A stretch of DNA of 64,000 bases. It comes from an uncultured Planctomycetales bacterium. GTDB lineage: Bacteria > Omnitrophota > Gorgyraeia > Zapsychrales > JBDRMG01. Made by a program: the position numbers and the translations under genes. Where the stretch lies: positions 20,220 to 84,219 of the forward strand of contig CAYZIY010000007.1 of the NCBI GenBank assembly GCA_964478715.1. Reading direction: 5' to 3'. Positions within the stretch are counted from its first letter, which is position 1; the number at the start of each line of letters is the position of its first letter. The notes under the pieces were generated by a model. It was not told the DNA's origin, made no database searches, and saw only the letters and a program-made list of their open reading frames with translations. Below are positions 1 through 64,000 of this stretch, in pieces.

Positions 1-823
1 GGGAGTTTCTCAAAAGAAATTCATCCTGCCCCTCCACAGAAAAGCCTAGGGGATAAAGTCCGGTGATTTGATTGAGAGGAGCTTTTCTCAATGTGGGAAG
101 ATCCATCTCCAGATATTTTTCGTAAATTAAAGAACTTCGCTGGCGGTCGATCTCAAGAATCCTCTCGCCGATTGATTTATTAACGAAATGAGGTTTTCCT
201 AAAGGTTTGAACCCATGCCGGGATCCAAAACCGATAGTAAGATCGCCTCCTAAAACGAGACCCACAGCCGATTTCTTGAGAGATTTTTCTTGGTAGAACT
301 GAAAGGTATTTCTGAATCGAAAATTATCGCTTGCGCAACCACCAATAATGGGTAGAAGCCGTCCAAGAATTTCCTGAGTGCCTAGCAGAAAAGACATACA
401 ATTATTGACTAGGCTATCGGTGATGATTAGAGCGCATGCTCGCTTGCTATGTTCAAAATTCTTAAACATGGTTCTGGCTAAGTGAACACCGGCTGAACGC
501 TTGTCTTGATTGAGGAGATCTTCAACGCAGGCGATACCGCACTCAAAATCGTTTCCCGAGAAAGCGGCCAGCCCGATTCCTTGAAGGGTAATCATATCCG
601 CTAAAAAAAGACCGAATGTCGAGCACCCGAGAATTTTGGCTTCGGGGAAAGTTTTTCTTATAATCGGCAAGCTTTCGGAAGGATGATGATGTACTGTCGA
701 AAATAATAAGATCAGCCTGATCGACTGGTTGGAGATCCTGGATTTTGCCTCAAGAGCGGCTTCCCGAGTCGCTAGGGGGGTTCGAAGATCTTGGCTGAAT
801 CCAATTCCGACTTCTATGGGCAC
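1..823 (-). CDS. FIST-domain signalling protein, partial (3' end runs off the window start). Reverse-strand frame is open for more than 270 codons from a GTG at 823, with AAGGAG 11 nt upstream
   Basis: Own translation of the reverse strand gives ...IILLFSTVHHHPSESLPIIRKTF...GIACVEDL...ITDSLVNNCMSFLLG..., resembling FIST N/C domains. It is absent from the ORF track because no stop codon lies inside the window. Confidence 0.45.
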   Translation of the reverse strand, partial: MPIEVGIGFSQDLRTPLATREAALEAKSRISNQSIRLILLFSTVHHHPSESLPIIRKTFPEAKILGCSTFGLFLADMITLQGIGLAAFSGNDFECGIACVEDLLNQDKRSAGVHLARTMFKNFEHSKRACALIITDSLVNNCMSFLLGTQEILGRLLPIIGGCASDNFRFRNTFQFYQEKSLKKSAVGLVLGGDLTIGFGSRHGFKPLGKPHFVNKSIGERILEIDRQRSSLIYEKYLEMDLPTLRKAPLNQITGLYPLGFSVEGQDEFLLRNS

Positions 824-952
824 CGATGACAGAGCTCCTTAAAAGCATTGAAGGGGGCAAATTAATTTTTATTTTATCGACTAATAACTGGAGTGTCAAT
901 ATTTATTGTTGACCTCGAGGAGAAATGTGTTATTATTGAAGAGTTTTCAGGT

Positions 953-1010
953 TTCAGCCCGCAGATATCAGAGATTGTCAATTGAGATTTGAGGGCTGAG
1001 GGCTGAAACC
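953..1010. repeat. 13-bp inverted repeat (CAGGTTTCAGCCC ... GGGCTGAAACCTG) with a ~33-nt loop, in the divergent intergenic region between the FIST gene and tRNA-Glu
   Basis: Perfect reverse-complement arms seen directly in the sequence. Confidence 0.5.
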
Positions 1011-1025
1011 TGAACGCTTACAAAT

Positions 1026-1100
1026 GGCCCCATCGTCTAGCCCGGTCCAGGACAGATGGTTCTCAGCCATCAGACACGAGTTCAAATCTCGTTGGGGCTA
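1026..1100 (+). tRNA. tRNA-Glu (anticodon CTC)
   Basis: 7-bp acceptor stem GGCCCCA/TGGGGCT with a G-U at 1:72. Anticodon stem GATGG/CCATC with loop TTCTCAG. T-arm with TTCAAAT loop. 75 nt. Confidence 0.85.
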
Positions 1101-1148
1101 CAAAAATTTAGGAAATATCCCTCATTCTTACGGCCAGCTTTGATTTTT

Positions 1149-1997
1149 ATGCTTAAAGTTTTTCAATCAAATAAGTTAAGACTCCTTTTTGTTGTAGTTG
1201 TGCTTTCCGGATTTATTTTTTCATCAGCCGAGTATGCGCTTGCTTCCCGCAAAAAGAAATATCACATCAGCGCCAAATCGGTGATCTTTTCAGACTCTAC
1301 GCGCGTTAAACGTCTTTACGGCAAGAGGGTTCATAAGAAAATCCTGCCGGCCAGCACCGTGAAAGTAATGACCGCTTTGCTTGTTCTGGAAAATCTACCG
1401 CTTAATAAAGTGATTACTGTTAGCCGCCGGGCGACGAAAGCCCAGCCCAGCAAGATATATCTGAAACCAGGTGAAAAATATCGGGTTGCGGATCTTTTGT
1501 TGGCGATCTTGATGAAATCTGCCAATGATGCCAGCATTGTTTTGGCCGAAGCGGTGGCCGGCAGTGAGGAAAAATTTGTCGAAATGATGAATCAAAGAGC
1601 CCGCGAGCTAGGGTGCCGCAGTACAAAATTCGCCAACCCCAATGGGCTTCCTAGCAAGCAATCTCAGTATTCGACGGCTTATGATATTTATGTGATTTTT
1701 TTGCAGGCCCTGAAGCATCCTTTTTTTAAAAAGGCTTTAAACTACAAAACCATGACGATCCGCTCGACCTCCGGAAGAAAAATAAACCTCAAGGCACATA
1801 ATAAAATACTTTTTAAAAATTGGAGAAGAAAAATCTACGGAAAAACGGGATATACTCAAAAAGCCAAATCCTGTTTTGTTGGCTATATTCAAAAAGGGAA
1901 CAATACGCTGGTCATCGCGATTTTTGGTTGTGCAAGCGGGCGGCGCTGGGGCGAGATTAAACATATCGTCTCAAGCTATGGAGGGATCTCTCTTTGA
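1149..1997 (+). CDS. D-alanyl-D-alanine carboxypeptidase (peptidase S11, PBP5/6-like) with an N-terminal signal peptide
   Basis: ASTVK (SxxK) and SANDAS (SxN) motifs. The ORF-track start at 1056 would overlap tRNA-Glu, so the ATG at 1149 (MLKVFQSNKLRLLFVVVVLSGFIF, signal-like) is taken as the start. Confidence 0.8.
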   Translation: MLKVFQSNKLRLLFVVVVLSGFIFSSAEYALASRKKKYHISAKSVIFSDSTRVKRLYGKRVHKKILPASTVKVMTALLVLENLPLNKVITVSRRATKAQPSKIYLKPGEKYRVADLLLAILMKSANDASIVLAEAVAGSEEKFVEMMNQRARELGCRSTKFANPNGLPSKQSQYSTAYDIYVIFLQALKHPFFKKALNYKTMTIRSTSGRKINLKAHNKILFKNWRRKIYGKTGYTQKAKSCFVGYIQKGNNTLVIAIFGCASGRRWGEIKHIVSSYGGISL

Positions 1998-2096
1998 TCA
2001 TAGCAGTGTGCGAAACTCATTGAAAAAACAACAACTTTAGGTTAGAATAAAAACACTTTTGGGTTGATTGAAAAGACCAGTGAAGGAGGATTGAGC

Positions 2097-2474
2097 ATGA
2101 AACAGCCCTTATCCATCGATGATGATAAGAGAATTCATCCGCGTTTTAAGAGCCGATTTCGCCAGAATTATCGCATAGACTTGGGCGATATGCAGGATAT
2201 CGGTTGGTTGGTTGACTTTTCGCGTGGCGGCATGTCTTTTATCACAAACCAGGAGATCAAACAAGGACAACCTTATCATTTAAGAATTCGTAATATAGAT
2301 CAGGATAGCGTCATTCCTTGCGAAATTTTTGTTCTATGGGTTCGGCCTAATGTTTTGGAGAAAAACTGTATCTGCGGAGCCAGTATTATCACAATTGATT
2401 CCGAACAAAAAACGGACATTCTCGATAATCTCTACCAAAGCTGGAAGCAGGAATCATTAAGCCGGATATCCTAA
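2097..2474 (+). CDS. PilZ-domain protein (c-di-GMP receptor type)
   Basis: RxxxR-like HPRFKSRF and D-x-S-x-G-G (DFSRGGMSF) motifs. Strong RBS AAGGAGGattgagcATG at 2083-2099. Confidence 0.6.
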   Translation: MKQPLSIDDDKRIHPRFKSRFRQNYRIDLGDMQDIGWLVDFSRGGMSFITNQEIKQGQPYHLRIRNIDQDSVIPCEIFVLWVRPNVLEKNCICGASIITIDSEQKTDILDNLYQSWKQESLSRIS

Positions 2475-2499
2475 CCTATATGCGCCCAAAGGAGATAAA

Positions 2500-3384
2500 A
2501 TGAATAAAGGATTAAAATCGTTTTTATTTTTCGCAGCAACCTTGATCCTATGCAGTTTTTTTTCTTCGGCTCAGGGTGAAGAAGCAACGATTGATCAGCA
2601 GTTGAAAATGATTATTGAAAACCAAAAACGTATGGAACAAAGGTTAACAGTTATCGAGAATTACCAAAAAGCTTTCACGCAAAATATGGTAAAATCTCTC
2701 TCGGAGGCCATCGGGCAGAGGCCCCAGCAGCCTCAGCCGCCACAGATTGATTACGATGAAGTACATGATATCGAAATCGGATCTTCTCCTATCCAAGGAC
2801 CGAAGGATGCTAAGGTGACTATTTATGAATTTTCCGAGATCCAGTGCCCCTATTCTAAGCGATTCCACCCCATTGTCGAGGAGGTTTTAAAGACCTACCC
2901 CAAAGACGTCCGTCATGTGTTTAAACATTTTCCTTTGGGTTTCCATCCCCTGGCCAGGCCTGGGGCTAAAGCCATATTGGCTGCTGGAGAACAGGGCAAA
3001 TACTTCGAGATGCTCGATGCCCTTTTTGCGCTCGACCGCGAAAAGTTAATGGAGATTCGTAAGGTTCCGAAGGATCAGCAGATAGACAAATTTGGAGAAA
3101 TACTCCAGGACGTAGCCGAAGATCTTAAGCTCGATGTAAAAAGGTTTATGAAAGATTACAAAGATAAAGATGCTGATTGGGAAAAGGTGATTGTGCAGGA
3201 TGTGCAAAGTGCGCGCGAGGCTAATGTGCGTGGAACACCTACCTTTTTTATCAACGGACGGCTCACACGGGCTCGGACTCTGGAGCAGTTCAAGCAGGAG
3301 ATTGATAATATTATTGCAGAAAAAGAATCGCAAAAAGAAGCTAAACGTTATACCAACAAAGTCCCGAGAGGTTGCGGAGGTTAA
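2500..3384 (+). CDS. Secreted DsbA-like thioredoxin-fold protein with a CPYS (CxxS) active-site variant
   Basis: Signal peptide FLFFAATLILCSFFSSAQG. QCPYSKRFHP motif. C-terminal GTPTFFINGR typical of the DsbA family. Confidence 0.65.
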   Translation: MNKGLKSFLFFAATLILCSFFSSAQGEEATIDQQLKMIIENQKRMEQRLTVIENYQKAFTQNMVKSLSEAIGQRPQQPQPPQIDYDEVHDIEIGSSPIQGPKDAKVTIYEFSEIQCPYSKRFHPIVEEVLKTYPKDVRHVFKHFPLGFHPLARPGAKAILAAGEQGKYFEMLDALFALDREKLMEIRKVPKDQQIDKFGEILQDVAEDLKLDVKRFMKDYKDKDADWEKVIVQDVQSAREANVRGTPTFFINGRLTRARTLEQFKQEIDNIIAEKESQKEAKRYTNKVPRGCGG

Positions 3385-3402
3385 CGGGAAAGGAGAATTT
3401 TC

Positions 3403-3705
3403 ATGTCACGTCGAGGAGGAATGACAACCAGGTATTATAAAGAAACCCGCGGCTTGAAAGTTAGCGGGGGCCAGTTTGTCAAATCGGGTACGGTTTTAAC
3501 CCGTCAGGGAGATCGCTGGAAGCCGGGCCAGAATGTGACAGGTCGTATGCATTTAGCGGCTGCTTGCGATGGAGAGGTGTATTTTACAAAGAAAAAAGGC
3601 AATTACAAAAGAGCCGTGACTGTTGTTCATATCAAGCCGCTAGAGCAAAAAACCAAAGAAAACAAACTACCCAAAGCCAAAAAAGAAAAACCGAAGAAAT
3701 CTTAA
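3403..3705 (+). CDS. rpmA: Ribosomal protein bL27 homologue with a lysine-rich C-terminal extension
   Basis: GLKVSGGQFVKSGTVLTRQGDRWKPGQNVTGRMHLAAACDGEVYF aligns by eye to the L27 core [61 protein letters not shown]. No rplU next to it. Confidence 0.7.
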   Translation: MSRRGGMTTRYYKETRGLKVSGGQFVKSGTVLTRQGDRWKPGQNVTGRMHLAAACDGEVYFTKKKGNYKRAVTVVHIKPLEQKTKENKLPKAKKEKPKKS

Positions 3706-3714
3706 AACCAAATC

Positions 3715-5547
3715 ATGTGCGGAATTGTCGGATACACCGGGGACAAGCAAGCTGTCCCTGTTTTGCTTGATAGCCTAAAAAAACTGGAATATCGAGGATA
3801 TGATTCCAGCGGAATCGGGGTCATCGCATCGTCAAACGGACACATTGCTCTTCGAAAAACTCAGGGAAAGATTCAGGACCTAGTGTCCTTAATTAAAACC
3901 AAAGTTCTCCCTTCTTCTCATGTCGGTATATCCCATACGCGTTGGGCCACTCATGGCAAGCCTAGTCGCAGTAATGCCCATCCTCATTTTGACGGTTCAA
4001 GAAAATTTCTTGTTGTTCACAACGGGATTATTGAAAACTATCAAATTCTTAAAGATATTCTCAAAAAGAAAGGCCATCGCTTCTTATCGGAAACCGATAC
4101 GGAAATCATTGCGCACTTGATCGAAGATTATTATCATGGTGATCTTCTCAAGGCTGTTCGCCTGGCCATCAAAAGATTGAAAGGGGCTTTTGCCTTGGGC
4201 GTAATCTCTAGCTATCACCCTAAACAGCTTGTCGCGGCTCGCATTGGGTCTCCTCTGATTGTCGGGATTGGGAAAGACGAAAACTATATTGCTTCCGATG
4301 TTCCGGCTATTTTGGATAAAACTAAAAAGGTGATTTATTTAAAAGACGAAGAAATGGCTCTGTTGACCAAAGACAGAGTTGGTATTTATTCCTTCTCGGG
4401 GTGCGAGGTCAAGGGTAAAATTCATACTGTTAACTATCCAATCGGCTCCGCCCAAAAAGAGGGCTTTCCTCATTTTATGCTCAAAGAAATTCATGAGCAG
4501 CCCAAAGTTTTATCTTCTATGTTTTCTTCTCGGATTAAAAAAGAGCGGATTGTTTTTGATGATTTAGGTTTAAAAGAAGAGGAGATTAAGCAGATTTCTA
4601 ATATTGAGATTGTGGCCTGCGGAACAGCCTATCATGCGGGTTTAGTCGGCCGATATGCGATCGAGAAGCTTTCGGGAATTCCCGTTCATGTAGATTTTTC
4701 CAGCGAATTTCGATATCGTCAGCCCATTATTGGCAAAAAAACTTTGGTCATGGCGATCAGTCAGTCGGGAGAGACGGCCGATACTCTAGCGGCTGTTCGG
4801 GAAGCTCGGAAAAAAGGAGCAAAGATTGTCTCAATTGTCAATGTTGTTGGCTCTTCCCTCGCACGAGAATCTCAAGGTGTTCTTTATACTCATGCCGGTC
4901 CCGAAATCGGGGTGGCTTCAACAAAAGCCTATACAGCACAATTGGGAATTCTGTATTTATTGGCTATCAATCTGGGAATGGCCAAAAAAAATCTGTCTGC
5001 CGGAGAGGCTAAAGAAATTTTTAAAAAACTAAAGGCTATTCCTCAGCTTTTAGCTGAGATTTTAAAAGAAAAAAATAAAATTGCCCAGATTGCCCGGGTT
5101 AATGCTCATTTTGGTTGTTTCCTTTTCTTAGGACGCAATGTGAATTTTCCTTCGGCTTTAGAAGGGGCTTTGAAACTCAAAGAAATTTCTTACATTCCGG
5201 CTGAAGGATATGCCGCCGGAGAAATGAAACATGGACCGATTGCTCTCATTGATGAATACCGAGCGGTTGTTTGTATTGCGCCGGAATCGGAGATTTACGA
5301 GAAAATGATTTCCAATATTCAGGAAATTCGGGCGCGAAAAGGAAAAATCATTGCGATAGCCACCAAAGGCGATACGGTAATCACTCAGAATGCCAACCAG
5401 GTTATTTTTTTGCCTTTGGTTGATCCTTTGCTTTCTCCCCTGGCTGTCACTCTGCCTCTGCAATTGATTGCTTATTACATTGCTGTCAAACGGGGTTGTG
5501 ATGTAGATCAGCCCAGGAATTTGGCGAAGTCGGTAACTGTTGAATAA
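3715..5547 (+). CDS. glmS: Glutamine--fructose-6-phosphate aminotransferase
   Basis: N-terminal MCGIVGY (Ntn amidotransferase Cys1), two SIS domains, 610 aa. Confidence 0.95.
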   Translation: MCGIVGYTGDKQAVPVLLDSLKKLEYRGYDSSGIGVIASSNGHIALRKTQGKIQDLVSLIKTKVLPSSHVGISHTRWATHGKPSRSNAHPHFDGSRKFLVVHNGIIENYQILKDILKKKGHRFLSETDTEIIAHLIEDYYHGDLLKAVRLAIKRLKGAFALGVISSYHPKQLVAARIGSPLIVGIGKDENYIASDVPAILDKTKKVIYLKDEEMALLTKDRVGIYSFSGCEVKGKIHTVNYPIGSAQKEGFPHFMLKEIHEQPKVLSSMFSSRIKKERIVFDDLGLKEEEIKQISNIEIVACGTAYHAGLVGRYAIEKLSGIPVHVDFSSEFRYRQPIIGKKTLVMAISQSGETADTLAAVREARKKGAKIVSIVNVVGSSLARESQGVLYTHAGPEIGVASTKAYTAQLGILYLLAINLGMAKKNLSAGEAKEIFKKLKAIPQLLAEILKEKNKIAQIARVNAHFGCFLFLGRNVNFPSALEGALKLKEISYIPAEGYAAGEMKHGPIALIDEYRAVVCIAPESEIYEKMISNIQEIRARKGKIIAIATKGDTVITQNANQVIFLPLVDPLLSPLAVTLPLQLIAYYIAVKRGCDVDQPRNLAKSVTVE

Positions 5548-5582
5548 AGCTATCAGACGTCAGGTGTCAGCTATCAGCTGAT

Positions 5583-5612
5583 GGCTTCTGATACCTGATA
5601 CCTGATACCTGA
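5583..5612. repeat. Tandem heptamer (CTGATAC) about 4.3 copies, preceded by an ATCAGCTGAT palindrome, in the glmS-rsmI intergenic region
   Basis: Direct reading: ctgatacctgatacctgatacctgatacctga. Confidence 0.6.
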
Positions 5613-5628
5613 TACCTGAAAGCTAGAA

Positions 5629-6321
5629 ATGCTATACATCATCTCCACCCCCATCGGCAACCTGAAAGATATCACTTATCGTGCTGTTGAAACGCTAAAC
5701 CAAGTTGATTTAATTGCCGCCGAAGATACCCGCCATACAAAAATTCTATGCAAACACTATGCGATCGAAACACCTCTAACCAGCTATTTTGAACATAACA
5801 AACTCAAAAAAGCGGAGATTCTTATTGAGTGTCTCAAACAGGGCAAGGATATTGCCCTGGTCAGTGATGCCGGTACGCCGGGGATCAGTGATCCGGGATT
5901 TCATTTGATTCGCTTAGCCGGGAAGCATCATATCGCGATGACAGCTATTCCGGGGCCGGCAGCCTTGATTGTGGCTTTGACATTATCCGGGCTGCCGGCC
6001 CATTCTTTTGTTTTTCAAGGGTTTTTGCCAGTTAAAGTTGGCGCCCGACGTAAAATGATTCAACAATTCAAACAACAGGAGGGAACCATCATTTTTTATG
6101 AATCACCTCATCGCATCGTTAAAACCCTTTTTGATTTGAACGACATTCTTAGCGATCCCCTTGTTGTCGTTGCACGCGAGCTGACCAAAAAATTCGAAGA
6201 AATCCGCACAGGTAAATCCAGTGAACTGATTAAACATTTCCAAAAATCAACTCCCAAAGGAGAATTTGTCGTTCTTTTCAACAAAAATTCTAACAAAAAT
6301 TCCTCTGTCTTTTCTCCTTGA
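5629..6321 (+). CDS. rsmI: 16S rRNA (cytidine1402-2'-O)-methyltransferase, tetrapyrrole-methylase fold
   Basis: MLYIISTPIGNLKDITYRAVETL...AAEDTR N-terminus is typical of RsmI. Confidence 0.85.
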   Translation: MLYIISTPIGNLKDITYRAVETLNQVDLIAAEDTRHTKILCKHYAIETPLTSYFEHNKLKKAEILIECLKQGKDIALVSDAGTPGISDPGFHLIRLAGKHHIAMTAIPGPAALIVALTLSGLPAHSFVFQGFLPVKVGARRKMIQQFKQQEGTIIFYESPHRIVKTLFDLNDILSDPLVVVARELTKKFEEIRTGKSSELIKHFQKSTPKGEFVVLFNKNSNKNSSVFSP

Positions 6322-6364
6322 CACTCGCTTCGAAGAATGTTATATTTTCTTAAATATTAGAAAC

Positions 6365-6462
6365 CTTTAAGCTGGTCCGGCGAGGCTGGCAAGGAGTAAA
6401 AATGTTAGATTTAAAGTCAAACGATTGAGCTCACCTTTCAGAAGGGTGGGCATTTTTTATAG
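6365..6462 (+). promoter_or_regulatory. PyrR-binding attenuator: binding loop GGUCCGGCGAGGCUGG followed by an intrinsic terminator (CACCTTTCAGAAGGGTG plus T-run)
   Basis: Matches the ARUCCNGNGAGGYU PyrR RNA motif. Stem-loop plus TTTTTT sits immediately upstream of pyrR. Confidence 0.6.
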
Positions 6463-6490
6463 AATTTCGATTCCGTATCCGGAAAAATGA

Positions 6491-8010
<1,520 letters not shown>

Positions 8011-8015
8011 AATAT

Positions 8016-9296
8016 ATGGGGTTGTTAATAAAAAATGCTCTGATTGTCGACTCAGATTATTCTCAAGATCTGTCTTATGATATTTTGATTGAGAAAAAAA
8101 GCATTGTGAGAGTGGCTTCCTCTATCACGATCGGGAAACACAAAATTATGGATGCCAAGGGCAAACATGTTTTTCCGGGTTTGATTGACATGCACGCGCA
8201 TTTGCGGGAACCGGGATTTGAACATAAAGAGACAATTGAGAGTGGTTCTCGCTCGGCCGCTAAAGGAGGGTTTACTTCAGTTTGCTGTATGCCCAATACC
8301 AATCCTGTGATTGATAATCAAATGGTGATTGAAGGTATTCTCAAAGAGTCCAAACGCGTTGGCTTGATTAATATTTTTCCAATTGGGGCGGTGACCAAAC
8401 AGCAAAAAGGTCAGGAGATGACAGATCTCTTTGAGCTCAAAAAAGCAGGTTGTATTGGCATCTCCGACGATGGATATTCTGTCTTAGATAGTCAATTATT
8501 ACGCCACGCTTTAGATTATGCCCAAATGGTTGGATTGCTTCTTATTGAGCACTGCGAAGAACCGGCATTGAGTTCTTGCGGGGTTATGAACGAGGGATAT
8601 ACATCCACCCTTTTAGGACTCAAAGGTCAAGCCGCGATGGCAGAAACAGCGATTATGGCCCGCGATATCGAAATTGCCCGTTATTGTAAAACAAAAATAC
8701 ATTTTGCGCATATCAGTTTGGAGAGATCCGTTCAGTTAATAAAGGTAGCCAAAAAGCAGGGAATTTCCGTTACCTGCGAGGTCACGCCTCATCACTTTAC
8801 CCTTGATGAAGAAGCGGTAAAAAATTTCGATACCAATACCAAGGTGAATCCTCCTCTTCGCACCAAAAGTGATGTGGATGCCATCAAGGCGGCCCTTAAA
8901 GACGGCATTATCGATTGTATCGCCACGGATCATGCCCCGCATACTATTGAAGATAAAGAGGCAGAATTTGATCATGCCGCCTTTGGGGTTATCGGTTTCG
9001 AGACGGCTTTTGCCTTAGGGATTACTCAGCTCGTCAATCCCGGCATTCTCAGCTTAGTACAGTTGGCTGAGAAAATGTCTGGCCATCCGGCCGCCATTTT
9101 AGGACTCTCTGCTAAAGGGCGAATTCGTGAAGGATTTGATGCGGACCTCATTCTCGTGGATATCGATAAATCCTGGCAGGTTGATTCCGATCAATTTTTT
9201 TCAAAGGCAAGTAATTCTCCTTTTATCGGCCAAAGACTTTTTGGACAGATAGAGAAAACTATATGTAATGGAAAAGTTGTTTACTCAGTTGAATAG
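8016..9296 (+). CDS. pyrC: Dihydroorotase
   Basis: DMHAHLREPG and DHAPH metal-binding motifs. Confidence 0.9.
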   Translation: MGLLIKNALIVDSDYSQDLSYDILIEKKSIVRVASSITIGKHKIMDAKGKHVFPGLIDMHAHLREPGFEHKETIESGSRSAAKGGFTSVCCMPNTNPVIDNQMVIEGILKESKRVGLINIFPIGAVTKQQKGQEMTDLFELKKAGCIGISDDGYSVLDSQLLRHALDYAQMVGLLLIEHCEEPALSSCGVMNEGYTSTLLGLKGQAAMAETAIMARDIEIARYCKTKIHFAHISLERSVQLIKVAKKQGISVTCEVTPHHFTLDEEAVKNFDTNTKVNPPLRTKSDVDAIKAALKDGIIDCIATDHAPHTIEDKEAEFDHAAFGVIGFETAFALGITQLVNPGILSLVQLAEKMSGHPAAILGLSAKGRIREGFDADLILVDIDKSWQVDSDQFFSKASNSPFIGQRLFGQIEKTICNGKVVYSVE

Positions 9297-9366
9297 ACCG
9301 AAAATTCTATCTATAATAGACCAATCTCTATTTGATTGGTTTTTTCTTTTTGATTTATGGAAATTT

Positions 9367-9438
9367 GCGCCTGTAGCCTAATGGATAGGGCATCGGCCTC
9401 CGGCGCCGTGCGTGGTAGTTCGAATCTACCCAGGCGCA
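9367..9438 (+). tRNA. tRNA-Arg (anticodon CCG)
   Basis: Acceptor stem GCGCCTG/CAGGCGC. T-arm GGTAG-TTCGAAT-CTACC. Anticodon loop CTCCGGC with U33 and G37. 72 nt with a 4-nt variable loop. Confidence 0.8.
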
Positions 9439-9635
9439 TTATATAAGAATGTTGGTTTCCATCCCATCCTTGCTTTTGACGCAGGTGAGTTTTTTGCTAA
9501 GCTTCAGGCGGGTGGTTGATTTCTGTCAGACACATTGATTTATGCAGATAACCATTTTTCCACAGGATATACACAATTAAAAGAAATTTTATAAGTGGAG
9601 TATTAAGACCAATTATAATAATATATTAATGTAAA

Positions 9636-10127
9636 GTGGAGAATAAGAATATGTCAAAGAGATCAAACAAACAATTTTTAATATCAGTCATTGGAGGTCA
9701 TAAGATTGATCATGTAATGGAGTGTAATGCCCACCAAATTGGAAAAATAATTGCAGAAATGGGGGCAATATTGGTATGTGGTGGACTCGATGGAGCAATG
9801 AAAGCGACTGCAAAAGGGGTCAAAGAGGGGAATGGTCTATCGATAGGCCTTCTTCCGGGAATAAACAAAAAAGATGCCAATCCTTATATTGATATTGCGT
9901 TACCAACTACAATAGGTTATGCGAGAAATGCTATGGTTGCGGCTGCGGCTGACTTGATTATTGCTCTGCCCGGTAGTCATGGAACAAGATCGGAAATTTC
10001 CTATGGTTTTGTCTACAAGAAACCAATTGTAGATTTCGGAAATTGGAATGTTGAGGGAATGATAAAAGTCAAAACACTCAACGAGTTGCGGCAGTTTATT
10101 GAAGATTATATGAAAAGAAAGTGTTAA
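9636..10127 (+). CDS. TIGR00725 / LOG-SLOG family Rossmann-fold protein
   Basis: GAILVCGGLDGAMKATAKGVKEGNGLSIGLLPG...LPGSHGTRSEI pattern is typical of TIGR00725/LOG. Confidence 0.7.
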   Translation: MENKNMSKRSNKQFLISVIGGHKIDHVMECNAHQIGKIIAEMGAILVCGGLDGAMKATAKGVKEGNGLSIGLLPGINKKDANPYIDIALPTTIGYARNAMVAAAADLIIALPGSHGTRSEISYGFVYKKPIVDFGNWNVEGMIKVKTLNELRQFIEDYMKRKC

Positions 10128-10169
10128 CTTTACGAAGTTCGTTTTAAAAACTATAATAAGAACATTATC

Positions 10170-10844
10170 ATGAAAAGAAGAATCAAAATCGACAGCTCCA
10201 TTCTTTCTTTTATCATCATTTTGACCGGACTTCTTTATCAATTTCAGTGGTTTTATGCTTATGGACTACAGGTTGACGATGTTTTTGATTTTTTGGGAAT
10301 GATTTTGCTTCTTGCCGGCGTATATCTGAGAATGATCGCCCGTGGTCATAAAAAAATGCACTCTGGAAAAGGTCACGAACTTGTAATAGACGGTCCCTAC
10401 ATGGTGACGCGCAATCCCATGTATCTGGGTAGTTTTCTTTTAGGTGCGGGATTTGTCTTGATTGTCTGGCCGTGGTGGACGCTGGTCCTTTTCGGACTTT
10501 TATTTTACTGGAGATTCGAAAAACAGATAAGACTGGAGCAGAAGCATTTGCTTAAAATATTCGGAAAGGAATATGAAGATTACTGCAAACAAGTTCCTCA
10601 GATTTTCCCCGGTATTTGTATCTTATTTAAAAAGAAATTCAGTAAAGTTTTTCCATGGGAGTGCGCCTTAAATACTAAAGAGAAAAGAGGGTTGTTAGCT
10701 TGGCCGCTTCTAGCCCTTGTGCTTGAAGTGCTTCAGGAGAATATTGTTTACGGTGTAATCGACATAAGAAACGCGATGATGGTTTTCTTAAAAGCTATGA
10801 TTCTTTTTGCGATTGGCTTGGGGCTTCTTTACCGTTATGCATAA
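10170..10844 (+). CDS. Isoprenylcysteine carboxyl methyltransferase (ICMT)-family membrane methyltransferase
   Basis: Multi-TM protein with VxDGPYxxxRNPMYLG motif. Confidence 0.7.
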   Translation: MKRRIKIDSSILSFIIILTGLLYQFQWFYAYGLQVDDVFDFLGMILLLAGVYLRMIARGHKKMHSGKGHELVIDGPYMVTRNPMYLGSFLLGAGFVLIVWPWWTLVLFGLLFYWRFEKQIRLEQKHLLKIFGKEYEDYCKQVPQIFPGICILFKKKFSKVFPWECALNTKEKRGLLAWPLLALVLEVLQENIVYGVIDIRNAMMVFLKAMILFAIGLGLLYRYA

Positions 10845-11607
10845 GGTCCATTTTACGGCGGAAATACGATCGAATAAAAAGATTTGCCCAAAGTATTATC
10901 GACTTTCACTTGATGCCAAAGGGATTGTCAAGAAAGTGAAGCCGGGTCAGTTCATTCACCTGAGGGTCACCCAAGGCCTTAATCCATTTTTCCGACGGCC
11001 CTTTAGTATTTTCCAGGCAAAGAAAACTTGTGATATTCTTTACGAGGTGGTCGGACAAGGAACCCAAATACTGGCTGAAAAGAAAAAGGGAGAACATTTG
11101 GATGTTTTAGGTCCACTGGGGCACGGGTTTTCTCTGCCTCAGAGGAGAATCAAACAGATCATTATGGTTGCCGGGGGAGTGGGTATCGCTCCTTTTTTGA
11201 TTCTTTCTGATGCGCTCAAAGAATTTCGAGGGCGAAAGATCTTGCTTTATGGAGCCCGAAGTAAAGGCCATATTTTTCCGTTTAAGGGTTTTCGCGACAG
11301 TGGAGTGAAGACACAAATTTCAACGAATGATGGAAGCGTGGGGCATAAAGGATACGTGACAGAACTGCTTTCTGAGCTGAAAGTGAATCCGAAGGAAGCA
11401 TTTCTTTATGCTTGCGGACCCCGGCCCATGTTAAGGGCTGTCAGCCAGTACGCTCTTGAAAAACAGATTGCTGCTGAAGGATCTTTTGAAGAAGTGATGG
11501 CCTGCGGATTGGGAGCCTGTTTGGGCTGTGCTATTAAAACAAAACAGGGATATCAAACTGTCTGTCGCGACGGCCCTGTTTTTAAGTTCGAGGATATCGT
11601 TTCTTGA
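10836..11607 (+). CDS. pyrK: Dihydroorotate dehydrogenase electron-transfer subunit
   Basis: FAD/NAD-binding fold and C-terminal CGLGACLGC...C 2Fe-2S cysteine cluster. ATG at 10836 overlaps the upstream stop. Confidence 0.85.
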
Positions 11608-11618
11608 GACAGGGGAGC

Positions 11619-12040
11619 TATGTTGTCCGTGCGAGCATTATTGTTGGAACTGTCCGGTAGACTTATCGGGGGAATTTTTGGTATCGGCGGTGGCATTGTC
11701 AGGGTGCCGATTCCAGCCTATTTCTTGAGTTTGGCTCAGCAGGATACTTAGGTAGCTTCGTTTGTGATCATGCTCGCGCGGGTTACCTGTTTCGCTGAAT
11801 CGCTTTACTGCTATGCGGGTCATGTGAAAGTCAGGATTTCGATTTTTTTCCGCTTCGGGATTTTTTAGGCGCTTTTATCGGAATGCCTATTACTCAAGCT
11901 TTTCCGGATCAGAACTTGAAAAGGGATTTGGAATCTTTCTGATTTCTATTGGAATGCAAAGGGCACTATTGCAGTAAGGCATCAAGTGCCCGGTCTCATC
12001 CATTAGATTCATCTTTACTGACACCTGAAGCCTAAATGAT
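11619..12040 (+). pseudogene. Decayed TauE/SafE (DUF81) family permease remnant between pyrK and pyrD
   Basis: A 43-codon ORF, MLSVRALLLELSGRLIGGIFGIGGGIVRVPIPAYFLSLAQQDT*, carries a GxGGG motif. Further TauE-like segments (GAFIGMPITQ...) continue in other frames across stops. No intact ORF of 60 aa or more in 440 bp. Confidence 0.5.
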
Positions 12041-12049
12041 GACCGTATA

Positions 12050-12979
12050 TTGAGCTCAAAAATGAACTTATCCGTCCACATAGGAAAACTAAAACTAAAG
12101 AATCCGGTGACTGTTGCCTCCGGAACGTTTGGTTATGTCGACGCCTATTGCGATACTAAAAAACTCAGTCGGCTCGGCTGCCTGATTCCCAAGACTGTCA
12201 CACTCAAGGCTCAGCAAGGCAATCGGCCGCCTCGGATATGTGAAACCGCTTCGGGGATGCTCAATGCCATAGGAATTGAAAATGAAGGAGTGGATTCTTT
12301 TATTAAGAATAAGATTCCATTTCTCAAAAAGATTGGCGTTCCTTTGATTATCAGTATTCTCGGTTATTCGGATCGGGAATTTTCCATCTTGACAGAAAAA
12401 CTTCAAGGCATTAAAGGCGTGAAAGCTCTCGAGGCCAATCTTTCTTGTCCTAATTTGAAACAAAAAGAACTTGTGGCTCAGGATCCCCGGGCAACTGAGA
12501 GGGTTATTCGCAAGATAAAAAAAGCCAGTCGTTTACCAGTAATAGCCAAGCTTTCTCCTAATGTTACCGATATTGTTTCCATTGCCAAGGCCGCAGAAGC
12601 TGCCGGAGCGGATGCTCTGAGTTTGATCAATACTTATCGGGGAATGGCGATTGACAGCAAGGGTCGGAAACCGGTCTTAGGTAATATCACCGGTGGATTG
12701 AGCGGGCCAGCCATAAAACCTTTGGCTTTACGGATTGTATTTGAGGCGGCCGCAAACGTGCAAATTCCCATTATAGCCATGGGCGGAATAACAAACGCGC
12801 AGGATGCGATTGAGTTCTTTTTAGCCGGGGCCACAGTTGTGGCTGTGGGGACCGCTAATTTCCTTAATCCCTTAACGCCTCTTATCGTTATTGACGGAAT
12901 AAAGAAATATATGAAAAAATATCAATATCGTGATATCAATGATTTGATTGGAGATCTTGAGTCCCATGACAGAAAATAA
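12050..12979 (+). CDS. pyrD: Dihydroorotate dehydrogenase (class 1B) catalytic subunit
   Basis: KLKNPVTVASGTFGY N-terminus, TIM-barrel motifs. Downstream of pyrK. Confidence 0.9.
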   Translation: MSSKMNLSVHIGKLKLKNPVTVASGTFGYVDAYCDTKKLSRLGCLIPKTVTLKAQQGNRPPRICETASGMLNAIGIENEGVDSFIKNKIPFLKKIGVPLIISILGYSDREFSILTEKLQGIKGVKALEANLSCPNLKQKELVAQDPRATERVIRKIKKASRLPVIAKLSPNVTDIVSIAKAAEAAGADALSLINTYRGMAIDSKGRKPVLGNITGGLSGPAIKPLALRIVFEAAANVQIPIIAMGGITNAQDAIEFFLAGATVVAVGTANFLNPLTPLIVIDGIKKYMKKYQYRDINDLIGDLESHDRK

Positions 12980-13712
12980 ATCCAGACTGATTGTTGCTTT
13001 GGATGTAGAATCATTGGCTAAAGCCGGGGAACTAATCGATCTTCTGTATCCGGTTGTTGAGATTTTTAAAGTCGGTAGCCAACTTTTTACAGCCTGTGGT
13101 CCCGCTGCGGTGCGTTTTGTCCAGGCTCGCGGAGGAAAAGTTTTTTTGGATCTGAAATATCACGATATTCCAAATACGGTCGCTCAGGCCGTTACCCGGG
13201 CGGTGAGCCTGACTCTTCCTGAGCACGATGCCTCTGGATCAAATGGACAGACACCATCGGAAAAAGGCCTTTTTATGTTGACGATTCATACGCAAGGCGG
13301 CCTCGAGATGTGTCAGAGAGCTGCCGAGGCCGCCCAAAAAACAGCCTTAGAAAAAGGTCTGCGTAAGCCCGTTGTGTTAGGGATTACTGTCTTGACAAGC
13401 GAAAAGAAAGCCGATAGGATACAATTTCTTGTTATCGAACGAGCTCAACTAGCCAGGAAATCCGGCTGTGACGGAGTAGTCGCCTCTGTTGAGGAGGCTG
13501 CCTTAATCCGGCGAGAAATTGGAGAAGATTTCATTATTGTCACGCCGGGAATCCGATCCGAAGGTGCGCAAAAAGGGGATCAAAAAAGGGTTGCTACCCC
13601 CAAAGAGGCTATCACTCAGGGCAGTGATTTTATTGTTGTTGGACGACCAGTCATCCAAGCACAGGATCCCCTTAAAGCAGTTCGCGCGATTATTGATGAA
13701 ATGAATTCATGA
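12966..13712 (+). CDS. pyrF: Orotidine 5'-phosphate decarboxylase
   Basis: LIVALDV...K motif. Start taken at the internal ATG (MTENKSR). Confidence 0.9.
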   Translation: MTENKSRLIVALDVESLAKAGELIDLLYPVVEIFKVGSQLFTACGPAAVRFVQARGGKVFLDLKYHDIPNTVAQAVTRAVSLTLPEHDASGSNGQTPSEKGLFMLTIHTQGGLEMCQRAAEAAQKTALEKGLRKPVVLGITVLTSEKKADRIQFLVIERAQLARKSGCDGVVASVEEAALIRREIGEDFIIVTPGIRSEGAQKGDQKRVATPKEAITQGSDFIVVGRPVIQAQDPLKAVRAIIDEMNS

Positions 13713-13728
13713 TAAGGAGAACGCAACG

Positions 13729-14364
13729 ATGTCTCAGCAAGTTCAGGAATTGATTAATAAGATCAAGAGCGAAGGAATTGATTCGGCCAAACAAAAAGCC
13801 TCTGAGATAGAAAAGCAGGCACAACAAAAAGCCCAGGATATTATCGAAAAGGCCCAGCAAGAAGCTGAGCAAATCATCCAGAAGGCCGAAAATGAATCTC
13901 AGCTGAAGAAAGAAAAAACGGAAAATGCTCTTAAGCAGTCTTCCCGCGATATGATTCTCACGCTGAAAAAAGAGATTAAAAAAATTCTTGATAACATTAT
14001 CCAGGAGGATGTCAAGGAGGTTTTATCTCGGGATCGGATGGCCCAGATCATCGCTGTTTCCATCAATGCATTTCTGGATCAAGGAAAACCAGATCACGAC
14101 ATCATCGTGACCGTTTCCGAAAAAGATCAGCAAGCGATCAAGAAAAGCGTTTTTACCAAAATCAAGGGTAAAGTCAAAGAGGGGATTGTTTTTAGAACGA
14201 GCGGTCTGCTCGATAAGGGTTTTTCAATCAGCTTCGATGCAGGAAAATCGGCTTTTGATTTTAGCGACCAGGCATTAGCGGAGTATTTAAGCAATTTTCT
14301 CCACGCGGAAACATCCCAGATCATTCAAAGCGCAGTAGATCAAAAAGACTCAAAAATCCAATGA
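13729..14364 (+). CDS. atpE: V/A-type ATP synthase subunit E
   Basis: 211 aa, lysine- and glutamate-rich coiled-coil N-terminus. First gene of the V-ATPase operon. Confidence 0.8.
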   Translation: MSQQVQELINKIKSEGIDSAKQKASEIEKQAQQKAQDIIEKAQQEAEQIIQKAENESQLKKEKTENALKQSSRDMILTLKKEIKKILDNIIQEDVKEVLSRDRMAQIIAVSINAFLDQGKPDHDIIVTVSEKDQQAIKKSVFTKIKGKVKEGIVFRTSGLLDKGFSISFDAGKSAFDFSDQALAEYLSNFLHAETSQIIQSAVDQKDSKIQ

Positions 14365-14924
14365 CAAACTATTATTATCTGGTCTCAAGTTTGCCGATAC
14401 TTAAAAAAGACGAGAAGCCTTTTCTGAGTTACGGAGATTTTCTTAAAGAATGCGAGAGGATTTGTTCACGCGATGATTTCTCACTGATTCAAAAAGCGAA
14501 TTTTGAGATTTCTGTGGATGATCCCGCATGCCGGCGCAACGATCTCTTAAAGCATTGGGCTGTTTATCTCAATTGCTATTCTAATGAAATGGCTCGATTC
14601 CGGGCCTTGCGTGCTCATAAAGATCCCATGGGTTATCTGCGCGGGGATAAATGCGTCAATCCGTTTCTTGCCGATGCCGTGAGCCAGGCTTTCAAGCAAA
14701 CCGATCCTCTCAAAGGAGAATTATTTTTAGATGAAACAATATGGGAATTTATTGAATGTTTGAGCAGTTACCATCAATTTGATCTGGAAACGCTGATTGC
14801 CTATGGATTGAAGCTACAGATTCTTGATCGCAAGCAAGTCTTTGAGTCCTCTGAAGGTCAAAAAATTTTGGACAGTTACAGCGGGGAAGTCCTGGAAGCT
14901 ATCAATAAAGGTGGAGACTCATGA
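14361..14924 (+). CDS. DUF2764-like V-ATPase-associated protein
   Basis: 187-aa ORF between atpE and atpA, the same position as the conserved hypothetical gene in Chlamydia and spirochaete V-ATPase operons. Confidence 0.6.
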   Translation: MTNYYYLVSSLPILKKDEKPFLSYGDFLKECERICSRDDFSLIQKANFEISVDDPACRRNDLLKHWAVYLNCYSNEMARFRALRAHKDPMGYLRGDKCVNPFLADAVSQAFKQTDPLKGELFLDETIWEFIECLSSYHQFDLETLIAYGLKLQILDRKQVFESSEGQKILDSYSGEVLEAINKGGDS

Positions 14925-16675
14925 CACAAACACAAGAAAAAAGACGAATAGGAAAAGTTATCGGTGTTAACGGTAACATGGTCAAAGTTGCCTTTGATAC
15001 TCACGTGATCCAAAATGAGGTCGCTTATATTCTCTGCGGGCAAGAACGTCTTAAATCAGAAGTGATTCGTATCCGGGGAAAACAGGCCGAGATTCAATGT
15101 TTCGAAGATACCCAGAACATTCAAGTGGGTTTTGATGTGGAATTTAGCAATGAACTTCTTAGCGTCGAACTCGGTCCGGGTTTGATCGGTCAAGTATTTG
15201 ACGGGTTGCAGAATCCCTTGCCGCAGTTGGCGAAAAAATATGGTTTTTTCTTAAAGCGCGGGAAATATCTGGATCCTTTGCCCGATGACAGTCGCTGGGA
15301 ATTCACGCCGAGAGCAAAAGAAGGCGATAGGGTGCGCGCCGGTTCAAAACTTGGAGAGGTTCCTGAGAAGATCTTCCAGCATTGGATTATGGTTCCTTTT
15401 TATTTGCGGGGAGAATGCGAAATCACTGAAATCGCATTCAAAGGAACTTATCGCTTGACGCAGGAGATTGCTAAAGTACGTGATGAAAAGGGACAAGTCC
15501 ATCCAGTGACAATGCAGCAAACCTGGCCTGTGAAAATTCCTATCAGTGCTTATGAGCAGAAACTGCTCCCCCGGGAACCTTTAGTTACCAAAATTCGAAT
15601 CATTGATGCCTTAATGCCGGTGGCCCGCGGAGGAACTTTTTGTACGCCCGGTCCCTTTGGTAGCGGTAAAACTGTTCTGCAGCATTTGATCAGCCGGCAT
15701 GCGGAAGCCGATCTTGTCATTATCGCTGCCTGCGGAGAGCGCGCCGGTGAAGTCGTTGAAGTCTTAAGAACCTTTCCGGAGTTGACAGATCCACGGACCG
15801 GAAAGAAATTGATTGATCGGACCATTATTATCTGCAACACAAGTTCCATGCCGGTGGCTGCCCGGGAATCCAGCGTCTATACAGCGGTAACCCTGGGGGA
15901 ATATTATCGCCAGATGGGATTAAATGTTTTACTTTTGGCTGATTCGACTTCCCGATGGGCGCAGGCCATGCGTGAAGTGTCCGGTCGCTTAGAAGAAATA
16001 CCCGGCGAGGAAGCTTTTCCAGCCTATTTAGAAACGCGCATTGCCTCTTTTTATGAGCGGGCCGGTCTGGTTAAGTTGCATGACGGAAGCTGTGGGTCTG
16101 TTACTATCGGTGGGGCGGTTTCTCCCGCCGGAGGCAATTTTGAAGAACCGGTTACACAGGCCACACTAAAGGTTGTTGGTGCTTTTCACGGGCTCTCGCG
16201 AGATCGGGCTAATGCCAGACGGTATCCGGCCATAGATCCTTTAGAAAGTTGGAGTAAATACCAAAGCTTTATCCCTCAGCAGGCTATTCAAAAGGGGACG
16301 AAAATTATCCAAAGAAGCAATTCCGTTCATCAAATGATGAAAGTGATTGGCGAAGAAGGGACATCTTTGGGAGATTTTATTGATTATTTAAAAGGAGAAT
16401 TTTTTGATGCCGTTTTCTTGCAGCAGAACGCTTTCGATAAGGTTGATGAGGCTACAACCGCAGAGCGTCAGAAACATGTTATTGGTTTGATCGAAGAAAT
16501 TCTTGATCTTGAGATGGATTTTGAGTCTAAAGAAAAAGCCCGGCGGTTTTTTCAGGAGTTAAGGCAAAAATTCATCAACTGGAATTCAACGGAATTTCAG
16601 GTCGATGCTTTCAAGAGAATCGAAAAAGAATTGCGCGACAAAATCGGTAATAAAGGCGGTTCTGACAATGCGTAA
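14921..16675 (+). CDS. atpA: V-type ATP synthase catalytic subunit A
   Basis: P-loop GPFGSGKTV, 584 aa. Confidence 0.95.
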
Positions 16676-18005
16676 AATTTACAGTCAAATTCTTCAGATC
16701 GCAGGTGATGTCATCACAGTGGAAGCCGAAAACGTAGGCTATCGGGAGCTTGCTGAAATCAAGACAAAACGGGGCGCGTCATTGGCCCAGGTGATTCGGT
16801 TGGACGGGAACAAGGTTTCCCTTCAAGTGCTCGCCGGAAGCCGCGGTATTTCAACAGACGATCAAGTGCGTTTTCTTCGGCATCCAATGCGTATTTCCTA
16901 TTCAAGTAATCTTTTGGGTCGTATATTTACCGGAAGCGGTCTGCCGCGCGATCAAGGCCCGTCTTTGTCCGAGAATATGATTGATATCGGAGGTCCCCCT
17001 GTCAATCCTTCCAAGAGAATCATTCCTAAGAATATGATCAGGACAGGAATCCCGATGATCGATATTTTCAATTCGCTGGTGGAATCGCAAAAACTGCCTG
17101 TTTTTTCTGTCGCCGGCGAACCCTACAATCCTCTGCTCGCCAGGATAGCGATGCAGGCTGAGGTAGATATCATCATTTTGGGTGCGATGGGTTTAAAGTA
17201 CGACGATTATCTTTATTTTAAAAATACCTTCGAACAAAATGGTTCGCTGTCACGATCCATCTTCTTTGTTCATACGGCCAGCGATCCAACGGTGGAATGT
17301 TTACTTGTTCCCGATGTGAGTTTGGCTGTGGCCGAGCAGTTTGCGCTTGAAGGCAAACGGGTATTGGTGCTTTTAAGCGACATGACCAATTTCTGTGATG
17401 CCTTAAAGGAAATTGCCATTACGATGGAACAGATTCCCTCTAATCGGGGGTATCCCGGAGATCTCTACAGCCAGTTAGCCGGCCGTTATGAAAAGGCCGT
17501 AGATTTTGATACGGCCGGCTCCATCACTATCCTGGCGGCGACAACCATGCCGGGTGACGACGTGACCCATCCGGTTCCTGACAACACAGGCTATATCACC
17601 GAGGGCCAATTTTATCTTAGGGGTGGACATATTGAACCCTTCGGCTCCTTGAGCCGTTTAAAGCAACAGGTAAACGGTGAGACAAGAGATGATCATCGCG
17701 CGATCATGGATCGAATGATTCAGTTATTCGCCGATTATCGCGAAGCCTTGGAGAAGAAATCTCTGGGTTTTCAGATGAGTCATTGGGATAAAAAGCTTTT
17801 GGCTTATGGAAAACGTTTCGAAGAAGAACTCATGGATCTTTCGGTCAACATTCCTCTTGAAGAGGCTTTGGATCGGGGATGGACCATTTTGGCGGACATA
17901 TTCGATCAGACTGAGACGGGAATGAAGGATTTCTTGCTGGAAAAACACTGGCCGAAGGAAAAAAAGCAAAAAGATCATGAGCAAGATCAAACTGACCAAA
18001 GGTGA
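16668..18005 (+). CDS. atpB: V-type ATP synthase subunit B
   Basis: Non-catalytic nucleotide-binding fold. ATG at 16668 overlaps the atpA stop (ATGCGTAA). Confidence 0.95.
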
Positions 18006-18585
18006 ACTCAAGCGCCAGCGTGACAGCTTGCAGCAATATGAGCATTATCTACCGACCTTACAGCTTAAGAAACAGCAGCTTCAAGCTAAAATTCTGGAAG
18101 TCAAAAGAGGATTGGCTGAAAGGGAAAAACTTTTGGATGAAAAAAAGCAATTCATTGAACAATGGAGCGGGTTGCTGGCCGACGTTCGCTTTGAAATCAG
18201 ACCATGGGTGATCCCTGTTCAGGTTGTAAAGGAAGATGTCAATATCGCAGGCGTCAGACTTCCGTTGTGCAAATCCATCCAGTATAAAGACATTGATTAC
18301 GATTTTTATGCAACTCCTTTTTGGACTGACCAAGCCATTGAGCGGATGAGAGATTTCTTTAATATCCTTATTGAAGTAAATCTGATCAAAAGACAAATAG
18401 ATATTCTGGCTCAAGAGTTACGCATAATTACTCAACGCGTTAATCTTTTTGAGAAGGTCAAAATACCCGAATGCATGGATCATATCAGAAAAATACGGAT
18501 TTATCTTGGTGATCAGCAGGCTAGTGCCGTTGGGATCAGTAAGGTTGCCAAGAAAAAGATCGAATCCCTCAGCGTGGTCGGATAA
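17977..18585 (+). CDS. atpD: V-type ATP synthase subunit D
   Basis: 202 aa, N-terminal [15 protein letters not shown]...LKKQQL coiled coil typical of subunit D. Confidence 0.85.
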
Positions 18586-18587
18586 CT

Positions 18588-20354
18588 ATGATTGTTTCCA
18601 TGAAAAAAGTTTATGTCATTACCCAAGACAAGGACGTCTCTCTTGCTGTAGGGGCACTTAAAAGTTTCGGTGCTTTGCACATTGAGCATGAACAATCTCC
18701 TTTAAGCGATGATGTGAACAAACTAAAAGAACAGATTGATACTGTTTCTCGCGTCATTGAATTTTTATCGATTAAGCAGGAGAAGCAGGGGAATATGGCC
18801 ACCGATCAGTGGCTGGAGACGGCACAGCGTATTGTCCGTACTCAGGAAGAGATTCATGAGCTTCAAGATGAAATGATTAGCCGCAAGATGGTCATTCAGC
18901 AATGGGAGCCCTGGGGCGATTTTTCTCTTAAAGATATCAATTATTTAAAGAACCATGGCATTTATCTCGGACTTTATCGAATTCCCTTAAAAGCATTGAA
19001 AAGCATCGGTGAGGATATTGTTTTGCAGGTGGTTTTCCGTTTTTCCGGCATGGCTTATTGTGTGGTCGTTAGTGATTATGAGATTAAACTTGATTTTGAA
19101 CAAATAAAATTTCCTGAAACGGGACTGAGTCAACTAAAGATATTGCAGAGCCAAGATGCTGACAAGCTAGAGAAAAAAGAAAAAAGACTCAAAGAAATGG
19201 CTCAATATCGGCAGTATTATCTGGAGCTGATCGAACAGCTGAAAATGGAATTAAAAACCAAGGAAGCTATCGCCGCTGTAAAACAGGCAGAATCTCTGGC
19301 TTATCTCAAGGGTTTTTGTCCGAAACCGTCTTGTGAGTCTCTGCGCCATTATGCCAAAAGAAAGAAATGGGGTCTTATCATGGAGGACCCGGGCGAAGGT
19401 GAAAGAGTGCCTACCATGCTTCGTAATCCAAGATGGGTCGAAATCATTCAGCCGGTTTTTAGGATGATGAATATTCTTCCCGGATATTGCGAAGTGGATA
19501 TCAGTCTGTTTTTTCTGATTTTCTTTTCAGTTTTCTTCGGTATGCTGATTGGCGATGCTGGATATGGGCTGGTTTTTGCAGGGCTGACGATTTGGGGACA
19601 TCTAAAAACAAAAGGAAAACCGAATCAGTCTCTTTTTATTCTGATGTATGTTCTTAGCGGTTGTGCGGTTATCTGGGGAGTCTTAACCGGGACGTTTTTC
19701 GGGCAAAAGTGGCTGGCTGGAAACATCCAGCCACTTTTGCCCTGGCTTGCGGATAATACGCATATCCAGAAACTTTGTTTTTTGATTGGCGCGATTCATT
19801 TAAGTATTGCGCACGCCTGGCGGGCGTTAATTAAATGGCCTTCGAAAAGCGTTGTCAGTGAATTTGGCTGGCTGAGTTTGCTTTGGGGGATGTATTTTCT
19901 GGCAAAGTTATTAATTTTGAATCAACCGTTGCCTCCATTTTCAAACGTTCTTTTTATCGGCGGAGCGCTGGGTGTAATATTTTTTAGCAAACCGCAAAAG
20001 AATATCCTGAAAGGTATGGCGGTTGGCTTAGGGGAATTATTAATTAATGTTCTAAATACGTTTACCGATGTGGTGTCCTATATCCGACTATTTGCCGTTG
20101 GTTTAGCGACCGTTGCCGTAGCTGATGCCTTTAATCAGATGGCGGCGGAAATCGGCATGGGGAGTTTTCTATCGGGCCTGGCCATGTCCCTGATTCTGGT
20201 TTTTGGACACTTGCTGAATATTCTTCTAGGAGCGATGGCGATCTTGGTACACGGGGTAAGATTAAATGTTTTGGAATTTTCTAGTCATTTGAATATGGAA
20301 TGGAGCGGGATCCCGTATGATCCCCTAAGAGAGACCAAAAACATCAAAGTTTAA
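18588..20354 (+). CDS. atpI: V-type ATP synthase subunit I (membrane a subunit)
   Basis: 588 aa, soluble coiled-coil N-terminal half and multi-TM C-terminal half with conserved Arg (YIRLFAVGLA). Confidence 0.85.
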   Translation: MIVSMKKVYVITQDKDVSLAVGALKSFGALHIEHEQSPLSDDVNKLKEQIDTVSRVIEFLSIKQEKQGNMATDQWLETAQRIVRTQEEIHELQDEMISRKMVIQQWEPWGDFSLKDINYLKNHGIYLGLYRIPLKALKSIGEDIVLQVVFRFSGMAYCVVVSDYEIKLDFEQIKFPETGLSQLKILQSQDADKLEKKEKRLKEMAQYRQYYLELIEQLKMELKTKEAIAAVKQAESLAYLKGFCPKPSCESLRHYAKRKKWGLIMEDPGEGERVPTMLRNPRWVEIIQPVFRMMNILPGYCEVDISLFFLIFFSVFFGMLIGDAGYGLVFAGLTIWGHLKTKGKPNQSLFILMYVLSGCAVIWGVLTGTFFGQKWLAGNIQPLLPWLADNTHIQKLCFLIGAIHLSIAHAWRALIKWPSKSVVSEFGWLSLLWGMYFLAKLLILNQPLPPFSNVLFIGGALGVIFFSKPQKNILKGMAVGLGELLINVLNTFTDVVSYIRLFAVGLATVAVADAFNQMAAEIGMGSFLSGLAMSLILVFGHLLNILLGAMAILVHGVRLNVLEFSSHLNMEWSGIPYDPLRETKNIKV

Positions 20355-20364
20355 CACAAGGAGT

Positions 20365-20826
20365 TTGATTATGGAAAATGCGGTTCTTTGGCAGCTTCAG
20401 GATTTAGGGGTCGCCGGTGCTTTAGCTTTGGCAGCGGCAGGTTCAGCTCTGGGCACCGGGGTAGCCGGTATGGCGGCTGTCGGAGCGTGGAAAAAGTGTT
20501 TTGCGATGAGTAAAGCGGCACCTTTTATCTTAACGGTTTTTGTGGGTGCGCCATTATCCCAAACGATTTACGGGATGATTGTGATGAATTCCTTAATCAA
20601 TAACGTGACTCAGGGAGATTTCTTCTGGGGCGCGGGTCTGCTCGGCGGAATAGCGATGGGACTGTCGGCCTGGATGCAGGGCAAAGCCGGTGCTGCCGCC
20701 GCCGATGCGCTAGCCGAAACAGGCAAGGGATTTGGAAATTATCTGATTGTTTTAGGGATTATCGAGACGGTCGCCCTGTTTGTTATGGTTTTTACTTTGA
20801 TGGGTACCGGGAAGATAGTTGGCTAG
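20365..20826 (+). CDS. atpK: V-type ATP synthase proteolipid subunit K
   Basis: 153-aa glycine- and alanine-rich hairpin protein with the essential acidic residue (GIIETVAL). Confidence 0.8.
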   Translation: MIMENAVLWQLQDLGVAGALALAAAGSALGTGVAGMAAVGAWKKCFAMSKAAPFILTVFVGAPLSQTIYGMIVMNSLINNVTQGDFFWGAGLLGGIAMGLSAWMQGKAGAAAADALAETGKGFGNYLIVLGIIETVALFVMVFTLMGTGKIVG

Positions 20827-20833
20827 ATTTAAC

Positions 20834-20907
20834 GGGGAATTAGCTCAGTTGGTTAGAGCGTCTGACTTACATTCAGAAGGCCAGGGGTTCGAGTCCTCTA
20901 TTCCCCA
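20834..20907 (+). tRNA. tRNA-Val (anticodon TAC)
   Basis: Acceptor stem GGGGAAT/ATTCCCC. D-arm GCTC...GAGC. Anticodon stem TCTGA/TCAGA with loop CTTACAT. T-arm CCAGGGG-TTCGAGT-CCTCT? 74 nt. Confidence 0.85.
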
Positions 20908-20971
20908 TTAAACAGAATGAAATTGAATGCGGGCTAGGGAGTTCTGCACTGCCCACCATTTTTTTAGACCT

Positions 20972-21008
20972 CATTTATTAAACTGCGTAGTCACTACGCA
21001 GTTTTTTT
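20972..21008 (+). terminator. Rho-independent terminator (CTGCGTAGT-CACTACGCAG plus 7 T) after the atp operon and tRNA-Val
   Basis: Perfect 9-bp stem followed by TTTTTTT. Confidence 0.6.
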
Positions 21009-21087
21009 ATCAAGAACGAACCCAGTTAACGGCTGAATCCATATCTTCAAAAATCTTCACGCGATTGGTGGTTTTAATCTTTTGACC

Positions 21088-21294
21088 CTAACTCCAGAGG
21101 CGATTCCAATTCGATTCAGATTCTACCACAATGGCGCATTTGCCGTCTCCGATTTTTTCTTCATTTTCCATGTGAAATTTCCTGATCATTTTGAGGTCTT
21201 CTAAAGTCGCTTGAGAAAGATCAATGCCGCGGTGGTCGAAGATTATCTTTCCGCTTGGTTGATAAGAAGGAGATTCAAGGATCGCTTTGGCCAT
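21088..21294 (-). CDS. Hypothetical small protein (68 aa), uncharacterised
   Basis: ORF only. No recognisable motif. Lies in an AT-rich region with a 15-bp direct repeat (gtgatcaaaagtttt, two copies) upstream of tRNA-Asp. Confidence 0.25.
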   Translation of the reverse strand: MAKAILESPSYQPSGKIIFDHRGIDLSQATLEDLKMIRKFHMENEEKIGDGKCAIVVESESNWNRLWS

Positions 21295-21589
21295 ATCAAT
21301 AAAACCCTCCTTGGCCGTTCATGAGCTCTGTGGTTTTGATTAACAAAAAATCTTCAGGATTATGAGATGTTAAGTCAACTTCCAATATTTTCTATATAAA
21401 TCCGTGTTTATCGTTTTATGTTGTAAGTTGCTCAGTTTATCATTAATACATTTTATAAACAATAGGTTGCGACCATTTCCAAAAATTAACCTTAACAATG
21501 TGTTGTGATCAAAAGTTTTCGTGATCAAAAGTTTTTCTTTACAAACCCTTATTTCCATATTAAACTTGGAATCAAAATTTAAATTGGAT

Positions 21590-21667
21590 GGGCCCGTGGT
21601 GTAGCCCGGTTAACATATCTGCTTGTCACGCAGAAGATCGCGAGTTCAAATCTCGTCGGGCCCGCCA
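21590..21667 (+). tRNA. tRNA-Asp (anticodon GTC) with encoded 3' CCA
   Basis: Acceptor stem GGGCCCG/CGGGCCC. Anticodon stem TCTGC/GCAGA with loop TTGTCAC. T-arm GCGAG-TTCAAAT-CTCGT. Ends GCCA. Confidence 0.85.
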
Positions 21668-22094
21668 AATGAAATCCTGCTTTTGCAGGATTTCTTATTT
21701 GGTAAAGCTCACCCGTTTATCATAACGATGGTAGGGTTGATATAGCGGTCCGCTAGTGTGATTCTTTTAAATCAACTCTGGCGCATAAACGGAAGTCAAA
21801 ATTAATGCCGAGCCCTTCCTTGCTTTACTGACACGATTTTCAAATAAAAAAGAAGTTGTCTTGCGTCTTCTTTCGGTTGACGCGCTAGTTAAAAACTATT
21901 GGCTTTTTGCTCAAGAATGATCACGCCTTGATTTCAGGCCCAGCCGGGCCGACTGGTAAACTGGTTGAACTGTGCTGTAATCTCGAAGTGTTTTTATAGA
22001 AAACTATTAAAACGATTGTTGGGCATATCAATGAAAATAAATGATACCAAGTATGCAGACAACGCCTTCGATATGGTTGTATGCGTGAAACACT

Positions 22095-22470
22095 TCAGGG
22101 CGAAACAGTAAAAAACAGGTCACAGCGATACCCCCCCATGATGGGGAGCCTCCCCAAAGACAGGCTGGCATAAATAAGAATCCTCGCAGCCAAAACCAGC
22201 AATAAATATCCGGACAAAGCGCTTTGAATGCTTACGCCTAAAACTTTAAAAATCAGAGCATAATAGTAAGGCATAAAAGGTCTATAGTGCCACCAGAAAT
22301 AGCAGTAAGGTAAGGTGCCTTTACATGCTTTCTTGAATGCGTACAAATCCCGGCCATGGTCACCAGCGGCAAGGAAATATTGGAAATTGTAAAATGGCCA
22401 CAGGGTAAAGGCACCAAGACGCCCTAAGAGTCTCCAGCCAAAATATTTTTTATACTTAGACGTAAATAAA
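22095..22470 (-). pseudogene. N-terminal remnant of an ArnT/PMT-like (GT83/GT39) membrane glycosyltransferase
   Basis: Reverse-frame translation ...GDHGRDLYAFKKACKGTLPYCYFWWHYRPFMPYYYALIFKVLGVSIQSALSGYLLLVLAARILIYASLSLGRL matches the ArnT N-terminal pattern D..RYA...G.W..P...Y..KPPL.YW..A..FKLFGV.E...RL.SAL.G. No in-frame ATG, GTG or TTG after an upstream TAA. Frame stops after about 110 codons. Downstream sequence is non-coding. Confidence 0.4.
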
Positions 22471-22640
22471 GATGAATGCCAGATTTAATTAGTTTAATTC
22501 TAAAAGAGTTTTCATGAAGCGGCAAATACCTTTCCTCTTTTCAATAAGTGGGGGTGGGTATCAGGACATAAATTATAGAAAAATAATTTGACATTGTATA
22601 GATTATAATATATAAGTATATACGTATAAAGGAATAATGC

Positions 22641-22997
22641 ATGAACAAAAAAATGACCATGAATATTAAATTCTTAAGACAAATATTAAAAACGCTTGGA
22701 GACGACACAAGGCTAAGGATTCTTTATCTTCTTTCTCAAAAAGAAATCAGTGTCAAAGATATCTGTAAAAAGCTTCATGTCTCACAGCCAACTATTTCAA
22801 AGCATTTGATGCGTTTGCGTATGATGCGTATGGTCACCGATCGAAGATGCGGCAATCAGGTTAATTACAGAATTGAATATGACAGCGAGCAGGGGCAATT
22901 GATTCATTTGGTGATCCAAGAGGGCCGCAGGCTGGGCGTTTTCTCAAAAAAGACGGAAGCAGAAAAAGGTCATAAAGTCTCAGCGGGAAGGAGGTGA
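22641..22997 (+). CDS. ArsR/SmtB-family metalloregulator-type transcriptional repressor
   Basis: LGDDTRLRILYLLSQKEISVKDICKKLHVSQPTISKHLMRL winged-HTH. TTGACA and an AT-rich palindrome (tatagattataatatata) upstream. Confidence 0.8.
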   Translation: MNKKMTMNIKFLRQILKTLGDDTRLRILYLLSQKEISVKDICKKLHVSQPTISKHLMRLRMMRMVTDRRCGNQVNYRIEYDSEQGQLIHLVIQEGRRLGVFSKKTEAEKGHKVSAGRR

Positions 22998-23004
22998 TGT
23001 AGAC

Positions 23005-23364
23005 ATGATTAGTAGAAGTGCAACGATATTATTAATATTGTCTTTAGTCTTTGCGGGAGGCGGGGTTTGGGCGCAAGAGAATGAGCAAGCAATGAAAATC
23101 AATTTTTCATACGGCAGGGTTGTAAGAATTTTGGATGATCAGATTGTGGTGAATGAATATGATGAAATGGGAGAAAAAGAGATTGAAGTTATTTATGTCA
23201 TCAACGATCAGACTGCTCTTGAGAACGCAAATTCTATCACAGACCTAATTGAGGGAGATTATATTGATATTGATTATCGTATTATTGATGGACAAAATAT
23301 AGCTTTGTTGATAGTCGGAGATACTTATGATGAAGAAGAATTCGAATTCTGGGGCAATGAATGA
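23005..23364 (+). CDS. Hypothetical secreted protein (signal peptide, acidic)
   Basis: N-terminal ILLILSLVFAGGGVWA signal peptide. No known domain. Confidence 0.5.
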   Translation: MISRSATILLILSLVFAGGGVWAQENEQAMKINFSYGRVVRILDDQIVVNEYDEMGEKEIEVIYVINDQTALENANSITDLIEGDYIDIDYRIIDGQNIALLIVGDTYDEEEFEFWGNE

Positions 23365-23429
23365 CAATAGACAAGTGTCTTAGGGCGTCTATTCTCTGGG
23401 ACATTCAGTCATACTGAAAGGATGAAGAA

Positions 23430-23705
23430 ATGAGAAGATTAGGCGTTATTGTATTGATTATTCTACTTATGAGTTCCACAATGGCTTCGGCGGCGCTTCG
23501 CAGTGATCGAATCGCGGTGCGTGGGGAAATCGTGTCGACCGATACTTACAGGGGCACAGTAACGGTTAAGGTTGGTGATGAAAGAATGACATTCCAGGTT
23601 TTAAAAGGGGTGAGCCCTTCTTTGAGCCAGGGAGATCGCGTTCTAGTTATCTACAAGAAGGGGACGACACAAGCAACAATGGTCAGAAAAACAAAGGTCA
23701 GATAA
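23430..23705 (+). CDS. Hypothetical small secreted protein
   Basis: Signal peptide VIVLIILLMSSTMASA. 91 aa. Confidence 0.5.
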   Translation: MRRLGVIVLIILLMSSTMASAALRSDRIAVRGEIVSTDTYRGTVTVKVGDERMTFQVLKGVSPSLSQGDRVLVIYKKGTTQATMVRKTKVR

Positions 23706-23735
23706 CAGGACCTATTGAATTTTGGAAAAGAGGCT

Positions 23736-23786
23736 CAAGAAGCGGCCGTCAGTCGAATGATTGTTTTCAAGGCCGCTTCTTGAGCC
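23736..23786 (+). terminator. 16-bp perfect inverted repeat (GGCTCAAGAAGCGGCC ... GGCCGCTTCTTGAGCC), a likely terminator for the ArsR island
   Basis: Seen directly. No long T-run, so it may be a bidirectional or Rho-assisted stop. Confidence 0.45.
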
Positions 23787-23868
23787 TATTCTGTTAAATA
23801 AAACCTTTGACTGTCTTTCTTGATATGATATAAATACTAGCATTAACTCCAATTAAAAAATAACAATT

Positions 23869-24522
23869 ATGCAAAAATTTCATTTTACTGATTGCATTGA
23901 AATCAAAGAGCTTTTGGGGAAGAAAGCAGAAAACGAAAAACAGCTTCTCGATTATATTGAAGAAGTTCCGGCGGATTCGATTTATTTTCATACGCACAGT
24001 TATTTCTTAAGACATTTCTATATTGCCGGACCTTATCCCAATGATTTTGCCAATTGGGCTGCCATTCAGTTGCGCGACAAAGTTCTGGGGGAAAAGCTTT
24101 CGGCTATTACTCCTAAGGCCAGTTACAGTATTGAATCAATCCGCAATGAATTGATCGAAGTGATCGACGATCATCTGTCCTCTTATCAAGTTGCCCCCGC
24201 TTTGCAGTACGGTCAGCCTTTTTATTTTATGAAATCCAAGATTATCGAAGTGCCTACTCATTTAAAGGCGGAGAATCTTAACGAGTTCAGAGAGGCTTTG
24301 AAAATTGTTGACGCTAGCGCGATCTATAATCATATTTTTGAATCGCGAATGCGTATACGCAAAGGCAAAAGCGATTTTTCTATTTGGCTGGACCAGTCAC
24401 TGGGATTAAAAGAATTATCCGATAAAATCGAAGGGATTGATTGTTATATGTATTCTCTCGAAGACCTGCGGGAAAGAATCCTTCATTTATGCGATCAGCA
24501 ACTGAAAAGGATCCAGTTATGA
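23869..24522 (+). CDS. Conserved hypothetical protein (DUF5752-like), translationally coupled to treT
   Basis: 217-aa ORF whose stop overlaps the treT ATG (ATGA). Assignment to DUF5752 is from memory only. Confidence 0.5.
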   Translation: MQKFHFTDCIEIKELLGKKAENEKQLLDYIEEVPADSIYFHTHSYFLRHFYIAGPYPNDFANWAAIQLRDKVLGEKLSAITPKASYSIESIRNELIEVIDDHLSSYQVAPALQYGQPFYFMKSKIIEVPTHLKAENLNEFREALKIVDASAIYNHIFESRMRIRKGKSDFSIWLDQSLGLKELSDKIEGIDCYMYSLEDLRERILHLCDQQLKRIQL

Positions 24523-25730
24523 ACCGCCATTCAGTGACGATAGAATCCTATCGCGAGATTGCCCCTCCGGGTATTGTTGATTTGGCCTATCGCTTGGCCG
24601 AAAAACTCAAAGGCCGTTCTTTTCTTCATGTCAATTCAACGCGTTACGGCGGTGGCGTGGCCGAAATGCTTCATCGCTTGCTTCCTCTTTTTGAGAACCT
24701 CGGATTAAATGTTCGCTGGGAAGTGATCGAAGGTTATCCGGAATTCTATCAGGTCACCAAAAGTTTTCATAATGCTCTCCAGGGACAGTTGCAAATCATC
24801 ACGGATGAAATGTACGATGCTTATGTGAAATGTAATCGAAAAAACGCCAGGTCGTTGGATCTTAAGGCCGATATGGTTGTCATTCATGATCCCCAACCCG
24901 CCGCCATGATTCCTAAAAACCGACGTTCCTCCAAATGGGTATGGCGTTGTCATATAGATGCATCTAGACCCCAGCGTAAAGTTTGGAATTTTTTAAGAAA
25001 TTACGTCTCTCTTTATGATGGAGCCATATTTTCACTACCGGATTTTGCCCAGAAGCTGAGTATCCCCCAGTTTTTGATTTATCCGTCCATTGATCCTCTG
25101 GCCGATAAAAACCGAGATCTCTCGAATAAAGAAATCGATACCGTGATAAAAAAATATGATTTGCCAACGGATAAGCCAATGATTTTACAAGTATCCCGTT
25201 TTGATCGTTTTAAAGATCCTATCGGAGTGATTCAGGCTTATCAGATGGTCAAGAAACACAATGACTGTTGCCTCGTATTGGCTGGGGGCGGAGCTGCTGA
25301 CGATCCTGAGGGGCTCCAGGTCCTCAATGAGGTTAAGGACGTGGCTAGCCACGATTCGGATCTTTATATTTTAGATCTTCCGCCGGATTCCAATATAGAA
25401 ATCAATGCTCTGCAAAGAGCGGCTGCCGTGGTTTTGCAAAAATCTATTAAAGAAGGATTCGGTTTGACCGTGGCTGAAGCGATGTGGAAGGCCAAGCCGG
25501 TGATCGGTGGATTTGTGGGTGGGATTACTGTCCAGGTTGTTTATGGACAAACAGGTTATACCGTTCACTCCATTGAAGGGTGTGCTCACCGAATCCGTTA
25601 TTTTCTTAATAATCCGCTTATTGCCCAAGAAATGGGCCAGAGAGCTAAAGAATATACCCGAAGAAATTTCTTGATCACCCGTCATGTTTGCGACTACCTA
25701 GCCTTGATGACATCTCTGTTGAAGCTTTAA
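24519..25730 (+). CDS. treT: Trehalose glycosyltransferring synthase (GT4; NDP-glucose plus glucose gives trehalose)
   Basis: LKGRSFLHVNSTRYGGGVAEMLHRLLPLF...EFYQVTKSFHNALQG and REGFGLTVAEAMWKAKPVIGG blocks closely parallel archaeal/Thermococcales TreT. Confidence 0.85.
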   Translation: MNRHSVTIESYREIAPPGIVDLAYRLAEKLKGRSFLHVNSTRYGGGVAEMLHRLLPLFENLGLNVRWEVIEGYPEFYQVTKSFHNALQGQLQIITDEMYDAYVKCNRKNARSLDLKADMVVIHDPQPAAMIPKNRRSSKWVWRCHIDASRPQRKVWNFLRNYVSLYDGAIFSLPDFAQKLSIPQFLIYPSIDPLADKNRDLSNKEIDTVIKKYDLPTDKPMILQVSRFDRFKDPIGVIQAYQMVKKHNDCCLVLAGGGAADDPEGLQVLNEVKDVASHDSDLYILDLPPDSNIEINALQRAAAVVLQKSIKEGFGLTVAEAMWKAKPVIGGFVGGITVQVVYGQTGYTVHSIEGCAHRIRYFLNNPLIAQEMGQRAKEYTRRNFLITRHVCDYLALMTSLLKL

Positions 25731-25837
25731 TTTGCTCAATTTTGGCTCAATTTTGGCCTTTTCATTTCTCCTGCCTTTTTGCACGAATTGTGTTAAAATA
25801 GCCCGCAATAAAAACACATTAGCGAGAGGGTTGTTAA

Positions 25838-26161
25838 ATGCCAATTTCCATTGACGAATTTAAGAAATTAGAACTCAAAATAGGCCAAATTAAGGAAGCT
25901 TCCGATCATCCCAACGCCGACAAGCTGTATCTTCTGAAGGTCGATATCGGCGGGGAGATTAGGCAGCTGGTGGCTGGAATCAGAAATTCGTACACAAAAG
26001 AGTCCCTGATAGGAAAATATGTAGCCGTTGTTTCTAATCTTCAGCCGGCAACGATCCGGGGAGAAGAGTCTCAGGGAATGGTGTTGGCTGCATCCGATAA
26101 GAAAGGCATTGCCTTACTTTCTCCAGATCGGGAAGTGGTCCCGGGAAGCGGGATTCGTTAA
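25838..26161 (+). CDS. tRNA-binding OB-fold protein (CsaA / Trbp111 / EMAP-II-like)
   Basis: LELKIGQIKEASDHPNADKLYLLKVDIGGEIRQLVAGIRNSY is the classic Myf/EMAP tRNA-binding domain signature. Confidence 0.7.
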   Translation: MPISIDEFKKLELKIGQIKEASDHPNADKLYLLKVDIGGEIRQLVAGIRNSYTKESLIGKYVAVVSNLQPATIRGEESQGMVLAASDKKGIALLSPDREVVPGSGIR

Positions 26162-26163
26162 TT

Positions 26164-26580
26164 ATGACAGTCAAAACCCAATATCTTCATTTTTCTTCTC
26201 AGGGTCATACGGATATTATTGATTTGACGCGCAAGGTTATCCAGGAACTTGAGACAACCCGATTACAAAACGGCATAGTGACTATGAATGTGGGCGGCTC
26301 TACCGCGGCCTTGACGACTTGCGAATATGAATCCGGATTAATCCAGGATCTCAAAGAACTTTTTGCCCGCCTGATTCCTCCCGGCAATTATCATCATGAC
26401 CGGGCCTGGGGTGATGGTAACGGACATTCGCATTTGCGCGCTTCACTGATAGGGCCGTCTTTGAGTATTCCCTTTTCGAAGGGAGAGCTGGTCTTGGGGA
26501 CCTGGCAGCAGATTATTTTTATCGATTTTGATAACCGAGCCCGTCGGCGAAAAGTTATTCTGCAGTTTTTGGGAGAATAG
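26164..26580 (+). CDS. YjbQ/UPF0047 family protein (secondary thiamine-phosphate synthase-like)
   Basis: HTDIIDLT...GIVTMNVGGSTAALTTCEYESG...HLRASLIGPSLSIP family pattern. Second paralogue at 40721-41137. Confidence 0.8.
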   Translation: MTVKTQYLHFSSQGHTDIIDLTRKVIQELETTRLQNGIVTMNVGGSTAALTTCEYESGLIQDLKELFARLIPPGNYHHDRAWGDGNGHSHLRASLIGPSLSIPFSKGELVLGTWQQIIFIDFDNRARRRKVILQFLGE

Positions 26581-26582
26581 GA

Positions 26583-27068
26583 ATGTTGAAAAATCTCAAA
26601 TCCTTTGTTTCTGAAACCTTTTGTTTGCAGTGCGAAGGATGCTGTCGCTTTGATCAGAAAGACAGTGTCTGGCGTCCTCGTATCAGTGATTCAGAGAAAG
26701 AGACTTTTGCTTCTGCAATGGATGAAAATGGATTCTTGATGACGAACAAATCGGATGATCACTATATTTGCCAGTTTTTTGATCCGGCCAGTCACCGCTG
26801 CCATATCTATCAAACGCGACCGTTTGAATGTCGTCTTTATCCGTTTATGATCACAAAGAGCAGTGATTTTCTTCATTTGCTGGCGCATCGGCACTGTGCT
26901 TTTATCCTGCAGACAGAGAAAACGGACGAATTTGTTTCCTATATTGAATATTTAAGAGAACTTTTTTCTCAACAAGCCGTACGAAGATGGCTTGCGCAAT
27001 ATCAACCTTACGCTTTGGATTATTCCCGCTTTCATGAGGAATTTGCTTATCTTTTCCAGCTCACCTAA
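26583..27068 (+). CDS. YkgJ-family CxxCxxCC zinc/iron-sulfur cluster protein (UPF0153)
   Basis: CLQCEGCCRF ... CQFFDPASHRCHIYQTRPFECRLYPF cysteine pattern. Confidence 0.65.
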   Translation: MLKNLKSFVSETFCLQCEGCCRFDQKDSVWRPRISDSEKETFASAMDENGFLMTNKSDDHYICQFFDPASHRCHIYQTRPFECRLYPFMITKSSDFLHLLAHRHCAFILQTEKTDEFVSYIEYLRELFSQQAVRRWLAQYQPYALDYSRFHEEFAYLFQLT

Positions 27069-27071
27069 AGG

Positions 27072-27968
27072 ATGGTTAAGGTGTCGTTTTTATTTCATAA
27101 AGAAAAAATTGAATTCTATTTGAAAAAAACAGATCGTTATTGTTCCGCTTTCTCCTTTGTTAGCTTATTTGCCTGGGATGATTATTTTGATTATGATTGT
27201 CAAGTTCATGACGATCAGTTGTGTATTTTTGCCGAAAATAATGTGGGAACGTTTTTGGTTCTGCCGCCTTTGGGAAAAACGCTTAATCGAGAAGTCATAG
27301 ATTTCTGTTTTAAGCAGATGCAGTATAAAAACAAAAACGGTGGAATTTCACGCATCGAAAACATCACTGAGTCTCTTTTGCCTTTCTATAGGGCAAACAA
27401 ATATTGTTTGTATGAAAAATCTAAGGAATATATCTATCGACGGGAAGATATTGCCGAGCTTAAAGGCGCGCGCTTTAAAAACAGACGCCATCAGCTGAAT
27501 CAGTTTCAAAGTCATTTCCGGGGTCGTTTTGTTCCTTATGAGTCCAGTATGCTGGATGACTGTGGCAGGCTCTATTCCCGTTGGTCCAAACAGCGCCTGA
27601 CTAAAAACCAGGATTCTGTTTACGCGCAGATGATTAAAGACAATGAGAGCGTTCATCAAAAACTTCTTCGTTTTCATAGGGAACTGGGACTGATTGGGCG
27701 CGTGGTGGAAATTGACGAGAGTCTCTGCGGTTACAGCTTTGGATACGCTTTAAACGAAACAACATTTTGTATTGTATTGGAGATTGCGGATCTTGAGGTC
27801 AAAGGATTACCGGCTTATATCTTTAATCAATTCTGCCGGGATGATGAAGTCAAAAATTATCTCTGGATCAATGCCATGGATGACTTTGAGATGGAACAAT
27901 TGCAAAGGACGAAACTATCCTATCGGCCAACCTCAACACCGGGGATGTATGTAGCCAGCCAGAACTAG
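27072..27968 (+). CDS. DUF2156 / LPG-synthase C-terminal-domain-like protein (aminoacyl-tRNA-dependent acyltransferase fold?)
   Basis: CSAFSFVSLFAWDDYF resembles the conserved opening of PF09924 (ysdfsFaNLfsW). No membrane domain. Confidence 0.45.
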   Translation: MVKVSFLFHKEKIEFYLKKTDRYCSAFSFVSLFAWDDYFDYDCQVHDDQLCIFAENNVGTFLVLPPLGKTLNREVIDFCFKQMQYKNKNGGISRIENITESLLPFYRANKYCLYEKSKEYIYRREDIAELKGARFKNRRHQLNQFQSHFRGRFVPYESSMLDDCGRLYSRWSKQRLTKNQDSVYAQMIKDNESVHQKLLRFHRELGLIGRVVEIDESLCGYSFGYALNETTFCIVLEIADLEVKGLPAYIFNQFCRDDEVKNYLWINAMDDFEMEQLQRTKLSYRPTSTPGMYVASQN

Positions 27969-27972
27969 AGCC

Positions 27973-28791
27973 ATGCAGGAATTATTTACAAATCGGTATA
28001 TCATTTTTGATGTCGAGACGACGGGATTATCCCCGGCTTATGGAGATCGAGTCGTTGAAATTGCCGCTGTGAAACTTCAAGATATGAAGATTGTTGATCA
28101 GTTTCATGCACTGGTTAATCCTGAGCGCGAAATTTCCTTTCGGGCCTACCTCGTTAACGGCATTACCCCGGAAATGGTTCAGGATGCCTTGAAGGCGGAG
28201 GATGTCTTTCCTTCATTTTTGCAGTTTATCGGCTCTTCCACTTTGGTGGGGCACAATGTCAAATTCGATACAGCTTTTCTAAGCAATGAGTTGGCATTAA
28301 TCGGCGAGAGACAAAAAAGGAAGTGGAAAACGGTTGATACGCTTCGTATGGCCAGGGGGCTTCGGCCCGGTCTTTCCAGTTATTCTTTATTATCAGTCGC
28401 CCAAAGTTTTCAGATTAAGAAAAACCAGGAGCATAGAGCTCTCTCCGATGTTTATCTTACATATGATATTTTCTGCCGATTGATGGAGTTAGCCGCAGAA
28501 AAAGCTTTGAACGAGGATCACCTTTTAGTGCGCTTGTTTGGTCAGGGAGAAACAAGCCGTCGCGAAGAAGAGAGGCAGAAGATTTCTTTGATCCGCGAAG
28601 CCATTGAACAAAAGAGAGAAGTACGCCTCGCTTACTTTAGCGCCGCAAGAATTTCTTTAACAGAGCGAAGAGTGCTGCCTCAAAAAATTGTCAAAGAGAG
28701 AAGCATAACCAAACTGGTCGGTTTTTGTCACTTGCGTAGAGAGCAAAGGGATTTTCGTCTTGATCGAATCATGCAATTACAAAAAATATAA
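27973..28791 (+). CDS. DEDDh 3'-5' exonuclease (DnaQ/epsilon-like) fused to a C-terminal WYL-like domain
   Basis: IIFDVETTGL Exo I motif and H-x4-D (HRALSDV) Exo III motif. C-terminal LVGFCHLRREQRDFRLDRI matches the WYL core (ayc.lr...R.FrldRI). Confidence 0.65.
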   Translation: MQELFTNRYIIFDVETTGLSPAYGDRVVEIAAVKLQDMKIVDQFHALVNPEREISFRAYLVNGITPEMVQDALKAEDVFPSFLQFIGSSTLVGHNVKFDTAFLSNELALIGERQKRKWKTVDTLRMARGLRPGLSSYSLLSVAQSFQIKKNQEHRALSDVYLTYDIFCRLMELAAEKALNEDHLLVRLFGQGETSRREEERQKISLIREAIEQKREVRLAYFSAARISLTERRVLPQKIVKERSITKLVGFCHLRREQRDFRLDRIMQLQKI

Positions 28792-30169
28792 GGTTGATGC
28801 GGATGCTTTTGATATCTTTTCTCTGTTTTGTAATCGACCTTATTGTTTTTTTCTTGATAGCAGCTTAAAAAACGTTTCCAGCAGTCGGTATTCCTTTATC
28901 GGTTTTGATCCTTTCGACGTTTTCGAAGCCAAAGATGCCAAGGAGCTTTGCTCCTTACGCCGGAAGTTCAATAAATATCAGCTTCCTCGTCAATATTGGC
29001 CTACTCCTTTTCCTGCCGGACTGATGGGTTTTTTCAGCTATGATTTTGGTTTGACCTTTGAACGGTTGAAAAGAAGTATTCCCTCTGAATTAAATGGATC
29101 CGAATGCCTGTTTGGTTTTTATGATACGGTTATCACGATAGATCATCAAAGAAAGACGTTAATTATCACATCAACCGGATTGCCGGAAACAAACACTTCG
29201 ATGAGAGAAAAACGAAGCCGACAGAGACTTAAGATGATCGAAAAACGTCTTTCTCAATTACGTCCAAAAAAAGAATGGGAAGGTAGTCCTTTCGATTCCG
29301 ATGATCTTCGCATAAACACAGAGCGGATGATATCCAATTTTACCAAAGGGGATTATCTTCAAGCTGTTCAAAAAGCCCGGGATTACATCGAGCAGGGAGA
29401 TATTTATCAGGTCAACTTATCTCAAAAATTCCAATGTCCTTTTGTAAATGATTTCTCTAATTCGCTTGCGGGTCTCTATCAAAGATTGCGCGAACTTTCT
29501 CCATCAAGTTTCGGGGCTTATTTTGATGCCCAATCTTTGCGAATATTGTGCACATCACCGGAAGAGTTCGTTAAGATTAACGGCCAGAAAATTTGGACTC
29601 GTCCCATGAAAGGAACACGTCCGCGCGGGTCAGATGCCCAAAAGGATAATCTATTGCGCAAAGAATTGCTGGCAAGTTCCAAAGAACGGGCCGAGCTGAT
29701 GATGATCACCGATATGTTACGAAATGACTTAGGGCGGATCTGCCGTTTTGGAAGTGTCAATGTCCGTCAATTGAGAACTTTGGAAGCTTATGCAACAGTG
29801 TTTCAAACAACCTCATGGATCGAGGGAATCCTTGACAGAAATAGGGATGTTTTTGATGTTTGGGAGGCCCTTTTGCCAGGGGGATCCATTACCGGTTGTC
29901 CTAAAATTCGCGCCATGGAGATTATCGAAGAGCTGGAGCCCAGCCGTCGGTCGCTTTATACCGGCACGCTGGGTTATTTGAGTTTTACCGGTAATGTAAA
30001 CTTCAATATTTTGATCCGGACAGCCTTGGCCCGGAGAAATACGTTAAGCTTTCAGGTCGGAGGCGGTATTGTCGCCGACAGCGACCCCGAAAGAGAATAT
30101 GCCGAAACTTTGGTCAAGGCTAAGGCGATGATTCAGGCGATGAACAAACGAGCTTTAACTGCAGGATGA
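28760..30169 (+). CDS. pabB: Aminodeoxychorismate synthase component I (chorismate-binding enzyme)
   Basis: N-terminal PYCFFLDSS and GDIYQVNLSQKF, C-terminal chorismate-binding block (PGGSITGCPK). The start is uncertain because the ORF overlaps the upstream gene by 32 nt. Confidence 0.8.
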   Translation: MIESCNYKKYKVDADAFDIFSLFCNRPYCFFLDSSLKNVSSSRYSFIGFDPFDVFEAKDAKELCSLRRKFNKYQLPRQYWPTPFPAGLMGFFSYDFGLTFERLKRSIPSELNGSECLFGFYDTVITIDHQRKTLIITSTGLPETNTSMREKRSRQRLKMIEKRLSQLRPKKEWEGSPFDSDDLRINTERMISNFTKGDYLQAVQKARDYIEQGDIYQVNLSQKFQCPFVNDFSNSLAGLYQRLRELSPSSFGAYFDAQSLRILCTSPEEFVKINGQKIWTRPMKGTRPRGSDAQKDNLLRKELLASSKERAELMMITDMLRNDLGRICRFGSVNVRQLRTLEAYATVFQTTSWIEGILDRNRDVFDVWEALLPGGSITGCPKIRAMEIIEELEPSRRSLYTGTLGYLSFTGNVNFNILIRTALARRNTLSFQVGGGIVADSDPEREYAETLVKAKAMIQAMNKRALTAG

Positions 30170-30176
30170 TCTATCG

Positions 30177-31001
30177 ATGAAATGCGCTTTTATCATTATT
30201 GACGATCGGGTAATGCCCCCAAATCCAAGAATTTTGCGCGATTATTCCCCCGGTTACTTGCTCGGTAATGGTTTGTTTGAAACCTTGCGGCTAAGAAAGG
30301 GGTATCCTGTTGATTTCAAGGCGCATTTAACGCGCATGAAAAAAGGAATTTCCGTATTGAATCTTTCTCCTCCTTTTTCGTTTAAAAAAGTTGAAAGATC
30401 TGTTTTAGAAGCGATTGAAAAAAGCGGTATCGATAACGGTCGCTTACGTTTTAGCATTTGGAAAAGATACGGGAAAATCCATACGAGCACGGTCATCCAG
30501 CGCCAGGGGGTGCGTTTAAAGAGTGATTCGTCAAAAGCGTACAGGGCGTGTTGGGCTCATCTAATTATCAATGAGGCATCACCGACAATCGGTATTAAAT
30601 CATTTGACTACAGATTATTTCTTAGGGCTCGCCGTTATGCAGAGCGAAGAGGATACGAGGAGGCGCTTTTGTGCAATCGCAAAAATTGTATCGTCGAAGG
30701 ATCTCACTCCAATATTTTTTGGATCAAGAGGGGTTGTCTGCATACTCCCGACCTGAAGACCGGCTGTCTGCCCGGCATTACCAGGGCCAGGGTGATGCGG
30801 ATTGCTAAACAGCTCGGCCTTAAGATTCGCCGAACCCAAAGCCGCAGGAAAGAGCTTTTTGATTGTCAGGAGGTTTTTCTGACAAATAGCCTGTTTGGAA
30901 TCATGCCCCTGGTATCTCTGGAAAGAATCAAAATTGCCGACGGCAGACCTGGGCAATTGACAAAGCAATTACGCGTAAAATTAGAAAAAGAGATTGGGTA
31001 A
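30177..31001 (+). CDS. pabC: Class IV aminotransferase-fold protein, probable aminodeoxychorismate lyase
   Basis: Fold-type IV PLP enzyme pattern (GLFET, EGSHSNIF). Adjacent to pabB. Confidence 0.7.
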   Translation: MKCAFIIIDDRVMPPNPRILRDYSPGYLLGNGLFETLRLRKGYPVDFKAHLTRMKKGISVLNLSPPFSFKKVERSVLEAIEKSGIDNGRLRFSIWKRYGKIHTSTVIQRQGVRLKSDSSKAYRACWAHLIINEASPTIGIKSFDYRLFLRARRYAERRGYEEALLCNRKNCIVEGSHSNIFWIKRGCLHTPDLKTGCLPGITRARVMRIAKQLGLKIRRTQSRRKELFDCQEVFLTNSLFGIMPLVSLERIKIADGRPGQLTKQLRVKLEKEIG

Positions 31002-31039
31002 TTTCTTAAAAAAATATAAGTTTTTAGTTTGCTTGTCTT

Positions 31040-32446
31040 TTGTTTGATCGGTATAATAAAAGAAAAATGCGAATATTAATATTCATCCTAATAAGCCTAT
31101 TAGTATCAAGCCTCATTCCGGAATACGGCTTTGGGCAAGATTCTTATCCCTACACCATCAAACGTCAAGAAGGTATCTCTCCCACTTATATTTGGCGTGA
31201 AAGTGTTGATTCCCTCAGGCGAAGTGTCGGTCACGTGATCCAGGATTTCGATTTGATTGTCAAAGAGAACGATCTCCTCAAGGAAGAAATTGTGTACATC
31301 CAGAAAGAAATCGAAGACGCCAAAAAAGAAAACGAGAGGTTACGTAATGAGCCTCCTCGATTAAAAAGCCTTATCCGGGAATCGGGGAAAATTATTCAAA
31401 AACTGGAAAATGACAAGAAATTCTTCAATGAGAAAATCAAAACCCTTCAAGATGAAGAGGCTTATTTGACTAAAGAACTCGCCCGTCTCGAAGAAGAAAA
31501 AATAAAATGGAGCCAACAGAAGCAAGATGCGCAAGACAATCAACAAAGCGCCAAGGAAAAATTGGAGTATGCCCGGAATTTGCTTAAGATCGAGATTAGC
31601 GATATGAAGAAAGAGATTGACAATTTGCAATCCGCTATACCGGAAACCCGTCAAGAGATCGAGCAGATTGACCAAAACATTACGCAAAGCAAACAAAAAT
31701 TGGCGGATTTGCAGACAGAGATTCGGGAAATCCAGTCTGGCAATCGGGATATCGAAGGAGAAATCGCTCGAATAAACAGAGAGATGGATATCATCGAACG
31801 CGACATCAACAGGCAACAAACGAAGAATGAACGCTTAAAGTATTCCGAGAATCGATTAACCGATCGTCTCGAAAATGAGCGTCAGAATTGGCAGCAGCAG
31901 CTTGACAATCTTTCTGGAGATCTGCAAGCTGAGCGGGCCGAAATTCCTGAAATTCCAGCGGCTCTTGAGAGGGAAGAAGAAAAGATTAACGAAAGACGCA
32001 AAGACATTCAAGTGGAAATTAACTCCTATCAATCCAAGGTGGCTGATTTAACAGACGCTCTGCAAGACCTGAAGCGGGAAAAAAGCATGGCGGAAGCTCT
32101 TCTGGCCGAGAACCGCCGGGCCCGTCAAGAAACCATGGACCAGGGCGAGGATATTGATCTAACACCGTTTCTGGAATCCCACGAGTTTGATAATATTCAG
32201 GAAGCCATGGCCTATGCCTATGCCCATCAGGATCTTTACGAAAAAGCGATTGAAAAATACAAAGAGGCCTTAGAGGCAGGAGCGGATCCCAAGAATGTTT
32301 ATTTTAATCTCGGGTACATTTATTATCGCATGGGAAATCTGAAATACGCTTTGCATTATTATAAGAAATCTTATGCTCAAGACCGCAGCGACAAGGAAGC
32401 TCTTGCCAATATTGAACTGATCAAACAAGAGATGAGGAACCGCTGA
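31040..32446 (+). CDS. Membrane-anchored coiled-coil protein with C-terminal TPR repeats
   Basis: N-terminal TM/signal, about 300 aa of heptad-rich lysine/glutamate/glutamine sequence, C-terminal TPR-like YEKAIEKYKEALEAGADPKNVYFNLGYIYYRMGNLKYALHYYKKS. Confidence 0.5.
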   Translation: MFDRYNKRKMRILIFILISLLVSSLIPEYGFGQDSYPYTIKRQEGISPTYIWRESVDSLRRSVGHVIQDFDLIVKENDLLKEEIVYIQKEIEDAKKENERLRNEPPRLKSLIRESGKIIQKLENDKKFFNEKIKTLQDEEAYLTKELARLEEEKIKWSQQKQDAQDNQQSAKEKLEYARNLLKIEISDMKKEIDNLQSAIPETRQEIEQIDQNITQSKQKLADLQTEIREIQSGNRDIEGEIARINREMDIIERDINRQQTKNERLKYSENRLTDRLENERQNWQQQLDNLSGDLQAERAEIPEIPAALEREEEKINERRKDIQVEINSYQSKVADLTDALQDLKREKSMAEALLAENRRARQETMDQGEDIDLTPFLESHEFDNIQEAMAYAYAHQDLYEKAIEKYKEALEAGADPKNVYFNLGYIYYRMGNLKYALHYYKKSYAQDRSDKEALANIELIKQEMRNR

Positions 32447-32582
32447 GGCGGCTCTTCGTTTTCCTGCCGAAGAGATGACTGGCCCGGGGAAAGGGCCGGA
32501 ATCAGGGAACCTATTGACGCGAAAGACCCACCTGGGTTACAATAACTTATTCTTGAAAAAGCAATCAATCAAGGGGGATAAT

Positions 32583-33068
32583 ATGGATGAGATACTCGAA
32601 GTTTTAACCCAAGATGCCCGTCGTACATCGGCGGAGATCGCCAGATTAACCGGAAAGACGGAGCAGGCGGTCAAAAAAGCGATCAAAAACTATGAAAAAA
32701 ACGGTACGATTGTGAAATATAAAACCGTGATCAACCGGGAGCTGGCGGAAGATGAGGGTGCTTTTGTCCAGGCGCTGATTGAGGTGAGCATTACCCCGCA
32801 AAAAAATGTCGGATTCGATTATATCGCCGAGAGGATTTACAGCTTTCCGGAAGTCAAGAGCTGCTATCTTCTTTCGGGAACCTATGATTTGCTCTTGATC
32901 GTGGAAGGCCAAAATATCCAGACGGTGGCGAATTTTGTTGCCTCCAAGCTTTCTCCCATGGAAAATGTGAGAGCGACGACCACACATTTTCTATTAAAAA
33001 AATATAAAGAAGACGGACATATTTTGAAAAAATCCAAACCGAAAGGAAGATTAAACATTTCCTATTAA
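32583..33068 (+). CDS. Lrp/AsnC-family transcriptional regulator
   Basis: HTH (ARRTSAEIARLTGKTEQAVKKAIKNYEKNG) plus RAM domain. RBS AAGGGGGATAAT-ATG. The ORF-track start at 32475 is an upstream extension. Confidence 0.8.
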   Translation: MDEILEVLTQDARRTSAEIARLTGKTEQAVKKAIKNYEKNGTIVKYKTVINRELAEDEGAFVQALIEVSITPQKNVGFDYIAERIYSFPEVKSCYLLSGTYDLLLIVEGQNIQTVANFVASKLSPMENVRATTTHFLLKKYKEDGHILKKSKPKGRLNISY

Positions 33069-33091
33069 TCTACGATTATTAAGGATTTCTA

Positions 33092-34249
33092 TTGATGGTG
33101 ATATCAAAAAAAGTAAATCAAATCCCCCCGTCGGGCATTCGGGAATTCTTCGATCTGGTTTTAACAATGAAAAATGTCATTTCGTTGGGCGTCGGAGAGC
33201 CTGATTTCGTGACCCCCTGGCGAATCAGGGAAAAAGCCATTTATGCGATCGAAAAGGGATATACGTCTTACACATCCAACCAGGGATTGATTGAGCTAAG
33301 AACACAAATTGCCTCTTTTCTGCGTCATCGCTACGGAATATCTTACAATCCTCAAAACGAAATTTTAATTACGGTTGGAGTGAGCGAAGGCATGGATTTG
33401 GTTGTGCGCTCTCTTGTTGATCCCGGCGATAAAGTGATGATCCCTCAGCCGTGCTATGTTTCCTATGCGCCCGAAGTGGAACTGGCCGGCGGAAAGCCTG
33501 TTACCATTGAGACCAGTGCCGATAACGGCTTTAAATGTACGCCTGAACTTGTTAAAAAAAGCTATCGAGAAGGCGTTAAGGCTCTTATCCTGAACTATCC
33601 GGCCAATCCAACGGGAACGTCTTATTCTAAGAAAGAACTTAGCGACCTGTGCAGGATTTTTAAAAAACTTAATCTTTTTGTGATTAGCGATGAAATTTAT
33701 GATGAATTGACTTATGATTTTCAGCACATTCCGCTGGCCGTATTTCCGGGGATGAAAGAGAGAGTGATTACTCTCAATGGTTTTTCCAAAGGATACGCGA
33801 TGACAGGTTTTCGAATCGGGTGGGCTTGCGGGAACCGCCAAATTATTTCGGCGATGACAAAAATCCATCAATATACCATGATGTGCGTTCCTATCATAAG
33901 CCAAATGGCCGGCATCGAGGCCCTCAAGCATGGACAGCGCGATGTCGCTGACATGAAAAGGGAATATATGCGACGCCGGCGGTTCATTGTCGCTGCCTTA
34001 AATGACATCGGCCTGGATTGCCATATGCCGCAGGGGGCTTTCTATGCCTTTCCGTCTATTAAAAGGACAAAAATGAAATCTTTGGATTTTGCCAAAGATC
34101 TTCTAAAAGAACAAAAAGTCGCCCTCGTGCCTGGCGTGGCCTTTGGGCCTTCAGCTGAAGGATATGTCAGGATTTCTTACGCTTCCAGTTATGAAAATCT
34201 CAAAGAAGCTGTTTCAAGAATTGACCGCTATCTTCAAAGAAAAAAATAG
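33092..34249 (+). CDS. Class I/II pyridoxal-phosphate aminotransferase (aspartate/aromatic family)
   Basis: GVGEPDF, NPTGT and SFSKGYAMTGFRIGW (PLP lysine) motifs. Confidence 0.85.
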   Translation: MMVISKKVNQIPPSGIREFFDLVLTMKNVISLGVGEPDFVTPWRIREKAIYAIEKGYTSYTSNQGLIELRTQIASFLRHRYGISYNPQNEILITVGVSEGMDLVVRSLVDPGDKVMIPQPCYVSYAPEVELAGGKPVTIETSADNGFKCTPELVKKSYREGVKALILNYPANPTGTSYSKKELSDLCRIFKKLNLFVISDEIYDELTYDFQHIPLAVFPGMKERVITLNGFSKGYAMTGFRIGWACGNRQIISAMTKIHQYTMMCVPIISQMAGIEALKHGQRDVADMKREYMRRRRFIVAALNDIGLDCHMPQGAFYAFPSIKRTKMKSLDFAKDLLKEQKVALVPGVAFGPSAEGYVRISYASSYENLKEAVSRIDRYLQRKK

Positions 34250-34263
34250 GGTGGCATCATCTC

Positions 34264-34656
34264 ATGAGGAATCCGCATAAAAAAACAGAAGATCTCGACT
34301 TTGAAATTTCTTTTTATGAAGGAATTATAAGAAATTCTCCCGGCTTTGTTCAGGCCTTGGCCGCCTTGGGGGATCTCTATACTAAGGCTGGACGCTATCA
34401 ACAGGGATTGGCTATTGATCAACGGTTGATTCTTCTTTGTCCCGACGATCCGATTGTGCACTATAATCTGGCCTGCAGCTATTCACTCTGCGGGAATTTG
34501 CCTCAAGCCTTGGAGGCCTTAAAGAGGGCTGTCGAATTTGGCTATGATGATTTTAAATATATGATGAAAGATGAAGACTTGAAGTCTTTAATGGAAGATT
34601 CTCAATTCAAGGACTTCATTCAGAAAATGGCCACGCAGAAAAACATGCAATTATGA
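34264..34656 (+). CDS. TPR-repeat protein (130 aa)
   Basis: Tandem TPR-like helices (ALAALGDLYTKAGRYQQGL..., HYNLACSYSLCGNLPQALEALKRAVEFGY). Confidence 0.5.
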   Translation: MRNPHKKTEDLDFEISFYEGIIRNSPGFVQALAALGDLYTKAGRYQQGLAIDQRLILLCPDDPIVHYNLACSYSLCGNLPQALEALKRAVEFGYDDFKYMMKDEDLKSLMEDSQFKDFIQKMATQKNMQL

Positions 34657-35786
34657 CACAAGCCAATCAGCATCCCGAAGCCAAACAGTATCATGCGATC
34701 AAAAACCGTCTGTTTTTTGTTCATTTAGGCCTTAATGTCTTATTTCTTGTTCTATTTTTCTTAAGCGGTTTTAGTGAACAAATTCGCTCAATGGCTTTTG
34801 GTTTGAGCAACAATTATTATTTGGGTAATGCGATTTATTTGATGGGTTTCTTTGCCATCCTTTTACTCATCAATCTTCCTTTAGATATCTATGAGGGATT
34901 TTTTCTGGAACATCGCTACCAGCTTTCTAACCAGGCTTTTTTATCCTGGTCAATCGATGAAATGAAAAAGGCCCTTTTAAGCGGCCTGATTATGTTGATT
35001 GCCATTGAAGTTGTATATTTCTTCCTACGAGCTTTTCCCAATCAGTGGTGGCTGTTAGCGACTTTTTTCTGGCTTTTCTTTAGCTTGATTCTGGCCCGTT
35101 TGGTGCCCACTGTTATTCTTCCTCTGTTTTACAAATATAAAGATTTCGACAATGCGCAAATTAAGGGGCGCATTATCAGTCTTTTTCAGAAAGTCGGTCT
35201 GAAGCTGAAAGATATCTATCTTATCGATTTCTCATCCAAGACAAAGAAGGTTAATGCCATGGTCTGCGGCCTGGGGCGCAATCGGCGGGTTATTTTAACC
35301 GATAATCTTTTAAATCTCTTCAGCGACGGAGAGATTGAGAGCATTGTGGCTCATGAAATGGGTCATTATGTTCACAAGGATATCATCAAATTAACAGCTT
35401 TTAATACATTGTTGACCTTTGGCAGTTTTTATCTGATGAATTTGGTTTTAAAACATACATTGAAATTTACACATATCAGTTCTGTCGATGATATTGCCTT
35501 TTTGCCTGTCATGGCCCTGGTTTTTCTTCTGTTTAGTTTTCTGATGATGCCGCTAGCCAATGCTTTCAGCCGTTTTCTGGAAGAGCAGGCCGATCGGTAT
35601 TCTCTTTTCTTGACGCAGAATGCGAAAGATTTCATGGCGGCCTTTGAGAAGCTGGGAGAGATGAATTTATCTGAATTCCAGCCCTCGGCCTTGGTAGAAA
35701 TGCTGTTTTATGACCACCCCCCGCTATCTAAGCGAATCCAAATGTGCCGGAAATTTCAGAATCAAGCATTGCATCCGAATTTATGA
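34653..35786 (+). CDS. M48-family (Ste24/HtpX-like) integral-membrane zinc metalloprotease
   Basis: Multi-TM with HEMGHYVHKD (HExxH) and downstream E in LEEQADRYS. Confidence 0.8.
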   Translation: MTQANQHPEAKQYHAIKNRLFFVHLGLNVLFLVLFFLSGFSEQIRSMAFGLSNNYYLGNAIYLMGFFAILLLINLPLDIYEGFFLEHRYQLSNQAFLSWSIDEMKKALLSGLIMLIAIEVVYFFLRAFPNQWWLLATFFWLFFSLILARLVPTVILPLFYKYKDFDNAQIKGRIISLFQKVGLKLKDIYLIDFSSKTKKVNAMVCGLGRNRRVILTDNLLNLFSDGEIESIVAHEMGHYVHKDIIKLTAFNTLLTFGSFYLMNLVLKHTLKFTHISSVDDIAFLPVMALVFLLFSFLMMPLANAFSRFLEEQADRYSLFLTQNAKDFMAAFEKLGEMNLSEFQPSALVEMLFYDHPPLSKRIQMCRKFQNQALHPNL

Positions 35787-37786
35787 ATCGCTTAAAGCAA
35801 AAAGTTGAGAATGAAAAAAGACGCTATCTGCGGCTTGCGCATGTTTATCCTGTGGAATTTGCTTTTTGCAATTTGCAGGGCCAACTCATTTCTTCCTGGC
35901 AGCAGGGTTTTACCTGCAATATCAGTCAGGGCGGTATTTGTCTTAATGCGCAGGCCAGTTCTCTGGTAGTCGATCATCTAAAGGAAGAAAAAGAGCGTTA
36001 TCTTCGGCTCAAGATCAGTATTCCGCTTTTCTCTCCGCCGGTTGAGGCATTTTCTAAGGTTGCCTGGATGGCTCAGCAGACTGAATCTTATCCGAGAGGA
36101 TTTCTTATCGGTCTGCAGTTTTTGGAGATCCAGAAATCGCAAGCTAGACGGATGCTTAGATATGCGCGGATTATTAAACGCACGCCTCTGGTGATGGCCG
36201 CATTTATCTGTATTTTGTTTACTTTTCTAGCCGGGCATACCTACATGAATTATCGTCTGCGGATAAGTAATGAAGAACTGGTTCAGCAGTTTGTGTTCTT
36301 GCAAAGCGACCAGACGAAAAACCAGAACCGCCTGAAGACCATTCAAGGTGAGAAAACACTTCTGGCAGAAACCATCAATGATTATAATGCTGATATTCGC
36401 GATCTCAAGCGGGGGCTTGATCGCGCTCTTGGCGAAATTAATAGAAAGACACAGAACCAGAAAGTATTGCGCGATCAAGCCAATCAGCTGACACGAACTA
36501 TCGCCGAGCTTCAAACCAGGATTCAGCTTTTGGAGAGTGAAAAGGCCCCTTTAGCCAATCAGCTTGAGATTCTTGTGAAAAACGAAGAAATGATCCAGGA
36601 CCGATTAAGACTCATGGAAAGAAATAAGCGGGACTTAGAGAATGAAATTGTTGCCCAGATGATTCAGTGGCTTAAAAATCATCAAAATCAGTCGACTGGA
36701 CTGATTTCGAGTTTCGAGGGGCCGGTCGGTATCATCAAGCATTGGGCTTTTATTTACGATCAGGCCCTGGCCGCGAATGTCTTTCTTATTGATAATGATC
36801 TTAAGGCTTGCAAAAAGATTCTCAATTTCTTTGCCCGGAAAATGCAAAACGATTTTAATGGTTTTCATAATGCCTATTACAGCGATACTGAAGATATTGC
36901 CGAATTTACGATTCACAGCGGTCCCAATATTTGGGCTGGCATGGCTATTGCCCAGTATGCGGATCAAACAGGAGATCGCCAGTATTTGCCTTTGGCGCAA
37001 AAGATTGCCGATTGGCTTATTGCTTTACAGGAACAGGATAAAGACGGAGGTTTACGCGGAGGACCGGACGTTTTCTGGTATGCAACTGAGCATAATCTAG
37101 ATGCCTATGCTTTTCTTGACATGATGGCGAAGCTGACCGGTGAGGAAAAATATTATTTGGCCCAGAAAAAGATTTTGAGCTGGCTTGAAAAACATGCCAT
37201 GGTGGCTCATGAAAACGATCACCGCAAGCCGCCGGTAAAAAGAGGCCGCGGAGACGCCACAATCGCCACCGACACATTTGCCTGGTCCCTGGCTGCGATC
37301 GGCCCTCCCGTCTTGAGACAATTACAGATGGATCCTGAGGCGATCATGGCATTTGCCGAAAAACACTGCAAAGTCCAAACAAGATTTCGCCGACCCAGCG
37401 GAGTAGTTATTGATGTAGAAGGTTTTGATTTTTCCAAACCGGCTCATGTGGCTCGCGGTGGCATTCTTTCTCCGGAATGGACTTCTCAGATGATTGTCTC
37501 GTTTCAAATTTTGGCCGATGATTTCCAAAAGGAAAATGATTTAACCAAGACTGTTTTTTACCGTCAAAAAGCCGTCCACTATCTCAATGAACTCAATAAA
37601 CTGATTATATCGAGTCCTTCTCCGCGCGGGTTGGGTGAAGGATGTCTTCCTTATGCGACTGTCCCGCAGGCTGATACAGGTCACGGCTGGCGCACGCCCA
37701 AAGGGACAGATACCGGATCGATCGCTGGTACGGCCTATATGATTATGGCTATTTATGGCTACAATCCGTTGGAGCTGGGAGGCTAA
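35783..37786 (+). CDS. PilZ-domain / TM / coiled-coil / (alpha/alpha)6-barrel-like multidomain protein
   Basis: N-terminal RRYLRL...NISQGGICL (PilZ RxxxR and D/NxSxGG), a second PilZ-like half, a TM helix, about 150 aa of coiled coil, and a C-terminal region with six-hairpin-glycosidase-like composition. ATGA overlap with the M48 gene. Confidence 0.5.
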   Translation: MNRLKQKVENEKRRYLRLAHVYPVEFAFCNLQGQLISSWQQGFTCNISQGGICLNAQASSLVVDHLKEEKERYLRLKISIPLFSPPVEAFSKVAWMAQQTESYPRGFLIGLQFLEIQKSQARRMLRYARIIKRTPLVMAAFICILFTFLAGHTYMNYRLRISNEELVQQFVFLQSDQTKNQNRLKTIQGEKTLLAETINDYNADIRDLKRGLDRALGEINRKTQNQKVLRDQANQLTRTIAELQTRIQLLESEKAPLANQLEILVKNEEMIQDRLRLMERNKRDLENEIVAQMIQWLKNHQNQSTGLISSFEGPVGIIKHWAFIYDQALAANVFLIDNDLKACKKILNFFARKMQNDFNGFHNAYYSDTEDIAEFTIHSGPNIWAGMAIAQYADQTGDRQYLPLAQKIADWLIALQEQDKDGGLRGGPDVFWYATEHNLDAYAFLDMMAKLTGEEKYYLAQKKILSWLEKHAMVAHENDHRKPPVKRGRGDATIATDTFAWSLAAIGPPVLRQLQMDPEAIMAFAEKHCKVQTRFRRPSGVVIDVEGFDFSKPAHVARGGILSPEWTSQMIVSFQILADDFQKENDLTKTVFYRQKAVHYLNELNKLIISSPSPRGLGEGCLPYATVPQADTGHGWRTPKGTDTGSIAGTAYMIMAIYGYNPLELGG

Positions 37787-40606
37787 ATGCGAAAGAAGGA
37801 AATAACAGAAAATTTAACTATGTGTTTGTTTGCGATTTTTTTTCTGTCTAGCGCAAAACCTCTCATGGCCTTTGAGCATCCTGCTTATACAATCAAGGCC
37901 CAACTGGATGTCTCAAGCAAACAGCTTGAGGTTCAACAAAAGGTTCGTTTCAGTAATCAATCGGCTAGAGCAGTCGAAGCCATCTATTTCCATGTTTATC
38001 CCAACCGAATTTTCTCAAAGGCCGAAAAAGTTTTCATGCAGCAGTATGCCAGTTATTTCAAAGTTGATCCCTTTCCGGATGGTTTTCAGCAGGGAAAGGT
38101 GGTATTCGGTTCGATTTTCGCAGAAAACCGGAATCTAAACTTTTCTTACGAAGGCGAAGATCAAACGCTTCTGAAAGTCGAATTGGACCAAGTTCTGGCA
38201 CCCGGTTCATCCGTAGAGGTCAATATGGAATATCAGCTAAGAATTCCCCATTCCTACGGTCGTTTTGGCTGGCATAATGATATTATTGCTCTCTCGCGAT
38301 TTTATCCGATTTTAGCTGTTTTATCCGATGAGGGATGGAATAAAAATCCATTCTATCCCTTTCACCGGCCCTTTTATTCTGAAGCCGCTTATTATCAGGT
38401 GCAACTGACTATGCCGTCCTCATGGGAAGCGATTCATAGCGGGGTTCTCAAAAAAGAAAAACAAAACGGCGCCAATAAACAGCTCGTGATTGAATCGGAC
38501 CATCCTATTCGCGAATTTACTGTTGCGCTAAGCCCTGATTACCGTTTAATCGAAAAAAAAATTGAGGGTGTTACGGTGAAGTCGTTTTACCTTCCAGGTG
38601 ATCGAGACCGTGCCAGTGAGGCCCTTTCCCATGCCGCGGATCTTATGAAATTTTATGCGGATCTTTTCAAACCTTATCCTTATGCGCAATTTAGCATCGC
38701 GCCGGTTTATCTGGGTTATGGTGGAGAACAGATGTCCAATATGATCTTGATCGATACCCGGGTTTATCAACTCCCCAGAATTCTCGATCGCCATTTCGAA
38801 TTTTTGATTGCGCACGAAACCGGTCATCAATGGTTTTATAATCTGGTGGGGATTGACGAGTTTCATCACATGTGGCTGGAAGAAGGGGTCAATTCCTATT
38901 TTATTTTGCAATATCTCGAAGATAAATACGGAGACAATGCGAAAGTCATCGAATGGCCCAGGCCGCTTGAGTGGTTTCTGCCCAGTTTTTCTTTCCGGCG
39001 CGCTCGCGATTTCCGATATAAAATGATTGCCCGCACGAAGATGAATTATTCGCTCTCCGGAAAACTATCGAGCTTCAAAGAGCCCAGCAGTATTTTTTCG
39101 ATTGCTTATGGAAAAGGATCGGCGGTTGTGGCTATGCTCAAAAGCGTTGCGGGCAGAGAGGCTTTTAGGAAAATTTTCCAGAGAATTTTTAAGCAATATT
39201 CCTATAGGAATCTTAGCTTGAGAGAATTTCAAGATATCTGCCATCATGAAAGCCAAATAGATTTGGAATATTTCTTTGATCAATGGTTGACGACTACCCA
39301 TAACTGTGATTATGCGGTCAATGGCATCAAAGACGCGAAGGTATTGATTGAAAACAGAGCCTCAATCGAAATGCCGCTTGATGTAAGAATCGATTATCAG
39401 GACGGGAATTCAAAGACAATCCAAACCGGCTTTGATGATCAGGTCAAAAATGTATTTGTCAATCCGCGAAAAAAAATTAAGAGAATTATTCTGGATCCGC
39501 AAAAAGAAATCTTGGATATTGACCGTACCAATAATATTTGGCCGCGACGTATTCACATCAAGGTGGTGCCTTTGTATTTGCCTGTTCACGATTTAGCCAT
39601 CACGCTTCCCGAAGATTCTTATAATGTGGTGATCGGTCCTGAGACAAGCGGCGGCGGCTTAGGCTTAAAGGCCTCTTTGCAGAAACCCATGGACTGGATG
39701 AGTTATGCGGCGACAACGTATGAATTCCGTGAGAGCATCCAGCACACTCGAGGGGGCTTTGTGCTCAAGAATGTCGCCCATCAGATGAATTCTCTAGGAT
39801 TTGAACTATTCAATAAATCCGATTATGACGGCGGTGATCAGGATTTGGTCGGCGGGAAGGTTTTTTTCAGAAGAGAATTAAAACTGGCTGCCTATAGCCT
39901 GAGTGATCTCAATGATCATGTGAGCCTTTATTTTCTGCGCAATCAGAGCCTCAATCGCGGGGCCTTAAGCGCGCAGGAAGATGAGCGCAATATTTCTTAT
40001 TTGAAAAAGAATGAAGCGATTTGGGGTACGGCGCTTCATCTGGCTTCCTGTGGGCCTCATCCGGATCCGCGTCAGGGCTATCGGGCCGATCTTATTTTAG
40101 AGAACTCAAACCATATTCTGGGAGGCACACAGTTCTTTTACAGAGGATCGGCAGATTTCAGTTATTACTATCCGTTGGCATTTAAATCCAAGCTGGCTTT
40201 TCGTCTGAAATACGGCTGGGGGTTTCCCGACGATAAAAATCTCTATGAACTCGGAGGATGGGACGGGTTAAGAGGATATGACCGTAAGACTTTGCGCGGC
40301 TCGCATGTGGCCCTGGGCGCTTTAGAGCTTCGTTTTCCGCTTCTTCAGAATATCAATGTATCTTTTGCGGATAATATTTTGCGGCTGGATGAAATCTCGG
40401 GCGTTGTTTTTGCCGAGACCGGCCAGAATTGGTTTGATGATATGGATGAAACAACTTTAAGAAAAGATGCCGGCGGGGGACTGCGTTTTATTTTCAGTGT
40501 CGGTTCATTTCTTGAAAAAGTGATGGTTCGAGTGGATGTGGCCCAGGCGATTAATGACAGCAGCGAAGAGACAAAAGTGTGGGCTGGCGTGAATCATGCT
40601 TTCTAA
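37787..40606 (+). CDS. Secreted M1-family zinc aminopeptidase domain fused to a C-terminal Omp85/bacterial-surface-antigen beta-barrel
   Basis: Signal peptide. HETGHQWFYNLVGIDEFHHMWLEEG equals the gluzincin HExxH-x18-E with WLxEG. The C-terminal block YYPLAFKSKLAFRLKYGWGF...ELGGWDGLRGY...ALELRFPL matches the PF01103 barrel motifs. Confidence 0.6.
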   Translation: MRKKEITENLTMCLFAIFFLSSAKPLMAFEHPAYTIKAQLDVSSKQLEVQQKVRFSNQSARAVEAIYFHVYPNRIFSKAEKVFMQQYASYFKVDPFPDGFQQGKVVFGSIFAENRNLNFSYEGEDQTLLKVELDQVLAPGSSVEVNMEYQLRIPHSYGRFGWHNDIIALSRFYPILAVLSDEGWNKNPFYPFHRPFYSEAAYYQVQLTMPSSWEAIHSGVLKKEKQNGANKQLVIESDHPIREFTVALSPDYRLIEKKIEGVTVKSFYLPGDRDRASEALSHAADLMKFYADLFKPYPYAQFSIAPVYLGYGGEQMSNMILIDTRVYQLPRILDRHFEFLIAHETGHQWFYNLVGIDEFHHMWLEEGVNSYFILQYLEDKYGDNAKVIEWPRPLEWFLPSFSFRRARDFRYKMIARTKMNYSLSGKLSSFKEPSSIFSIAYGKGSAVVAMLKSVAGREAFRKIFQRIFKQYSYRNLSLREFQDICHHESQIDLEYFFDQWLTTTHNCDYAVNGIKDAKVLIENRASIEMPLDVRIDYQDGNSKTIQTGFDDQVKNVFVNPRKKIKRIILDPQKEILDIDRTNNIWPRRIHIKVVPLYLPVHDLAITLPEDSYNVVIGPETSGGGLGLKASLQKPMDWMSYAATTYEFRESIQHTRGGFVLKNVAHQMNSLGFELFNKSDYDGGDQDLVGGKVFFRRELKLAAYSLSDLNDHVSLYFLRNQSLNRGALSAQEDERNISYLKKNEAIWGTALHLASCGPHPDPRQGYRADLILENSNHILGGTQFFYRGSADFSYYYPLAFKSKLAFRLKYGWGFPDDKNLYELGGWDGLRGYDRKTLRGSHVALGALELRFPLLQNINVSFADNILRLDEISGVVFAETGQNWFDDMDETTLRKDAGGGLRFIFSVGSFLEKVMVRVDVAQAINDSSEETKVWAGVNHAF

Positions 40607-40720
40607 ATGAGGACACAGCTTGCGGATTTCTTGTGCAGATTACTTGTGATCTTTCGCTTCCTGAATGCCAGCAGGCGCTCGCTTTATAAGTAACGAGCTG
40701 ATCGAAGGGAGAATGGAATT

Positions 40721-41137
40721 ATGAAGTCATATCGCGAAGAACTCTGGTTTAATACAAAGTCTCGTCGAGACTATATCAATATAACCGATACAGTGCAAGG
40801 CATTGTGACCAAAAGCGGCATCCAGGAAGGCTTGGTTTTGGTCAATGCCATGCATATCACGGCCAGTGTTTATATTAATGATGATGAAAGCGGATTGATC
40901 CAGGATTTTGACGACTGGCTGGAAGGATTGGCTCCGCATGAACCGGTGACGCACTATCGTCATAATGTCGGTGAGGATAACGGCGATGCCCACTGCAAAC
41001 GCCAGATCATGGGCCGTGAAGTAGTGGTAGCTGTTACCAAAGGCAAGCTGGATTTCGGCCCTTGGGAACAGATTTTTTACGGGGAGTTCGACGGCAGAAG
41101 ACGTAAAAGAGTCCTTGTGAAAGTCATCGGAGAATAA
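40721..41137 (+). CDS. YjbQ/UPF0047 family protein (second paralogue)
   Basis: Same family pattern as 26164-26580 ([21 protein letters not shown]...[11 protein letters not shown]). Confidence 0.8.
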
Positions 41138-41196
41138 GGACAGGGAATTTTTTATTTGCATGAATGAAAGACGATAGATAAAATGGGAGTATATTT

Positions 41197-42099
41197 ATGA
41201 GCTTGCTTGTTTTAGGAACAGTCGCCTTAGATCATGTCAAAACACCCAGCGGGAATAAAAAAGATCTGTTGGGTGGTTCAGCCGCCCATTTTGCCATGGC
41301 GGCCCGTCTTTTTACCAAGGTCCATATGGTGGGCATTATCGGCTGGGATTTCCCGACCCGCCATTTAAATTACCTGAAAAAAAAAGAAATCGATATTGCT
41401 TCCTTAAAGAAAACATCAGGAAAAAGCTTCCGCTGGATGGGGGAATACAAAAAGGAAAATCTCAACCAGGCCCTCACTCTCAAAACTGAACTGGGTGTTC
41501 TCGCCGATTATGACCCCTGGATTGCGGCTCGCCAGCAGTCTCTTAAGGATATTTTTCTGGCCAATATTGATCCGGATATGCAGATGAATCTTTTACAGAA
41601 ACTGAAGAAGGTGCACTTTGTCGGTTGTGACAGTATGAATTTATGGATTCATCATAAGAGAAAATCACTCAAGAAATTACTGAAAAAAGTGGATCTTTTT
41701 GTCGTTAATGATCAGGAAGCCCGTGATCTTTCCGGCGAAATGAATTTAATCAAAGCGGCCAAGCTGTTGAGAAAGATGGGCCCGAGTCTTATCGTCATTA
41801 AAAAAGGGGAGCATGGCGTTTATTTTTATTGTGACCGTTTTCATTTTTCTTATCCGGCTTATCCGATTGAAAAAGTAATTGATCCTACCGGAGCGGGAGA
41901 CACCTTTGCCGGAGGGCTGATGGGTTATCTGACCAAAGTGAAAAAACATAACAACCCATCTTTAAAAAAGGCCGTTTTATATGCCACAACCGTGGCTTCA
42001 TTTAATGTGGAGGGATTTGGATTAAGCAGAACTTCGCGCCTGTCGATGGCACGCGTAAATCGAAGGCTTAAGGAATATCAACAGTTCATTTCTTTTTAA
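41197..42099 (+). CDS. PfkB-family carbohydrate/nucleoside kinase
   Basis: Ribokinase fold with DPTGAGDTFAGG anion-hole motif. Confidence 0.8.
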   Translation: MSLLVLGTVALDHVKTPSGNKKDLLGGSAAHFAMAARLFTKVHMVGIIGWDFPTRHLNYLKKKEIDIASLKKTSGKSFRWMGEYKKENLNQALTLKTELGVLADYDPWIAARQQSLKDIFLANIDPDMQMNLLQKLKKVHFVGCDSMNLWIHHKRKSLKKLLKKVDLFVVNDQEARDLSGEMNLIKAAKLLRKMGPSLIVIKKGEHGVYFYCDRFHFSYPAYPIEKVIDPTGAGDTFAGGLMGYLTKVKKHNNPSLKKAVLYATTVASFNVEGFGLSRTSRLSMARVNRRLKEYQQFISF

Positions 42100-42105
42100 A
42101 ACTTT

Positions 42106-43122
42106 ATGGCTTCTTATTCTTTTGAAAAAAATCTCAACGAGACAGCTCAGCTGATCCGTAAGGCGAAAAAAATCATCATTGCCTGTCATATGAATCCTGA
42201 TGGGGATGCCCTGGGATCCCTGCTGGGGCTGGGAATTGCCTTAAGACGGATTAAGAAGAAAGTGATTCTTCTTTGTCCGGATAAGGTCCCCAGCCGGTAT
42301 ATCGCCTTGCCCTGCGCCAGGCAGGTTCGTCAAAAATATTCTCAAGGGGCCGATGTGGCGATTAGCGTGGATTGCGGCTCACTGGCCCAGCTTTCCCGCC
42401 TAGAGCAGGCCTTTCATCAGTCCAGGCGGATTATCGAAATTGATCATCATGAATATCGCACCCGGTTTGGCGACATCCAGCTTGTGGATCGCAAAAAGGC
42501 CTCGGTGGGCGAGATCATTTATTTGCTGGCCAGAAAAATGAGGATCAAGATCACCAAGCCGGTGGCCGAATGCCTGCTTACGTCGATGTTGGTTGAAACC
42601 TGCTCTTTTTCCCGTCCGGATGTCAAAGAATCCACTTTCGAGATTTGCTCTCATTTGATGCAGTCTGGCGCGGATTTTATGAAAATCAGCAATCATTATT
42701 ACTGGAAGAAGAAACTTTCCGTTCTGCGTTTAAGCGGTTTATGTTTTGTTCGGATTCGTATAAGCGTCAGCAACCAGCTGGCCTGGTCCATCCTTACTCA
42801 AAAAGATTTCGAAGATTATCAGGGTGGTCAGGAAGATGTGGATTCGGTTCCGGATGATATGCTCACCATAGATAGCGTGCAGGTGACTCTGCTTTTCAGG
42901 GAGATAGACAATAATATGCTGCGCGTTAGCCTGCGCTCTAAAGGAAAAATCGATGTCGGGTATTTGGCCAGTATTTACGGTGGCGGCGGACATCAGAATG
43001 TGGGCGGCTGTCGCATTCATAACAATAAGAAAATGATTGAGCGCTTTATCGAACAGGCCGGCCAGCTTATTCAATACAAGAAAACGATTCCAATCCATCC
43101 TGCCCAAAGTGCCATCCGATAA
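42106..43122 (+). CDS. nrnA: DHH/DHHA1 phosphoesterase (NrnA-type oligoribonuclease / pAp phosphatase)
   Basis: DHH motifs (HMNPDGDALGS, DHH) and GGGH in the DHHA1 domain. Confidence 0.8.
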   Translation: MASYSFEKNLNETAQLIRKAKKIIIACHMNPDGDALGSLLGLGIALRRIKKKVILLCPDKVPSRYIALPCARQVRQKYSQGADVAISVDCGSLAQLSRLEQAFHQSRRIIEIDHHEYRTRFGDIQLVDRKKASVGEIIYLLARKMRIKITKPVAECLLTSMLVETCSFSRPDVKESTFEICSHLMQSGADFMKISNHYYWKKKLSVLRLSGLCFVRIRISVSNQLAWSILTQKDFEDYQGGQEDVDSVPDDMLTIDSVQVTLLFREIDNNMLRVSLRSKGKIDVGYLASIYGGGGHQNVGGCRIHNNKKMIERFIEQAGQLIQYKKTIPIHPAQSAIR

Positions 43123-43123
43123 A

Positions 43124-44044
43124 ATGACAACACGCTGCGGTTTTGTTTCTATTGTGGGTCGGCCCAATGTCGGCAAATCCACGCTTTTAAATACCATTCT
43201 TAAAAGAAAAGTGGCGATTGTTTCCAAAATCCCCCAGACCACCCGTAATCAAATCCGGGGTATTTATAATGAAGAGCGCGGGCAGATTGTTTTTCTGGAT
43301 ACTCCGGGTATGCATTTAGCCAAAGACCGCCTGGATCAGATGATGAATAAAGACAGCCTGGCCACTTTAGAGGGAGCCGATTGCGTGATTCATGTGACAG
43401 ATCCGACCCGCGCCATTGGTCCGGAAGAGCGAATGGTTGTAGACCGCTTAAAGACTATTGAGGCGCCTGTGATTTTGGCTTTCAATAAAGCGGACTGTAA
43501 GCCGCGATTTATGGATCAGTATATTTCCTTGTGGGAGCAGGTGAAGCTCCGAAGCATTCAGGAATGTGACCATATGATTCTGCTTCCTATTTCGGCTAAG
43601 ACAGGCGTCAATATCGCGAAAATGATCGATCTAATTTTTGAAAAACTTCCCTCAAGCCCGCCCTTTTATCCGCTCACCCAATTTTCGGATATCCCTCAGC
43701 CTGTATGGATTGGCGATATTATTCGGGAAAAGTTCTTAGATTTGATGCGTCAGGAAATTCCCCATGCCCTGGCTGTGGTGATCGAAAACATGACCTTTAA
43801 AGCGAGTAAGGTTCTGGTCCTTCAGGTGGCCGTTTATGTAGAGCGGCCATCACAGAAAGAAATCGTGATCGGGAAAAAGGGTCAGATTTTGAAGAAAGTC
43901 GGCACAAAATCCCGTCAGGAACTCGAGCAGGAATTTAAACGCAAAATATTCTTGGAATTAAACGTGAAAGTCAAGAAAAACTGGCGGGACAATAGCGAAG
44001 TTCTCGAAAGATTAGGTTATGATTTGTTCTCTTCCCAGCAATGA
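43124..44044 (+). CDS. era: GTPase Era
   Basis: GRPNVGKSTLLN G1 motif, DTPG, NKAD, C-terminal KH domain. ATG one nucleotide after the nrnA stop. Confidence 0.9.
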   Translation: MTTRCGFVSIVGRPNVGKSTLLNTILKRKVAIVSKIPQTTRNQIRGIYNEERGQIVFLDTPGMHLAKDRLDQMMNKDSLATLEGADCVIHVTDPTRAIGPEERMVVDRLKTIEAPVILAFNKADCKPRFMDQYISLWEQVKLRSIQECDHMILLPISAKTGVNIAKMIDLIFEKLPSSPPFYPLTQFSDIPQPVWIGDIIREKFLDLMRQEIPHALAVVIENMTFKASKVLVLQVAVYVERPSQKEIVIGKKGQILKKVGTKSRQELEQEFKRKIFLELNVKVKKNWRDNSEVLERLGYDLFSSQQ

Positions 44045-44054
44045 TCCCCTGCTG

Positions 44055-46916
44055 TTACATTTCTTTCGGTTGAGTTAAGAGAATTTCGTCATCCGGGGTC
44101 AGAGCCAGCGGGTGATAATCCCAGGTATTTCCGCTTAAGGCCGAGGCGGCCGTGGCATTTAACGGCAGTTCCACAGAAAGAATTTCCGAAATAAAAACAA
44201 GGTCTCCCGGAGGTCGGCTACTTGAGAGCAGATAGCTGATATCGTAAATTTTTCTCGGCTCGCCATTAAAACTCAGCAAATCCCAGGGGGCCGCTTCTGT
44301 GACACCAAACGCCGATTGTCCTGACTGATCACGTCCGCGAACCCAGTAGGCGGAATGCCCCGAAAAATTATCTATTAAATTCTGTGGTTCCGGTGACAAT
44401 GCGCTGAAAGGAATAGGATTCTCCGTATATGACTGGTCCCAGTATCTGCTGTTGGGCTCAATCGGGCCGTGAAGAGGCCGGAATTCATTACCCAGCTGGA
44501 TGAAAGATCCGGTAACAACAGGTTCATTTTGATGCCAGCAGGATAAAGGATCTCCGCCGCAAGGCGGGGTTAAGTGATCTCCGGGATCGCTGTGAAAATT
44601 CCAGAGTTCTTCGGTGACATGCGGATCCCAGGCTCTGGGCCCAATAAGAGAGATATTATAATTAATCACATTGTTGCCAGAACTGTCTTCAACGGTCCCC
44701 TCGACGAAATTGGGCATTTGCGGCTCATCGGGATTTTCATCATCCGGAAACATATCATAAAGATAATTGTAGCCATCCTGGCCGTTTTCATCAAAGGCAT
44801 AATCGGTCTCAAAACCGGATCCTTCCGGTAGAGTGATATAGACAGCTGAAGCGGGATTGATAGGAGAGACTACTGTTTCTGCGTAAGGATAGTCTGGATG
44901 ATGATGCGGCATGCGCAGATAGCGGGGATAGCGAAAGCCTTCGCTTACTAAAAAGACATCATCGCTGACAATGGCGGCCGAGGGTTTTCGGGCATTTGTA
45001 TTGTAATGACCTTCCAGAATCAGATCGCCATGGATGACGAAGGTGGCTCCGTTGGGGGCACCGTCTTTTTGAGGGAGTTCTCCGGCATTATACACGGCAG
45101 CACCGACGTAATACTGCCTTTGATCCCCTTCGGATTCGATAAATTGTACGTCAGAAATATATAGCCCGTTTTCAGGCAGCCAGTCTGAAGAATCATTGGC
45201 CGCGCAGTCTTTCAAGGCCGACATGTTTGTTCGCAAAACTGTCATGGGAAGCCCGTCGACATGCCGGATAAAACTGCGCAGTTCAAAAAGGCTCTCTTCG
45301 TCTGATCCGCATTCTATCGGGGGAGCAATGGACCGATTCTCATAAGGGTTGTCAAAATCGAAACGCAGATCCGTATCATCGGTAACGGGAATTCCGTTTA
45401 CGCTGACTTCGAGGTAATAAGTACCGTTTTTTTCTTTGGCTGCGGCCACAAAGGCCTGGTCCGAATTTTTATTGAGAATCGAGTTCAGATTCATTTCAGG
45501 CGGGCTGATGGTGCTGACATCATCCTGGAACACTCCGGCGAGTCCTTCAATTCTATAAGGGGTATCTTCTCCGGAAGGATAATTTCGATTGATGCTTTCA
45601 CTGAAGGCAAAAAATTCCGGTTGCTTTTCGGAATCTGTCAACTGCATGCCGGTCACCCGCGGATCGCCCGGCGCATGACGGCCCATATACATGAATCTGT
45701 CATTGTAAGCGGTGCCAAAACGATTGGGGAGATAATAGTCGTTGATCTTGGGCATCGCCTCGTAATAATTTTCGTTATTGGAAGTTCCGTCGGCGCAGGT
45801 ATTTGTTGAATGGCAATTGATATCCTGCTGCCAGTACACATAGGCCCGGCTTTCTGACGACCCGTCCCAGGCCCCCGCATCAAACGGTGGATTTAAAAAT
45901 GGTGTCTGCGGCCAGGGCCAGATTGGCAGATTGTTGGATTCTTGGTCCCATTCGACGAATTTGCCTGTAGCGGTATCAAAGGCCAGCAAGCCCTGTCTGT
46001 CACCGGCATAATGGCCGTCCATTTTATTGATATAGTTTTCCTGATCCCACAGCCATCTATCTAGTGTATCGTTAGGTAAAATCAGAGGTCGGCGCAGATG
46101 GGGATAGATATTTGTATAATCATGACTATCGACTGCTCCTCCGCTGACAGGATCATATACCTGGCCGTCGATAAAATCATCAGGATGGACAAAGGGCGAG
46201 AAGGCATAGGAAATCTTTCCGGTGGCCTTAAGCTCATCCACGTTTTCGATGATGGTGTAATCATTCAAAAGGATATTGCCGTTAGTGTGGATTTTTCCGC
46301 CCTGGGCGTTAAGCAGCTGCCATCCGAGAGAGAGGTCTTCGTTGTTAAACAGGGCATATTGAAACATATCGGTGATTTCTATTTTCATGGCAAAAAGGCG
46401 GGTCACCGTATTATGAATGCCCAGAGCCAGGACATAGAGAGCGTTCTCATTGTCTTTACAATATGTTTTTAGGGCAAAAAGAGGATGGCCGTTTTCATCC
46501 AGCGCTCCGTAGTCAATAGAATCAATACCCCGGCTCACCAAATAAGGGAAATCATCAGCCGATAACTGGTGGTTAAATACAATACCGGGGATGTCGGAAT
46601 CTGTCGGGCAATTATCAACACAATGTTCAAGCGCGTTATTTTCGGTATTGAGAATATGGGTGGTGAATTCACCTGTGGATATCGATGCATTATTTTTGAT
46701 TTCATGATAGGCGTATTCTACGCCTTTACGGGCATGCAATTCCGCGGCCAAACTGTCATGCAGGATATGCCCTTGATTATTGCCCGAGACAGCCCGGGCA
46801 AAATTGGCCGCGGCATAGGTGACCACCAGGATCAAGACAGGATACAAAACCAGCGAGAAGGCGATGCCTTTTTGATTCTTTTTTCTTTGATCTTTTTTTA
46901 AAATTATTTGGCTCAT
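44055..46916 (-). CDS. Giant (953 aa) secreted or pilus-associated protein with a TadE/TadG-like pseudopilin N-terminus. Paralogue of 49211-52015
   Basis: N-terminal KGIAFSLVLYPVLILVVTYAAANFARAV resembles the TadE-like anchor (RGAAAVEFALVLPVLLLLLFGIVEFG). Shared blocks with the paralogue include KIHTNGNILLNDYTIIENV...FVHPDD, ILEGHYNTN...SEGFRYPRYL..HHPDYPYAE and a C-terminal PWDLLSFN. Confidence 0.6.
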   Translation of the reverse strand: MSQIILKKDQRKKNQKGIAFSLVLYPVLILVVTYAAANFARAVSGNNQGHILHDSLAAELHARKGVEYAYHEIKNNASISTGEFTTHILNTENNALEHCVDNCPTDSDIPGIVFNHQLSADDFPYLVSRGIDSIDYGALDENGHPLFALKTYCKDNENALYVLALGIHNTVTRLFAMKIEITDMFQYALFNNEDLSLGWQLLNAQGGKIHTNGNILLNDYTIIENVDELKATGKISYAFSPFVHPDDFIDGQVYDPVSGGAVDSHDYTNIYPHLRRPLILPNDTLDRWLWDQENYINKMDGHYAGDRQGLLAFDTATGKFVEWDQESNNLPIWPWPQTPFLNPPFDAGAWDGSSESRAYVYWQQDINCHSTNTCADGTSNNENYYEAMPKINDYYLPNRFGTAYNDRFMYMGRHAPGDPRVTGMQLTDSEKQPEFFAFSESINRNYPSGEDTPYRIEGLAGVFQDDVSTISPPEMNLNSILNKNSDQAFVAAAKEKNGTYYLEVSVNGIPVTDDTDLRFDFDNPYENRSIAPPIECGSDEESLFELRSFIRHVDGLPMTVLRTNMSALKDCAANDSSDWLPENGLYISDVQFIESEGDQRQYYVGAAVYNAGELPQKDGAPNGATFVIHGDLILEGHYNTNARKPSAAIVSDDVFLVSEGFRYPRYLRMPHHHPDYPYAETVVSPINPASAVYITLPEGSGFETDYAFDENGQDGYNYLYDMFPDDENPDEPQMPNFVEGTVEDSSGNNVINYNISLIGPRAWDPHVTEELWNFHSDPGDHLTPPCGGDPLSCWHQNEPVVTGSFIQLGNEFRPLHGPIEPNSRYWDQSYTENPIPFSALSPEPQNLIDNFSGHSAYWVRGRDQSGQSAFGVTEAAPWDLLSFNGEPRKIYDISYLLSSSRPPGDLVFISEILSVELPLNATAASALSGNTWDYHPLALTPDDEILLTQPKEM

Positions 46917-46942
46917 GATTATTGCTCGTTTTGCTTACTTTA

Positions 46943-47812
46943 TCAGCGTATTTCTTTAGGCGCCGTTCGGCAGTCATCAGGGCAAGTTACTGATGTTTCA
47001 TCACCGCTGCAAATTCCGTCACCGCAGCGCGTGCAATCTTCCGGACAGCTTATGGCGGTTTCATCACCGTTACACATTTCGTCACCGCAATGTTGACAAT
47101 CTTGAGCACAATTGTCCGGGTCTTCATCAATGTCGCAGTTTCCATCGCCGCAAAAAGTTTGAGGCTCACAATCCGCGGGGCAGGTGGTTTCGCTCTCAGT
47201 GGCATCGCAGACGCCGTCACCGCAGACCACACACACGCCGCAGTCCTGAGGGCAGGAATAACAGTCTTCGGATTGGTCACATTTATCATTGCCGCAGAAC
47301 TCGCAAGTGGTCATATCTTGCTGACAGTTTTCGCAGGTTTCGTCGGGGTCTTCTATGCCGTTTCCGCAGTCCGGCAGTTCATCGCAGTCCTGGGGGCATT
47401 CTTCGAACGTTTCGCGGATATCGCATAGGCCGTTACCGCAGAGAATGGAGGTATAAATATTATCGATATCATTAAGCTGAACTTTTGTTTCGATGTTCAT
47501 GGCTCTGATAGAGGGATAAAGCTCTTGATCGGGTGTGATTTTGATGTGCACCGTCTGGTTACTCAAGTTTCGGGTTACTTCCAGAGAATCAGCCACACCC
47601 AGAGTGCGCCACGAGCGGATTTCGGGGTCAGGAACCTCATCCGCGCCGGTTTGCATCCCGCCGCCAGGTTGGCCGCCTCCGGGGAGGCTATCCGCCCAAG
47701 ATGTCGCCGATGCGAGGCTTATGCAAAACCAAACGATTAAAAAGAAAAAGACGCTAAAAAAGGAAAGATTTTTTGCTAGGATGTTTATCTTGAATGTTTT
47801 CATTGAGAGCAT
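46943..47812 (-). CDS. Secreted cysteine-rich repeat protein with about 7 tandem CGDGxC-x8-10-CPxDC modules
   Basis: Signal peptide MKTFKINILAKNLSFFSVFFFLIVWFCISLASA. Repeats include CGNGLCDIRETFEECPQDC, CGDGVCDATESETTCPADC, CGDGNCDIDEDPDNCAQDC and CGDGICSGDETSVTCPDDC. The ORF-track N-terminal extension into the upstream gene is probably spurious, so the start is uncertain (47812 or 47803). Confidence 0.55.
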   Translation of the reverse strand: MLSMKTFKINILAKNLSFFSVFFFLIVWFCISLASATSWADSLPGGGQPGGGMQTGADEVPDPEIRSWRTLGVADSLEVTRNLSNQTVHIKITPDQELYPSIRAMNIETKVQLNDIDNIYTSILCGNGLCDIRETFEECPQDCDELPDCGNGIEDPDETCENCQQDMTTCEFCGNDKCDQSEDCYSCPQDCGVCVVCGDGVCDATESETTCPADCEPQTFCGDGNCDIDEDPDNCAQDCQHCGDEMCNGDETAISCPEDCTRCGDGICSGDETSVTCPDDCRTAPKEIR

Positions 47813-47819
47813 GTTCTTT

Positions 47820-48905
47820 CTATTTTTCATTATTTTCTGGACCCTCATTATGGACAATAATCCCATCGGCGATATACGTATGCAGAGGATTGACGACAAA
47901 ATTATAGCTTGTAACTGTTTCATGAATTTCGTCGATCGAATTAATGCGAAAGTCACGGCCTTGTTCATCGGTCAGAAAGTCTCCTATCCGCAAAGTGTCC
48001 AACCGCACATAACGGCCCCGGCTTAAGACCGGATGATTAGGAGAGACTTTGATCGAATCATTGATGATCCAGTATTTATGAGTATTATTGTGCGACAGGG
48101 TGCCTGTGACACGGTCGGGTTGAAATTTTTGACTGGAAGCATCGAAGGCCAGAACGATATCCCCGACAGCGATATTTTCAATTGGCTTGGTGGATCCCCC
48201 GGCCATCGTGATTTTGGTCCCGGCCAGAAAACAGTTTCCGGCGCCGCAGGTTCCACAGTCGGCGCTGCACGAGCAGGCGGTCTCTCCGGCCTCACCACAG
48301 CAGACCCCATCCCCGCAGACAATTGCCCCGCACTCCGCGCAATTGCACACACTTTCTCCTCGGGTGGATTCACAGACCCCGTCACCGCAGCAATCGGTGC
48401 CGGTGGCTATATAATCTTCCTCGCACCAGGAGCAGTCTTCACCAAGATCCACATCTACTTTGCCGTCTCCGCAGAAATCTTCGTAACAAAGCACCCGCTC
48501 TATCAATTGCCCGTCGGTTGCGCCGCCGGAAGCCACATAATATTCATAATAACAACCGATATCATTAAGCGCGCCGAATTTAATATTGTCGTATTCATTA
48601 ATATAGCTTTCGCCGACTTTGGTGGGAATTTTAAAGCGGATCAGATGGCCCGAGCACGGGGGAGAATCCAATTCGTCACAGTTTTTGATGGTAACCATTT
48701 TGATATCCGATTGGCTAAGTATATTGGCCATACGCCCGACCGCATTACGGGCATCGGAGACCTGCTGAATAGCTTCATCCGCGATCTTGTAGCTTTCGCG
48801 TGTTTGAATCAAGGATGTGGCAAAGGCCCCGCCGATGATCACCAGAATAGTCATCACGGCCAGGATCTCAGTCAGGGTAAAGGCGTTTATTCTAAAGATT
48901 TTCAT
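47820..48905 (-). CDS. Type IV pilin/pseudopilin-like protein with extracellular Cys-rich repeats and a C-terminal Hint (bacterial intein-like) domain
   Basis: MKIFRINA-FTLTEILAVMTILVIIGG is a class III signal with Glu at +5. Repeats CGDGKVDVDLGEDCSWC, CGDGVCESTRGESVCNCAEC, CGDGVCCGEAGETACSCSADC. Hint block CFLAGTKITMAGG...IAVGDIVLAFD...VSPNHPVL...HTYIADGIIVHN ending in HN then E. Confidence 0.65.
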   Translation of the reverse strand: MKIFRINAFTLTEILAVMTILVIIGGAFATSLIQTRESYKIADEAIQQVSDARNAVGRMANILSQSDIKMVTIKNCDELDSPPCSGHLIRFKIPTKVGESYINEYDNIKFGALNDIGCYYEYYVASGGATDGQLIERVLCYEDFCGDGKVDVDLGEDCSWCEEDYIATGTDCCGDGVCESTRGESVCNCAECGAIVCGDGVCCGEAGETACSCSADCGTCGAGNCFLAGTKITMAGGSTKPIENIAVGDIVLAFDASSQKFQPDRVTGTLSHNNTHKYWIINDSIKVSPNHPVLSRGRYVRLDTLRIGDFLTDEQGRDFRINSIDEIHETVTSYNFVVNPLHTYIADGIIVHNEGPENNEK

Positions 48906-49107
48906 TGCCGGCTCCTAAACAAAAAACCCATCCGCAAAGGATGGGTTTTAAAGAGTTGACAGTATGTTGGCGGCCAGGCTGTCTCACCGATTAAATCGGC
49001 GGACCCTATAGCTTTGCGTCCTATCCTTGCGGATTCCGCTGAAAACTTAAGCGGATCTACCGTTGTTAGCGGCGGAAGTTTACCTTTATCAGCATCTAAT
49101 AGTACTC
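48906..49107 (-). promoter_or_regulatory. Conserved structured 5' leader RNA (copy 1) with a terminator-like hairpin abutting the RBS. Candidate riboswitch or attenuator
   Basis: Minus-strand reading: ...GCGGAATCCGCAAGGATAGGACGCAAAGCTATAGGGTCC...GCCAACATA...AAAACCCATCC-TTTGC-GGATGGGTTTTTTGTTT-AGGAGCCGGCA-ATG. Homologous to copy 2 (53659-53916) with compensatory stem changes. Confidence 0.45.
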
Positions 49108-49150
49108 TAGGATAAGTATAACACATAGATATGTCCCGACAAGAAGAGCA
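49108..49150 (-). promoter_or_regulatory. Sigma70-like promoter (TTGTCG, 18 nt, TGTGTTATACT extended -10) driving leader copy 1
   Basis: The -35, spacer and extended -10 arrangement is conserved with copy 2 (TTGTCC, 17 nt, TGTGTTATACT). Confidence 0.4.
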
Positions 49151-49210
49151 TACCAAAAATGGGAGTGAAAAGGAAGCGTTTTTCTAAAAACTACTTCTAA
49201 AAACTGCCTT

Positions 49211-52015
49211 TTATGTGGGGGGTTCGTATTTATTTCTCCAATGATCAGAAGTCCATGCAATTTCCACTACCCTTGATCGCAAACCCAGCATCTCTCCGGG
49301 AGGGTAGATCGGATCCGCAAGCCCTTCCCGGCGCAGATAATCCTGATCGTATTCATGGGCCGGCTGGGGATTGCTGGCCAAAAGGTCCCAGGGAGTCGAT
49401 TTATTATCTGTAGCCCGGCAAGGATGGGGATCCTTATCGGAGTTCCATCCAATCTGGGTATCTAAGTCAGAAAAGGGAATGGCAAAGTTCTTGTAAGAAT
49501 TCTGGTTGCAATCTCGGTTGTTGGCCGTCGTGGGAACCAGGCCGACAGGAGGAAACTCATTACCCAGTTGAATGACCGAGCCGATAATAACCGGCTGGAT
49601 TTCCGTCCAGCTGGAAGGGTCGGGAGCATTAAGGAGATCTCCAAGTTCTGTATAATAAGACCAGCGTTCCAAGAGATCAGGGTCAGGGGCATATTTTCCG
49701 ATCAAAGAGACATTATACACATAAGAATTCGGAGTTTCGGGGTCATTATCATGATCGACTGGGCCGATCGTATCCTGATCGGATTCCCAGGGTACTTTGT
49801 TTGCCATATTGCCATCTTGTTCTGCGAGCCAGTTGGCAACGCCTGGAATAAAATCGGCACGGAAACCATGTCCATCCTGGTTAAACTCTTCAAAATCCAT
49901 TCCACTTAATTCTGCTTCGGGATAGGACGGATGATGCTGGGGCCACGTTAATTTCCGGGGATAATCAAAATCTTCGGAAACTAAAGAGATTCTATTGGAG
50001 GCAATGATGGCTGCCGATTGCTTGGTCCAATCAGCATAGCCAGCATCAGCCTCATGGACATAATTGACATGGCCTTCCAAAATGGCATTATTGGCAATAA
50101 CGGTTAGTCCTCCTTGGGGCAATTGCCGCGCGTTGTAGAGCGCTACTCCGATCGGCTTGTCCGTGACCTGTGGAGAGTCTGCGGCAATAATGATCCCGCT
50201 CGAAGGCAGAAAATTTGGCTGTCCGCCTTCAGGAGGATTAACGACGCCAAATTGATGACAGCGATTTAAGTGTTCGATATTCATGCGAATCGTATTCTCG
50301 GGCAGTCCCGATTTGGGATTGATGAATTCTTTTTTTTCAAAGAGAGTGTCATTTATATCTTCGGAGCAATTTAGATCTGCGCAGCATCTTTCGTTTTTCA
50401 TCCATGAAGTCGTATCGTTTAATTTGATACTATTATTTCCCACATTGATAATATATTCTTTAAGCGCGCTTTCTTCAATCTCTTGCTCGATAGTCATTTG
50501 AATTTGTCCCGCACTGTGGCTGGATGAGTCACTTGAACTGTTGATTGTCTTTAAGGTATCAAGATGTATTTGGGGCACGGTGATTTCTTCAACACCGTCT
50601 GTGCTGTCCTTGAGCACATTAATTTGATCTTCCACAACGGCTGCCAGGCCTGTGATGGTGTCGTCTAAGGGATTATCCGGATCATCGCCTTGATCTATTT
50701 CAATGGGAAAATGGGACACATAATTATCCCAGTCCGACTCTTGATCAACAGAGTCGGTTAACCGGACAGGGGCTGTAAGATTACGTCCGTAATAAACTTC
50801 TTTATCATAGGGGGAGGAATCCGGCAGGATACTGGGAATAAAGTAACCGTTGATCTTGACATTGGCTTCATAATAGTTGGCATTATTATTTCCGTAAGGA
50901 TCTTGCCAGGCGCATGTATTTGTTTCATAACAACTGAGATCTTGTTCCCAATAGGAATTAACGAGGGTATTATGCCATTCAGGTTTATTATTAATCCAGC
51001 TTCCTTCATACCACATATTTTGATCACCCCAAGCAGGATCCCATATATAAGGAGAAGTGTCTTCCGGCACAGGTGCCGTGAAATTCGTATCCCAATAAAA
51101 AGGCCAGACGGGTTGCTTAATGTCCTGTGTTATTGTCTCTCCCTTCCAGGGGATAATACCATTTGTTGACATACGAAAAAGCCCCCGACGCATCCCTGGA
51201 TAATGGCCGTCCATGCTGTTGACATAATTGCCTTGGTTTAGTCCCACAGGAACCACTTCACCGCCCGAATAGGTTAAGTCATTCGGGTTAACGTGCGGCC
51301 AACGTCTGGTCTGATACTTGTTTTTATCATCCGGGTGGACAAAAGGTGTCATTTCCCATTCAAATTTTCCTGCTGTTGATATTTCACTGACATTTTCGAT
51401 TTCCACAAAATCATTGAATTTAATTTTCCCGTTGGCGTGGATTTTCGCCTGGCCGGCATTGATTTTTTTCCATCCGAAATCCGCATCATTCGAGTAAAAG
51501 GCCAGATAATCAAAAAGAGGCGTTCCTTTTATGATCCCCACAAAAAGACGGGTTTGGCCTTCTCTGTTGGTTTCTGCGAAACTGGTTGATTTCACTAGCG
51601 CATAATAGGCCCCGTCTTCCATGTAGACTTTAGCTTGGAAAATACTTCCCGTTTCTTCGTCACGAACCTGATACACATAGTCTTCGTTTTTATTAATCTG
51701 GGCGTCGGGAACATACAAATCAGCGGTGGCCGGCGGGTCATCGTGGGGGGCCAATGTGTCAGTCCCTGCTGCGATTTTGTGTGTCAGAAACGGATTACTG
51801 GTATATTGCCGGGCGGCAATTTCGGCAAAGACATATTCCACGCCGCTCATGGCGGTCATCTCGGTTTGATTGCGGGTATAAATCCGCCGGAAATGACGGG
51901 TATTATGCGTAGATTGCACAAAAACCGTTATTCCGTATCCTGCCAGCAGAATCAACAGAGGCAGGACAATCACATTCATGAGAAATTGTCCGTTTTTGTT
52001 TGAAATGCGTATCAT
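49211..52015 (-). CDS. Giant (934 aa) secreted or pilus-associated protein with a TadE/TadG-like N-terminus. Paralogue of 44055-46916
   Basis: N-terminal NGQFLMNVIVLPLLILLAGYGITVF (TadE-like). Conserved blocks as listed for the paralogue. RBS AGGGAGA upstream. Confidence 0.6.
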   Translation of the reverse strand: MIRISNKNGQFLMNVIVLPLLILLAGYGITVFVQSTHNTRHFRRIYTRNQTEMTAMSGVEYVFAEIAARQYTSNPFLTHKIAAGTDTLAPHDDPPATADLYVPDAQINKNEDYVYQVRDEETGSIFQAKVYMEDGAYYALVKSTSFAETNREGQTRLFVGIIKGTPLFDYLAFYSNDADFGWKKINAGQAKIHANGKIKFNDFVEIENVSEISTAGKFEWEMTPFVHPDDKNKYQTRRWPHVNPNDLTYSGGEVVPVGLNQGNYVNSMDGHYPGMRRGLFRMSTNGIIPWKGETITQDIKQPVWPFYWDTNFTAPVPEDTSPYIWDPAWGDQNMWYEGSWINNKPEWHNTLVNSYWEQDLSCYETNTCAWQDPYGNNNANYYEANVKINGYFIPSILPDSSPYDKEVYYGRNLTAPVRLTDSVDQESDWDNYVSHFPIEIDQGDDPDNPLDDTITGLAAVVEDQINVLKDSTDGVEEITVPQIHLDTLKTINSSSDSSSHSAGQIQMTIEQEIEESALKEYIINVGNNSIKLNDTTSWMKNERCCADLNCSEDINDTLFEKKEFINPKSGLPENTIRMNIEHLNRCHQFGVVNPPEGGQPNFLPSSGIIIAADSPQVTDKPIGVALYNARQLPQGGLTVIANNAILEGHVNYVHEADAGYADWTKQSAAIIASNRISLVSEDFDYPRKLTWPQHHPSYPEAELSGMDFEEFNQDGHGFRADFIPGVANWLAEQDGNMANKVPWESDQDTIGPVDHDNDPETPNSYVYNVSLIGKYAPDPDLLERWSYYTELGDLLNAPDPSSWTEIQPVIIGSVIQLGNEFPPVGLVPTTANNRDCNQNSYKNFAIPFSDLDTQIGWNSDKDPHPCRATDNKSTPWDLLASNPQPAHEYDQDYLRREGLADPIYPPGEMLGLRSRVVEIAWTSDHWRNKYEPPT

Positions 52016-52054
52016 GAGTTATTTTTCTCCCTCTCGAGATTGATCCTAATTACT

Positions 52055-52783
52055 TCATTCGGGTTCTCCCCAGTTATTGAATTCACAATTAAGTTCTTGT
52101 CCGCCTTCGGCTACATAGATCGACAAATCAACAAGGTCTGATATGTTGATTCCGTATTCATTACCTCCGCTACCTGAATTATTAACATTGGCGCGCTCGG
52201 GGTCTTCGGGAGGCGGGCAGATTGTATTTGGTGGCTCTGTTTCAGTACAGGCATCACTGCCTTCAGCACAACAGTTGGGCAGATCACCAAACATATAAGC
52301 GGATAATAAATCTAGGTCCGCTTTATTGACTATTCCGTCTCCGGTGAGCTCTCCGCATTCCGGGGCCGGCGGGCAGTCTTGAGCGCACCATTGCGAATTT
52401 TCGCTGGGGGGATCGCAAAAACCATCCCCGCAGACGGTAATGGTCAGAGGATCCGAGTCATTATCCGGATAAACAGTGGTGCTGAGCTTAATTTCCCCGC
52501 CTGATGGATAAGAGGAAGAGCTTATCTCCGGTTGAGCGGCGTAGAAACCGATCTGGACTGTTTTTGGGATATAGGTTGTGGAAAAAGTACCCTTTTCGAT
52601 GCGGCTGGCGATTACCTGAGAGGAGCGCACGGTTTCGACTGGTTGGGCGTAGGCAATTTGACCGCCTATAAGGAAAATCCAAAAAAAGACAGTTATCCCG
52701 ACAACCATCACAAATAGCATACTGAGAAAGGGCCTAATCTCATTTAACGTTTTTACATTAGGATAATCCATTAATCTAATCAT
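52055..52783 (-). CDS. Signal-anchored small protein with one Cys-rich repeat and a dockerin-like calcium-binding repeat pair
   Basis: TM anchor FLSMLFVMVVGITVFFWIFLIGG. CGDGFCDPPSENSQWCAQDC repeat. TGDGIVNKADLDLLSAYMFG and NNSGSGGNEYGINISDLVDLSIYV fit the dockerin D-x-D/N-x-DG-x-V/I-N-x2-D-x3-L-x2-Y pattern. Strong RBS AAAGGAG. Confidence 0.55.
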   Translation of the reverse strand: MIRLMDYPNVKTLNEIRPFLSMLFVMVVGITVFFWIFLIGGQIAYAQPVETVRSSQVIASRIEKGTFSTTYIPKTVQIGFYAAQPEISSSSYPSGGEIKLSTTVYPDNDSDPLTITVCGDGFCDPPSENSQWCAQDCPPAPECGELTGDGIVNKADLDLLSAYMFGDLPNCCAEGSDACTETEPPNTICPPPEDPERANVNNSGSGGNEYGINISDLVDLSIYVAEGGQELNCEFNNWGEPE

Positions 52784-52815
52784 CGCACGACTCCTTTTAT
52801 GGTTTTCTTTCTGTC

Positions 52816-53658
52816 CTATCTGTCCACGGGGGTCTCTCCGGTATCACAGTCGGCTGCGCAGGAAGAAACCGTTTCTCCGATACTGGCATCGCAAAAGCGG
52901 TCACCGCACCAGCCGAAATTCTCTTGTGCGGCCGCGACCTGATTTTCGCAGATACCGCAGTCGGCCGGACATTTTAAGCAATCTTCATGGATATCACAGA
53001 ATCCGTTCGGGCAGCAGACACCTCCGCAATCCTCAGGGCAGGACAGGCAGTTTTCTCCCAAATCCTCTTCAGGGTTGGGACCGCCAGTTTCCGGAATGCC
53101 GTCTTGGCAGATTCGGTCGCCGCAGGTACAGCGGTCTTCGCAATCAGGAAAACAGGTGTCGCAGTCTTCGCCGTAGTCTTCATTACAAGTACCATCGCCG
53201 CAATAGGGCTGGCTTTCATCGCAAATAACCTGTTTGTAGAGTTGATTGTCATTGACCAAGTATCTGTACCAGCAATATTGGTAACATTCATTCTCAGAAA
53301 TACAAGCGCCGAAAGCGACTCGGCCGTCATTGATTTCTAATGTATCCACAATAGGAGTTTTGAAGATTAAATAACTTCCTTGACAGACCGGCTCTCCCTC
53401 TTCGGGGCATGGATGGTGAACCGGAGCGCCCGGTTTATTGCTCTGGGGGGGCACCGACTGCTGAACATGGGCAGCGACACGCTGTAAAATATTTTCCAGA
53501 TGAATATTTTGATCGCTGCGGATTTTCGATATAATCGACGCCTGCATTCCTTTTTGCGCGGCAGCCGAAATCCCGCCGATGACAATGACCGAAGCCGCGA
53601 TGGAGACGACAAGCTCGGTTAGCGTAAATGCTTCTTTATTTTTTGTGTATCTTTTCAT
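52816..53658 (-). CDS. Type IV pilin/pseudopilin-like protein with 4 extracellular Cys-rich repeats
   Basis: MKRYTKNKEA-FTLTELVVSIAASVIVIGG prepilin-type N-terminus. Repeats CGDGTCNEDYGEDCDTCFPDC, CGDRICQDG...CLSCPEDC, CPNGFCDIHEDCLKCPADC, CGDRFCDASIGETVSSCAADC. The ORF-track start at 53712 would translate through the leader hairpin. The ATG at 53658 has RBS GGGAGAAG. Confidence 0.6.
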   Translation of the reverse strand: MKRYTKNKEAFTLTELVVSIAASVIVIGGISAAAQKGMQASIISKIRSDQNIHLENILQRVAAHVQQSVPPQSNKPGAPVHHPCPEEGEPVCQGSYLIFKTPIVDTLEINDGRVAFGACISENECYQYCWYRYLVNDNQLYKQVICDESQPYCGDGTCNEDYGEDCDTCFPDCEDRCTCGDRICQDGIPETGGPNPEEDLGENCLSCPEDCGGVCCPNGFCDIHEDCLKCPADCGICENQVAAAQENFGWCGDRFCDASIGETVSSCAADCDTGETPVDR

Positions 53659-53916
53659 GTCTTCTCCCAATTTCTGTTGTAACCGAAAAAAATCCCACTC
53701 CTTAAACTTCAAGGAATGGGTTTATCCGTTTTGTTGGCAGCTGGCTGCCCCTCTGCTTTCTTGCCTGCCTTTCAGAAAACAAGCGAAAACAAGAAGCGGG
53801 GTCCTTTAGCTTTGTGCCCCATCCTTGCGGTCCCGCGTGGGTTTCTCGCGGGATCTCCGGTCTCAAAGGATTGCAGGCCGGAGAATAGTTTACCTTTTTC
53901 AACACCAATGAATTGT
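53659..53916 (-). promoter_or_regulatory. Conserved structured 5' leader RNA (copy 2) with a terminator-like hairpin abutting the RBS
   Basis: Minus-strand reading: ...CCCGCGAGAAACCCACGCGGGACCGCAAGGATGGGGCACAAAGCTAAAGGACCCC...GCCAACAAA...AAACCCATTCCTT-GAAGTTT-AAGGAGTGGGATTTTTTT-CGG...GGGAGAAGAC-ATG. Confidence 0.45.
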
Positions 53917-53960
53917 TAATAAAAGTATAACACATTTTTTCTTGCGGACAATTCAGCATC
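53917..53960 (-). promoter_or_regulatory. Sigma70-like promoter (TTGTCC, 17 nt, TGTGTTATACT) driving leader copy 2
   Basis: Same architecture as the 49108-49150 promoter. Confidence 0.4.
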
Positions 53961-54159
53961 AAAAAAAAAGCCCAAAGCGAAAAAACGCTTTCTTTTTCAG
54001 TTAAGACGCCTGACTTTAATTTTATTATATTATAAGGGAAGCCCGAAGAGACTGTCTAGATAAATATGGCAAAAAAGAGCCGGACAATCCATTTGCAAAT
54101 GTCAAAATCGCGTGATAAAATGGCTGCGAAAAATACAATGAGATAAAAAAATAAAAATT

Positions 54160-55131
54160 ATGATTCAGGTGACCCGAAAAATTTCTGCCAAAAATCCGGT
54201 TTTGATTGCCGCCTGGCCGGGCATGGGCTATGTGGCTCTCAATGCGGCTAATTATCTGAAAGACCAGCTGAAGCCTGAAACCTTTGCCCGCTATCGAAGC
54301 GACCGGGTATTTTTCCAAAGAGACATTGAGGTCAGCGGCGGCTTGATCCGTCTGCCAAAAATTCCCGACGGCCAGTTTTATCACTGGAAAAATCCGGCTG
54401 GTCGTCATGATGTGATTTTTTTTATCAGTACCCAGCAGCCGCCGATGGAAAAAGGCCTGATCTATGCCCGCTCGATTGTTGATTTTATCGCTACATTCAA
54501 TATTCATACCGTCTATACCTTTGCCGCGCTTTTAACCTCGATGGATTACCTGCAGAGGCCCAAGGTTTGGTTGACAGCCACCGATAAAGATCTTTTGCAC
54601 CAACTCAAGGGAAAGAAAACGAAAATTCTACGCTCCGGTCATGTCAGCGGACTCAATGGTTTGTTTTTAGGCGCAGCCAAACAGCGCCATATCCGCGGGG
54701 CCTGTCTGCTGGGGGAGATTCCTTTTTACATGACGCAGATTGAAAACCCGCGCGCCTCTATGGCAGTGTTGGAGAAAATAAGCAGCATTTTGGGAATCAC
54801 TCTGGATTACCGTGAGCTGATCGCCGCCGATCAAACCCTGATTGAAGAAATAGAGAAATTGATTGAACAGGTCAGGGATCCCTCTAAAGAGCTACCCAGC
54901 GAACAGCCGATCTCCGACGAGGATATGGCTGTCTTTCGGAAAATGCTATCGGCCCAGTGCCGTCTGCCCAATTCGGCCCGGGAAGAAATCGAAGAGTTGT
55001 TTCACCGCGCCAAAGATGATCTGTCTCAGGCCCATTCGCTGAAGAAAAAGCTCGACGAATGGCATGCCTACCGTGATTATGAAGATCGGTTTCTGAGTCT
55101 TTTTAAGAAACATAACGAAGAAAACAATTAA
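54160..55131 (+). CDS. PAC2-family (proteasome-assembly-chaperone-like) protein
   Basis: N-terminal NPVLIAAWPGMGYVALNAANYL resembles the PAC2 family opening. 323 aa with an acidic C-terminal tail. Confidence 0.5.
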   Translation: MIQVTRKISAKNPVLIAAWPGMGYVALNAANYLKDQLKPETFARYRSDRVFFQRDIEVSGGLIRLPKIPDGQFYHWKNPAGRHDVIFFISTQQPPMEKGLIYARSIVDFIATFNIHTVYTFAALLTSMDYLQRPKVWLTATDKDLLHQLKGKKTKILRSGHVSGLNGLFLGAAKQRHIRGACLLGEIPFYMTQIENPRASMAVLEKISSILGITLDYRELIAADQTLIEEIEKLIEQVRDPSKELPSEQPISDEDMAVFRKMLSAQCRLPNSAREEIEELFHRAKDDLSQAHSLKKKLDEWHAYRDYEDRFLSLFKKHNEENN

Positions 55132-55133
55132 GG

Positions 55134-55802
55134 GTGAATACTCTAACGACCAAGCAAGCCCAAAGACTGGATCGTTATGCCATCGAGATTTTCGGGATCC
55201 CCTCGATTGTTTTGATGGAAAATGCCGGACGTCTGGTAGCAGAGTCGGTCAAGCGGAGATGGAAAAGAAAAAAGGATCGCGTGGTTGTGATTTGCGGCCC
55301 GGGAAACAATGCCGGCGACGGTTTTGTGACGGCGCGTCATCTTTATCTAAGCGGGATTCCTTGCCGTGTTTATTGTCTGAGTGATCCGCGAAAATTCAAG
55401 GAAGATTCCCGTATCAATTTTTCGCTTTTGAAAAAAAGTCAGTGTCCGGTAGCTCTCATCCGCAAAGTCGATGCCAAGGTTTTGCGTCAGTGGCGACAGG
55501 CCGCTTTGATTGTTGATGCGATTTTCGGTATTGGTTTGAACCGTGAGGTGGCCTCGCCCTTTAAGGAAGCAATTGAAGCGATCAATATCTGCCGTGGGCG
55601 TGTATTTGCCGTTGATATTCCTTCAGGGCTTAATGCTACCACTGGAGACATTTTTGGTTCTTGCATCAAAGCCGATGAAACCATTACGTTTGTGACGGTC
55701 AAAAGAGGATTTTGTCTTTCACAGGGTAAAGAAAGAGCGGGTCAAATCAAGGTGGTCGATATCGGTATTCCCGAGACGGTGATCCGTAAAGTGTTGCGAT
55801 GA
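55134..55802 (+). CDS. nnrE: NAD(P)H-hydrate epimerase (YjeF N-terminal domain)
   Basis: VVVICGPGNNAGDGFV and DAIFGIGL motifs of YjeF_N. Confidence 0.75.
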   Translation: MNTLTTKQAQRLDRYAIEIFGIPSIVLMENAGRLVAESVKRRWKRKKDRVVVICGPGNNAGDGFVTARHLYLSGIPCRVYCLSDPRKFKEDSRINFSLLKKSQCPVALIRKVDAKVLRQWRQAALIVDAIFGIGLNREVASPFKEAIEAINICRGRVFAVDIPSGLNATTGDIFGSCIKADETITFVTVKRGFCLSQGKERAGQIKVVDIGIPETVIRKVLR

Positions 55803-56461
55803 AAAATCCTACCCGCACAATCAGTCGCATCATTGAAATATTACAAAAAAATGCCGAAGAACTTAAAGATCCTTCCGTGACAATGGTCGCCAGGCAGTTT
55901 CAAGATCCGTTTCTGGTTCTGATTTCTTGTCTGCTGAGTTTGCGCACTAAAGACGCGGTCACGCTTAAGGCCAGCGAGCGGCTTTTTCGAATAGGCAAAA
56001 CACCCCAAACGATTACCCGGATTCCAGTTTCCAAAATTGAAAGGGCGATTTACCCGGTTGGATTTTACCGGACCAAGGCCCGGACCATTCGAACTCTTTG
56101 CCGCGATTTGGTCAAGAATTTTCACGGGCGTGTTCCCGATGATATCGAAACGCTCTTGACCTTTAAAGGCGTGGGACGCAAAACCGCTAATCTGGTTTTA
56201 ACCGAAGGATTTGGAAAACCGGGGATGTGTGTGGATACACATGTGCATCGGATTTCCAACCGGCTGGGATTTGTTCAAACCGCAAACCCTTTAGAAACCG
56301 AGATGGCCTTAAGAAAAAAGTTGCCTCAACGCTTTTGGATCGAGTATAATGCCTTACTTGTTATGTGGGGGCAGAATGTGTGCAAACCTGTTTCTCCTTT
56401 ATGTTCGCGTTGTGCTGTTTTTAAGTGGTGCGATCGAAAGAAAGTGAGTGTCAGCCGTTGA
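55799..56461 (+). CDS. nth: Endonuclease III (HhH-GPD DNA glycosylase with 4Fe-4S cluster)
   Basis: HhH-GPD (LLTFKGVGRKTANLVL...D) and C-x6-C-x2-C-x5-C (CKPVSPLCSRCAVFKWC). Confidence 0.85.
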   Translation: MKNPTRTISRIIEILQKNAEELKDPSVTMVARQFQDPFLVLISCLLSLRTKDAVTLKASERLFRIGKTPQTITRIPVSKIERAIYPVGFYRTKARTIRTLCRDLVKNFHGRVPDDIETLLTFKGVGRKTANLVLTEGFGKPGMCVDTHVHRISNRLGFVQTANPLETEMALRKKLPQRFWIEYNALLVMWGQNVCKPVSPLCSRCAVFKWCDRKKVSVSR

Positions 56462-56469
56462 ATAAGTAC

Positions 56470-56600
56470 ATTCAAGAAACAAGAAACAAGAAATAAATAA
56501 GCACCAAGTTCCAAATTACAAATCACAAGCGTTTGAAATCTGAATTTTTGAATTTGCATCTTGTTTGCATCTCGTAATTTGTATCTTCGTTACTGAAATC
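56470..56600. repeat. AT-rich leader containing short direct repeats (aacaagaaacaagaaa; ttgcatcttgtttgcatctcg; tttgtatcttcg) upstream of the MgtE-like gene
   Basis: Direct reading. No match to the M-box consensus recognisable. Confidence 0.4.
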
Positions 56601-56607
56601 GAAAATC

Positions 56608-57894
56608 ATGGACATCTTTATTTACTTTTCAGATTTATTAGGTTTGCCTGTTATCGATCATGCCGGTGAGAAAATCGGGGTATTTGATGATATGGCTCTA
56701 CGGGTGACCGATGAGAATTTCCCTCGGGCTACAACTCTCGTCGTCAAAAGAGGCAGGTTGCGTCCGCAGTTTGCCGAGATTGACTGGAGCCTGATCAAGA
56801 AAATCGATCAAACCATTACGCTTAAAGAAGAAGCGGGCGACGTTTCTTTTTCTCATTTTAAACCCAAACAGGATTTAGCGATCTGTGCCGATATCCTCGA
56901 CCGGCAGGTCGTGGATACCGATCACCAGAAAGTTGTGCGGGTCAATGATGTGCATCTTCTTCGCGTTGATCAACAGCTTTATCTGGCCCATGTGGATGTG
57001 AGTCTGCGTGCACTTTTGCGTCGTCTGGGGTGGGGTTCTTTTATCGATCGCTTGATGCATCTGCTGGTTCCGCGTTCTGCCTATTTTACAAAAGAAGAAT
57101 TTATCCCCTGGAAATACACTCAAGTATTGACTCTCGGGCGGACCCGCAATCTCCTGCGTCTGGAAGTGGCCCGGAAAAAGCTGGCTCAGATTCCTCCCAC
57201 GGAAATGGCCGAGATCATGGAAGATCTGGACATTTTTGAGAAATATTCCTTTTTCAAATCTTTGGATGTCGGCATCCAGAGAAAAGTTTTCTCCGATATG
57301 GCGACCAGCGAACAGGAAGAGCTGATCGATCAGATGAATGATCAGGAAGCCGTTGATCTGATCGAAGATATTCCCTCTGATGAGGCGGCTGACCTTTTGA
57401 TGAACCTGCCGAAAGAGAAAACCCTCAAATTTATGCGTCTGATGGAGACTGGCGATTCGAAACGGCTGCGCAAGCTACTGGGATTTGCGAAAGATTCAGC
57501 CGGCGGGTTAATGACAACGGAATATCTTTCCTTGCCTGAAGACTCTCTGGTCGAAGATGCCCTTCAGAAAATCAAAGACAATGTTCACTATCCAGGCAAT
57601 ATCTATCATATTTATCTGGTCGATTCTAAAGAGCGCTTAGAAGGCATTACTCCTTTAAGACGTTTTATCAGCGAGGACTTGAAAAAACCGCTGGCCGAGT
57701 GCTGCTTCCCTAAGACCGTCTCGGTGAAAACGGATGACGGCATGGAAGAGATTGCCTTGCTTTTGGAAAAATATAAATTCAGCGCCATTCCGGTTGTCGA
57801 TGAACAGAATGTTTTACAGGGTGTGATCACCGCCGATGACGTGATGGAAGAATTGATCGCCAATATTTGGGGCAAATACAAGGAGAAACTTTAG
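56608..57894 (+). CDS. Stand-alone MgtE-type cytosolic magnesium-sensing module (PRC-barrel, MgtE_N and tandem CBS) without the MgtE membrane domain
   Basis: MgtE_N-like acidic helices (DIPSDEAADLLMNLPKEKTLKFMRLME), CBS pair (IYHIYLVDSKERLEGITPLRRFI; IPVVDEQNVLQGVITADDVME). No TM segments. Confidence 0.7.
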   Translation: MDIFIYFSDLLGLPVIDHAGEKIGVFDDMALRVTDENFPRATTLVVKRGRLRPQFAEIDWSLIKKIDQTITLKEEAGDVSFSHFKPKQDLAICADILDRQVVDTDHQKVVRVNDVHLLRVDQQLYLAHVDVSLRALLRRLGWGSFIDRLMHLLVPRSAYFTKEEFIPWKYTQVLTLGRTRNLLRLEVARKKLAQIPPTEMAEIMEDLDIFEKYSFFKSLDVGIQRKVFSDMATSEQEELIDQMNDQEAVDLIEDIPSDEAADLLMNLPKEKTLKFMRLMETGDSKRLRKLLGFAKDSAGGLMTTEYLSLPEDSLVEDALQKIKDNVHYPGNIYHIYLVDSKERLEGITPLRRFISEDLKKPLAECCFPKTVSVKTDDGMEEIALLLEKYKFSAIPVVDEQNVLQGVITADDVMEELIANIWGKYKEKL

Positions 57895-59150
57895 TGGCCT
57901 TTAAGGACAATCGTTTTATCAAAAACATGCTTTTATTTCTGGCCATTATGGGTCCGGGTATTATCACGGCCAATGTGGATAATGACGCCGGCGGGATTGC
58001 GACGTATTCTTTGGCCGGCGCTCAATTCGGTTATTCGCTTTTATGGTCGCTGATTCCGATAACCCTTTCTCTCATTGTGGTTCAGGAAATGTGCGCGCGC
58101 ATGGCTGTGGCGACAGGCAAGGGCCTGGCGGATTTGATTCGTGAAAATTTTGGCGTCAAGGTTACGTTTTATCTGATGCTGGTGCTTTTATTTGTCAATC
58201 TCCTCAACACCATGGCTGAATTTGCCGGTGTGGCGGCGGCAATGGAGATTTTCGGAATTTATAAATGGCTTTCAGTTCCTCTGGCCGGGCTTTTTGTCTG
58301 GATGCTGGTGGTACGCGGGACATATAAATCCGTCGAGAAAATATTCCTGGCGGCCTGCTTTTTTTATGTGGCCTATGTGATTTCCGGTTTTATTGCTGAT
58401 CCCGATTGGGGGGAAGTGGCTCGGTCAACGATCCGGCCGCAGTTTTCTTTTGATTTGAAATATGCGGTGATGCTGGTCGGATTGATTGGAACCACCATTG
58501 CGCCCTGGATGCAGTTTTATCTACAGTCTTCCATTGTCGATAAAGGGATCAGTGCCGAGGAATACCGGCACTTGCGCATGGATGTCGTTGGCGGATGTAT
58601 CATCGCTCCTGTAGTGGCTTTTTTTATCGTAGTGGCTTGTGCGGCCACCATGCATCAGCACGGGGTTCATATCGAAAGCGCGAAAGATGCGGCTCTCGCT
58701 TTGCGTCCTTTGGCCGGGCCTTATGCCAGTCTGCTTTTTGCATTCGGACTTTTTAATGCCTCTATTTTTGCCGCCTCCGTGCTTCCTTTATCCACTGCTT
58801 ATTGTATCTGTGAGGGGATGGGCTGGAACGCGGGTGTGGACAGCCGTTTTGAAGAAGCGCCCCAGTTTTTCGGGCTCTACACGGCTATCATTCTGATCGG
58901 TGCCGGCGTTGTTCTCATTCCAAAATTTCCGCTTTTGAAAATCATGTATTTTTCTCAGGTCGGAAATGGAATCCTCCTTCCCTTTATTTTGATTTTCATG
59001 CTGATTCTCATTAACAATAAGGAGATCATGGGAGAATTCGTCAACAGCCGGTTGTTTAATATCGTGGCCTGGCTGACGGTTATTGTTGTCATCGCCTTGA
59101 CGTTTTTGATGTGCGCGTTTTTGGTGATGATGCCCGAGACGGTTCTTTAG
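57867..59150 (+). CDS. NRAMP-family divalent metal cation transporter
   Basis: GPGIITANVDNDAGGIATYSLAGAQFGYSLLW (NRAMP DPGN-type motif region), 11-12 TM. An alternative GTG start at 57894 has RBS AAGGAG 8 nt upstream. Confidence 0.8.
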   Translation: MGQIQGETLVAFKDNRFIKNMLLFLAIMGPGIITANVDNDAGGIATYSLAGAQFGYSLLWSLIPITLSLIVVQEMCARMAVATGKGLADLIRENFGVKVTFYLMLVLLFVNLLNTMAEFAGVAAAMEIFGIYKWLSVPLAGLFVWMLVVRGTYKSVEKIFLAACFFYVAYVISGFIADPDWGEVARSTIRPQFSFDLKYAVMLVGLIGTTIAPWMQFYLQSSIVDKGISAEEYRHLRMDVVGGCIIAPVVAFFIVVACAATMHQHGVHIESAKDAALALRPLAGPYASLLFAFGLFNASIFAASVLPLSTAYCICEGMGWNAGVDSRFEEAPQFFGLYTAIILIGAGVVLIPKFPLLKIMYFSQVGNGILLPFILIFMLILINNKEIMGEFVNSRLFNIVAWLTVIVVIALTFLMCAFLVMMPETVL

Positions 59151-59194
59151 ATTTCGAAATATACAAAATATACAAAAGGAAGTGAAAAATCTTG

Positions 59195-59403
59195 ACAACA
59201 CTTTTGATATATGATAAAAAAAATGATAATAGAAACTGAAAAGATAAGAAAAATTATATGAGAATTATCGACGAGAATCAAATATCAATGGAAGGCAAGG
59301 TGAAGGGAAGCTTCACTGAAAAGCTTCCTTTGGGAAGTTAGGAGAACAAAAGGAATTGAAAGAAGCGATACGATAGGGGACCTTAAAATTAAGGTCCCTT
59401 TTT
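59195..59403 (+). promoter_or_regulatory. Leader region upstream of the ATP-grasp/kamA pair: promoter-like TTGACA...TAAAAA, a 27-codon mini-ORF (MRIIDENQISMEGKVKGSFTEKLPLGS), an 8-bp hairpin and an intrinsic terminator (AGGGACCTTAAAATTAAGGTCCC plus TTTTT) ending 10 nt before the gene start
   Basis: Seen directly. The gene start at 59413 lacks a Shine-Dalgarno sequence, while AGGAG lies inside the leader. Confidence 0.4.
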
Positions 59404-59412
59404 CTGTGTATT

Positions 59413-60432
59413 ATGAAAAAAGTTATTGGACTGACATACGATTGCAAAGAAGATTGGAAGATGACAGAGGGTCTTCCGCGCGATTTTAACGCCGAGTTTG
59501 ATCCCCCTCAAACGATTGCGCAGATTATCGAGGCGATAGAAGCCTGTGGTTATCAAACAAAAAAGATTGGCAATGTTTATCAGTTATTGAAAATGATTGA
59601 TACGCTGGATGTGGACATTGTTTTCAATATTGCCGAAGGGTATTACGGGCGCAATCGCGAATCGCAGGTTCCTATTCTTTTAGAGGCCAAAAATATTCCC
59701 TACATAGGCAGCGACGGATTAACGCTGGGTTTGACTTTGGATAAAATCATTGCCAAGAAAATATTTCAGGCCGAAGGGGTTCCCACTCCGCGGTATTTTG
59801 AAGCCTCTTCCGTTGACAATTTAGAAAGAATGAACATGCTCGGCTATCCACTTTTCGTTAAAACCCGGCATGAAGGATCATCTAAAGGGCTTTCGGAAAA
59901 ATCCCGCGTTCACAGCAAGGAGGAATTAAAACGTCAGGTGGCTTTGATCAATGATGTCTATCAACAAAGTGCATTGGTCGAAGAATTTATCCGCGGCAGT
60001 GAATTTACCGTGGCCGTGATCGGCAATAAACAGCCCGAGGCGCTTCCGGTGGTTCAGATTCAGATCAACGGAAAGCTTGATTTGAAAGACGACTTCTATA
60101 CCTTTGCCCATATTTCTTCTGATAAAGTTCAATACATTTGCCCGGCGCCGATTGATGCAGGTCTTGAAAAGAAATTGAAAGACTTAGCCTTAAAGGTTTA
60201 TCAATCGGTGGGCTGTCGCGATCTCGGACGGATTGATTTTCGCGTTGATGAAAAAGGTAATCCTTATGTCCTTGAAATCAATCCTCTGCCCTGCTTGGGA
60301 CGTGATGATGTCTTTTATTTTATCCCCAAGGCGCTGGGATTCTCTTACGAAGAGATGATCGGCCGGATTATCGATCAGGGATTAGAGCGCAACGGACTTA
60401 ATAACGGAAAACTTGAGGAAGCAATCCGGTGA
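59413..60432 (+). CDS. D-alanine--D-alanine ligase-family ATP-grasp enzyme
   Basis: Ddl-like N-domain and ATP-grasp motifs (YPLFVKTRHEGSSKG, EINPLPCLG). Overlaps kamA by ATGA. Confidence 0.7.
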   Translation: MKKVIGLTYDCKEDWKMTEGLPRDFNAEFDPPQTIAQIIEAIEACGYQTKKIGNVYQLLKMIDTLDVDIVFNIAEGYYGRNRESQVPILLEAKNIPYIGSDGLTLGLTLDKIIAKKIFQAEGVPTPRYFEASSVDNLERMNMLGYPLFVKTRHEGSSKGLSEKSRVHSKEELKRQVALINDVYQQSALVEEFIRGSEFTVAVIGNKQPEALPVVQIQINGKLDLKDDFYTFAHISSDKVQYICPAPIDAGLEKKLKDLALKVYQSVGCRDLGRIDFRVDEKGNPYVLEINPLPCLGRDDVFYFIPKALGFSYEEMIGRIIDQGLERNGLNNGKLEEAIR

Positions 60433-61625
60433 AATCGTCAGAAACTATTGAAAGACAAAAAATCGTTCTCAAACAGGAAACCCAATCGCAGCCTGTCATT
60501 AATCTGACACGCAAAGAAAACCGTGTGTTTAACTTCTTTCATGATGCCACGCCTCTAGATTGGGAAGACTGGCGCTGGCAGCTTAGAAATCGCATTCGCA
60601 CCAAAGATGTTTTATCCAATGTGATCAATCTCACCGAAGAAGAGATTCAGGGTCTGGAGATGGTTAACGGACGGCCGAATATGGCTATTCCGCCTTATTT
60701 TGCTTCTCTAATGGATCCCGATGATCCCAAATGCCCGATTCGTCTTCAGTGCGTTCCCCGCAAACAGGAATTCATCAAAAGCGAGCACGAAATGGAAGAT
60801 CCCTGTGGGGAGGATAATCATTCACCCACACCGGGATTGGTTCATCGCTATCCGGATCGGGTTTTATTTTTGGTCAGCGAGATGTGTCCCATGTATTGCC
60901 GTTATTGTACCCGTTCGCGTTTAGTGGGAGACGGAAAGAAGAAACTCCGATCCTCCACTTATCAGGCCGCTTTTGATTATATCCGGACGAATAAAAAAAT
61001 CCGCGATGTTTTGATTTCCGGCGGTGATCCCTTGATTCTCGGCGATGAAATCCTCGAAGATATTATCGCTCAGGTCAAGGCCATTCCACATGTGGAATTT
61101 GTGCGCCTGGGCACGCGGGTTCCCGTAACATTGCCGCAGAGAATCACAGACGATCTTATCCGGATCTTTAAAAAATACAGTCCTCTTTGGATCAGTATTC
61201 ATTTTACGCATCCTAAGGAAATCACCAAGCGGGTACGGTTTGCCTGTGATTTGCTGGCCGAGAGCGGGATGCCTTTAGGGAGCCAGACCGTTTTGCTTAA
61301 GGGCATCAACGACAAGCCTTATATAATAAAGAAACTCATGCAGGAGCTTCTCAAGATTCGCGTCAGACCCTATTATATTTATCAATGCGATCCTATTTAC
61401 GGATCGGCGCATTTCCGCACGCCTCTTATCAGTGGAATCAATATCATCGATAAGCTCAGGGGGCACACCAGCGGTTATGCGGTGCCTACCTTTGTGGTCG
61501 ACAGTCCCGGCGGGGGCGGAAAAATTCCGGTTGGACCCGATTATGTTGTTTCCAAGACGGAAAAGACCGTTGTCCTTAAGAATTTTGCCGGCGAACAATA
61601 CACCCATTATGATCCCGATCAATAG
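60429..61625 (+). CDS. kamA: Lysine 2,3-aminomutase (radical SAM, KamA/AblA family)
   Basis: CPMYCRYCTRS radical-SAM cluster motif, PLP-binding region, C-terminal zinc-site cysteines. Confidence 0.85.
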   Translation: MKSSETIERQKIVLKQETQSQPVINLTRKENRVFNFFHDATPLDWEDWRWQLRNRIRTKDVLSNVINLTEEEIQGLEMVNGRPNMAIPPYFASLMDPDDPKCPIRLQCVPRKQEFIKSEHEMEDPCGEDNHSPTPGLVHRYPDRVLFLVSEMCPMYCRYCTRSRLVGDGKKKLRSSTYQAAFDYIRTNKKIRDVLISGGDPLILGDEILEDIIAQVKAIPHVEFVRLGTRVPVTLPQRITDDLIRIFKKYSPLWISIHFTHPKEITKRVRFACDLLAESGMPLGSQTVLLKGINDKPYIIKKLMQELLKIRVRPYYIYQCDPIYGSAHFRTPLISGINIIDKLRGHTSGYAVPTFVVDSPGGGGKIPVGPDYVVSKTEKTVVLKNFAGEQYTHYDPDQ

Positions 61626-61773
61626 GTTTTTCTTTCCCGAGCCAGTTAATCTTAAGAACATCTTAAGGATATCTTCTTAAGGATATCTTTCTTTACAAAT
61701 CAGATGTCTTTTGTATAATAGGGGCATCCTTTACCAAGTGAAAATATTCAGGAAAGTAGGTGAATAACTTAAT

Positions 61774-61935
61774 ATGGTAGAAATCAAAGTCAGAGATAAA
61801 GCCGGCTTCGAGAAGGCCATGAGGATCTTCAAAAAGCAGTGCCAAAAAGAAGGATTTCTCATGGAAATCAAAGAACGGCGATATTATTCTAAACCGTCAG
61901 AAAAAAAGAGACGCCGCGGAAAGAAAAAACGCTGA
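61774..61935 (+). CDS. rpsU: Ribosomal protein bS21
   Basis: 53-aa ORF MVEIKVRDKAGFEKAMRIFKKQCQKEGFLMEIKERRYYSKPSEKKRRRGKKKR parallels E. coli S21 ([42 protein letters not shown]...). Below the ORF-track length cutoff. SD AGGTGA 10 nt upstream. Confidence 0.8.
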   Translation: MVEIKVRDKAGFEKAMRIFKKQCQKEGFLMEIKERRYYSKPSEKKRRRGKKKR

Positions 61936-61953
61936 TCGTAACGATTTGTCTTT

Positions 61954-62472
61954 ATGGAACAAAATCCGAAAAAAATCGCTATTTTGATTGAAGACCTTTA
62001 TCAGGTTTTGGAAGTCTGGTATCCTCTTTTTCGGCTTAAAGAAGAAGGATACGATGTTATTTTGGTCGGTACCGGTACCAAGGACCAATATGCCAGCAAG
62101 GAAGGTTATCCCGTTAGGGTTGATTGTGCGATCGATGATGTTGATCCCCAGACCTTTGCTGCGGTGGTGATTCCCGGCGGGTATGCGCCCGATATTCTCA
62201 GGCGGTATCCGCAGATAGTATCTTTTATCAAGGAGATCGAGAAGCAGAAGAAAATTGTCGCTGCGATCTGTCATGGCGGGTGGCTTTTGGTTTCGGCTGA
62301 TATTGTCCGCGGTAAAAAAGCTACCTGTTTTTACGCGATCAAAGACGATTTGATCGCTGCCGGAGCAAGCTATGTGGATGAAGAAACCGTTGTCGACGGA
62401 AATTTAATTACGGCCCGAAAACCCAGTGATCTGATTCGCTTTACCAAGGCTATCATCGACGGTGTTCAGTAA
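61954..62472 (+). CDS. DJ-1/PfpI-family protein (class I glutamine-amidotransferase-like)
   Basis: Nucleophile-elbow AICHGG with conserved His, 172 aa. Confidence 0.8.
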   Translation: MEQNPKKIAILIEDLYQVLEVWYPLFRLKEEGYDVILVGTGTKDQYASKEGYPVRVDCAIDDVDPQTFAAVVIPGGYAPDILRRYPQIVSFIKEIEKQKKIVAAICHGGWLLVSADIVRGKKATCFYAIKDDLIAAGASYVDEETVVDGNLITARKPSDLIRFTKAIIDGVQ

Positions 62473-62508
62473 ATATATCTTTCCTGATTCGAGCGAAATC
62501 CAAATTCC

Positions 62509-64000
62509 ATGATTAAAGTCAAGCGTGCGCTTATCAGTGTTTCCGATAAAACCGGGCTCATTCCTTTTGCCAAAGGACTTTATCGCTCAGGTATCGAGAT
62601 CATATCGACGGGAGGAACGGCTAAACAGTTAAAAAAGGCCGGGATTCCGGTAGGGGAGGTTGATACCTACACCGGCTTCCCTGAGATGCTTGACGGCAGA
62701 GTCAAGACACTTCATCCGGTGATTCACGCCGGCCTTTTAGCTTTACGCGATAATCCCCAGCATATGCAGGAGGTCAGTCAACATCAGATCGGTTTGATCG
62801 ATATGGTGGTTGTCAATCTTTATCCCTTTGAGCAAATTATCCGCAAACCGAATGTATTGCTCGCGGAGGTGATCGATCATATTGATATCGGGGGTCCTTC
62901 CATGATCCGCTCGGCCGCGAAAAACTACAGGAGCGTAGCGGTGATCTGCAATCCGGCGCGTTATCATGATATCCTCAAAGAACTGGATACCAACAGCGGT
63001 ATCCTCGCCGATACTGTTTTGATGGGTTTAGCTTTAGAGGCATTCGATCGTTCGGCTCGCTATGACAGCGCGATTTATCATTATCTCAATGAACGATTGC
63101 GTACAGGAGAGATCACCCAATTCCCAAAGGAATTATCCGTGCGTTTGCAGAAAGTGCGGGATCTGCGTTACGGAGAAAATCCGCATCAACAGGCCGCTTT
63201 TTATCAATATGGCTCTCAGGCAAGCGGTATGGCGGCTATCAGACAATTGCACGGGAAAGAGCTATCTTTTAATAATTATCTCGATCTGGAGGCAGCGGCC
63301 AAGGTGGTGTGTGATTTTAAGGAACCCGCAGCTGTCATTGTTAAACATAATAATCCGACGGGAGTAGCCCTTGAGAAAACGGCCACCAAAGCTTTCCGCC
63401 TGGCCTTACAATGCGACCGGCTCTCGGCTTTTGGCGGGATTATCGGATTTAATAGAAAGATTGACGGTCCTTGCGCCAAAGAAATAATCAAAAGCGGTTT
63501 TATGGAATGTGTGCTGGCTCCTTCTTTTAACCGGCAGGCGCTTAAAACCTTGAGAACAAAAAAGAATCTGCGGTTGATTGAAGTTTCTCTGGATAAATAC
63601 CGTTACAAACAGCATGATCTTAAAGGTCTTCAAGGCGGCTTTTTGGCTCAGGACCAGGACCGCCGGGAGATCAGCAAGAAGGAAGTCAAGTGCGTTACAA
63701 AAATCAAGCCGACATCAGCTCAGATAGACGCACTGCTTTTCGGATGGACAGTCGTCAAGCATGTGCGCTCTAATGCGATTGTTTTGGTGAAAGGCAGAAA
63801 GACCGTCGGCATTGGCTGCGGACAGACTTCTCGGGTTGAAGCCGTTGATCTGGCGATTAAAAAAGCAGGAAAAAAAGCCAAAGGTGCCTGCCTGGCTTCC
63901 GATGCATTTTTCCCGAAAGCCGATAATATCCATCTGGCGGCCAAGGCCGGAGTTAAAGCGATCATTCAGCCCGGCGGCTCAATCGCTGATCAGGAAGTTA
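62509..64000 (+). CDS. purH: Bifunctional AICAR transformylase / IMP cyclohydrolase, partial (runs off the window end)
   Basis: MIKVKRALISVSDKTGL MGS-like N-terminus and downstream AICARFT domain. Open to the window end. Confidence 0.9.
   Translation, partial: MIKVKRALISVSDKTGLIPFAKGLYRSGIEIISTGGTAKQLKKAGIPVGEVDTYTGFPEMLDGRVKTLHPVIHAGLLALRDNPQHMQEVSQHQIGLIDMVVVNLYPFEQIIRKPNVLLAEVIDHIDIGGPSMIRSAAKNYRSVAVICNPARYHDILKELDTNSGILADTVLMGLALEAFDRSARYDSAIYHYLNERLRTGEITQFPKELSVRLQKVRDLRYGENPHQQAAFYQYGSQASGMAAIRQLHGKELSFNNYLDLEAAAKVVCDFKEPAAVIVKHNNPTGVALEKTATKAFRLALQCDRLSAFGGIIGFNRKIDGPCAKEIIKSGFMECVLAPSFNRQALKTLRTKKNLRLIEVSLDKYRYKQHDLKGLQGGFLAQDQDRREISKKEVKCVTKIKPTSAQIDALLFGWTVVKHVRSNAIVLVKGRKTVGIGCGQTSRVEAVDLAIKKAGKKAKGACLASDAFFPKADNIHLAAKAGVKAIIQPGGSIADQEV

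Follow-up and report, generated by a model that had tools for sequence, protein, structure and literature searches.

The window analysed here, a stretch of 64,000 nucleotides, carries two related leader RNAs, each of which is very probably a c-di-GMP-I-class riboswitch acting through its own intrinsic terminator; family membership, the junction described below, the terminators and their complementarity to the aptamer were computed, while ligand binding is what the sequences lead us to expect. In both leaders the 6-bp stem of the first aptamer hairpin is split by two inserted hairpins, “A” and “B,” into a four-way junction, so that they represent a known riboswitch class in an apparently undescribed structural variant. 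A literature search, in which subscription journals were thinly covered, found no branched or four-way-junction GEMM-I.

The leaders, their cassettes and their family assignment

Both leaders lie on the minus strand, their RNA being read from high to low coordinates (copy 1 at about 49142–48906, copy 2 at about 53951–53659), and each runs from a promoter through a conserved core and an intrinsic terminator to a ribosome-binding site, elements that the original prediction had described as shared. The copy 1 promoter (49115–49142, minus strand) consists of a −35 TTGTCG (49142–49137), a 16-nt spacer and the extended −10 TGTGTTATACT (49125–49115), and the copy 2 promoter (53924–53951, minus strand) of TTGTCC (53951–53946), again a 16-nt spacer, and TGTGTTATACT (53934–53924). 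The −10 block, with TATACT inside it, is identical in the two copies, as had been predicted, and is present in the homologue L010 too; the spacing of 17–18 nt given with it was not borne out, being 16 nt in both. Both promoters are of the sigma-70 type. For copy 1 the predicted transcription start is near 49108, about 13 nt 5′ of the aptamer. Each aptamer begins about 20 nt downstream of its promoter and is followed by the terminator, the ribosome-binding site and then the gene, the arrangement of a 5′ regulatory element with its expression platform. The core common to both copies comprises AAAGGTAAACT, CCGCAAGGAT(A/G)GG(A/G)C(G/A)CAAAGCTA(T/A)AGG and GCCAACA(T/A)A, and a pattern derived from it matches exactly two sites in the window, namely the two leaders, and none in 100 shuffles.

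Each leader precedes one of two paralogous three-gene, pilin-like cassettes, whose proteins are about 29–32% identical. Cassette 1 (44055–48905, minus strand) is preceded by the Shine-Dalgarno sequence AGGAG (48916–48912), which with the ATG at 48905–48903 spans 48903–48916. This ATG belongs to a gene (47820–48905) for a 361-residue prepilin-like protein that has Cys-rich repeats and, at its C terminus, a PT-HINT domain; then come a Cys-rich protein within the ORF 46943–47968, its start being uncertain because the ORF overlaps the upstream gene, and a 953-residue protein without a family match (44055–46916). Cassette 2 with its ribosome-binding site (49211–53668, minus strand; GGGAG, then ATG at 53661–53659) encodes a 281-residue prepilin-like Cys-rich protein (52816–53661), a 242-residue Cys-rich protein (52055–52783) and a 934-residue protein (49211–52015). 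Pfam and NCBIfam returned no family for the roughly 940-residue proteins or for those of the second genes. The same cassette stands downstream of the variant riboswitch in L002, L010 and L029, and GEMM RNAs are commonly associated with pili genes (PMC1950547). The window also encodes a PilZ-domain protein, which indicates that the organism uses c-di-GMP.

The original prediction, a riboswitch or attenuator that includes a terminator and recalls c-di-GMP-I, is upheld by a match of copy 1 to the c-di-GMP-I model RF01051, by end-to-end alignment of both copies to a model of the same clan, c-di-GMP-I-GGC (RF03167), and by the ligand-contact positions, which are kept. The copy 1 aptamer (48964–49095, minus strand) scores 35.3 bits with RF01051 (48966–49094, minus strand; model positions 1–87), a borderline match given the gathering score of 35, aligns over its full length to RF03167 at 34.5 bits and reaches 48.7 bits with our own covariance model, R1. 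The copy 2 aptamer (53732–53904, minus strand) has no RF01051 match at Rfam's gathering threshold; it aligns at full length to RF03167 (31.2 bits, E = 1.5e-05) and scores 53.1 bits with R1, its deficit being due to insertions of 58 nt and about 50 nt. The c-di-GMP-II model had no match listed in either leader, even at E up to 10.

In copy 1 the closing helix is formed by AUGcUG (49095–49090) with CAaCAU (48969–48964), the junction AAAG ends with the G20 equivalent, the first hairpin stands between the strands of a 2-bp stem, GU/GC, the A47 equivalent is the first nucleotide of the AAA linker, and the second hairpin (49013–48972) is followed by GCC (48971–48969), which contains the C92 equivalent. 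Copy 2 has a closing helix of UGUUG with CAACA, the core AAAG-GU-AAA and AC-AAAGC, a second hairpin (53811–53739) with an extension of about 50 nt, and GCC plus the closing-helix 3′ strand at 53738–53732. Both copies have the AAA linker, within GC-AAA-GC (copy 1) or AC-AAA-GC (copy 2). The Rfam alignments place the ligand-contact positions in both copies at G (AAAG|GU), at A (GC|AAAGC) and in the GCC before the closing-helix 3′ strand; A47 we take to be a ligand contact from the crystal structures of c-di-GMP-I. G20 and C92 are ligand-contact nucleotides of c-di-GMP-I (PMC6140456).

The canonical first hairpin of the class is built of 2 bp, a 3-nt internal loop, 6 bp and a GNRA loop, and is followed by the AAA linker (PMC1950547). 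In both copies GU forms the 2-bp stem with GC or AC, the internal loops are AAA and GAC/GGC, the terminal loop is GCAA, and the longer stem, which is discontinuous, totals 6 bp. The remark in the original prediction that the canonical P2/P3 architecture was not evident can be accounted for: the stem is interrupted by the two inserted hairpins (insertions of 52 and 58 nt in the Rfam alignments), and in copy 2 the second hairpin is lengthened by about 50 nt as well, which is why the architecture looked absent; once the insertions are set aside the 2-bp stem, the internal loop, the 6-bp stem and the GNRA loop are all found. With c-di-GMP-I (RF01051), exemplified by Vibrio cholerae Vc2 and Clostridioides difficile Cdi-1, the leaders have in common the closing helix, AAAG-GY-AAAC, the AAA linker and the second hairpin, the 6-bp GNRA-capped first hairpin with its GRC/AAA internal loops, GCC and the G20, A47 and C92 equivalents, as well as the 5′ UTR site, the intrinsic terminator, the association with pilus or surface genes and the tetraloop rule discussed below; they differ in that the 6-bp stem is split by two hairpins into a four-way junction.

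The four-way junction and its conservation

In copy 1 the junction (49023–49078, minus strand; constrained fold with comparative support) is formed by a proximal half-stem CU (49078–49077) with AG (49022–49021), hairpin A (49076–49056, with one C.A mismatch), hairpin B (49055–49035) and the distal half-stem AUCC-GCAA-GGAU (49034–49023), so that 2 + 4 gives 6 bp and every nucleotide of the junction is paired. On its own, the domain is no stabler than shuffles (z = −0.57), and its proximal half-stem has just 2 bp. The copy 2 junction (53823–53888, minus strand; constrained fold, domain z = −2.26) divides the stem the other way, with a proximal half-stem CUAU with AUGG (53822–53819) and a distal half-stem CC-GCAA-GG, again 6 bp (4 + 2) and again without an unpaired nucleotide, around hairpin A (53884–53854) and hairpin B (53853–53831). 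In the predicted fold, hairpins A and B break the GNRA-capped stem on its 5′ strand to give a perfect four-way junction, in which coaxial stacking of the two half-stems may rebuild the canonical 6-bp helix; the GCAA loop would thereby be placed as in ordinary members, with hairpins A and B stacked on each other and lying to the side.

Two stems had originally been held to differ by compensatory changes between the copies, and one of them stands. GCGGA/TCCGC against CCCGCG/CGCGGG is the inserted hairpin B, in which UCCGCU/AGCGGA in copy 1 corresponds to UCCCGCG/CGCGGGA in copy 2. The other, GGAC/GTCC against GGGG/CCCC, is not an aptamer helix: in copy 1 it joins the first-hairpin 3′ strand plus bulge (49021–49018) to the 5′ strand of the second hairpin (49004–49001), and GGAC/GUCC as a conserved helix was rejected on A.C and G.U mismatches when about 15 homologues were inspected by hand. 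The genuine stems of the second hairpin do have compensatory differences between copy 1 and copy 2.

Further homologues, on which the original prediction had made its case depend, were found in number: 35 more unique examples from Omnitrophota, Elusimicrobiota and related MAGs and from metagenomes (37 with the window copies), in which hairpins A and B covary. The MAGs carrying the variant are labelled as several phyla, and the variant also turns up ahead of unrelated genes. The search pattern fixed AAAGGYAAAC, CCGNRAGG and RCRCAAAGC, so the conservation of these three blocks is by construction; it permitted 4–9 bp in the sum of the half-stems, and that sum is 6 bp in 37/37. All 37 fold as a proximal half-stem, hairpin A, hairpin B and a distal half-stem with a GNRA loop, 33 of them have no unpaired nucleotide in the junction, and the insertion point on the 5′ strand falls after base pair 2, 3 or 4 of the 6-bp stem. 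Of the real sequences, 76% combine a perfect junction with hairpins A and B that each contain at least 4 uninterrupted bp, compared with 3% of shuffles; the share of paired cells is 97.3% (66.5% in shuffles), and the covariation score is 0.74 (0.18 in shuffles, of which 0/500 attained the real value). These values are to be read in the light of the relatedness of the variant sequences to one another, which inflates the shuffle controls, and of the construction of alignment A3 from per-sequence folds, which makes its pair counts lean towards structure. Changes on both sides were seen in 10/10 tested pairs of hairpins A and B, and RNAalifold recovered the same helices. A MAFFT alignment of the raw homologues misaligned the inserted hairpins and was replaced by per-sequence constrained folds, N-padded and left unchanged by MAFFT.

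The RF01051 threshold is passed by 17/20 sister sequences, the variant scores being lowered to 35–57 bits. In the window, model R1 detected nothing beyond the two known copies, and in 48 loci it gave no additional ones; it did not separate true variants from tandem canonical aptamers. Nine pattern hits were excluded as false positives: in L008, L028, L036 and L041 the pattern spans tandem or partial canonical aptamers, and in L025, L032, L034, L038 and L040 a canonical aptamer stands behind a hairpin with a second AAAGGYAAAC.

In c-di-GMP-I RNAs a GAAA loop goes with a tetraloop receptor in the second hairpin, and a GYRA loop with no receptor and often with bulged A residues near the base of that hairpin (PMC1950547). 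The variants obey this rule: the receptor half-motif CCUAA(A/G) is found in the second hairpin of 5/11 variants with GAAA against 0/20 with GYRA (p = 0.003). The window copies have a GCAA loop, no receptor motif and, close to where the second hairpin begins, a bulge of 2 nt (AU in copy 1, AGCU-AU-AGG; AA in copy 2, AGCU-AA-AGG) that resembles the extra bulged A residues of receptor-less members. We also considered hairpin A as the functional tetraloop stem, its loop being GAAA in L001-type sequences, and rejected this because the 6-bp invariance is confined to the proximal and distal half-stems, while hairpin A can be as short as 5 bp or exceed 13 bp. Neither the sequence nor the length of the hairpin A and B loops is conserved. 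By eye, GUUUU is complementary to AAAAC in copy 1, and the AAACCCA loop of copy 2 is identical to a terminator arm; both were judged to be chance, and a conserved role for these loops in pairing with the terminator or linker was rejected, since the two cases do not agree with each other and neither recurs in L002 or L010.

Terminators and switch direction

The copy 1 terminator (48917–48949, minus strand) is AAAACCCAUCC-UUUGC-GGAUGGGUUUU followed by UUGUUU (−15.7 kcal/mol, z = −5.67), and that of copy 2 (53686–53720, minus strand) is a 12-bp stem of CCCAUUCCUUGA with UUAAGGAGUGGG followed by AUUUUUUU (−16.9 kcal/mol, z = −4.97). The closing helix is 14 nt from the terminator in copy 1 and 11 nt in copy 2, without overlap, so that a folded aptamer leaves the terminator free. 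In full-length minimum-energy folds the terminator forms in every case, from which it follows that a switch must be kinetic. In nascent-transcript folds, the 5′ arm of the copy 2 terminator forms base pairs with CAAGGA in the 3′ strand of the first hairpin, and pairing between these two elements is found in copy 2, L002, L010, L029 and L045. For copy 1, such folds allow the terminator 5′ arm and linker to base-pair with the closing-helix 5′ strand and the AAAGG junction; the best antiterminator duplex of this copy is weak (−11.1 kcal/mol, equalled by 40/500 shuffles), and the aptamer strand involved differs from that of copy 2.

On this basis we lean towards an OFF switch in which c-di-GMP would promote termination, because the aptamer does not include the terminator, whose 5′ arm shows complementarity to aptamer strands. 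Without ligand, a loosely folded aptamer strand would capture the emerging terminator 5′ arm and allow read-through, the capturing strand being the first-hairpin 3′ strand plus tetraloop in copy 2 and its closest relatives, and the closing-helix 5′ strand plus the AAAGG junction in copy 1; with c-di-GMP bound, these strands would be locked in the aptamer, the terminator would form and the operon would be off. Clostridioides difficile class I aptamers, whose first hairpin is of the ordinary kind and not known to be branched, offer a parallel. Class I OFF switches are documented there, for example in the flgB leader, as a class I aptamer followed by a terminator, with c-di-GMP lowering the downstream transcript (PMC6200980). 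Their direction is demonstrated, whereas in the window copies it is inferred, and they regulate flagella, adhesins and a protease, whereas the window copies precede a pilin-like cassette.

It is unlikely, though worth weighing, that the same aptamer and ligand serve another logic, be it an ON switch or translational or dual control with the hairpin and U-run as a constitutive or RNA-stability element. The weak and different antiterminator pairing of copy 1 would suit such a reading, as would the common up-regulation of adhesive pili by c-di-GMP (C. difficile pilA1 is an example, though via a class II riboswitch), and ON logic was proposed for many terminator-bearing GEMM members (Weinberg 2007). 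That ON model, however, depends on an overlap between the terminator 5′ arm and the second hairpin's 3′ side, and the gaps of 14 and 11 nt given above leave none; the complementarity between an aptamer strand and the 5′ arm recurs in five relatives; and translational control is disfavoured by a Shine-Dalgarno sequence that is unpaired in all predicted folds.

Ligand identity and wider significance

The assignment of c-di-GMP as ligand has to be set against a second reading, which we regard as improbable: that a GEMM-I-derived aptamer has changed its ligand, either to another cyclic dinucleotide or in that the inserted hairpins bind a second ligand or a partner. The “GGC” in the name of c-di-GMP-I-GGC we take to denote the three ligand-contact positions. 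That model, which shares the overall fold, is ranked top in E-value mode for both copies, above RF01051, yet scores of 34.5 and 31.2 bits are far under its gathering score of 59, and where its consensus has G after the 2-bp stem (GCGAAgCc) the window copies have A (GCAAAGC and ACAAAGC). The precedent for such a change is the 3′3′-cGAMP riboswitch (GEMM-Ib, Geobacter), which has the same fold and is often found upstream of pilus and cytochrome genes. It is defined by A at the G20 equivalent (PMC6140456); both window copies have G there (AAAG|GU), and they retain the C92 equivalent. The hairpin A and B loops, unconserved in both sequence and length, speak against an additional specific binding site.

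It is very improbable that the leaders sense no ligand and are alike through duplication of an operon with its promoter and leader, the aptamer-like core being in decay or coincidental; paralogous cassettes would be expected to share upstream sequence and the Rfam scores are borderline, but the proteins have diverged to about 29–32% identity while the RNA core blocks are identical and the stems compensatory, and the architecture, with its covariation and invariant 6-bp sum, recurs in at least 35 other unique sequences from several labelled phyla with unrelated downstream genes. A leader-peptide attenuator, the outcome that the original prediction named as counting against it, found no support in the Rfam leader models or in the long ORFs over the leaders: the matches to such models are at chance level (rnk_pseudo, 23.5 bits against a threshold of 55 and matching just the terminator hairpin; Thr_leader, 15.4 bits on the opposite strand), and the long ORFs (48902–49156 and 53702–53962) cover covarying helices.

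If the leaders are the c-di-GMP-I-class riboswitches that we believe them to be, they link c-di-GMP to two tandem, diverged pilin-like cassettes, one with a pilin-like protein that has a terminal Hint domain, and point to second-messenger control of a surface appendage in organisms not yet cultured. For RNA architecture the variant is a natural experiment: a helix regarded as near-invariant accepts a two-hairpin insertion at any of three positions, as long as the junction is perfect and the half-stems still total 6 bp, which predicts that coaxial stacking rebuilds the tetraloop-bearing helix. In the natural hairpin ribozyme, a four-way junction promotes docking of its loops. We would suggest only tentatively, and consider it rather doubtful, that hairpins A and B mark off a functional subclass of c-di-GMP-I in its own right, in which the junction alters folding kinetics, ligand affinity or cooperativity, or recruits a partner, and which gates a pseudopilin cassette whose pilin carries a self-cleaving Hint domain.

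Since copy 2 and 3/20 relatives miss the Rfam threshold, standard annotation recognizes such elements in part, and the c-di-GMP regulons of Omnitrophota, Elusimicrobiota and comparable uncultured lineages are likely to be under-called. In this analysis the variant was seen chiefly in metagenomes and in MAGs bearing the labels Omnitrophota or Elusimicrobiota.

Two leader RNAs with a probable c-di-GMP-I aptamer

The leaders of the two paralogous cassettes lie on the minus strand and, read as RNA 5' to 3', run from about 49142 to 48903 (copy 1) and from about 53951 to 53659 (copy 2). Both have a promoter-like site in which TTGTCG or TTGTCC is separated by 16 nt from TATACT, the latter within an identical TGTGTTATACT; the conserved core follows about 20 nt downstream, and beyond it comes a strong hairpin with a U-run, at 48949-48917 (-) in copy 1 (-15.7 kcal/mol, z = -5.7 against shuffles) and at 53720-53686 (-) in copy 2 (-16.9 kcal/mol, z = -5.0 against shuffles). 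Each terminator hairpin is followed by a Shine-Dalgarno sequence and an ATG, with the gene product opening on a prepilin-type motif (AFTLTE). Pairwise alignment bore out all of the shared blocks in the original prediction, and a three-block pattern of the two-copy element matched these two sites only in the 64-kb window and 0 of 100 shuffles. ORFs with TTG starts extend over both leaders (48902-49156 and 53702-53962, both minus; 84 and 86 aa); these cross RNA helices that covary and almost certainly do not represent genes, though gene callers could annotate them.

At curated thresholds, Rfam returned for the whole window four tRNAs and one further match, c-di-GMP-I (RF01051), located in copy 1 at 48966-49094 (-) and scoring 35.3 bits against a threshold of 35 with the full model covered, which supports the likeness to this class that had been proposed from the sequence. 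In permissive mode the related clan member RF03167 aligns end to end with both copy 1 (34.5 bits, E = 1.5e-06) and copy 2 (31.2 bits, E = 1.5e-05), falling far short of its threshold of 59 bits in both leaders. The original prediction saw no canonical architecture, which is indeed hidden: in the Rfam alignments the loop of the first hairpin is replaced by 52 nt (copy 1) or 58 nt (copy 2), and the second hairpin of copy 2 carries about 50 nt more than the model. The conserved single-stranded parts are nevertheless complete, comprising AAAG before a 2-bp stem (GU), AAAC, a bulge of GAC or GGC, the closing GC or AC of the 2-bp stem, the AAA linker, and GCC ahead of the 3' strand of the short closing helix.

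The ligand positions are likewise kept in both copies, the Rfam alignment placing G at G20, A at A47, and C at C92; for A47 we assume the role seen in crystal structures. G20 pairs with one ligand guanine and C92 with the other, and cGAMP-sensing relatives have an A at position 20 (PMC6140456). The GGC variant RF03167 has a consensus G directly after the 2-bp stem, whereas the window copies have an A, which argues that they are of the ordinary type. These features suggest that the element works as c-di-GMP-I riboswitches do, and copy 1 qualifies as one under Rfam's criterion. The RF01051 threshold is also reached by 17 of 20 loci carrying the variant (36-57 bits), making these members of the known family by Rfam's own criterion.

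A branched first hairpin

Further homologues with covariation, proposed as a check on the original prediction, were found. Searching two public collections with AAAGGYAAAC-N(35-65)-CCGNRAGG-N(3-8)-RCRCAAAGC gave 35 loci in metagenomes and 13 in species-representative genomes, these being MAGs that carry the label Omnitrophota, Elusimicrobiota, Planctomycetales or just "bacterium". Nine matches were dropped because the pattern there stretches across canonical aptamers, in tandem or incomplete, and duplicates were merged, leaving 37 unique sequences including both window copies.

All 37 share one architecture, mostly already present in the unconstrained minimum-energy structure. A proximal half-stem of 2-4 bp, opened by the C of AAAC, leads directly into two inserted hairpins, A and B, and hairpin B directly into a distal half-stem of 2-4 bp with a GNRA cap, after which the 3' strand closes both half-stems; in 33/37 this four-way junction contains no unpaired nucleotide. 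The half-stems sum to exactly 6 bp in every sequence (2+4, 3+3 or 4+2), the search pattern having permitted 4 to 9, which argues that the variant retains the canonical helix length, split at a point that slides along the 5' strand.

The structure is supported by comparison. A perfect junction with at least 4 uninterrupted basal pairs in both inserted hairpins, scored free of any alignment, is found in 76% of the natural sequences, as against 3% when the inserted region is shuffled. In the structural alignment of the 33 perfect-junction sequences (A3), standard pairs fill 97.3% of cells, compared with 66.5% in column shuffles and 37-48% with a slid partner, and the covariation score is 0.74 versus 0.18, reached by 0/500 shuffles; these values are to be read with A3 being derived from per-sequence folds of related sequences, its anchor blocks set by the search pattern. 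In hairpins A and B, both partners vary in 10/10 tested pairs, each of which takes four to six pair types, and RNAalifold predicts identical helices from A3. Folded alone, the domain is more stable than shuffles in copy 2 (z = -2.26) but not in copy 1 (z = -0.57), for which the comparative evidence therefore carries the argument.

Because the loops of A and B lack conservation, a structural or kinetic role, or neutral elaboration, is favoured over a specific binding site. Certain hairpin A loops look like conserved strands of the aptamer: CUAACAA or CCAACAG is similar to the 3' GCCAACA (copy 1, 49068-49062, and L010), and CACAAAGCG to the RCRCAAAGC core (L007, L012, L021). The likeness, which is inconsistent across the set, hints at a possible origin of the insertion by partial duplication, or at a decoy role for the loops.

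Five loci have a different arrangement (L025 236-325(-), L032 1533-1625, L034 788-877, L038 8526-8614, L040 1361-1451(-)). Here, hairpins with a second AAAGGYAAAC and a GNRA-capped stem precede a canonical aptamer (in L038, ACGGGGUAAAC-CCGCC-GAAA-GGCGG), and the 3' strand of the extra hairpins overlaps the real junction; they might serve as a decoy, or be what is left of a tandem pair in the form of a half-aptamer. The variant also occurs together with an ordinary c-di-GMP-I aptamer, in tandem within about 320 nt at L015 1114-1434 (-), where the ordinary one scores 83 bits, and on one contig in L021 (5146-5268 and 6015-6116).

The window element probably belongs to a known class, from which it differs by its branched first hairpin, apparently an undescribed variant; a full-text literature search, incomplete in coverage, found no description of a branched c-di-GMP-I form.

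Tetraloop, terminator and direction of switching

In this family, sequences with a GAAA loop carry a tetraloop receptor in their second hairpin, while those with GYRA loops lack the receptor and often have bulged A residues (PMC1950547). The receptor half-motif CCUAA(A/G) is present in 5/11 GAAA variants and 0/20 GYRA variants (Fisher p = 0.003, the sequences not being independent), with near-variants in two further GAAA sequences, and the window copies, whose loop is GCAA, lack a receptor and have AU or AA bulges close to where the second hairpin begins. That variants and window copies alike follow the rule supports the inference that the half-stems stack coaxially, the distal loop doing the canonical loop's job.

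The window terminators lie wholly downstream of the closing helix (gaps of 14 nt in copy 1 and 11 nt in copy 2), so a folded aptamer would not hinder them, unlike the ON design described for many GEMM members, where terminator and second hairpin overlap on the latter's 3' side (PMC1950547). Their 5' arms are complementary to aptamer strands. When the nascent transcript is folded as far as the terminator loop, the arm in copy 2, L002, L010, L029 and L045 pairs with the first hairpin's 3' strand (CAAGGAUGGG and relatives), and in copy 1 with the closing-helix 5' strand and AAAGG junction (GAUG...UAAAGGU). Downstream of the aptamer in L004, L007 and L012 lies an anti-aptamer, a 12-nt stretch perfectly or almost perfectly complementary to GCCGAUAAAGGU, pointing to junction sequestration elsewhere in the set.

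Without ligand, an aptamer strand would capture the 5' arm of the terminator and transcription would continue; with c-di-GMP, the aptamer strands would be locked up and the terminator would form. Given this complementarity and the unhindered terminator, we lean towards an OFF switch, a direction documented for class I riboswitches in C. difficile (PMC6200980). Caution is due because the antiterminator pairing of copy 1 is weak (40/500 shuffles equal it), the strand involved differs between copy 1 and copy 2, and the terminator is present in all full-length minimum-energy folds.

The variant aptamers of L004 (~378-640), L007 (~5838-6090) and L012 (~5900-6212, minus), which precede family-1 glycosidase genes (FPKDFLWGA..YQVEG), have a GAAA loop and a second hairpin that is very long (83-150 nt) and contains a receptor-like motif. 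Downstream of the aptamers in L016, L017 and L022, the terminator 5' arms (e.g. CGCCGAGCUACCGAAC) repeat the aptamer 3' strand (GCCGAGCUGCCGA), so the terminator 3' arm can pair with either, by sequence a second expression-platform design within the variant class.

Genes probably regulated

The two operons are tandem paralogues (44055-53661, minus), each cassette having its own promoter and riboswitch. Between cassettes, identity is 31% for the prepilin-like Cys-rich proteins and 29% for the ~940-aa proteins (E = 1e-75), which have no match in Pfam or NCBIfam; the second-gene Cys-rich proteins with CGDGxCD-type repeats match weakly. In L002, L010 and L029, too, this cassette lies behind the variant riboswitch; elsewhere the riboswitch is followed by response regulators, family-1 glycosidases, and further secreted or membrane proteins, a breadth usual for GEMM (PMC1950547).

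The pilin-like protein of cassette 1 (47820-48905, minus) combines a prepilin-type N-terminus and Cys-rich CGDGxC repeats with a C-terminal PT-HINT domain (Pfam E = 9e-13), an intein-like, self-cleaving domain that is unusual on a pilin-like protein. Over the Hint part, identity with the homologous L002 gene is 43%. The ORF at 46943-47968 (-) shares about 150 nt with the gene upstream of it, and its true start is therefore probably further downstream. The gene at 35744-37786 (+) encodes a protein of 680 aa whose N-terminal domain is PilZ (E = 1.9e-07), and the 939-aa protein after it combines Peptidase_M1 and Omp85 domains.

Follow-up and report, generated by a model that had tools for sequence, protein, structure and literature searches.

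Two very large proteins encoded in the stretch of DNA analysed here (64 kb, hereafter the window) probably belong to an Omnitrophota-restricted family of minor 'tip' pilins, which would serve as adhesin or receptor tips of a type IV filament. We put the probability of this reading, which takes the two proteins (giant A and giant B) as old, fast-diverging paralogues, at roughly 0.75. Each giant is encoded by the third and last gene of a three-gene cassette, and this cassette is present twice in the window (a slash marks the predicted cleavage site):

52816..53657, minus strand: cassette A gene 1, prepilin-type protein (MKRYTKNKEA/FTLTELV...) with Cys-rich CGDGxC...DC repeats
52055..52783, minus strand: cassette A gene 2, 242 aa; signal or anchor at the N-terminus, a single CGDGFCD...DC repeat and a pair of dockerin-like loops
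49211..52015, minus strand: giant A (cassette A gene 3), 934 aa, ATG start; putative tip pseudopilin of the GspK/PilX/ComZ class, predicted beta-solenoid and about 600 further residues
47820..48905, minus strand: cassette B gene 1, prepilin-type protein (MKIFRINA/FTLTEIL...) with Cys-rich repeats and a C-terminal HINT domain
46943..47830, minus strand: cassette B gene 2, secreted protein with Cys-rich repeats; open reading frame up to 47968
44055..46916, minus strand: giant B (cassette B gene 3), 953 aa, ATG start; paralogue of giant A

Paralogy and family of the giants

A preliminary description of this DNA, made from the sequence, had proposed two giant paralogues with at least five conserved blocks. 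Both open reading frames are present and encode 934 and 953 aa as described. BLASTP aligned the two proteins end to end (E 8e-87, 296/1009 identities, 29%), and 36% of the aligned residues were identical in a MAFFT alignment. This similarity is far above chance. More than five conserved blocks were seen, at residues 1–70, 155–230, 261–280, 355–394, 623–702, 767–823 and 875–910 of giant A. No family in Pfam, NCBIfam (E ≤ 1) or PADLOC (E ≤ 0.1) matched either giant, in agreement with the earlier remark that no catalytic motifs are recognised; nor did the bodies match an enzyme family, which had been named as a finding that would speak against the proposal. Since PADLOC gave no defence-system match, a defence role was dropped.

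An exhaustive HMMER profile search of 1.84e9 cluster representatives yielded 69 matches, nearly all of them 730–1030 aa long, and identity between family members is 30–46%. Wherever a source names an organism, this is Candidatus Omnitrophota, and the annotation is 'hypothetical protein'. As far as sources are named, the family is thus restricted to Omnitrophota, and it is without annotation in any library searched. Word-indexed homology searches with a single giant or with a 54-sequence profile recovered the query alone and missed the paralogue in the same 64-kb window, and a genome collection searched with a single giant protein gave no relative. Related loci were located through the neighbouring PAC2 gene, which served as a synteny anchor.

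N-termini and predicted fold

The giants begin with a short basic leader followed by about 22 hydrophobic residues (MIRISNKNG/QFLMNVIVLPLLILLAGYGITVF and ...KKNQKG/IAFSLVLYPVLILVVTYAAANF). Among 50 family members the leader is mostly 7–15 residues long, K/N-rich and basic, and it ends in Gly at position −1 in 49 members and in Ala in one. Residues +1 to +6 past the conserved Gly are F/V/I, L/A, L, I/S/L, L/S/T/G and T/S/V, with Leu at +3 in 43/50. Position +5 is occupied by L/S/T/G/F/I/N/V and by Glu in none of the 50; the continuation of helix alpha1 is conserved as A-x-Y-x-A-E-x-G-x-E-Y-A. The basic leader, Gly at −1 and hydrophobic alpha1 are the features of a class III prepilin-type signal, with cleavage predicted after the Gly, and the absence of Glu5 is that of tip minor pilins of the GspK/PilX class. 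In an hhalign comparison (probability 34%), Gly(−1), Leu+3 and position +5 of the giants fell on −1, Leu3 and Glu5 of the neighbouring prepilins.

These N-termini had been described as TadE/TadG-like and as lacking an Flp-type cleavage site. The Flp-type motif G/xxxxE(Y/F) is indeed absent from both giants. The proposed check with the TadE model (PF07811) was negative: neither TadE nor Tad (PF13400) matched the first 80–87 residues of the two giants at E ≤ 10, the two whole giants at E ≤ 1 or 54 full-length members at E ≤ 0.01. Likewise, when 41 N-termini were searched at E ≤ 10, 38 families had some match, and neither model is among the 25 of them that were listed. Among the families listed, PilX_N (PF14341) was the only one matched repeatedly, in 7 of these 41 N-termini with a best E of 0.002. 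PilX_N, T2SSK (PF03934) and N_methyl all stayed below their curated thresholds on the giants, T2SSK without any match; the likeness to PilX_N is therefore a resemblance by sequence and not Pfam membership. As judged from sequence, the N-terminal layout is the GspK/PilX pattern and not that of TadE/TadG. Ordinary Sec signals without TadE similarity would have spoken against the earlier proposal, and half of this was found. Because TadE similarity is lacking, the assignment to TadE/TadG fails; because the hydrophobic segments, which carry no Glu, are not ordinary Sec signals, the pseudopilin idea stands.

Structure prediction for the bodies, likewise proposed earlier, returned a beta-solenoid. 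The best structural matches of the predicted fold were ComZ and GspK, that is, a pilin domain combined with an ice-binding-like beta-solenoid. The models have the GspK-like pilin fold, with a long alpha1 on an antiparallel sheet, and joined to it a triangular beta-solenoid of the ice-binding-protein type. For about 600 further residues, predicted to be beta-rich, no structural relative was found among the matches. A C-terminal strand conserved in the family at 910–919 would agree with a solenoid inserted after the penultimate strand of the pilin sheet and before the last, but is no proof of it.

ComZ of Thermus thermophilus (PDB 6QVI), a tip pilin of the competence pilus, consists of a GspK-like pilin domain and an ice-binding-like solenoid, and its tip position has been argued (PMC6561018). 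Common to ComZ and the giants are the N-terminal hydrophobic helix, the GspK-like domain with its large triangular solenoid (predicted in the giants) and a gene that adjoins that of a partner pilin, both being missed by standard pilin predictors. However, the giants come from a different phylum, have about 400 residues more, some regions being without a structural match, and show no detectable sequence similarity to ComZ, which was not matched when profiles A1 and A2 of the giants were searched against PDB sequences. Unlike that of ComZ, their partner pilin has repeats rich in Cys, with a HINT domain in some cases, and their cassette is duplicated and under putative riboswitch control.

Cyanobacterial PilX has the same solenoid, lacks Glu5 and pairs with PilV (bioRxiv 10.64898/2026.02.12.705559). 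This family comprises PilX-Com and an expanded PilX-EPS/HpsA-like subfamily. Besides the missing Glu5, we list as shared with the giants its proposed function of closing the tip complex as a cap or 'plug' where an organism has no PilY1, the obligate pairing with a specific minor pilin and the several paralogous sets per genome, as well as, in the PilX-EPS subfamily, longer solenoids and additional domains whose function is unknown (bioRxiv 10.64898/2026.02.12.705559). The giants differ in their restriction to Omnitrophota (named sources), in their partner proteins, in the putative GEMM-I riboswitch and in matching neither Pfam nor the Hps models of NCBIfam. With GspK/XcpX of type II secretion systems (T2SS) and PilX of type 4a pili (T4aP), they share the prepilin-type leader, Gly at −1, the lack of Glu5, weak PilX_N matches and, in one related locus (L087), a trio arrangement with two Glu5 pseudopilins. 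They are 3–5 times larger than these proteins, would carry a solenoid where GspK has an alpha-helical insertion, and match PF03934 not at all and PF14341 below threshold.

For PilB (vWA) and PilC of Streptococcus sanguinis it is described that a filament becomes adhesive through a functional module joined to the pilin module (PMC8179133). This principle may extend to the giants and their Cys-rich or HINT-bearing partner pilins, which have a solenoid, Cys-rich repeats and HINT instead of vWA or lectin modules and no sequence relation to PilB and PilC. Three further candidate memberships were rejected. The giants matched no PilY1 model and lack the features of PilY1/PilC tip adhesins (a Sec signal, a C-terminal PF05567 beta-propeller and, in most cases, a vWA domain at the N-terminus). 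HpsA was rejected likewise, as NCBIfam with its Hps models gave no match to the giants. Membership in the Verru_Chthon cassette (proteins A–D; TIGR02596, TIGR02598–02600) was rejected as well: the curated cut-offs were not reached, the giants matched none of the models, and a literature search on this cassette returned nothing useful.

Partner genes and cassette leaders

Both cassette pilins carry Glu5 within a (G/A)/FTLxE motif of the T4aP/T2SS type and not the Flp/Tad type, and they are 31% identical to each other (E 1e-19). The cassette A pilin starts at the ATG at 53657 behind GGGAGAAG; its N-terminus gave weak sub-threshold matches, all to type IV pilin models (among them N_methyl, PF07963, E 0.0057). 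For the cassette B pilin, N_methyl (E 0.023) and IV_pilin_GFxxxE (E 0.01) were matched, and its N-terminus scored 22.7 bits (E 5e-5, cut-off 256.5) against TIGR02599, Verru_Chthon protein C, which one related pilin matched with E 9.4e-6. Residues 225–353 of the cassette B pilin form a HINT (intein-like) domain (PT-HINT, PF07591, E 8.9e-13). A literature search on pilin-HINT fusions found nothing useful, and to our knowledge the chemistry of HINT autoprocessing is not known for any pilin.

The gene 2 products of the two cassettes are weakly similar (E 1e-6) and have the repeats in common. That of cassette A has no Pfam match, and its counterpart in locus L002 matched Dockerin_1 weakly. By inspection, cassette B gene 2 likely starts at Met47 (47830) or Met54 (47809), before a Sec-type signal peptide. 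That gene 2 does not encode a pilin is a departure from canonical minor-pilin operons.

Glu5 prepilins adjoin family members in every locus with enough flanking sequence, namely cassettes A and B of the window and L002, L003, L006, L086 and L087. That is, the giants are encoded together with Glu5-bearing minor pilins. In L087, two sets of two small Glu5 pseudopilins lie beside two family members, and a T2SSE ATPase is encoded close by; judged solely by how they are arranged and by their size, these sets read as GspI/J/K-like trios. The 64-kb window contains no gene for a prepilin peptidase, a major pilin or a pilus motor, and with no pilus machinery gene there the filament system itself has to be inferred. 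Nearly all Omnitrophota encode type 4a pili (PMC10066038).

The leader of each cassette holds a promoter-like site, an aptamer-like element and a terminator-like hairpin:

53924..53951, minus strand: promoter-like site of cassette A, TTGTCC, 16 nt, TG-TATACT; consensus match only
53732..53903, minus strand: GEMM-I (c-di-GMP-I clan) riboswitch-like aptamer of cassette A (RF03167)
53694..53720, minus strand: terminator-like hairpin and U-run of cassette A (putative expression platform), after aptamer A and before the start codon of pilin A
49115..49142, minus strand: promoter-like site of cassette B, TTGTCG, 16 nt, TG-TATACT; consensus match only
48966..49094, minus strand: predicted c-di-GMP-I (GEMM-I) aptamer of cassette B (RF01051, RF03167)
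48923..48949, minus strand: terminator-like hairpin and U-run of cassette B, after aptamer B and before the start codon of pilin B

In the whole-window scan, aptamer B scored 35.3 bits against RF01051 and thereby passed the gathering score of 35 by 0.3 bit; a local scan gave 34.5 bits (E 1.5e-6) against RF03167. Aptamer A reached 31.2 bits (E 1.7e-5, local scan of 501 nt) against RF03167, below the gathering score of 59, and orthologous leaders in three other genomes scored 37–55 bits against the same model and threshold. Its score, its leader position and the terminator-like hairpin mark the cassette B element as a c-di-GMP-I riboswitch (RF01051, clan CL00126) with predicted ligand binding. 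An 84-aa open reading frame at 48902–49156 that overlaps aptamer B is probably spurious.

The aptamer core is homologous across cassettes A and B, L002, L003 and L006; all five leaders align, and the extended −10 box TGTGnTATACT is kept in them. The cassette A hairpin has a 12-bp stem followed by AUUUUUUU and appears in the minimum free energy (MFE) fold of the leader (z = −4.4), and that of cassette B, with an 11-bp stem followed by UUGUUU, is also part of the MFE fold. The aptamer segments CAAGGAUAGG and CAAGGAUGGGG of the window are complementary to the 5' arm of the terminator, which could point to an antiterminator and hence perhaps to an OFF switch; this complementarity is poor in L002.

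A tip-pilin model, its rivals and its meaning

In the model that we favour, a giant would consist of a prepilin-type N-terminus, a GspK-like pilin domain, a triangular beta-solenoid and some 600 beta-rich residues, and a PilD-type prepilin peptidase would cut it after the Gly. Lacking Glu5, it would sit distal-most in the priming complex. The product of cassette gene 1, the Cys-rich pilin with Glu5 whose gene lies two genes further upstream, would dock beneath it, and a type IV pilus machine encoded elsewhere would polymerise the major pilin underneath. Growth from beneath would carry the bulky solenoid head to the pilus tip, where, besides capping the fibre, it may serve for adhesion or for receptor binding. 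The role suggested by the preliminary description, that of an unusually large adhesin displayed on a pilus, is still the most plausible one. The two cassettes would supply two alternative tips. Transcription of each would begin at a promoter of its own and pass a GEMM-I-type riboswitch equipped with an intrinsic terminator; we propose that cassette expression would thereby follow a cyclic-dinucleotide second messenger, which would turn it either on or off.

Were the giants instead oversized TadG adhesins, that is, TadE/TadG-type pseudopilins that belong to a Tad (Flp) pilus and are cut by a peptidase of the TadV type, they would fit a phylum in which many members encode Tad systems (PMC10066038). 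By eye they do resemble TadG in the basic leader, the Gly, the hydrophobic helix and a Pro about 9–10 residues in (VLPLL, LYPVL). This likeness does not go beyond the generic order of basic leader and hydrophobic helix. TadE and Tad stayed unmatched at every threshold tried, the recurring weak matches are to PilX_N, the Flp-type motif is missing, the partner pilins are of the T4a/T2SS type, and ComZ and GspK are the best matches of the predicted fold. Nor were Pfam families for tad genes (tadV, rcpA, tadZABC, flp) found among the scanned open reading frames of the window, or tad genes among the called genes of L002, L003, L005, L086, L087 and L088. We regard this alternative as scarcely credible. 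It is also highly improbable that the giants are no filament subunits at all, being bitopic inner-membrane or secreted surface proteins with an uncleaved signal anchor or an ordinary Sec signal and an incidental link to pilins. That no curated pilin model reaches threshold on them, and that most of each giant is without a structural relative, would suit such proteins. However, a near-invariant Gly at fixed spacing with a conserved alpha1 continuation is not a feature of Sec signals, and the adjacency to Glu5 prepilins is kept wherever flanking sequence suffices.

Two further alternatives accept a pilin-like tip and assign it another task. As ComZ-like receptors, the giants would cap a competence pilus and bind extracellular DNA rather than a cell or surface. 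They have no sequence similarity to ComZ, exceed it by about 400 residues and have no com genes nearby. Adhesion or recognition would be a better fit than generic DNA binding for the Cys-rich, dockerin-like and HINT-bearing extracellular partners, for a riboswitch of the cyclic-dinucleotide type and for duplication with 30–46% identity between members; we consider DNA receptors unlikely. It is very unlikely that the giants are the equivalent of GspK in a type II secretion pseudopilus, where the tip would serve as piston or gatekeeper head in secretion and not as an exposed pilus adhesin. With about 900 residues, their head would by far exceed the bulk of GspK, which has 280 residues in 3ci0_K, and solenoid pilins such as ComZ have been argued to fit solely at the tip of an extended fibre (PMC6561018). 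The window holds no gsp genes, and T2SSE-family ATPases, such as the one in L087, power type IV pili too.

A bolder version of the tip-pilin model is possible but doubtful. It takes the cassettes as 'warheads', cyclic-dinucleotide-gated and interchangeable, on the type IV pili of ultra-small, host-dependent Omnitrophota. Here, the solenoid tip pilin of about 900 residues, whose fold class is unsolved beyond the first ~300 residues, would recognise the surface of a host or prey. Autoprocessing by the C-terminal HINT (Hedgehog/intein-like) domain would mature the Cys-rich partner pilin or couple it covalently, and in some genomes the secreted partner would be matured or coupled likewise. Duplication and rapid divergence would then create alternative host specificities.

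The Omnitrophota are uncultured bacteria, most of them ultra-small, and a life as predator, parasite or symbiont is assumed for them. Few conserved 'symbiosis' traits have been reported in the phylum, and type IV pili are one of these (PMC10066038). If the tip-pilin reading is true, an unannotated family of giant proteins would form the tip of these pili and hence determine their specificity. The design of ComZ and cyanobacterial PilX, a pilin joined to an ice-binding-like solenoid, would extend to a third, distant phylum, which would support the idea that tip pilins with a solenoid widely take the place of PilY1. The pilin-HINT fusion would be a separate lead for protein chemistry on pili, and the GEMM-I riboswitch may connect second-messenger signalling directly with the choice of the tip module.

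Giant A and giant B as members of one family

The two giants are encoded on the minus strand as the third genes of two three-gene sets, cassettes A and B:

49211-52015, minus strand: giant A, 934-aa ORF, cassette A gene 3
44055-46916, minus strand: giant B, 953-aa ORF, cassette B gene 3

Both ORFs had been described as paralogues in the preliminary description, and BLASTP confirmed this with an end-to-end alignment (E 8e-87, 29% identity; 36% identity over aligned residues with MAFFT). At least five long shared blocks were reported there; we found at least seven, separated by variable, indel-rich stretches. Pfam, NCBIfam and PADLOC recognised nothing in either protein. A word-indexed protein search returned the query alone. 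It overlooked the paralogue, also in the window and with a pairwise E of 8e-87, as well as all 68 relatives that exhaustive HMMER profile searching of 1.84 billion cluster representatives later recovered. When proteins evolve fast and are ordinary in composition, 'no hits' from a word-indexed search is no evidence that they are orphans.

The profile search yielded 69 proteins at E <= 1e-3 (21 of them at E <= 1e-30), nearly all 730-1030 aa long. None of 54 aligned members had a Pfam match at E <= 0.01, all named members are labelled 'hypothetical protein [Candidatus Omnitrophota bacterium]', and all clusters looked up were singletons. Pairwise identities range from 22 to 46%. In the tree, giant B is the sister of a cluster that unites giant A with the family members P0003, P0006, P0004 and P0005. 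From these identities and this grouping we conclude that the A/B duplication is old and the family fast-evolving.

The cassettes, their partner proteins and related loci

The cassettes lie in tandem. Their other genes are listed here (slashes in prepilin motifs mark the predicted cleavage site):

52816-53657, minus strand: cassette A gene 1 (pilin A), prepilin-type, ...KNKEA/FTLTELV..., then Cys-rich CGDGxC...DC repeats
52055-52783, minus strand: cassette A gene 2, 242 aa, signal or anchor, one Cys repeat, two dockerin-like loops
47820-48905, minus strand: cassette B gene 1 (pilin B), prepilin, RINA/FTLTEIL..., Cys-rich repeats, C-terminal HINT domain
46943 to about 47830, minus strand: cassette B gene 2, secreted Cys-repeat protein

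Since all three gene pairs are homologous between the cassettes (gene 1, E 1e-19; gene 2, E 1e-6; gene 3, E 8e-87), the cassette was duplicated as a whole. The region (44055-53960) is inserted on the minus strand between Era and PAC2, amid housekeeping genes that otherwise run on the plus strand, with an M1-peptidase/Omp85 fusion, YjbQ, PfkB, DHH phosphoesterase and Era on the upstream side and PAC2, NnrE and endonuclease III downstream. The fusion (37787-40606, plus strand; 939 aa) has an unusual architecture, an M1 aminopeptidase domain (HExxH) joined to a C-terminal Omp85/BamA-like barrel, which is kept in a related genome (L003, 10053-12875). Also on the plus strand are a V/A-type ATPase operon (12050-20826; A and B subunits 14921-18005, I-subunit-like protein 18588-20354) and an RNase T/DEDDh exonuclease fused to a WYL domain (27973-28791; E 1.9e-34 and 1.3e-14). 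WYL domains sense ligands, act as regulators and are often encoded near defence systems.

A Cys-rich repeat of about 20-25 residues, CGDGxCxxxExxxxCxxDC, is shuffled among all three cassette proteins. It had no Pfam match at E <= 1; two giants of the related locus L002 (P0003, P0006) carry it at their C-termini. In the window it occupies:

52816-53300, minus strand: Cys-rich repeat region
52055-52480, minus strand: Cys-rich repeat region
46943-47500, minus strand: Cys-rich repeat region
47820-48400, minus strand: Cys-rich repeat region

The extreme C-terminus of pilin B, a type IV prepilin, is a HINT (Hedgehog/intein-like) domain (residues 225-353; PT-HINT, E 8.9e-13). It extends from Cys225 (...GNC/FLAGTKI) to ...IVHNE, and no C-extein comes after it. 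By-eye comparison of sequences indicated a similar C-terminal domain in the pilin (8392-9471, minus strand) and secreted partner (7381-8346, minus strand) of L006. The HINT domain suggests that a pilin undergoes autoproteolytic maturation or transfer chemistry; we found no published description of a pilin-HINT fusion. The gene 2 product of cassette A has dockerin-like calcium-binding loops at residues of about 145-165 and 195-225 (GDGIVNKADLDLLSAYMFG; NISDLVDLSIYVAEG), and the Pfam Dockerin_1 model matched weakly, only in relatives (L002, 7669-8418; L005, 20567-21493, minus strand).

Related loci were located in 185,579 species genomes with the neighbouring PAC2 gene as anchor. The closest were all from Omnitrophota (PAC2 identity <=50%) and included the complete genome of Ca. 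Velamenicoccus archaeovorus (L011, NZ_CP019384.1), in which the flanking genes are present and the cassette is absent. A family HMM scan of all retrieved loci confined the giants to one sub-lineage. Their usual site is between PAC2 and Era (L003/L007, L006, L086, L088 and L002), with two cassettes in the window and in L002 and one each in L003, L006 and L086. In every locus with sufficient flank, at least one prepilin with Glu at +5 (Glu5) lies directly upstream of the giant:

L003: KKIG/ITLVELL
L006: SG/FTLAELL
L002: NKS/FTLAETL
L086: NRG/MTLLELI

L087 encodes two family members, each adjoining two small Glu5 pseudopilins (KRG/FTLIEVL, KSG/FTFMELL, NRG/FTLVEVL, RTG/FTTVEVM), near a T2SSE-family ATPase. 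In arrangement and size only, these sets match the classical GspI/J/K or PilV/W/X order. The window cassettes are an elaborated version of such a pilin set: Cys-rich repeats, in one cassette joined by HINT, extend one pilin, and a secreted non-pilin partner is added.

Riboswitch-like leaders

Within the window's own sub-lineage every cassette has a GEMM-I-like aptamer in its 5' leader. Such aptamers precede both window cassettes and three related ones:

48966-49094, minus strand: c-di-GMP-I (GEMM-I) aptamer, cassette B leader, 35.3 bits against a gathering score of 35
48949-48923, minus strand: terminator-like hairpin B, 11 bp and U-run, after the aptamer and before the start codon
53732-53903, minus strand: GEMM-I-like aptamer, cassette A leader, RF03167 31.2 bits, E 1.7e-5 locally, sub-threshold
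53720-53694, minus strand: terminator-like hairpin A, cassette A leader
L002 793-876, plus strand: GEMM-I aptamer, 55.4 bits, directly upstream of the first cassette gene
L006 9580-9667, minus strand: GEMM-I aptamer, 53 bits, same position
L003 1935-1994, plus strand: GEMM-I aptamer, 36.9 bits, same position

The cassette B aptamer lies inside the 305 nt that separate giant A from pilin B. The relatives' aptamers scored best with the RF03167 'GGC' variant model. In the window aptamers, one hairpin is longer by an insert of about 50 nt. All five leaders can be aligned and have in common an extended -10 box, the aptamer core and, after it, a terminator-like hairpin. The more distant cassettes L086, L087, L088 and L005 lack this leader aptamer. 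GEMM-I RNAs bind c-di-GMP or, as rare variants, c-AMP-GMP, and their targets are motility and biofilm genes (PMC7266159). Cassette expression would thus be under second-messenger control.

Three further observations concern these elements. In L005 a protein with dockerin-like loops sits behind two tandem GEMM-I aptamers (21594-21906, minus strand). An 84-aa TTG ORF (48902-49156, minus strand) overlaps the aptamer and promoter-like site of cassette B and is most likely no gene. A 680-aa protein (35744-37786, plus strand), 6 kb from the cassettes, has an N-terminal PilZ domain (E 1.9e-7), a c-di-GMP receptor domain; a functional link with the cassettes is possible.

N-termini, predicted fold and proposed placement in a filament

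Each giant opens with a short basic leader, followed by a hydrophobic segment of about 22 residues. Among 50 family members the leader is mostly 7-15 residues long and ends in N-K-G, with Gly at -1 in 49 and Ala in one. F/V/I/Q/Y occur at +1, Leu occupies +3 in 43 of 50, and +5 holds L/S/T/G and never Glu. Next come about 20-22 hydrophobic residues and a conserved amphipathic stretch (S-I-x-E-N ... A-x-Y-x-A-E-x-G-x-E-Y-A-x-x-E-I ... W-x-T-H), as in GspK/PilX-type pseudopilins. Among the families listed, PilX_N was the sole Pfam family matched repeatedly (7/41 N-termini, best E 0.002, sub-threshold); ComGE and archaeal Pilin_N gave one weak match each. Profile-profile alignment with the cassette prepilins was weak (probability 34%, E 4e-4) and placed Gly(-1) on -1, Leu3 on Leu3 and the giants' +5 on Glu5. 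Against PDB sequences, the whole-family profile aligned solely to a geopilin's N-terminal helix (E 0.2).

AlphaFold modelling of giant A gave a pLDDT of 26 with a two-sequence alignment, and 81.7 (pTM 0.85) with 54 family members. The latter model comprises a helix (7-68), a sheet (79-166), short strands of solenoid-like character and a remainder that is mostly beta. As modelled, a GspK-like pilin domain and an ice-binding-like solenoid account for about 270-290 residues; the remaining 600 or so had no solved structural relative. The same two components are described for the ComZ crystal structure (PMC6561018) and for all cyanobacterial PilX proteins, whose EPS/HpsA-like subfamily has extended solenoids, extra domains and a dedicated PilV partner (2026 preprint, bioRxiv 10.64898/2026.02.12.705559).

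We therefore read the giants, with a probability of roughly three in four, as tip pilins of the GspK/PilX/ComZ class. They would belong to a type IV filament, most likely the type 4a pilus, which nearly all Omnitrophota encode (PMC10066038). The preliminary description had proposed TadE/TadG-type pseudopilins; TadE and Tad models found no match at E <= 10 on the N-termini of the two giants and were not among the families listed for 41 members, and motif and context tests failed likewise, leaving this the least probable reading. A ComZ-like DNA receptor would have the fold class of the giants, and we consider that role unlikely. The tip of a T2SS pseudopilus is quite improbable. Slightly less probable again is a membrane or surface protein outside any filament, in a family with Glu5 prepilins directly upstream.

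As tip pilins, the giants would be cleaved by prepilin peptidase and, because they lack Glu5 and are sterically bulky (the arguments made for GspK, PilX and ComZ), would take the capping position. Displayed at the pilus tip, they might act as an adhesin or receptor-binding module; for adhesion as their specific function we see even odds. Tip subunits that combine a pilin with a solenoid already occur in Thermus and cyanobacteria, and the giants are therefore not a categorical novelty. Several features are new: the sequence family, for which none of the libraries searched had a model; its size, including some 600 residues without structural relative; the phylum Omnitrophota for this design; the proteins that accompany the giants, namely a Cys-rich pilin carrying a HINT domain and a secreted protein with dockerin-like features; the putative control by GEMM-I elements; and the duplication of the cassettes in tandem.

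Follow-up and report, generated by a model that had tools for sequence, protein, structure and literature searches.

A sequence-predicted, diverged dockerin encoded in a three-gene pseudopilin cassette with a probable riboswitch leader

A rare, pilus-like and conserved gene cassette with a dockerin gene in its middle was found in the window (the whole stretch of 64,000 nucleotides that was analysed). Judged by its sequence, the segment aa 143-233 of the encoded 242-aa protein is a diverged, type-I-like dockerin bracketed by cysteines. It is placed in a three-gene pseudopilin cassette with a probable c-di-GMP riboswitch leader. The best reading, held with slightly better than even confidence, is that this module would be an outward-facing head for adhesion or docking, exchangeable and carried by the tip complex of a type IV filament under c-di-GMP control. 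The gene and its domains are laid out as follows.

52055 to 52783, minus strand: gene of the 242-aa dockerin protein, predicted to be secreted (open reading frame, stop codon counted in)
52646 to 52783, minus strand: signal peptide, aa 1-46 (AYA/QP cleavage predicted)
52436 to 52645, minus strand: N-terminal beta-rich domain, aa 47-116, family-specific, aligned in all middle proteins
52373 to 52432, minus strand: single Cys-rich repeat, CGDGFCDPPSENSQWCAQDC, aa 118-137 (HMM of 41 repeats)
52085 to 52357, minus strand: dockerin module by sequence, C143-C233, with a family-invariant cysteine at either end (49.2 bits, dockerin HMM)
52286 to 52354, minus strand: F-hand 1, GELTGDGIVNKADLDLLSAYMFG, aa 144-166 (Ca loop E145-D156, then helix)
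52193 to 52285, minus strand: Cys/Pro-rich insert between both F-hands, aa 167-197 (31 aa, four Cys)
52100 to 52192, minus strand: F-hand 2, ANVNNSGSGGNEYGINISDLVDLSIYVAEGG, aa 198-228 (Ca loop with 5-6 additional residues, then helix)

The gene has a Shine-Dalgarno sequence (AAGGAG) 8 nt 5′ of its ATG, and its product has five full-length relatives (P0005-P0008 and P0010) with identities of 27-35%. The signal region contains a hydrophobic helix (residues 13-40 in the AF2 models), A46 was invariant, and the A-Q site was kept throughout the alignment of the protein with its relatives. The protein, whose size of 242 aa stood, probably carries a cleavable Sec signal peptide (AYA/QP) instead of the signal anchor of the original prediction. 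As the signal is of the Sec type and the prepilin motif is absent, the protein is regarded as a cassette partner and not as a pilin. For the following beta-rich domain, AF2 predicted strands at 62-70, 75-82 and 98-104 with low confidence, searches of aa 47-116 against Pfam and the PDB gave no match, and the domain also aligned in the dockerin-less paralogue among the cassette middle proteins. Furthermore, the CGDGFCDPPSENSQWCAQDC repeat scored 30 bits against the HMM built from 41 repeats of cassette proteins, and repeats of this type were also found on the pseudopilins and on some of the large proteins. The two peptides quoted in the original prediction were located within the dockerin module, TGDGIVNKADLDLLSAYMFG at aa 147-166 (nt 52286-52345) and NNSGSGGNEYGINISDLVDLSIYV at aa 201-224 (nt 52112-52183), and its span (52094-52357) corresponded to aa 143-230.

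The dockerin assignment was obtained from several searches. A total of 12 PDB matches at E≤10 were returned by phmmer for the C-terminal 125 aa, 12/12 being dockerins; the best was 2y3n_B (E=0.0066), and all 12 aligned to the F-hand 1 segment. A custom dockerin HMM, trained on 29 Pfam-verified dockerin modules, gave 49.2 bits for C143-C233, compared with 7.0 bits for the best of 2000 shuffles, and covered both halves of the module (model positions 1-28 on aa 143-170, and 27-65 on aa 190-233). Moreover, F-hand 2 scored 23-26 bits on the second half of this HMM and aligned to F-hand 2 of the relatives. At the family level, all eight members matched the custom HMM (26-65 bits), C143, C233, D149, D156 and D216 were invariant in the alignment, and the family profile (alignment A1) matched 2y3n_B with an E-value of 1.3e−9 across both repeats, as well as 2ccl_B and 1ohz_B. 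Calmodulin-type matches of the same profile were weaker, the best having an E-value of 0.0036, and a calmodulin-like EF-hand pair was rejected on that comparison. The 242-aa protein gave no match to Pfam Dockerin_1 (PF00404) or NCBIfam even at E≤10, and Pfam Dockerin_1 was also blank at that threshold on the C-terminal 125 aa and on each segment alone, whereas four of the five full-length relatives (24.7-44.5 bits) exceeded the PF00404 gathering score of 22.9 bits. Taken alone, the Pfam and NCBIfam blanks would wrongly have led to the dismissal of the dockerin call. They are also what would favour a chance resemblance, that is, generic Asp/Gly-rich loops without dockerin ancestry, the outcome named in the original prediction as its own refutation. 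The first half of that refutation, a missing dockerin HMM match, is literally true for Pfam; the second half, generic loops, does not hold. Chance resemblance was given a negligible probability and is refuted by the score far above all 2000 shuffles, by PDB matches that are all dockerins and by the Pfam-positive homologues. The dockerin call of the original prediction was borne out by the agreement of these same three lines of evidence.

Cellulosomal type I dockerins (PF00404; 2Y3N and 1OHZ/2CCL chain B), which were essentially the sole PDB sequence matches of the module, likewise consist of two tandem F-hands, each with a Ca-type loop and a helix, and their helix pattern (D/N)-x-x-D-(L/V)-x-x-L-x-x-Y also occurs in the 242-aa protein. 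However, several departures from them were found, namely the lack of a Pfam match, the placement of the module between two conserved cysteines and a small, non-enzymatic host protein with no cohesin or carbohydrate-active enzyme in the scanned window ORFs. A canonical F-hand was taken as ~22 residues, comprising a 12-residue Ca loop with D/N at positions 1, 3, 5, 9 and 12, and a helix. Loop 1 (ELTGDGIVNKAD) has the 12 residues and is canonical at positions 5, 9 and 12, with E at position 1 and T at position 3 as a difference from the cellulosomal loops. Loop 2, NVNNSG[SGGNEY]GINISD, has N at positions 1 and 3, S at position 5 and D at position 12, and is 5-6 residues longer. In addition, the module is split by the 31-aa four-Cys insert, which none of seven relatives has, their F-hand spacer being about 10 residues; its identification as a nested CGDGxCD repeat was rejected (5.3 bits vs. 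up to 10.5 bits for shuffles). Because of the E and T in loop 1, the long loop 2 and the insert, neither Ca2+ binding nor a canonical fold is assured. The module may bind Ca2+ and may be clamped by a disulfide. With six sequences, AF2 reached a mean pLDDT of 59 (low confidence) and produced the two expected helices, at 154-164 (F-hand 1) and 214-225 (F-hand 2), with pLDDT of about 70-78; single-sequence AF2 of the 242-aa protein was uninformative (pLDDT 44). The top Foldseek match of the AF2 model was a dockerin, 6kg9, at a non-significant level (E=0.43, prob 0.85).

The dockerin gene belongs to the first of two cassettes in the window (A and B), whose remaining features are the following.

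53951 to 53924, minus strand: promoter-like site of cassette A, upstream of the aptamer
53732 to 53903, minus strand: probable c-di-GMP-I class aptamer of cassette A (RF03167, 31.2 bits, E=1.9e−4)
53694 to 53720, minus strand: intrinsic-terminator-like hairpin (12-bp stem, T run), 3′ of the aptamer and 5′ of the pseudopilin ATG
52816 to 53658, minus strand: pseudopilin of cassette A with class III signal, ~280 aa if started at the ATG at 53658
49211 to 52015, minus strand: large protein of cassette A, 934 aa (N-terminal alignment, nine homologues)
49142 to 49115, minus strand: promoter-like site of cassette B, before the aptamer
48966 to 49094, minus strand: c-di-GMP-I aptamer of cassette B (RF01051, 35.3 bits, gathering score 35)
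48949 to 48923, minus strand: terminator-like hairpin of cassette B, after the aptamer
47820 to 48905, minus strand: pseudopilin of cassette B, 361 aa, with class III signal, C-terminal Hint domain and Cys-rich repeats
46943 to 47812, minus strand: middle protein of cassette B, about 289 aa, from Met53 of a 341-aa ORF
44055 to 46916, minus strand: large protein of cassette B, 953 aa, paralogous to that of cassette A

The gene order (pseudopilin, Sec-exported middle protein and ~900-residue protein) was identical in all nine cassettes found. The pseudopilin of cassette A has the class III signal KNKEA/FTLTE with Glu+5, followed by Cys-rich repeats, and the N_methyl motif was detected in eight of nine pseudopilin orthologues and paralogues. 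Their family profile (alignment A5) matched the type IV pilin N-terminal helix in the PDB (7tgg, E=0.0031; TcpA), pilin N-termini being all that was matched in this search. The pseudopilins of cassettes A and B share 31% identity, and that of cassette B combines the N_methyl motif with PT-HINT (49.1 bits) in Pfam. In the middle of cassette B, the protein presents a signal peptide, the beta domain and six Cys-rich repeats without a dockerin, and it aligned with aa 92-183 of the 242-aa protein (BLASTP, 32% identity, E=1e−6). The large proteins start with a basic stretch, an invariant Gly and about 22 hydrophobic residues without Glu5 (nine homologues), and by this N-terminal pattern the large protein may be pseudopilin-like (GspK/PilX-like). 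The 934-aa protein had no match in Pfam, NCBIfam or the PDB; it is 29-38% identical with its 953-aa paralogue and with the proteins of L002 and L007, the paralogue aligning end to end (BLASTP, E=8e−87, 29% identity). Of the pilin-like gene and the giant putative adhesin between which the original prediction had placed the dockerin gene, the former was recovered, while the latter has only 934 aa. No gene for pilus assembly, be it for the ATPase (GspE/PilB), the platform protein (GspF/PilC), a prepilin peptidase or GspD, was found by Pfam among 30 window ORFs, and the remaining flanking ORFs of the window corresponded in position and length to housekeeping genes beside the L002 and L007 cassettes.

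The leader of cassette A contains a probable c-di-GMP-I class riboswitch aptamer. Its score is below the RF03167 gathering score, and its position is the same as that of the gathering-level RF01051 matches before cassette B and the L007 and L002 cassettes, the latter two passing with 54.3 and 36.9 bits, respectively (RF01051/clan CL00126). Each aptamer of the window precedes the strongest terminator-like hairpin of its region, and the hairpin at 53694-53720 is the likely expression platform. Overall, c-di-GMP-I aptamers were found before cassettes in three genomes; the search of the leader of the third L002 cassette found no riboswitch ahead of it, and the second L007 cassette had a weak match only. 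In c-di-GMP riboswitch control of pilin genes, as with pilA1, an aptamer and then an intrinsic terminator lie directly 5′ of the pilin-type gene, the arrangement that is also predicted here. An example of such control is the c-di-GMP regulon of Clostridioides difficile (PMC6200980). In contrast to that case, the aptamers here are of class I with long hairpin insertions, and that of cassette A remains below the Rfam gathering score.

The nine cassettes were distributed over five loci (the window, L002, L007, L006 and L008), those of the window, L002 and L007 being syntenic and adjoining Era, DHH and PfkB. A dockerin was present in seven of the nine middle proteins, a share that is biased, as three of the nine cassettes were recruited through dockerin similarity; among the cassettes found purely as neighbours, it was present in two of four. 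The other two middle proteins carry Cys-repeat arrays instead, one of them with a Hint domain, and it is the N-terminal domain, rather than the dockerin, that recurs in every middle protein. The large proteins were colinear, whether a dockerin was present in the cassette or absent. The full-length relatives came from an exhaustive HMMER search, and k-mer-seeded homologue searches with the 242-aa and the large protein as queries returned self only. When searched with the large-protein alignment, 185,579 species genomes yielded the L002 contig alone, and the JGI metagenomes yielded no match. One relative (P0008) bears the NCBI name ‘dockerin type I repeat-containing protein [Candidatus Omnitrophota bacterium]’, and P0002-P0004 contain related Cys-bracketed dockerins in tandem, with 8-16 copies per array. 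P0013, P0014 and P0015 were dropped from the family for being unrelated dockerin or Ig proteins.

With regard to a docking partner, no cohesin was found by Pfam at E≤1 in seven large proteins and nine pseudopilins. Neither a cohesin nor a glycoside hydrolase appeared with Pfam in the scanned window ORFs or the cassette proteins, in agreement with the earlier statement that none is nearby. Pfam showed no known domain in the seven large proteins, and the PDB profile searches with the large proteins and the pseudopilins gave nothing except pilin N-termini. Moreover, no domain correlated with the dockerin, as a proxy for a cohesin, was detected in these proteins, which are colinear. Since no cohesin was detected in them and they are colinear regardless of the dockerin, docking onto the neighbouring gene product is unsupported, and two cassettes lack a dockerin altogether. 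The adaptor within the filament module envisaged by the original prediction was therefore retained as to its placement, the cassette recurring nine times in five loci, but not as to its docking onto the neighbour.

The results on the partner bear most directly on the possibility of an intra-cassette adaptor, in which the dockerin would plug into a cryptic cohesin-like beta-sandwich of the 934-aa protein or the pseudopilin and so join the three products at the tip. The tight linkage to both neighbours (gaps of 32 nt and 39 nt, all on the same strand), an arrangement kept in several genomes and the ~900 domain-free residues of the large proteins, with room for a cryptic cohesin, speak for it. 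However, besides the blank Pfam cohesin search, the domains of the large proteins are neither gained nor lost with the dockerin, two cassettes do without any, and what the middle proteins have in common is the N-terminal domain, so that this adaptor was considered quite unlikely. The blank cohesin search of the cassette proteins also suits a purely structural calcium module, in which the F-hand pair, by means of Ca2+, would stabilise an extracellular protein that is small and rich in disulfides, with no cohesin-type partner, a role that may hold for many non-cellulosomal ‘dockerins’. No cohesin partner from this phylum is described in the papers on Omnitrophota in which dockerins are reported; the word ‘cohesin’ occurs zero times in the 2026 preprint, and PMC8542988 assigns its cohesin domains to Cloacimonadota and not to Omnitrophota. 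The embedding of the module among Cys-rich structural repeats, with invariant cysteines on either side, and the weak matches of the family profile to EF-hand proteins point the same way. Against such a role, the dockerin was kept in seven of nine cassettes despite overall identities of 27-35%, dockerins were far ahead of EF-hands (1e−9 vs. 4e−3 or worse), and the tandem arrays of 8-16 Cys-bracketed dockerins suggest multivalent binding, which leaves the structural role unlikely.

A further explanation, that a type II-secretion-like pseudopilus exports the middle protein as a free, dockerin-tagged factor, would fit its Sec-type, non-prepilin signal and the description in Omnitrophota of loci that resemble type II secretion, contain class III signal peptide genes and lie near giant adhesin genes (bioRxiv 10.1101/2023.11.21.568195). 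It was judged very improbable, as the GspD/E/F genes are absent from the scanned window ORFs and the duplicated cassettes keep one middle gene per pseudopilin pair, as is more usual for a structural partner than for cargo. In the favoured reading of an exchangeable docking head, the 242-aa protein would be a Sec-exported, disulfide-rich accessory subunit of a minor-pilin-like operon of a type IV filament, with the order promoter, c-di-GMP-I riboswitch, terminator, pseudopilin, 242-aa protein and ~900-aa pseudopilin-like protein lacking E5. The beta domain and the CGDGxCD Cys repeat would tie it to the cassette, and its C-terminal 91 residues (the dockerin) would form a Ca2+-dependent docking or adhesion head that faces outward and could be exchanged. 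This head would be shown with the pseudopilin tip complex once c-di-GMP signalling switches the operon, and its partner would be the product of a gene elsewhere, or be found on another cell, and not that of the neighbouring gene. Incorporation into the filament tip, the direction of the riboswitch control and any binding partner are postulates of this scheme. A bolder version, regarded as unlikely, sees the tip dockerin as a ‘plug’ displayed by riboswitch-gated pseudopilin cassettes of host-dependent Omnitrophota and swappable with the Cys-repeat or Hint heads of paralogous cassettes; it would latch onto cohesin-like receptors, either on giant surface proteins of the same cell or on cells of a host or prey.

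The systems with which the cassette can be compared include the minor-pilin/PilY1 tip modules of type IV pili and the GspH-I-J-K tip of type II secretion, calcium sites being known in PilY1 and GspK. As in the minor-pilin and GspH-I-J-K systems, class III signal proteins are joined with a large protein, and one member lacks Glu5, as GspK and PilX do, while the non-pilin, Sec-exported 242-aa protein is reminiscent of PilY1. On the other hand, the similarity of the cassette to these systems in sequence and HMM searches is confined to the N-terminal helix, it has three genes instead of four to six, with Cys-rich repeats in all members, and no assembly machinery was found near it in the scanned window ORFs. 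The Verru_Chthon cassettes of Verrucomicrobia/Chthoniobacter (PVC group), which include a very large protein, are likewise repeated cassettes built on prepilin-type N-termini (TIGR02599 and partners). Membership was rejected, given that the pseudopilin of cassette B reached 22.7 bits against TIGR02599, through its N-terminal helix only, vs. a cutoff of 256.5 bits, and the other cassette proteins had no NCBIfam match.

Non-cellulosomal ‘Dockerin-type giant proteins’ have been described in Omnitrophota (bioRxiv 10.1101/2023.11.21.568195), one giant ORF of the phylum having nine PF00404 domains (PMC10066038). A function as adhesins has been proposed for the dockerins of giant ORFs in Omnitrophota, where type IV pili are near-universal (PMC10066038; bioRxiv 10.1101/2023.11.21.568195). 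These giant proteins probably come from the same phylum as the cassette and have the same domain family, an adhesion role is also proposed for them, and they share its genomic association with c-di-GMP signalling and with genes for class III signal peptides. In contrast to their tandem arrays in proteins of >7,000 aa, a single dockerin was found here in a 242-aa protein of a three-gene pseudopilin operon, which has a probable c-di-GMP riboswitch leader of its own.

Non-cellulosomal dockerins are common in uncultured lineages, and their partner or role is almost never known. The dockerin described here is genetically fixed in a small, conserved and probably c-di-GMP-regulated pseudopilin operon, and split or diverged dockerins of this kind escape Pfam and are recovered by family-level profiles. 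With three proteins and one riboswitch, the cassette is a compact system for asking what non-cellulosomal dockerins bind, and it also suits the question of whether pilus-like filaments bear exchangeable docking heads. Omnitrophota, the probable source lineage, presumably live in attachment to the cells of a host, and type IV pili and giant proteins rich in dockerins are characteristic of the phylum; if the tip-dockerin reading is true, it would amount to modular, switchable cell-cell docking, with cellulosome parts on a pilus chassis.

The 242-aa secreted protein was encoded by the middle one of three same-strand genes (cassette A), separated by gaps of 32 and 39 nt, and a diverged second cassette (cassette B) followed directly after it.

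Features of both cassettes (window coordinates unless a related locus is named: L002, GCA_964515035.1, CAZEUO010000004.1; L007, GCA_043812495.1, JBDRMG010000066.1; L006 and L008, short contigs)
53732-53903, minus: c-di-GMP-I class aptamer of cassette A, sub-threshold (31.2 bits, E=1.9e-4), with long hairpin insertions
53720-53694 and 48949-48923, minus: terminator-like hairpins, the two strongest in the region, one after each window aptamer
53658..52816, minus: cassette A pseudopilin, upstream of the 242-aa gene; class III signal KNKEA/FTLTE and C-terminal Cys repeats
52783..52055, minus: 242-aa ORF, enclosing the originally predicted span 52094-52357 (aa 143-230)
aa 47-116 of this ORF: beta-rich, family-specific domain without known match
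aa 118-137 of this ORF: single copy of the repeat CGDGxCDxxExxxxCPxDC (30 bits with an HMM built from 41 copies)
52015..49211, minus: large protein of cassette A (934 aa), downstream of the 242-aa gene
48966-49094, minus: c-di-GMP-I aptamer directly upstream of cassette B (Rfam, at gathering score)
48905..44055, minus: cassette B
47820-48905, minus: cassette B pseudopilin; class III signal, Glu+5, C-terminal Hint/pretoxin-HINT (49 bits)
46943-47968, minus: cassette B middle protein (341-aa ORF), six Cys repeats replacing the dockerin
52373-52432, 46943-47812 and 52816-53300, minus: Cys-repeat sites, also in cassette proteins of L002, L006, L007 and L008 and in P0011
L007 792-875: c-di-GMP-I aptamer of its first cassette, gathering-level (54.3 bits)
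L002 3961-4084: c-di-GMP-I aptamer of its first cassette, gathering-level (36.9 bits)

A Shine-Dalgarno sequence (AAGGAG) was found 8 nt 5′ of the ATG of the 242-aa ORF, and the two peptides quoted in the original prediction of type I dockerin repeats were located at aa 147-166 and 201-224. The protein had been described as signal-anchored; the signal was present (Sec-type, ending AYA/QP), but it was read as cleavable and not as an anchor because the A-Q site was kept in relatives.

At E≤10, neither the whole protein, its C-terminal 125 residues nor each F-hand segment alone matched Pfam-A or NCBIfam, so that a Pfam dockerin HMM hit was literally missing, while all other evidence favoured a dockerin. 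When the C-terminal 125 residues were compared with all PDB sequences (phmmer), 12 matches were obtained at E≤10, all of them dockerins and all including segment 1, the best being 2y3n_B (E=0.0066). When 1.84 billion cluster representatives were searched exhaustively with HMMER, five small secreted relatives (P0005-P0008 and P0010) were recovered, aligning end to end at 27-35% identity, four of which reached the Pfam Dockerin_1 gathering score, and P0008 is named 'dockerin type I repeat-containing protein [Candidatus Omnitrophota bacterium]' at NCBI. The family profile covered both repeats of solved dockerins (2y3n_B, E=1.3e-9; 2ccl_B, 6e-9; 1ohz_B, 2e-8), compared with E≥0.0036 at best for calmodulin-type EF-hands. 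Moreover, a custom HMM of 29 Pfam-verified, cysteine-bracketed modules from the unrelated multi-dockerin proteins P0002-P0004 and P0012 scored 49.2 bits (maximum of 2000 shuffles, 7.0 bits), with model positions 1-28 aligned to aa 143-170 and 27-65 to aa 190-233. The AF2 model (six-sequence alignment) was only moderate (mean pLDDT 59), with helices at 154-164 and 214-225, and its first-ranked Foldseek match was the dockerin 6kg9, at a non-significant E=0.43. The PDB matches, the Pfam-positive relatives, the family profile and the custom HMM thus showed the C143-C233 stretch to be a true, though diverged, dockerin. Among the multi-dockerin proteins, P0002, P0003 and P0004 presented 8-16 tandem Cys-bracketed modules without a catalytic domain, P0004 additionally having a peptidoglycan-binding domain.

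Between the two F-hands lay 31 additional residues (aa 167-197), four of them cysteines, that were missing from all relatives, and the Pfam miss is most likely due to this splitting of the module. The insert was also considered as a nested Cys repeat, which was ruled out by comparison with that repeat. In the first calcium loop (12 residues), ligand position 1 was occupied by E and position 3 by T, residues found there in 5/8 and 4/8 family members, respectively. The second kept N at positions 1 and 3, S at position 5 and D at position 12 but was 5-6 residues longer; a comparable loop insertion occurred in one verified P0002 module. Both flanking cysteines (C143 and C233) were invariant across the family, which suggests a disulfide clamp around the module.

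Regarding the neighbours, the predicted pilin-like gene proved to be a pseudopilin by its class III signal, the N_methyl motif (8/9 homologues) and a family profile matching the N-terminal helix of PDB type IV pilins. Its start was placed at the ATG at 53658 (~280 aa), as supported by alignment with homologues; the listed TTG start of the 298-aa ORF (53659-53712, minus) falls within the terminator-like hairpin. The 'giant putative adhesin' was indeed a large downstream gene, but of 934 aa and with no Pfam, NCBIfam or PDB match. In all nine homologues, the N-terminus had a basic stretch, one invariant Gly and ~22 hydrophobic residues and lacked Glu5; only by this pattern does the protein resemble GspK or PilX. 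Its cassette B counterpart (953 aa) was 29% identical. In the cassette B pseudopilin, the Hint domain occupied residues ~221-353, with only ~9 residues past the HN motif; cleaving or ligating its own C-terminus would be an unusual property for a pilin. The 341-aa ORF shares ~150 nt with the end of the gene upstream, and its true start is probably Met53 (47812) or Met56, just ahead of the signal peptide.

The ~20-residue Cys repeat was present on all three cassette protein types. No model for it was found in Pfam or NCBIfam, and its sole outside match was with the cysteine-rich domain of the RET receptor, at its tail (7aml, E=0.0012), where Pfam gave a weak RET_CRD match.

The family was rare: the 1.84 billion representatives contained about six relatives and 185,579 species genomes a single locus, with none found in JGI metagenomes. 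The syntenic L002 had three cassettes, two with a dockerin and the third with Cys repeats and a Hint domain, placed on the middle protein and not, as in cassette B, on the pseudopilin; this third cassette contains runs of N. Both L007 cassettes carried a dockerin, and gene order was identical on L006 and L008. Flanking genes, Era, DHH and PfkB among them, were common to the window, L002 and L007, and the taxonomic labels of L002 ('uncultured Planctomycetales bacterium') and L007 ('Candidatus Omnitrophota bacterium') clash. Overall, 7/9 middle genes encoded a dockerin (2/4 for cassettes found only as neighbours).

A promoter-like site preceded each window aptamer, and the succession of aptamer, intrinsic-terminator-like hairpin and pseudopilin gene was found in three genomes; judged from sequence, the order of promoter, aptamer and terminator is the classic attenuation layout. 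A 680-aa protein (35744-37786, plus) with an N-terminal PilZ domain (c-di-GMP receptor), a middle part resembling a coiled coil and a large C-terminal region without annotation provides a second c-di-GMP link within the window.

Elsewhere, a V/A-type ATPase operon (13729-20826, plus; subunits E, A, B, D, I and c) is directly followed by tRNA-Val (20834-20907) and tRNA-Asp. A tRNA-Glu (1026-1101, plus) overlaps the listed start of a D-Ala-D-Ala carboxypeptidase ORF (1056-1997, plus), whose true start codon is therefore further downstream. A DsbA-like thioredoxin-fold protein (2500-3384, plus) might act on the many secreted, disulfide-rich proteins of the cassettes.

As predicted, no cohesin was nearby: Pfam detected none in seven large proteins and nine pseudopilins (E≤1), nor among 30 further window ORFs that were scanned, which had housekeeping functions (pyrimidine synthesis, V/A-type ATPase, DsbA, the PilZ protein and others). 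The original idea that the dockerin binds its neighbour, possible through a cryptic cohesin, thus found no support, the large proteins being moreover colinear with or without a dockerin in the cassette. The main rival is a purely structural Ca2+ module. All middle proteins shared the N-terminal domain and first Cys repeat, while the C-terminal module varied, being a dockerin, an array of Cys repeats, or such repeats together with a Hint domain, from which we infer an N-terminal binder and an exchangeable dockerin head.

The recognition of non-cellulosomal dockerins dates back to Peer et al. 2009 (as cited in PMC6461901). In Omnitrophota, dockerins are located in giant ORFs with a proposed adhesin role, type IV pili are near-universal, and giant genes are flanked by PilZ genes, genes with class III signal peptides and loci resembling type II secretion systems (PMC10066038; bioRxiv 10.1101/2023.11.21.568195). 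Our literature search found no description of a dockerin within a pseudopilin cassette. The dockerin itself is confirmed and its original interpretation partly supported. The conserved N-terminal part of the middle protein would bind the pseudopilin pair, and the dockerin may be an outward-facing, exchangeable head for docking or adhesion, carried on what would be the tip complex of a type IV filament under c-di-GMP control.
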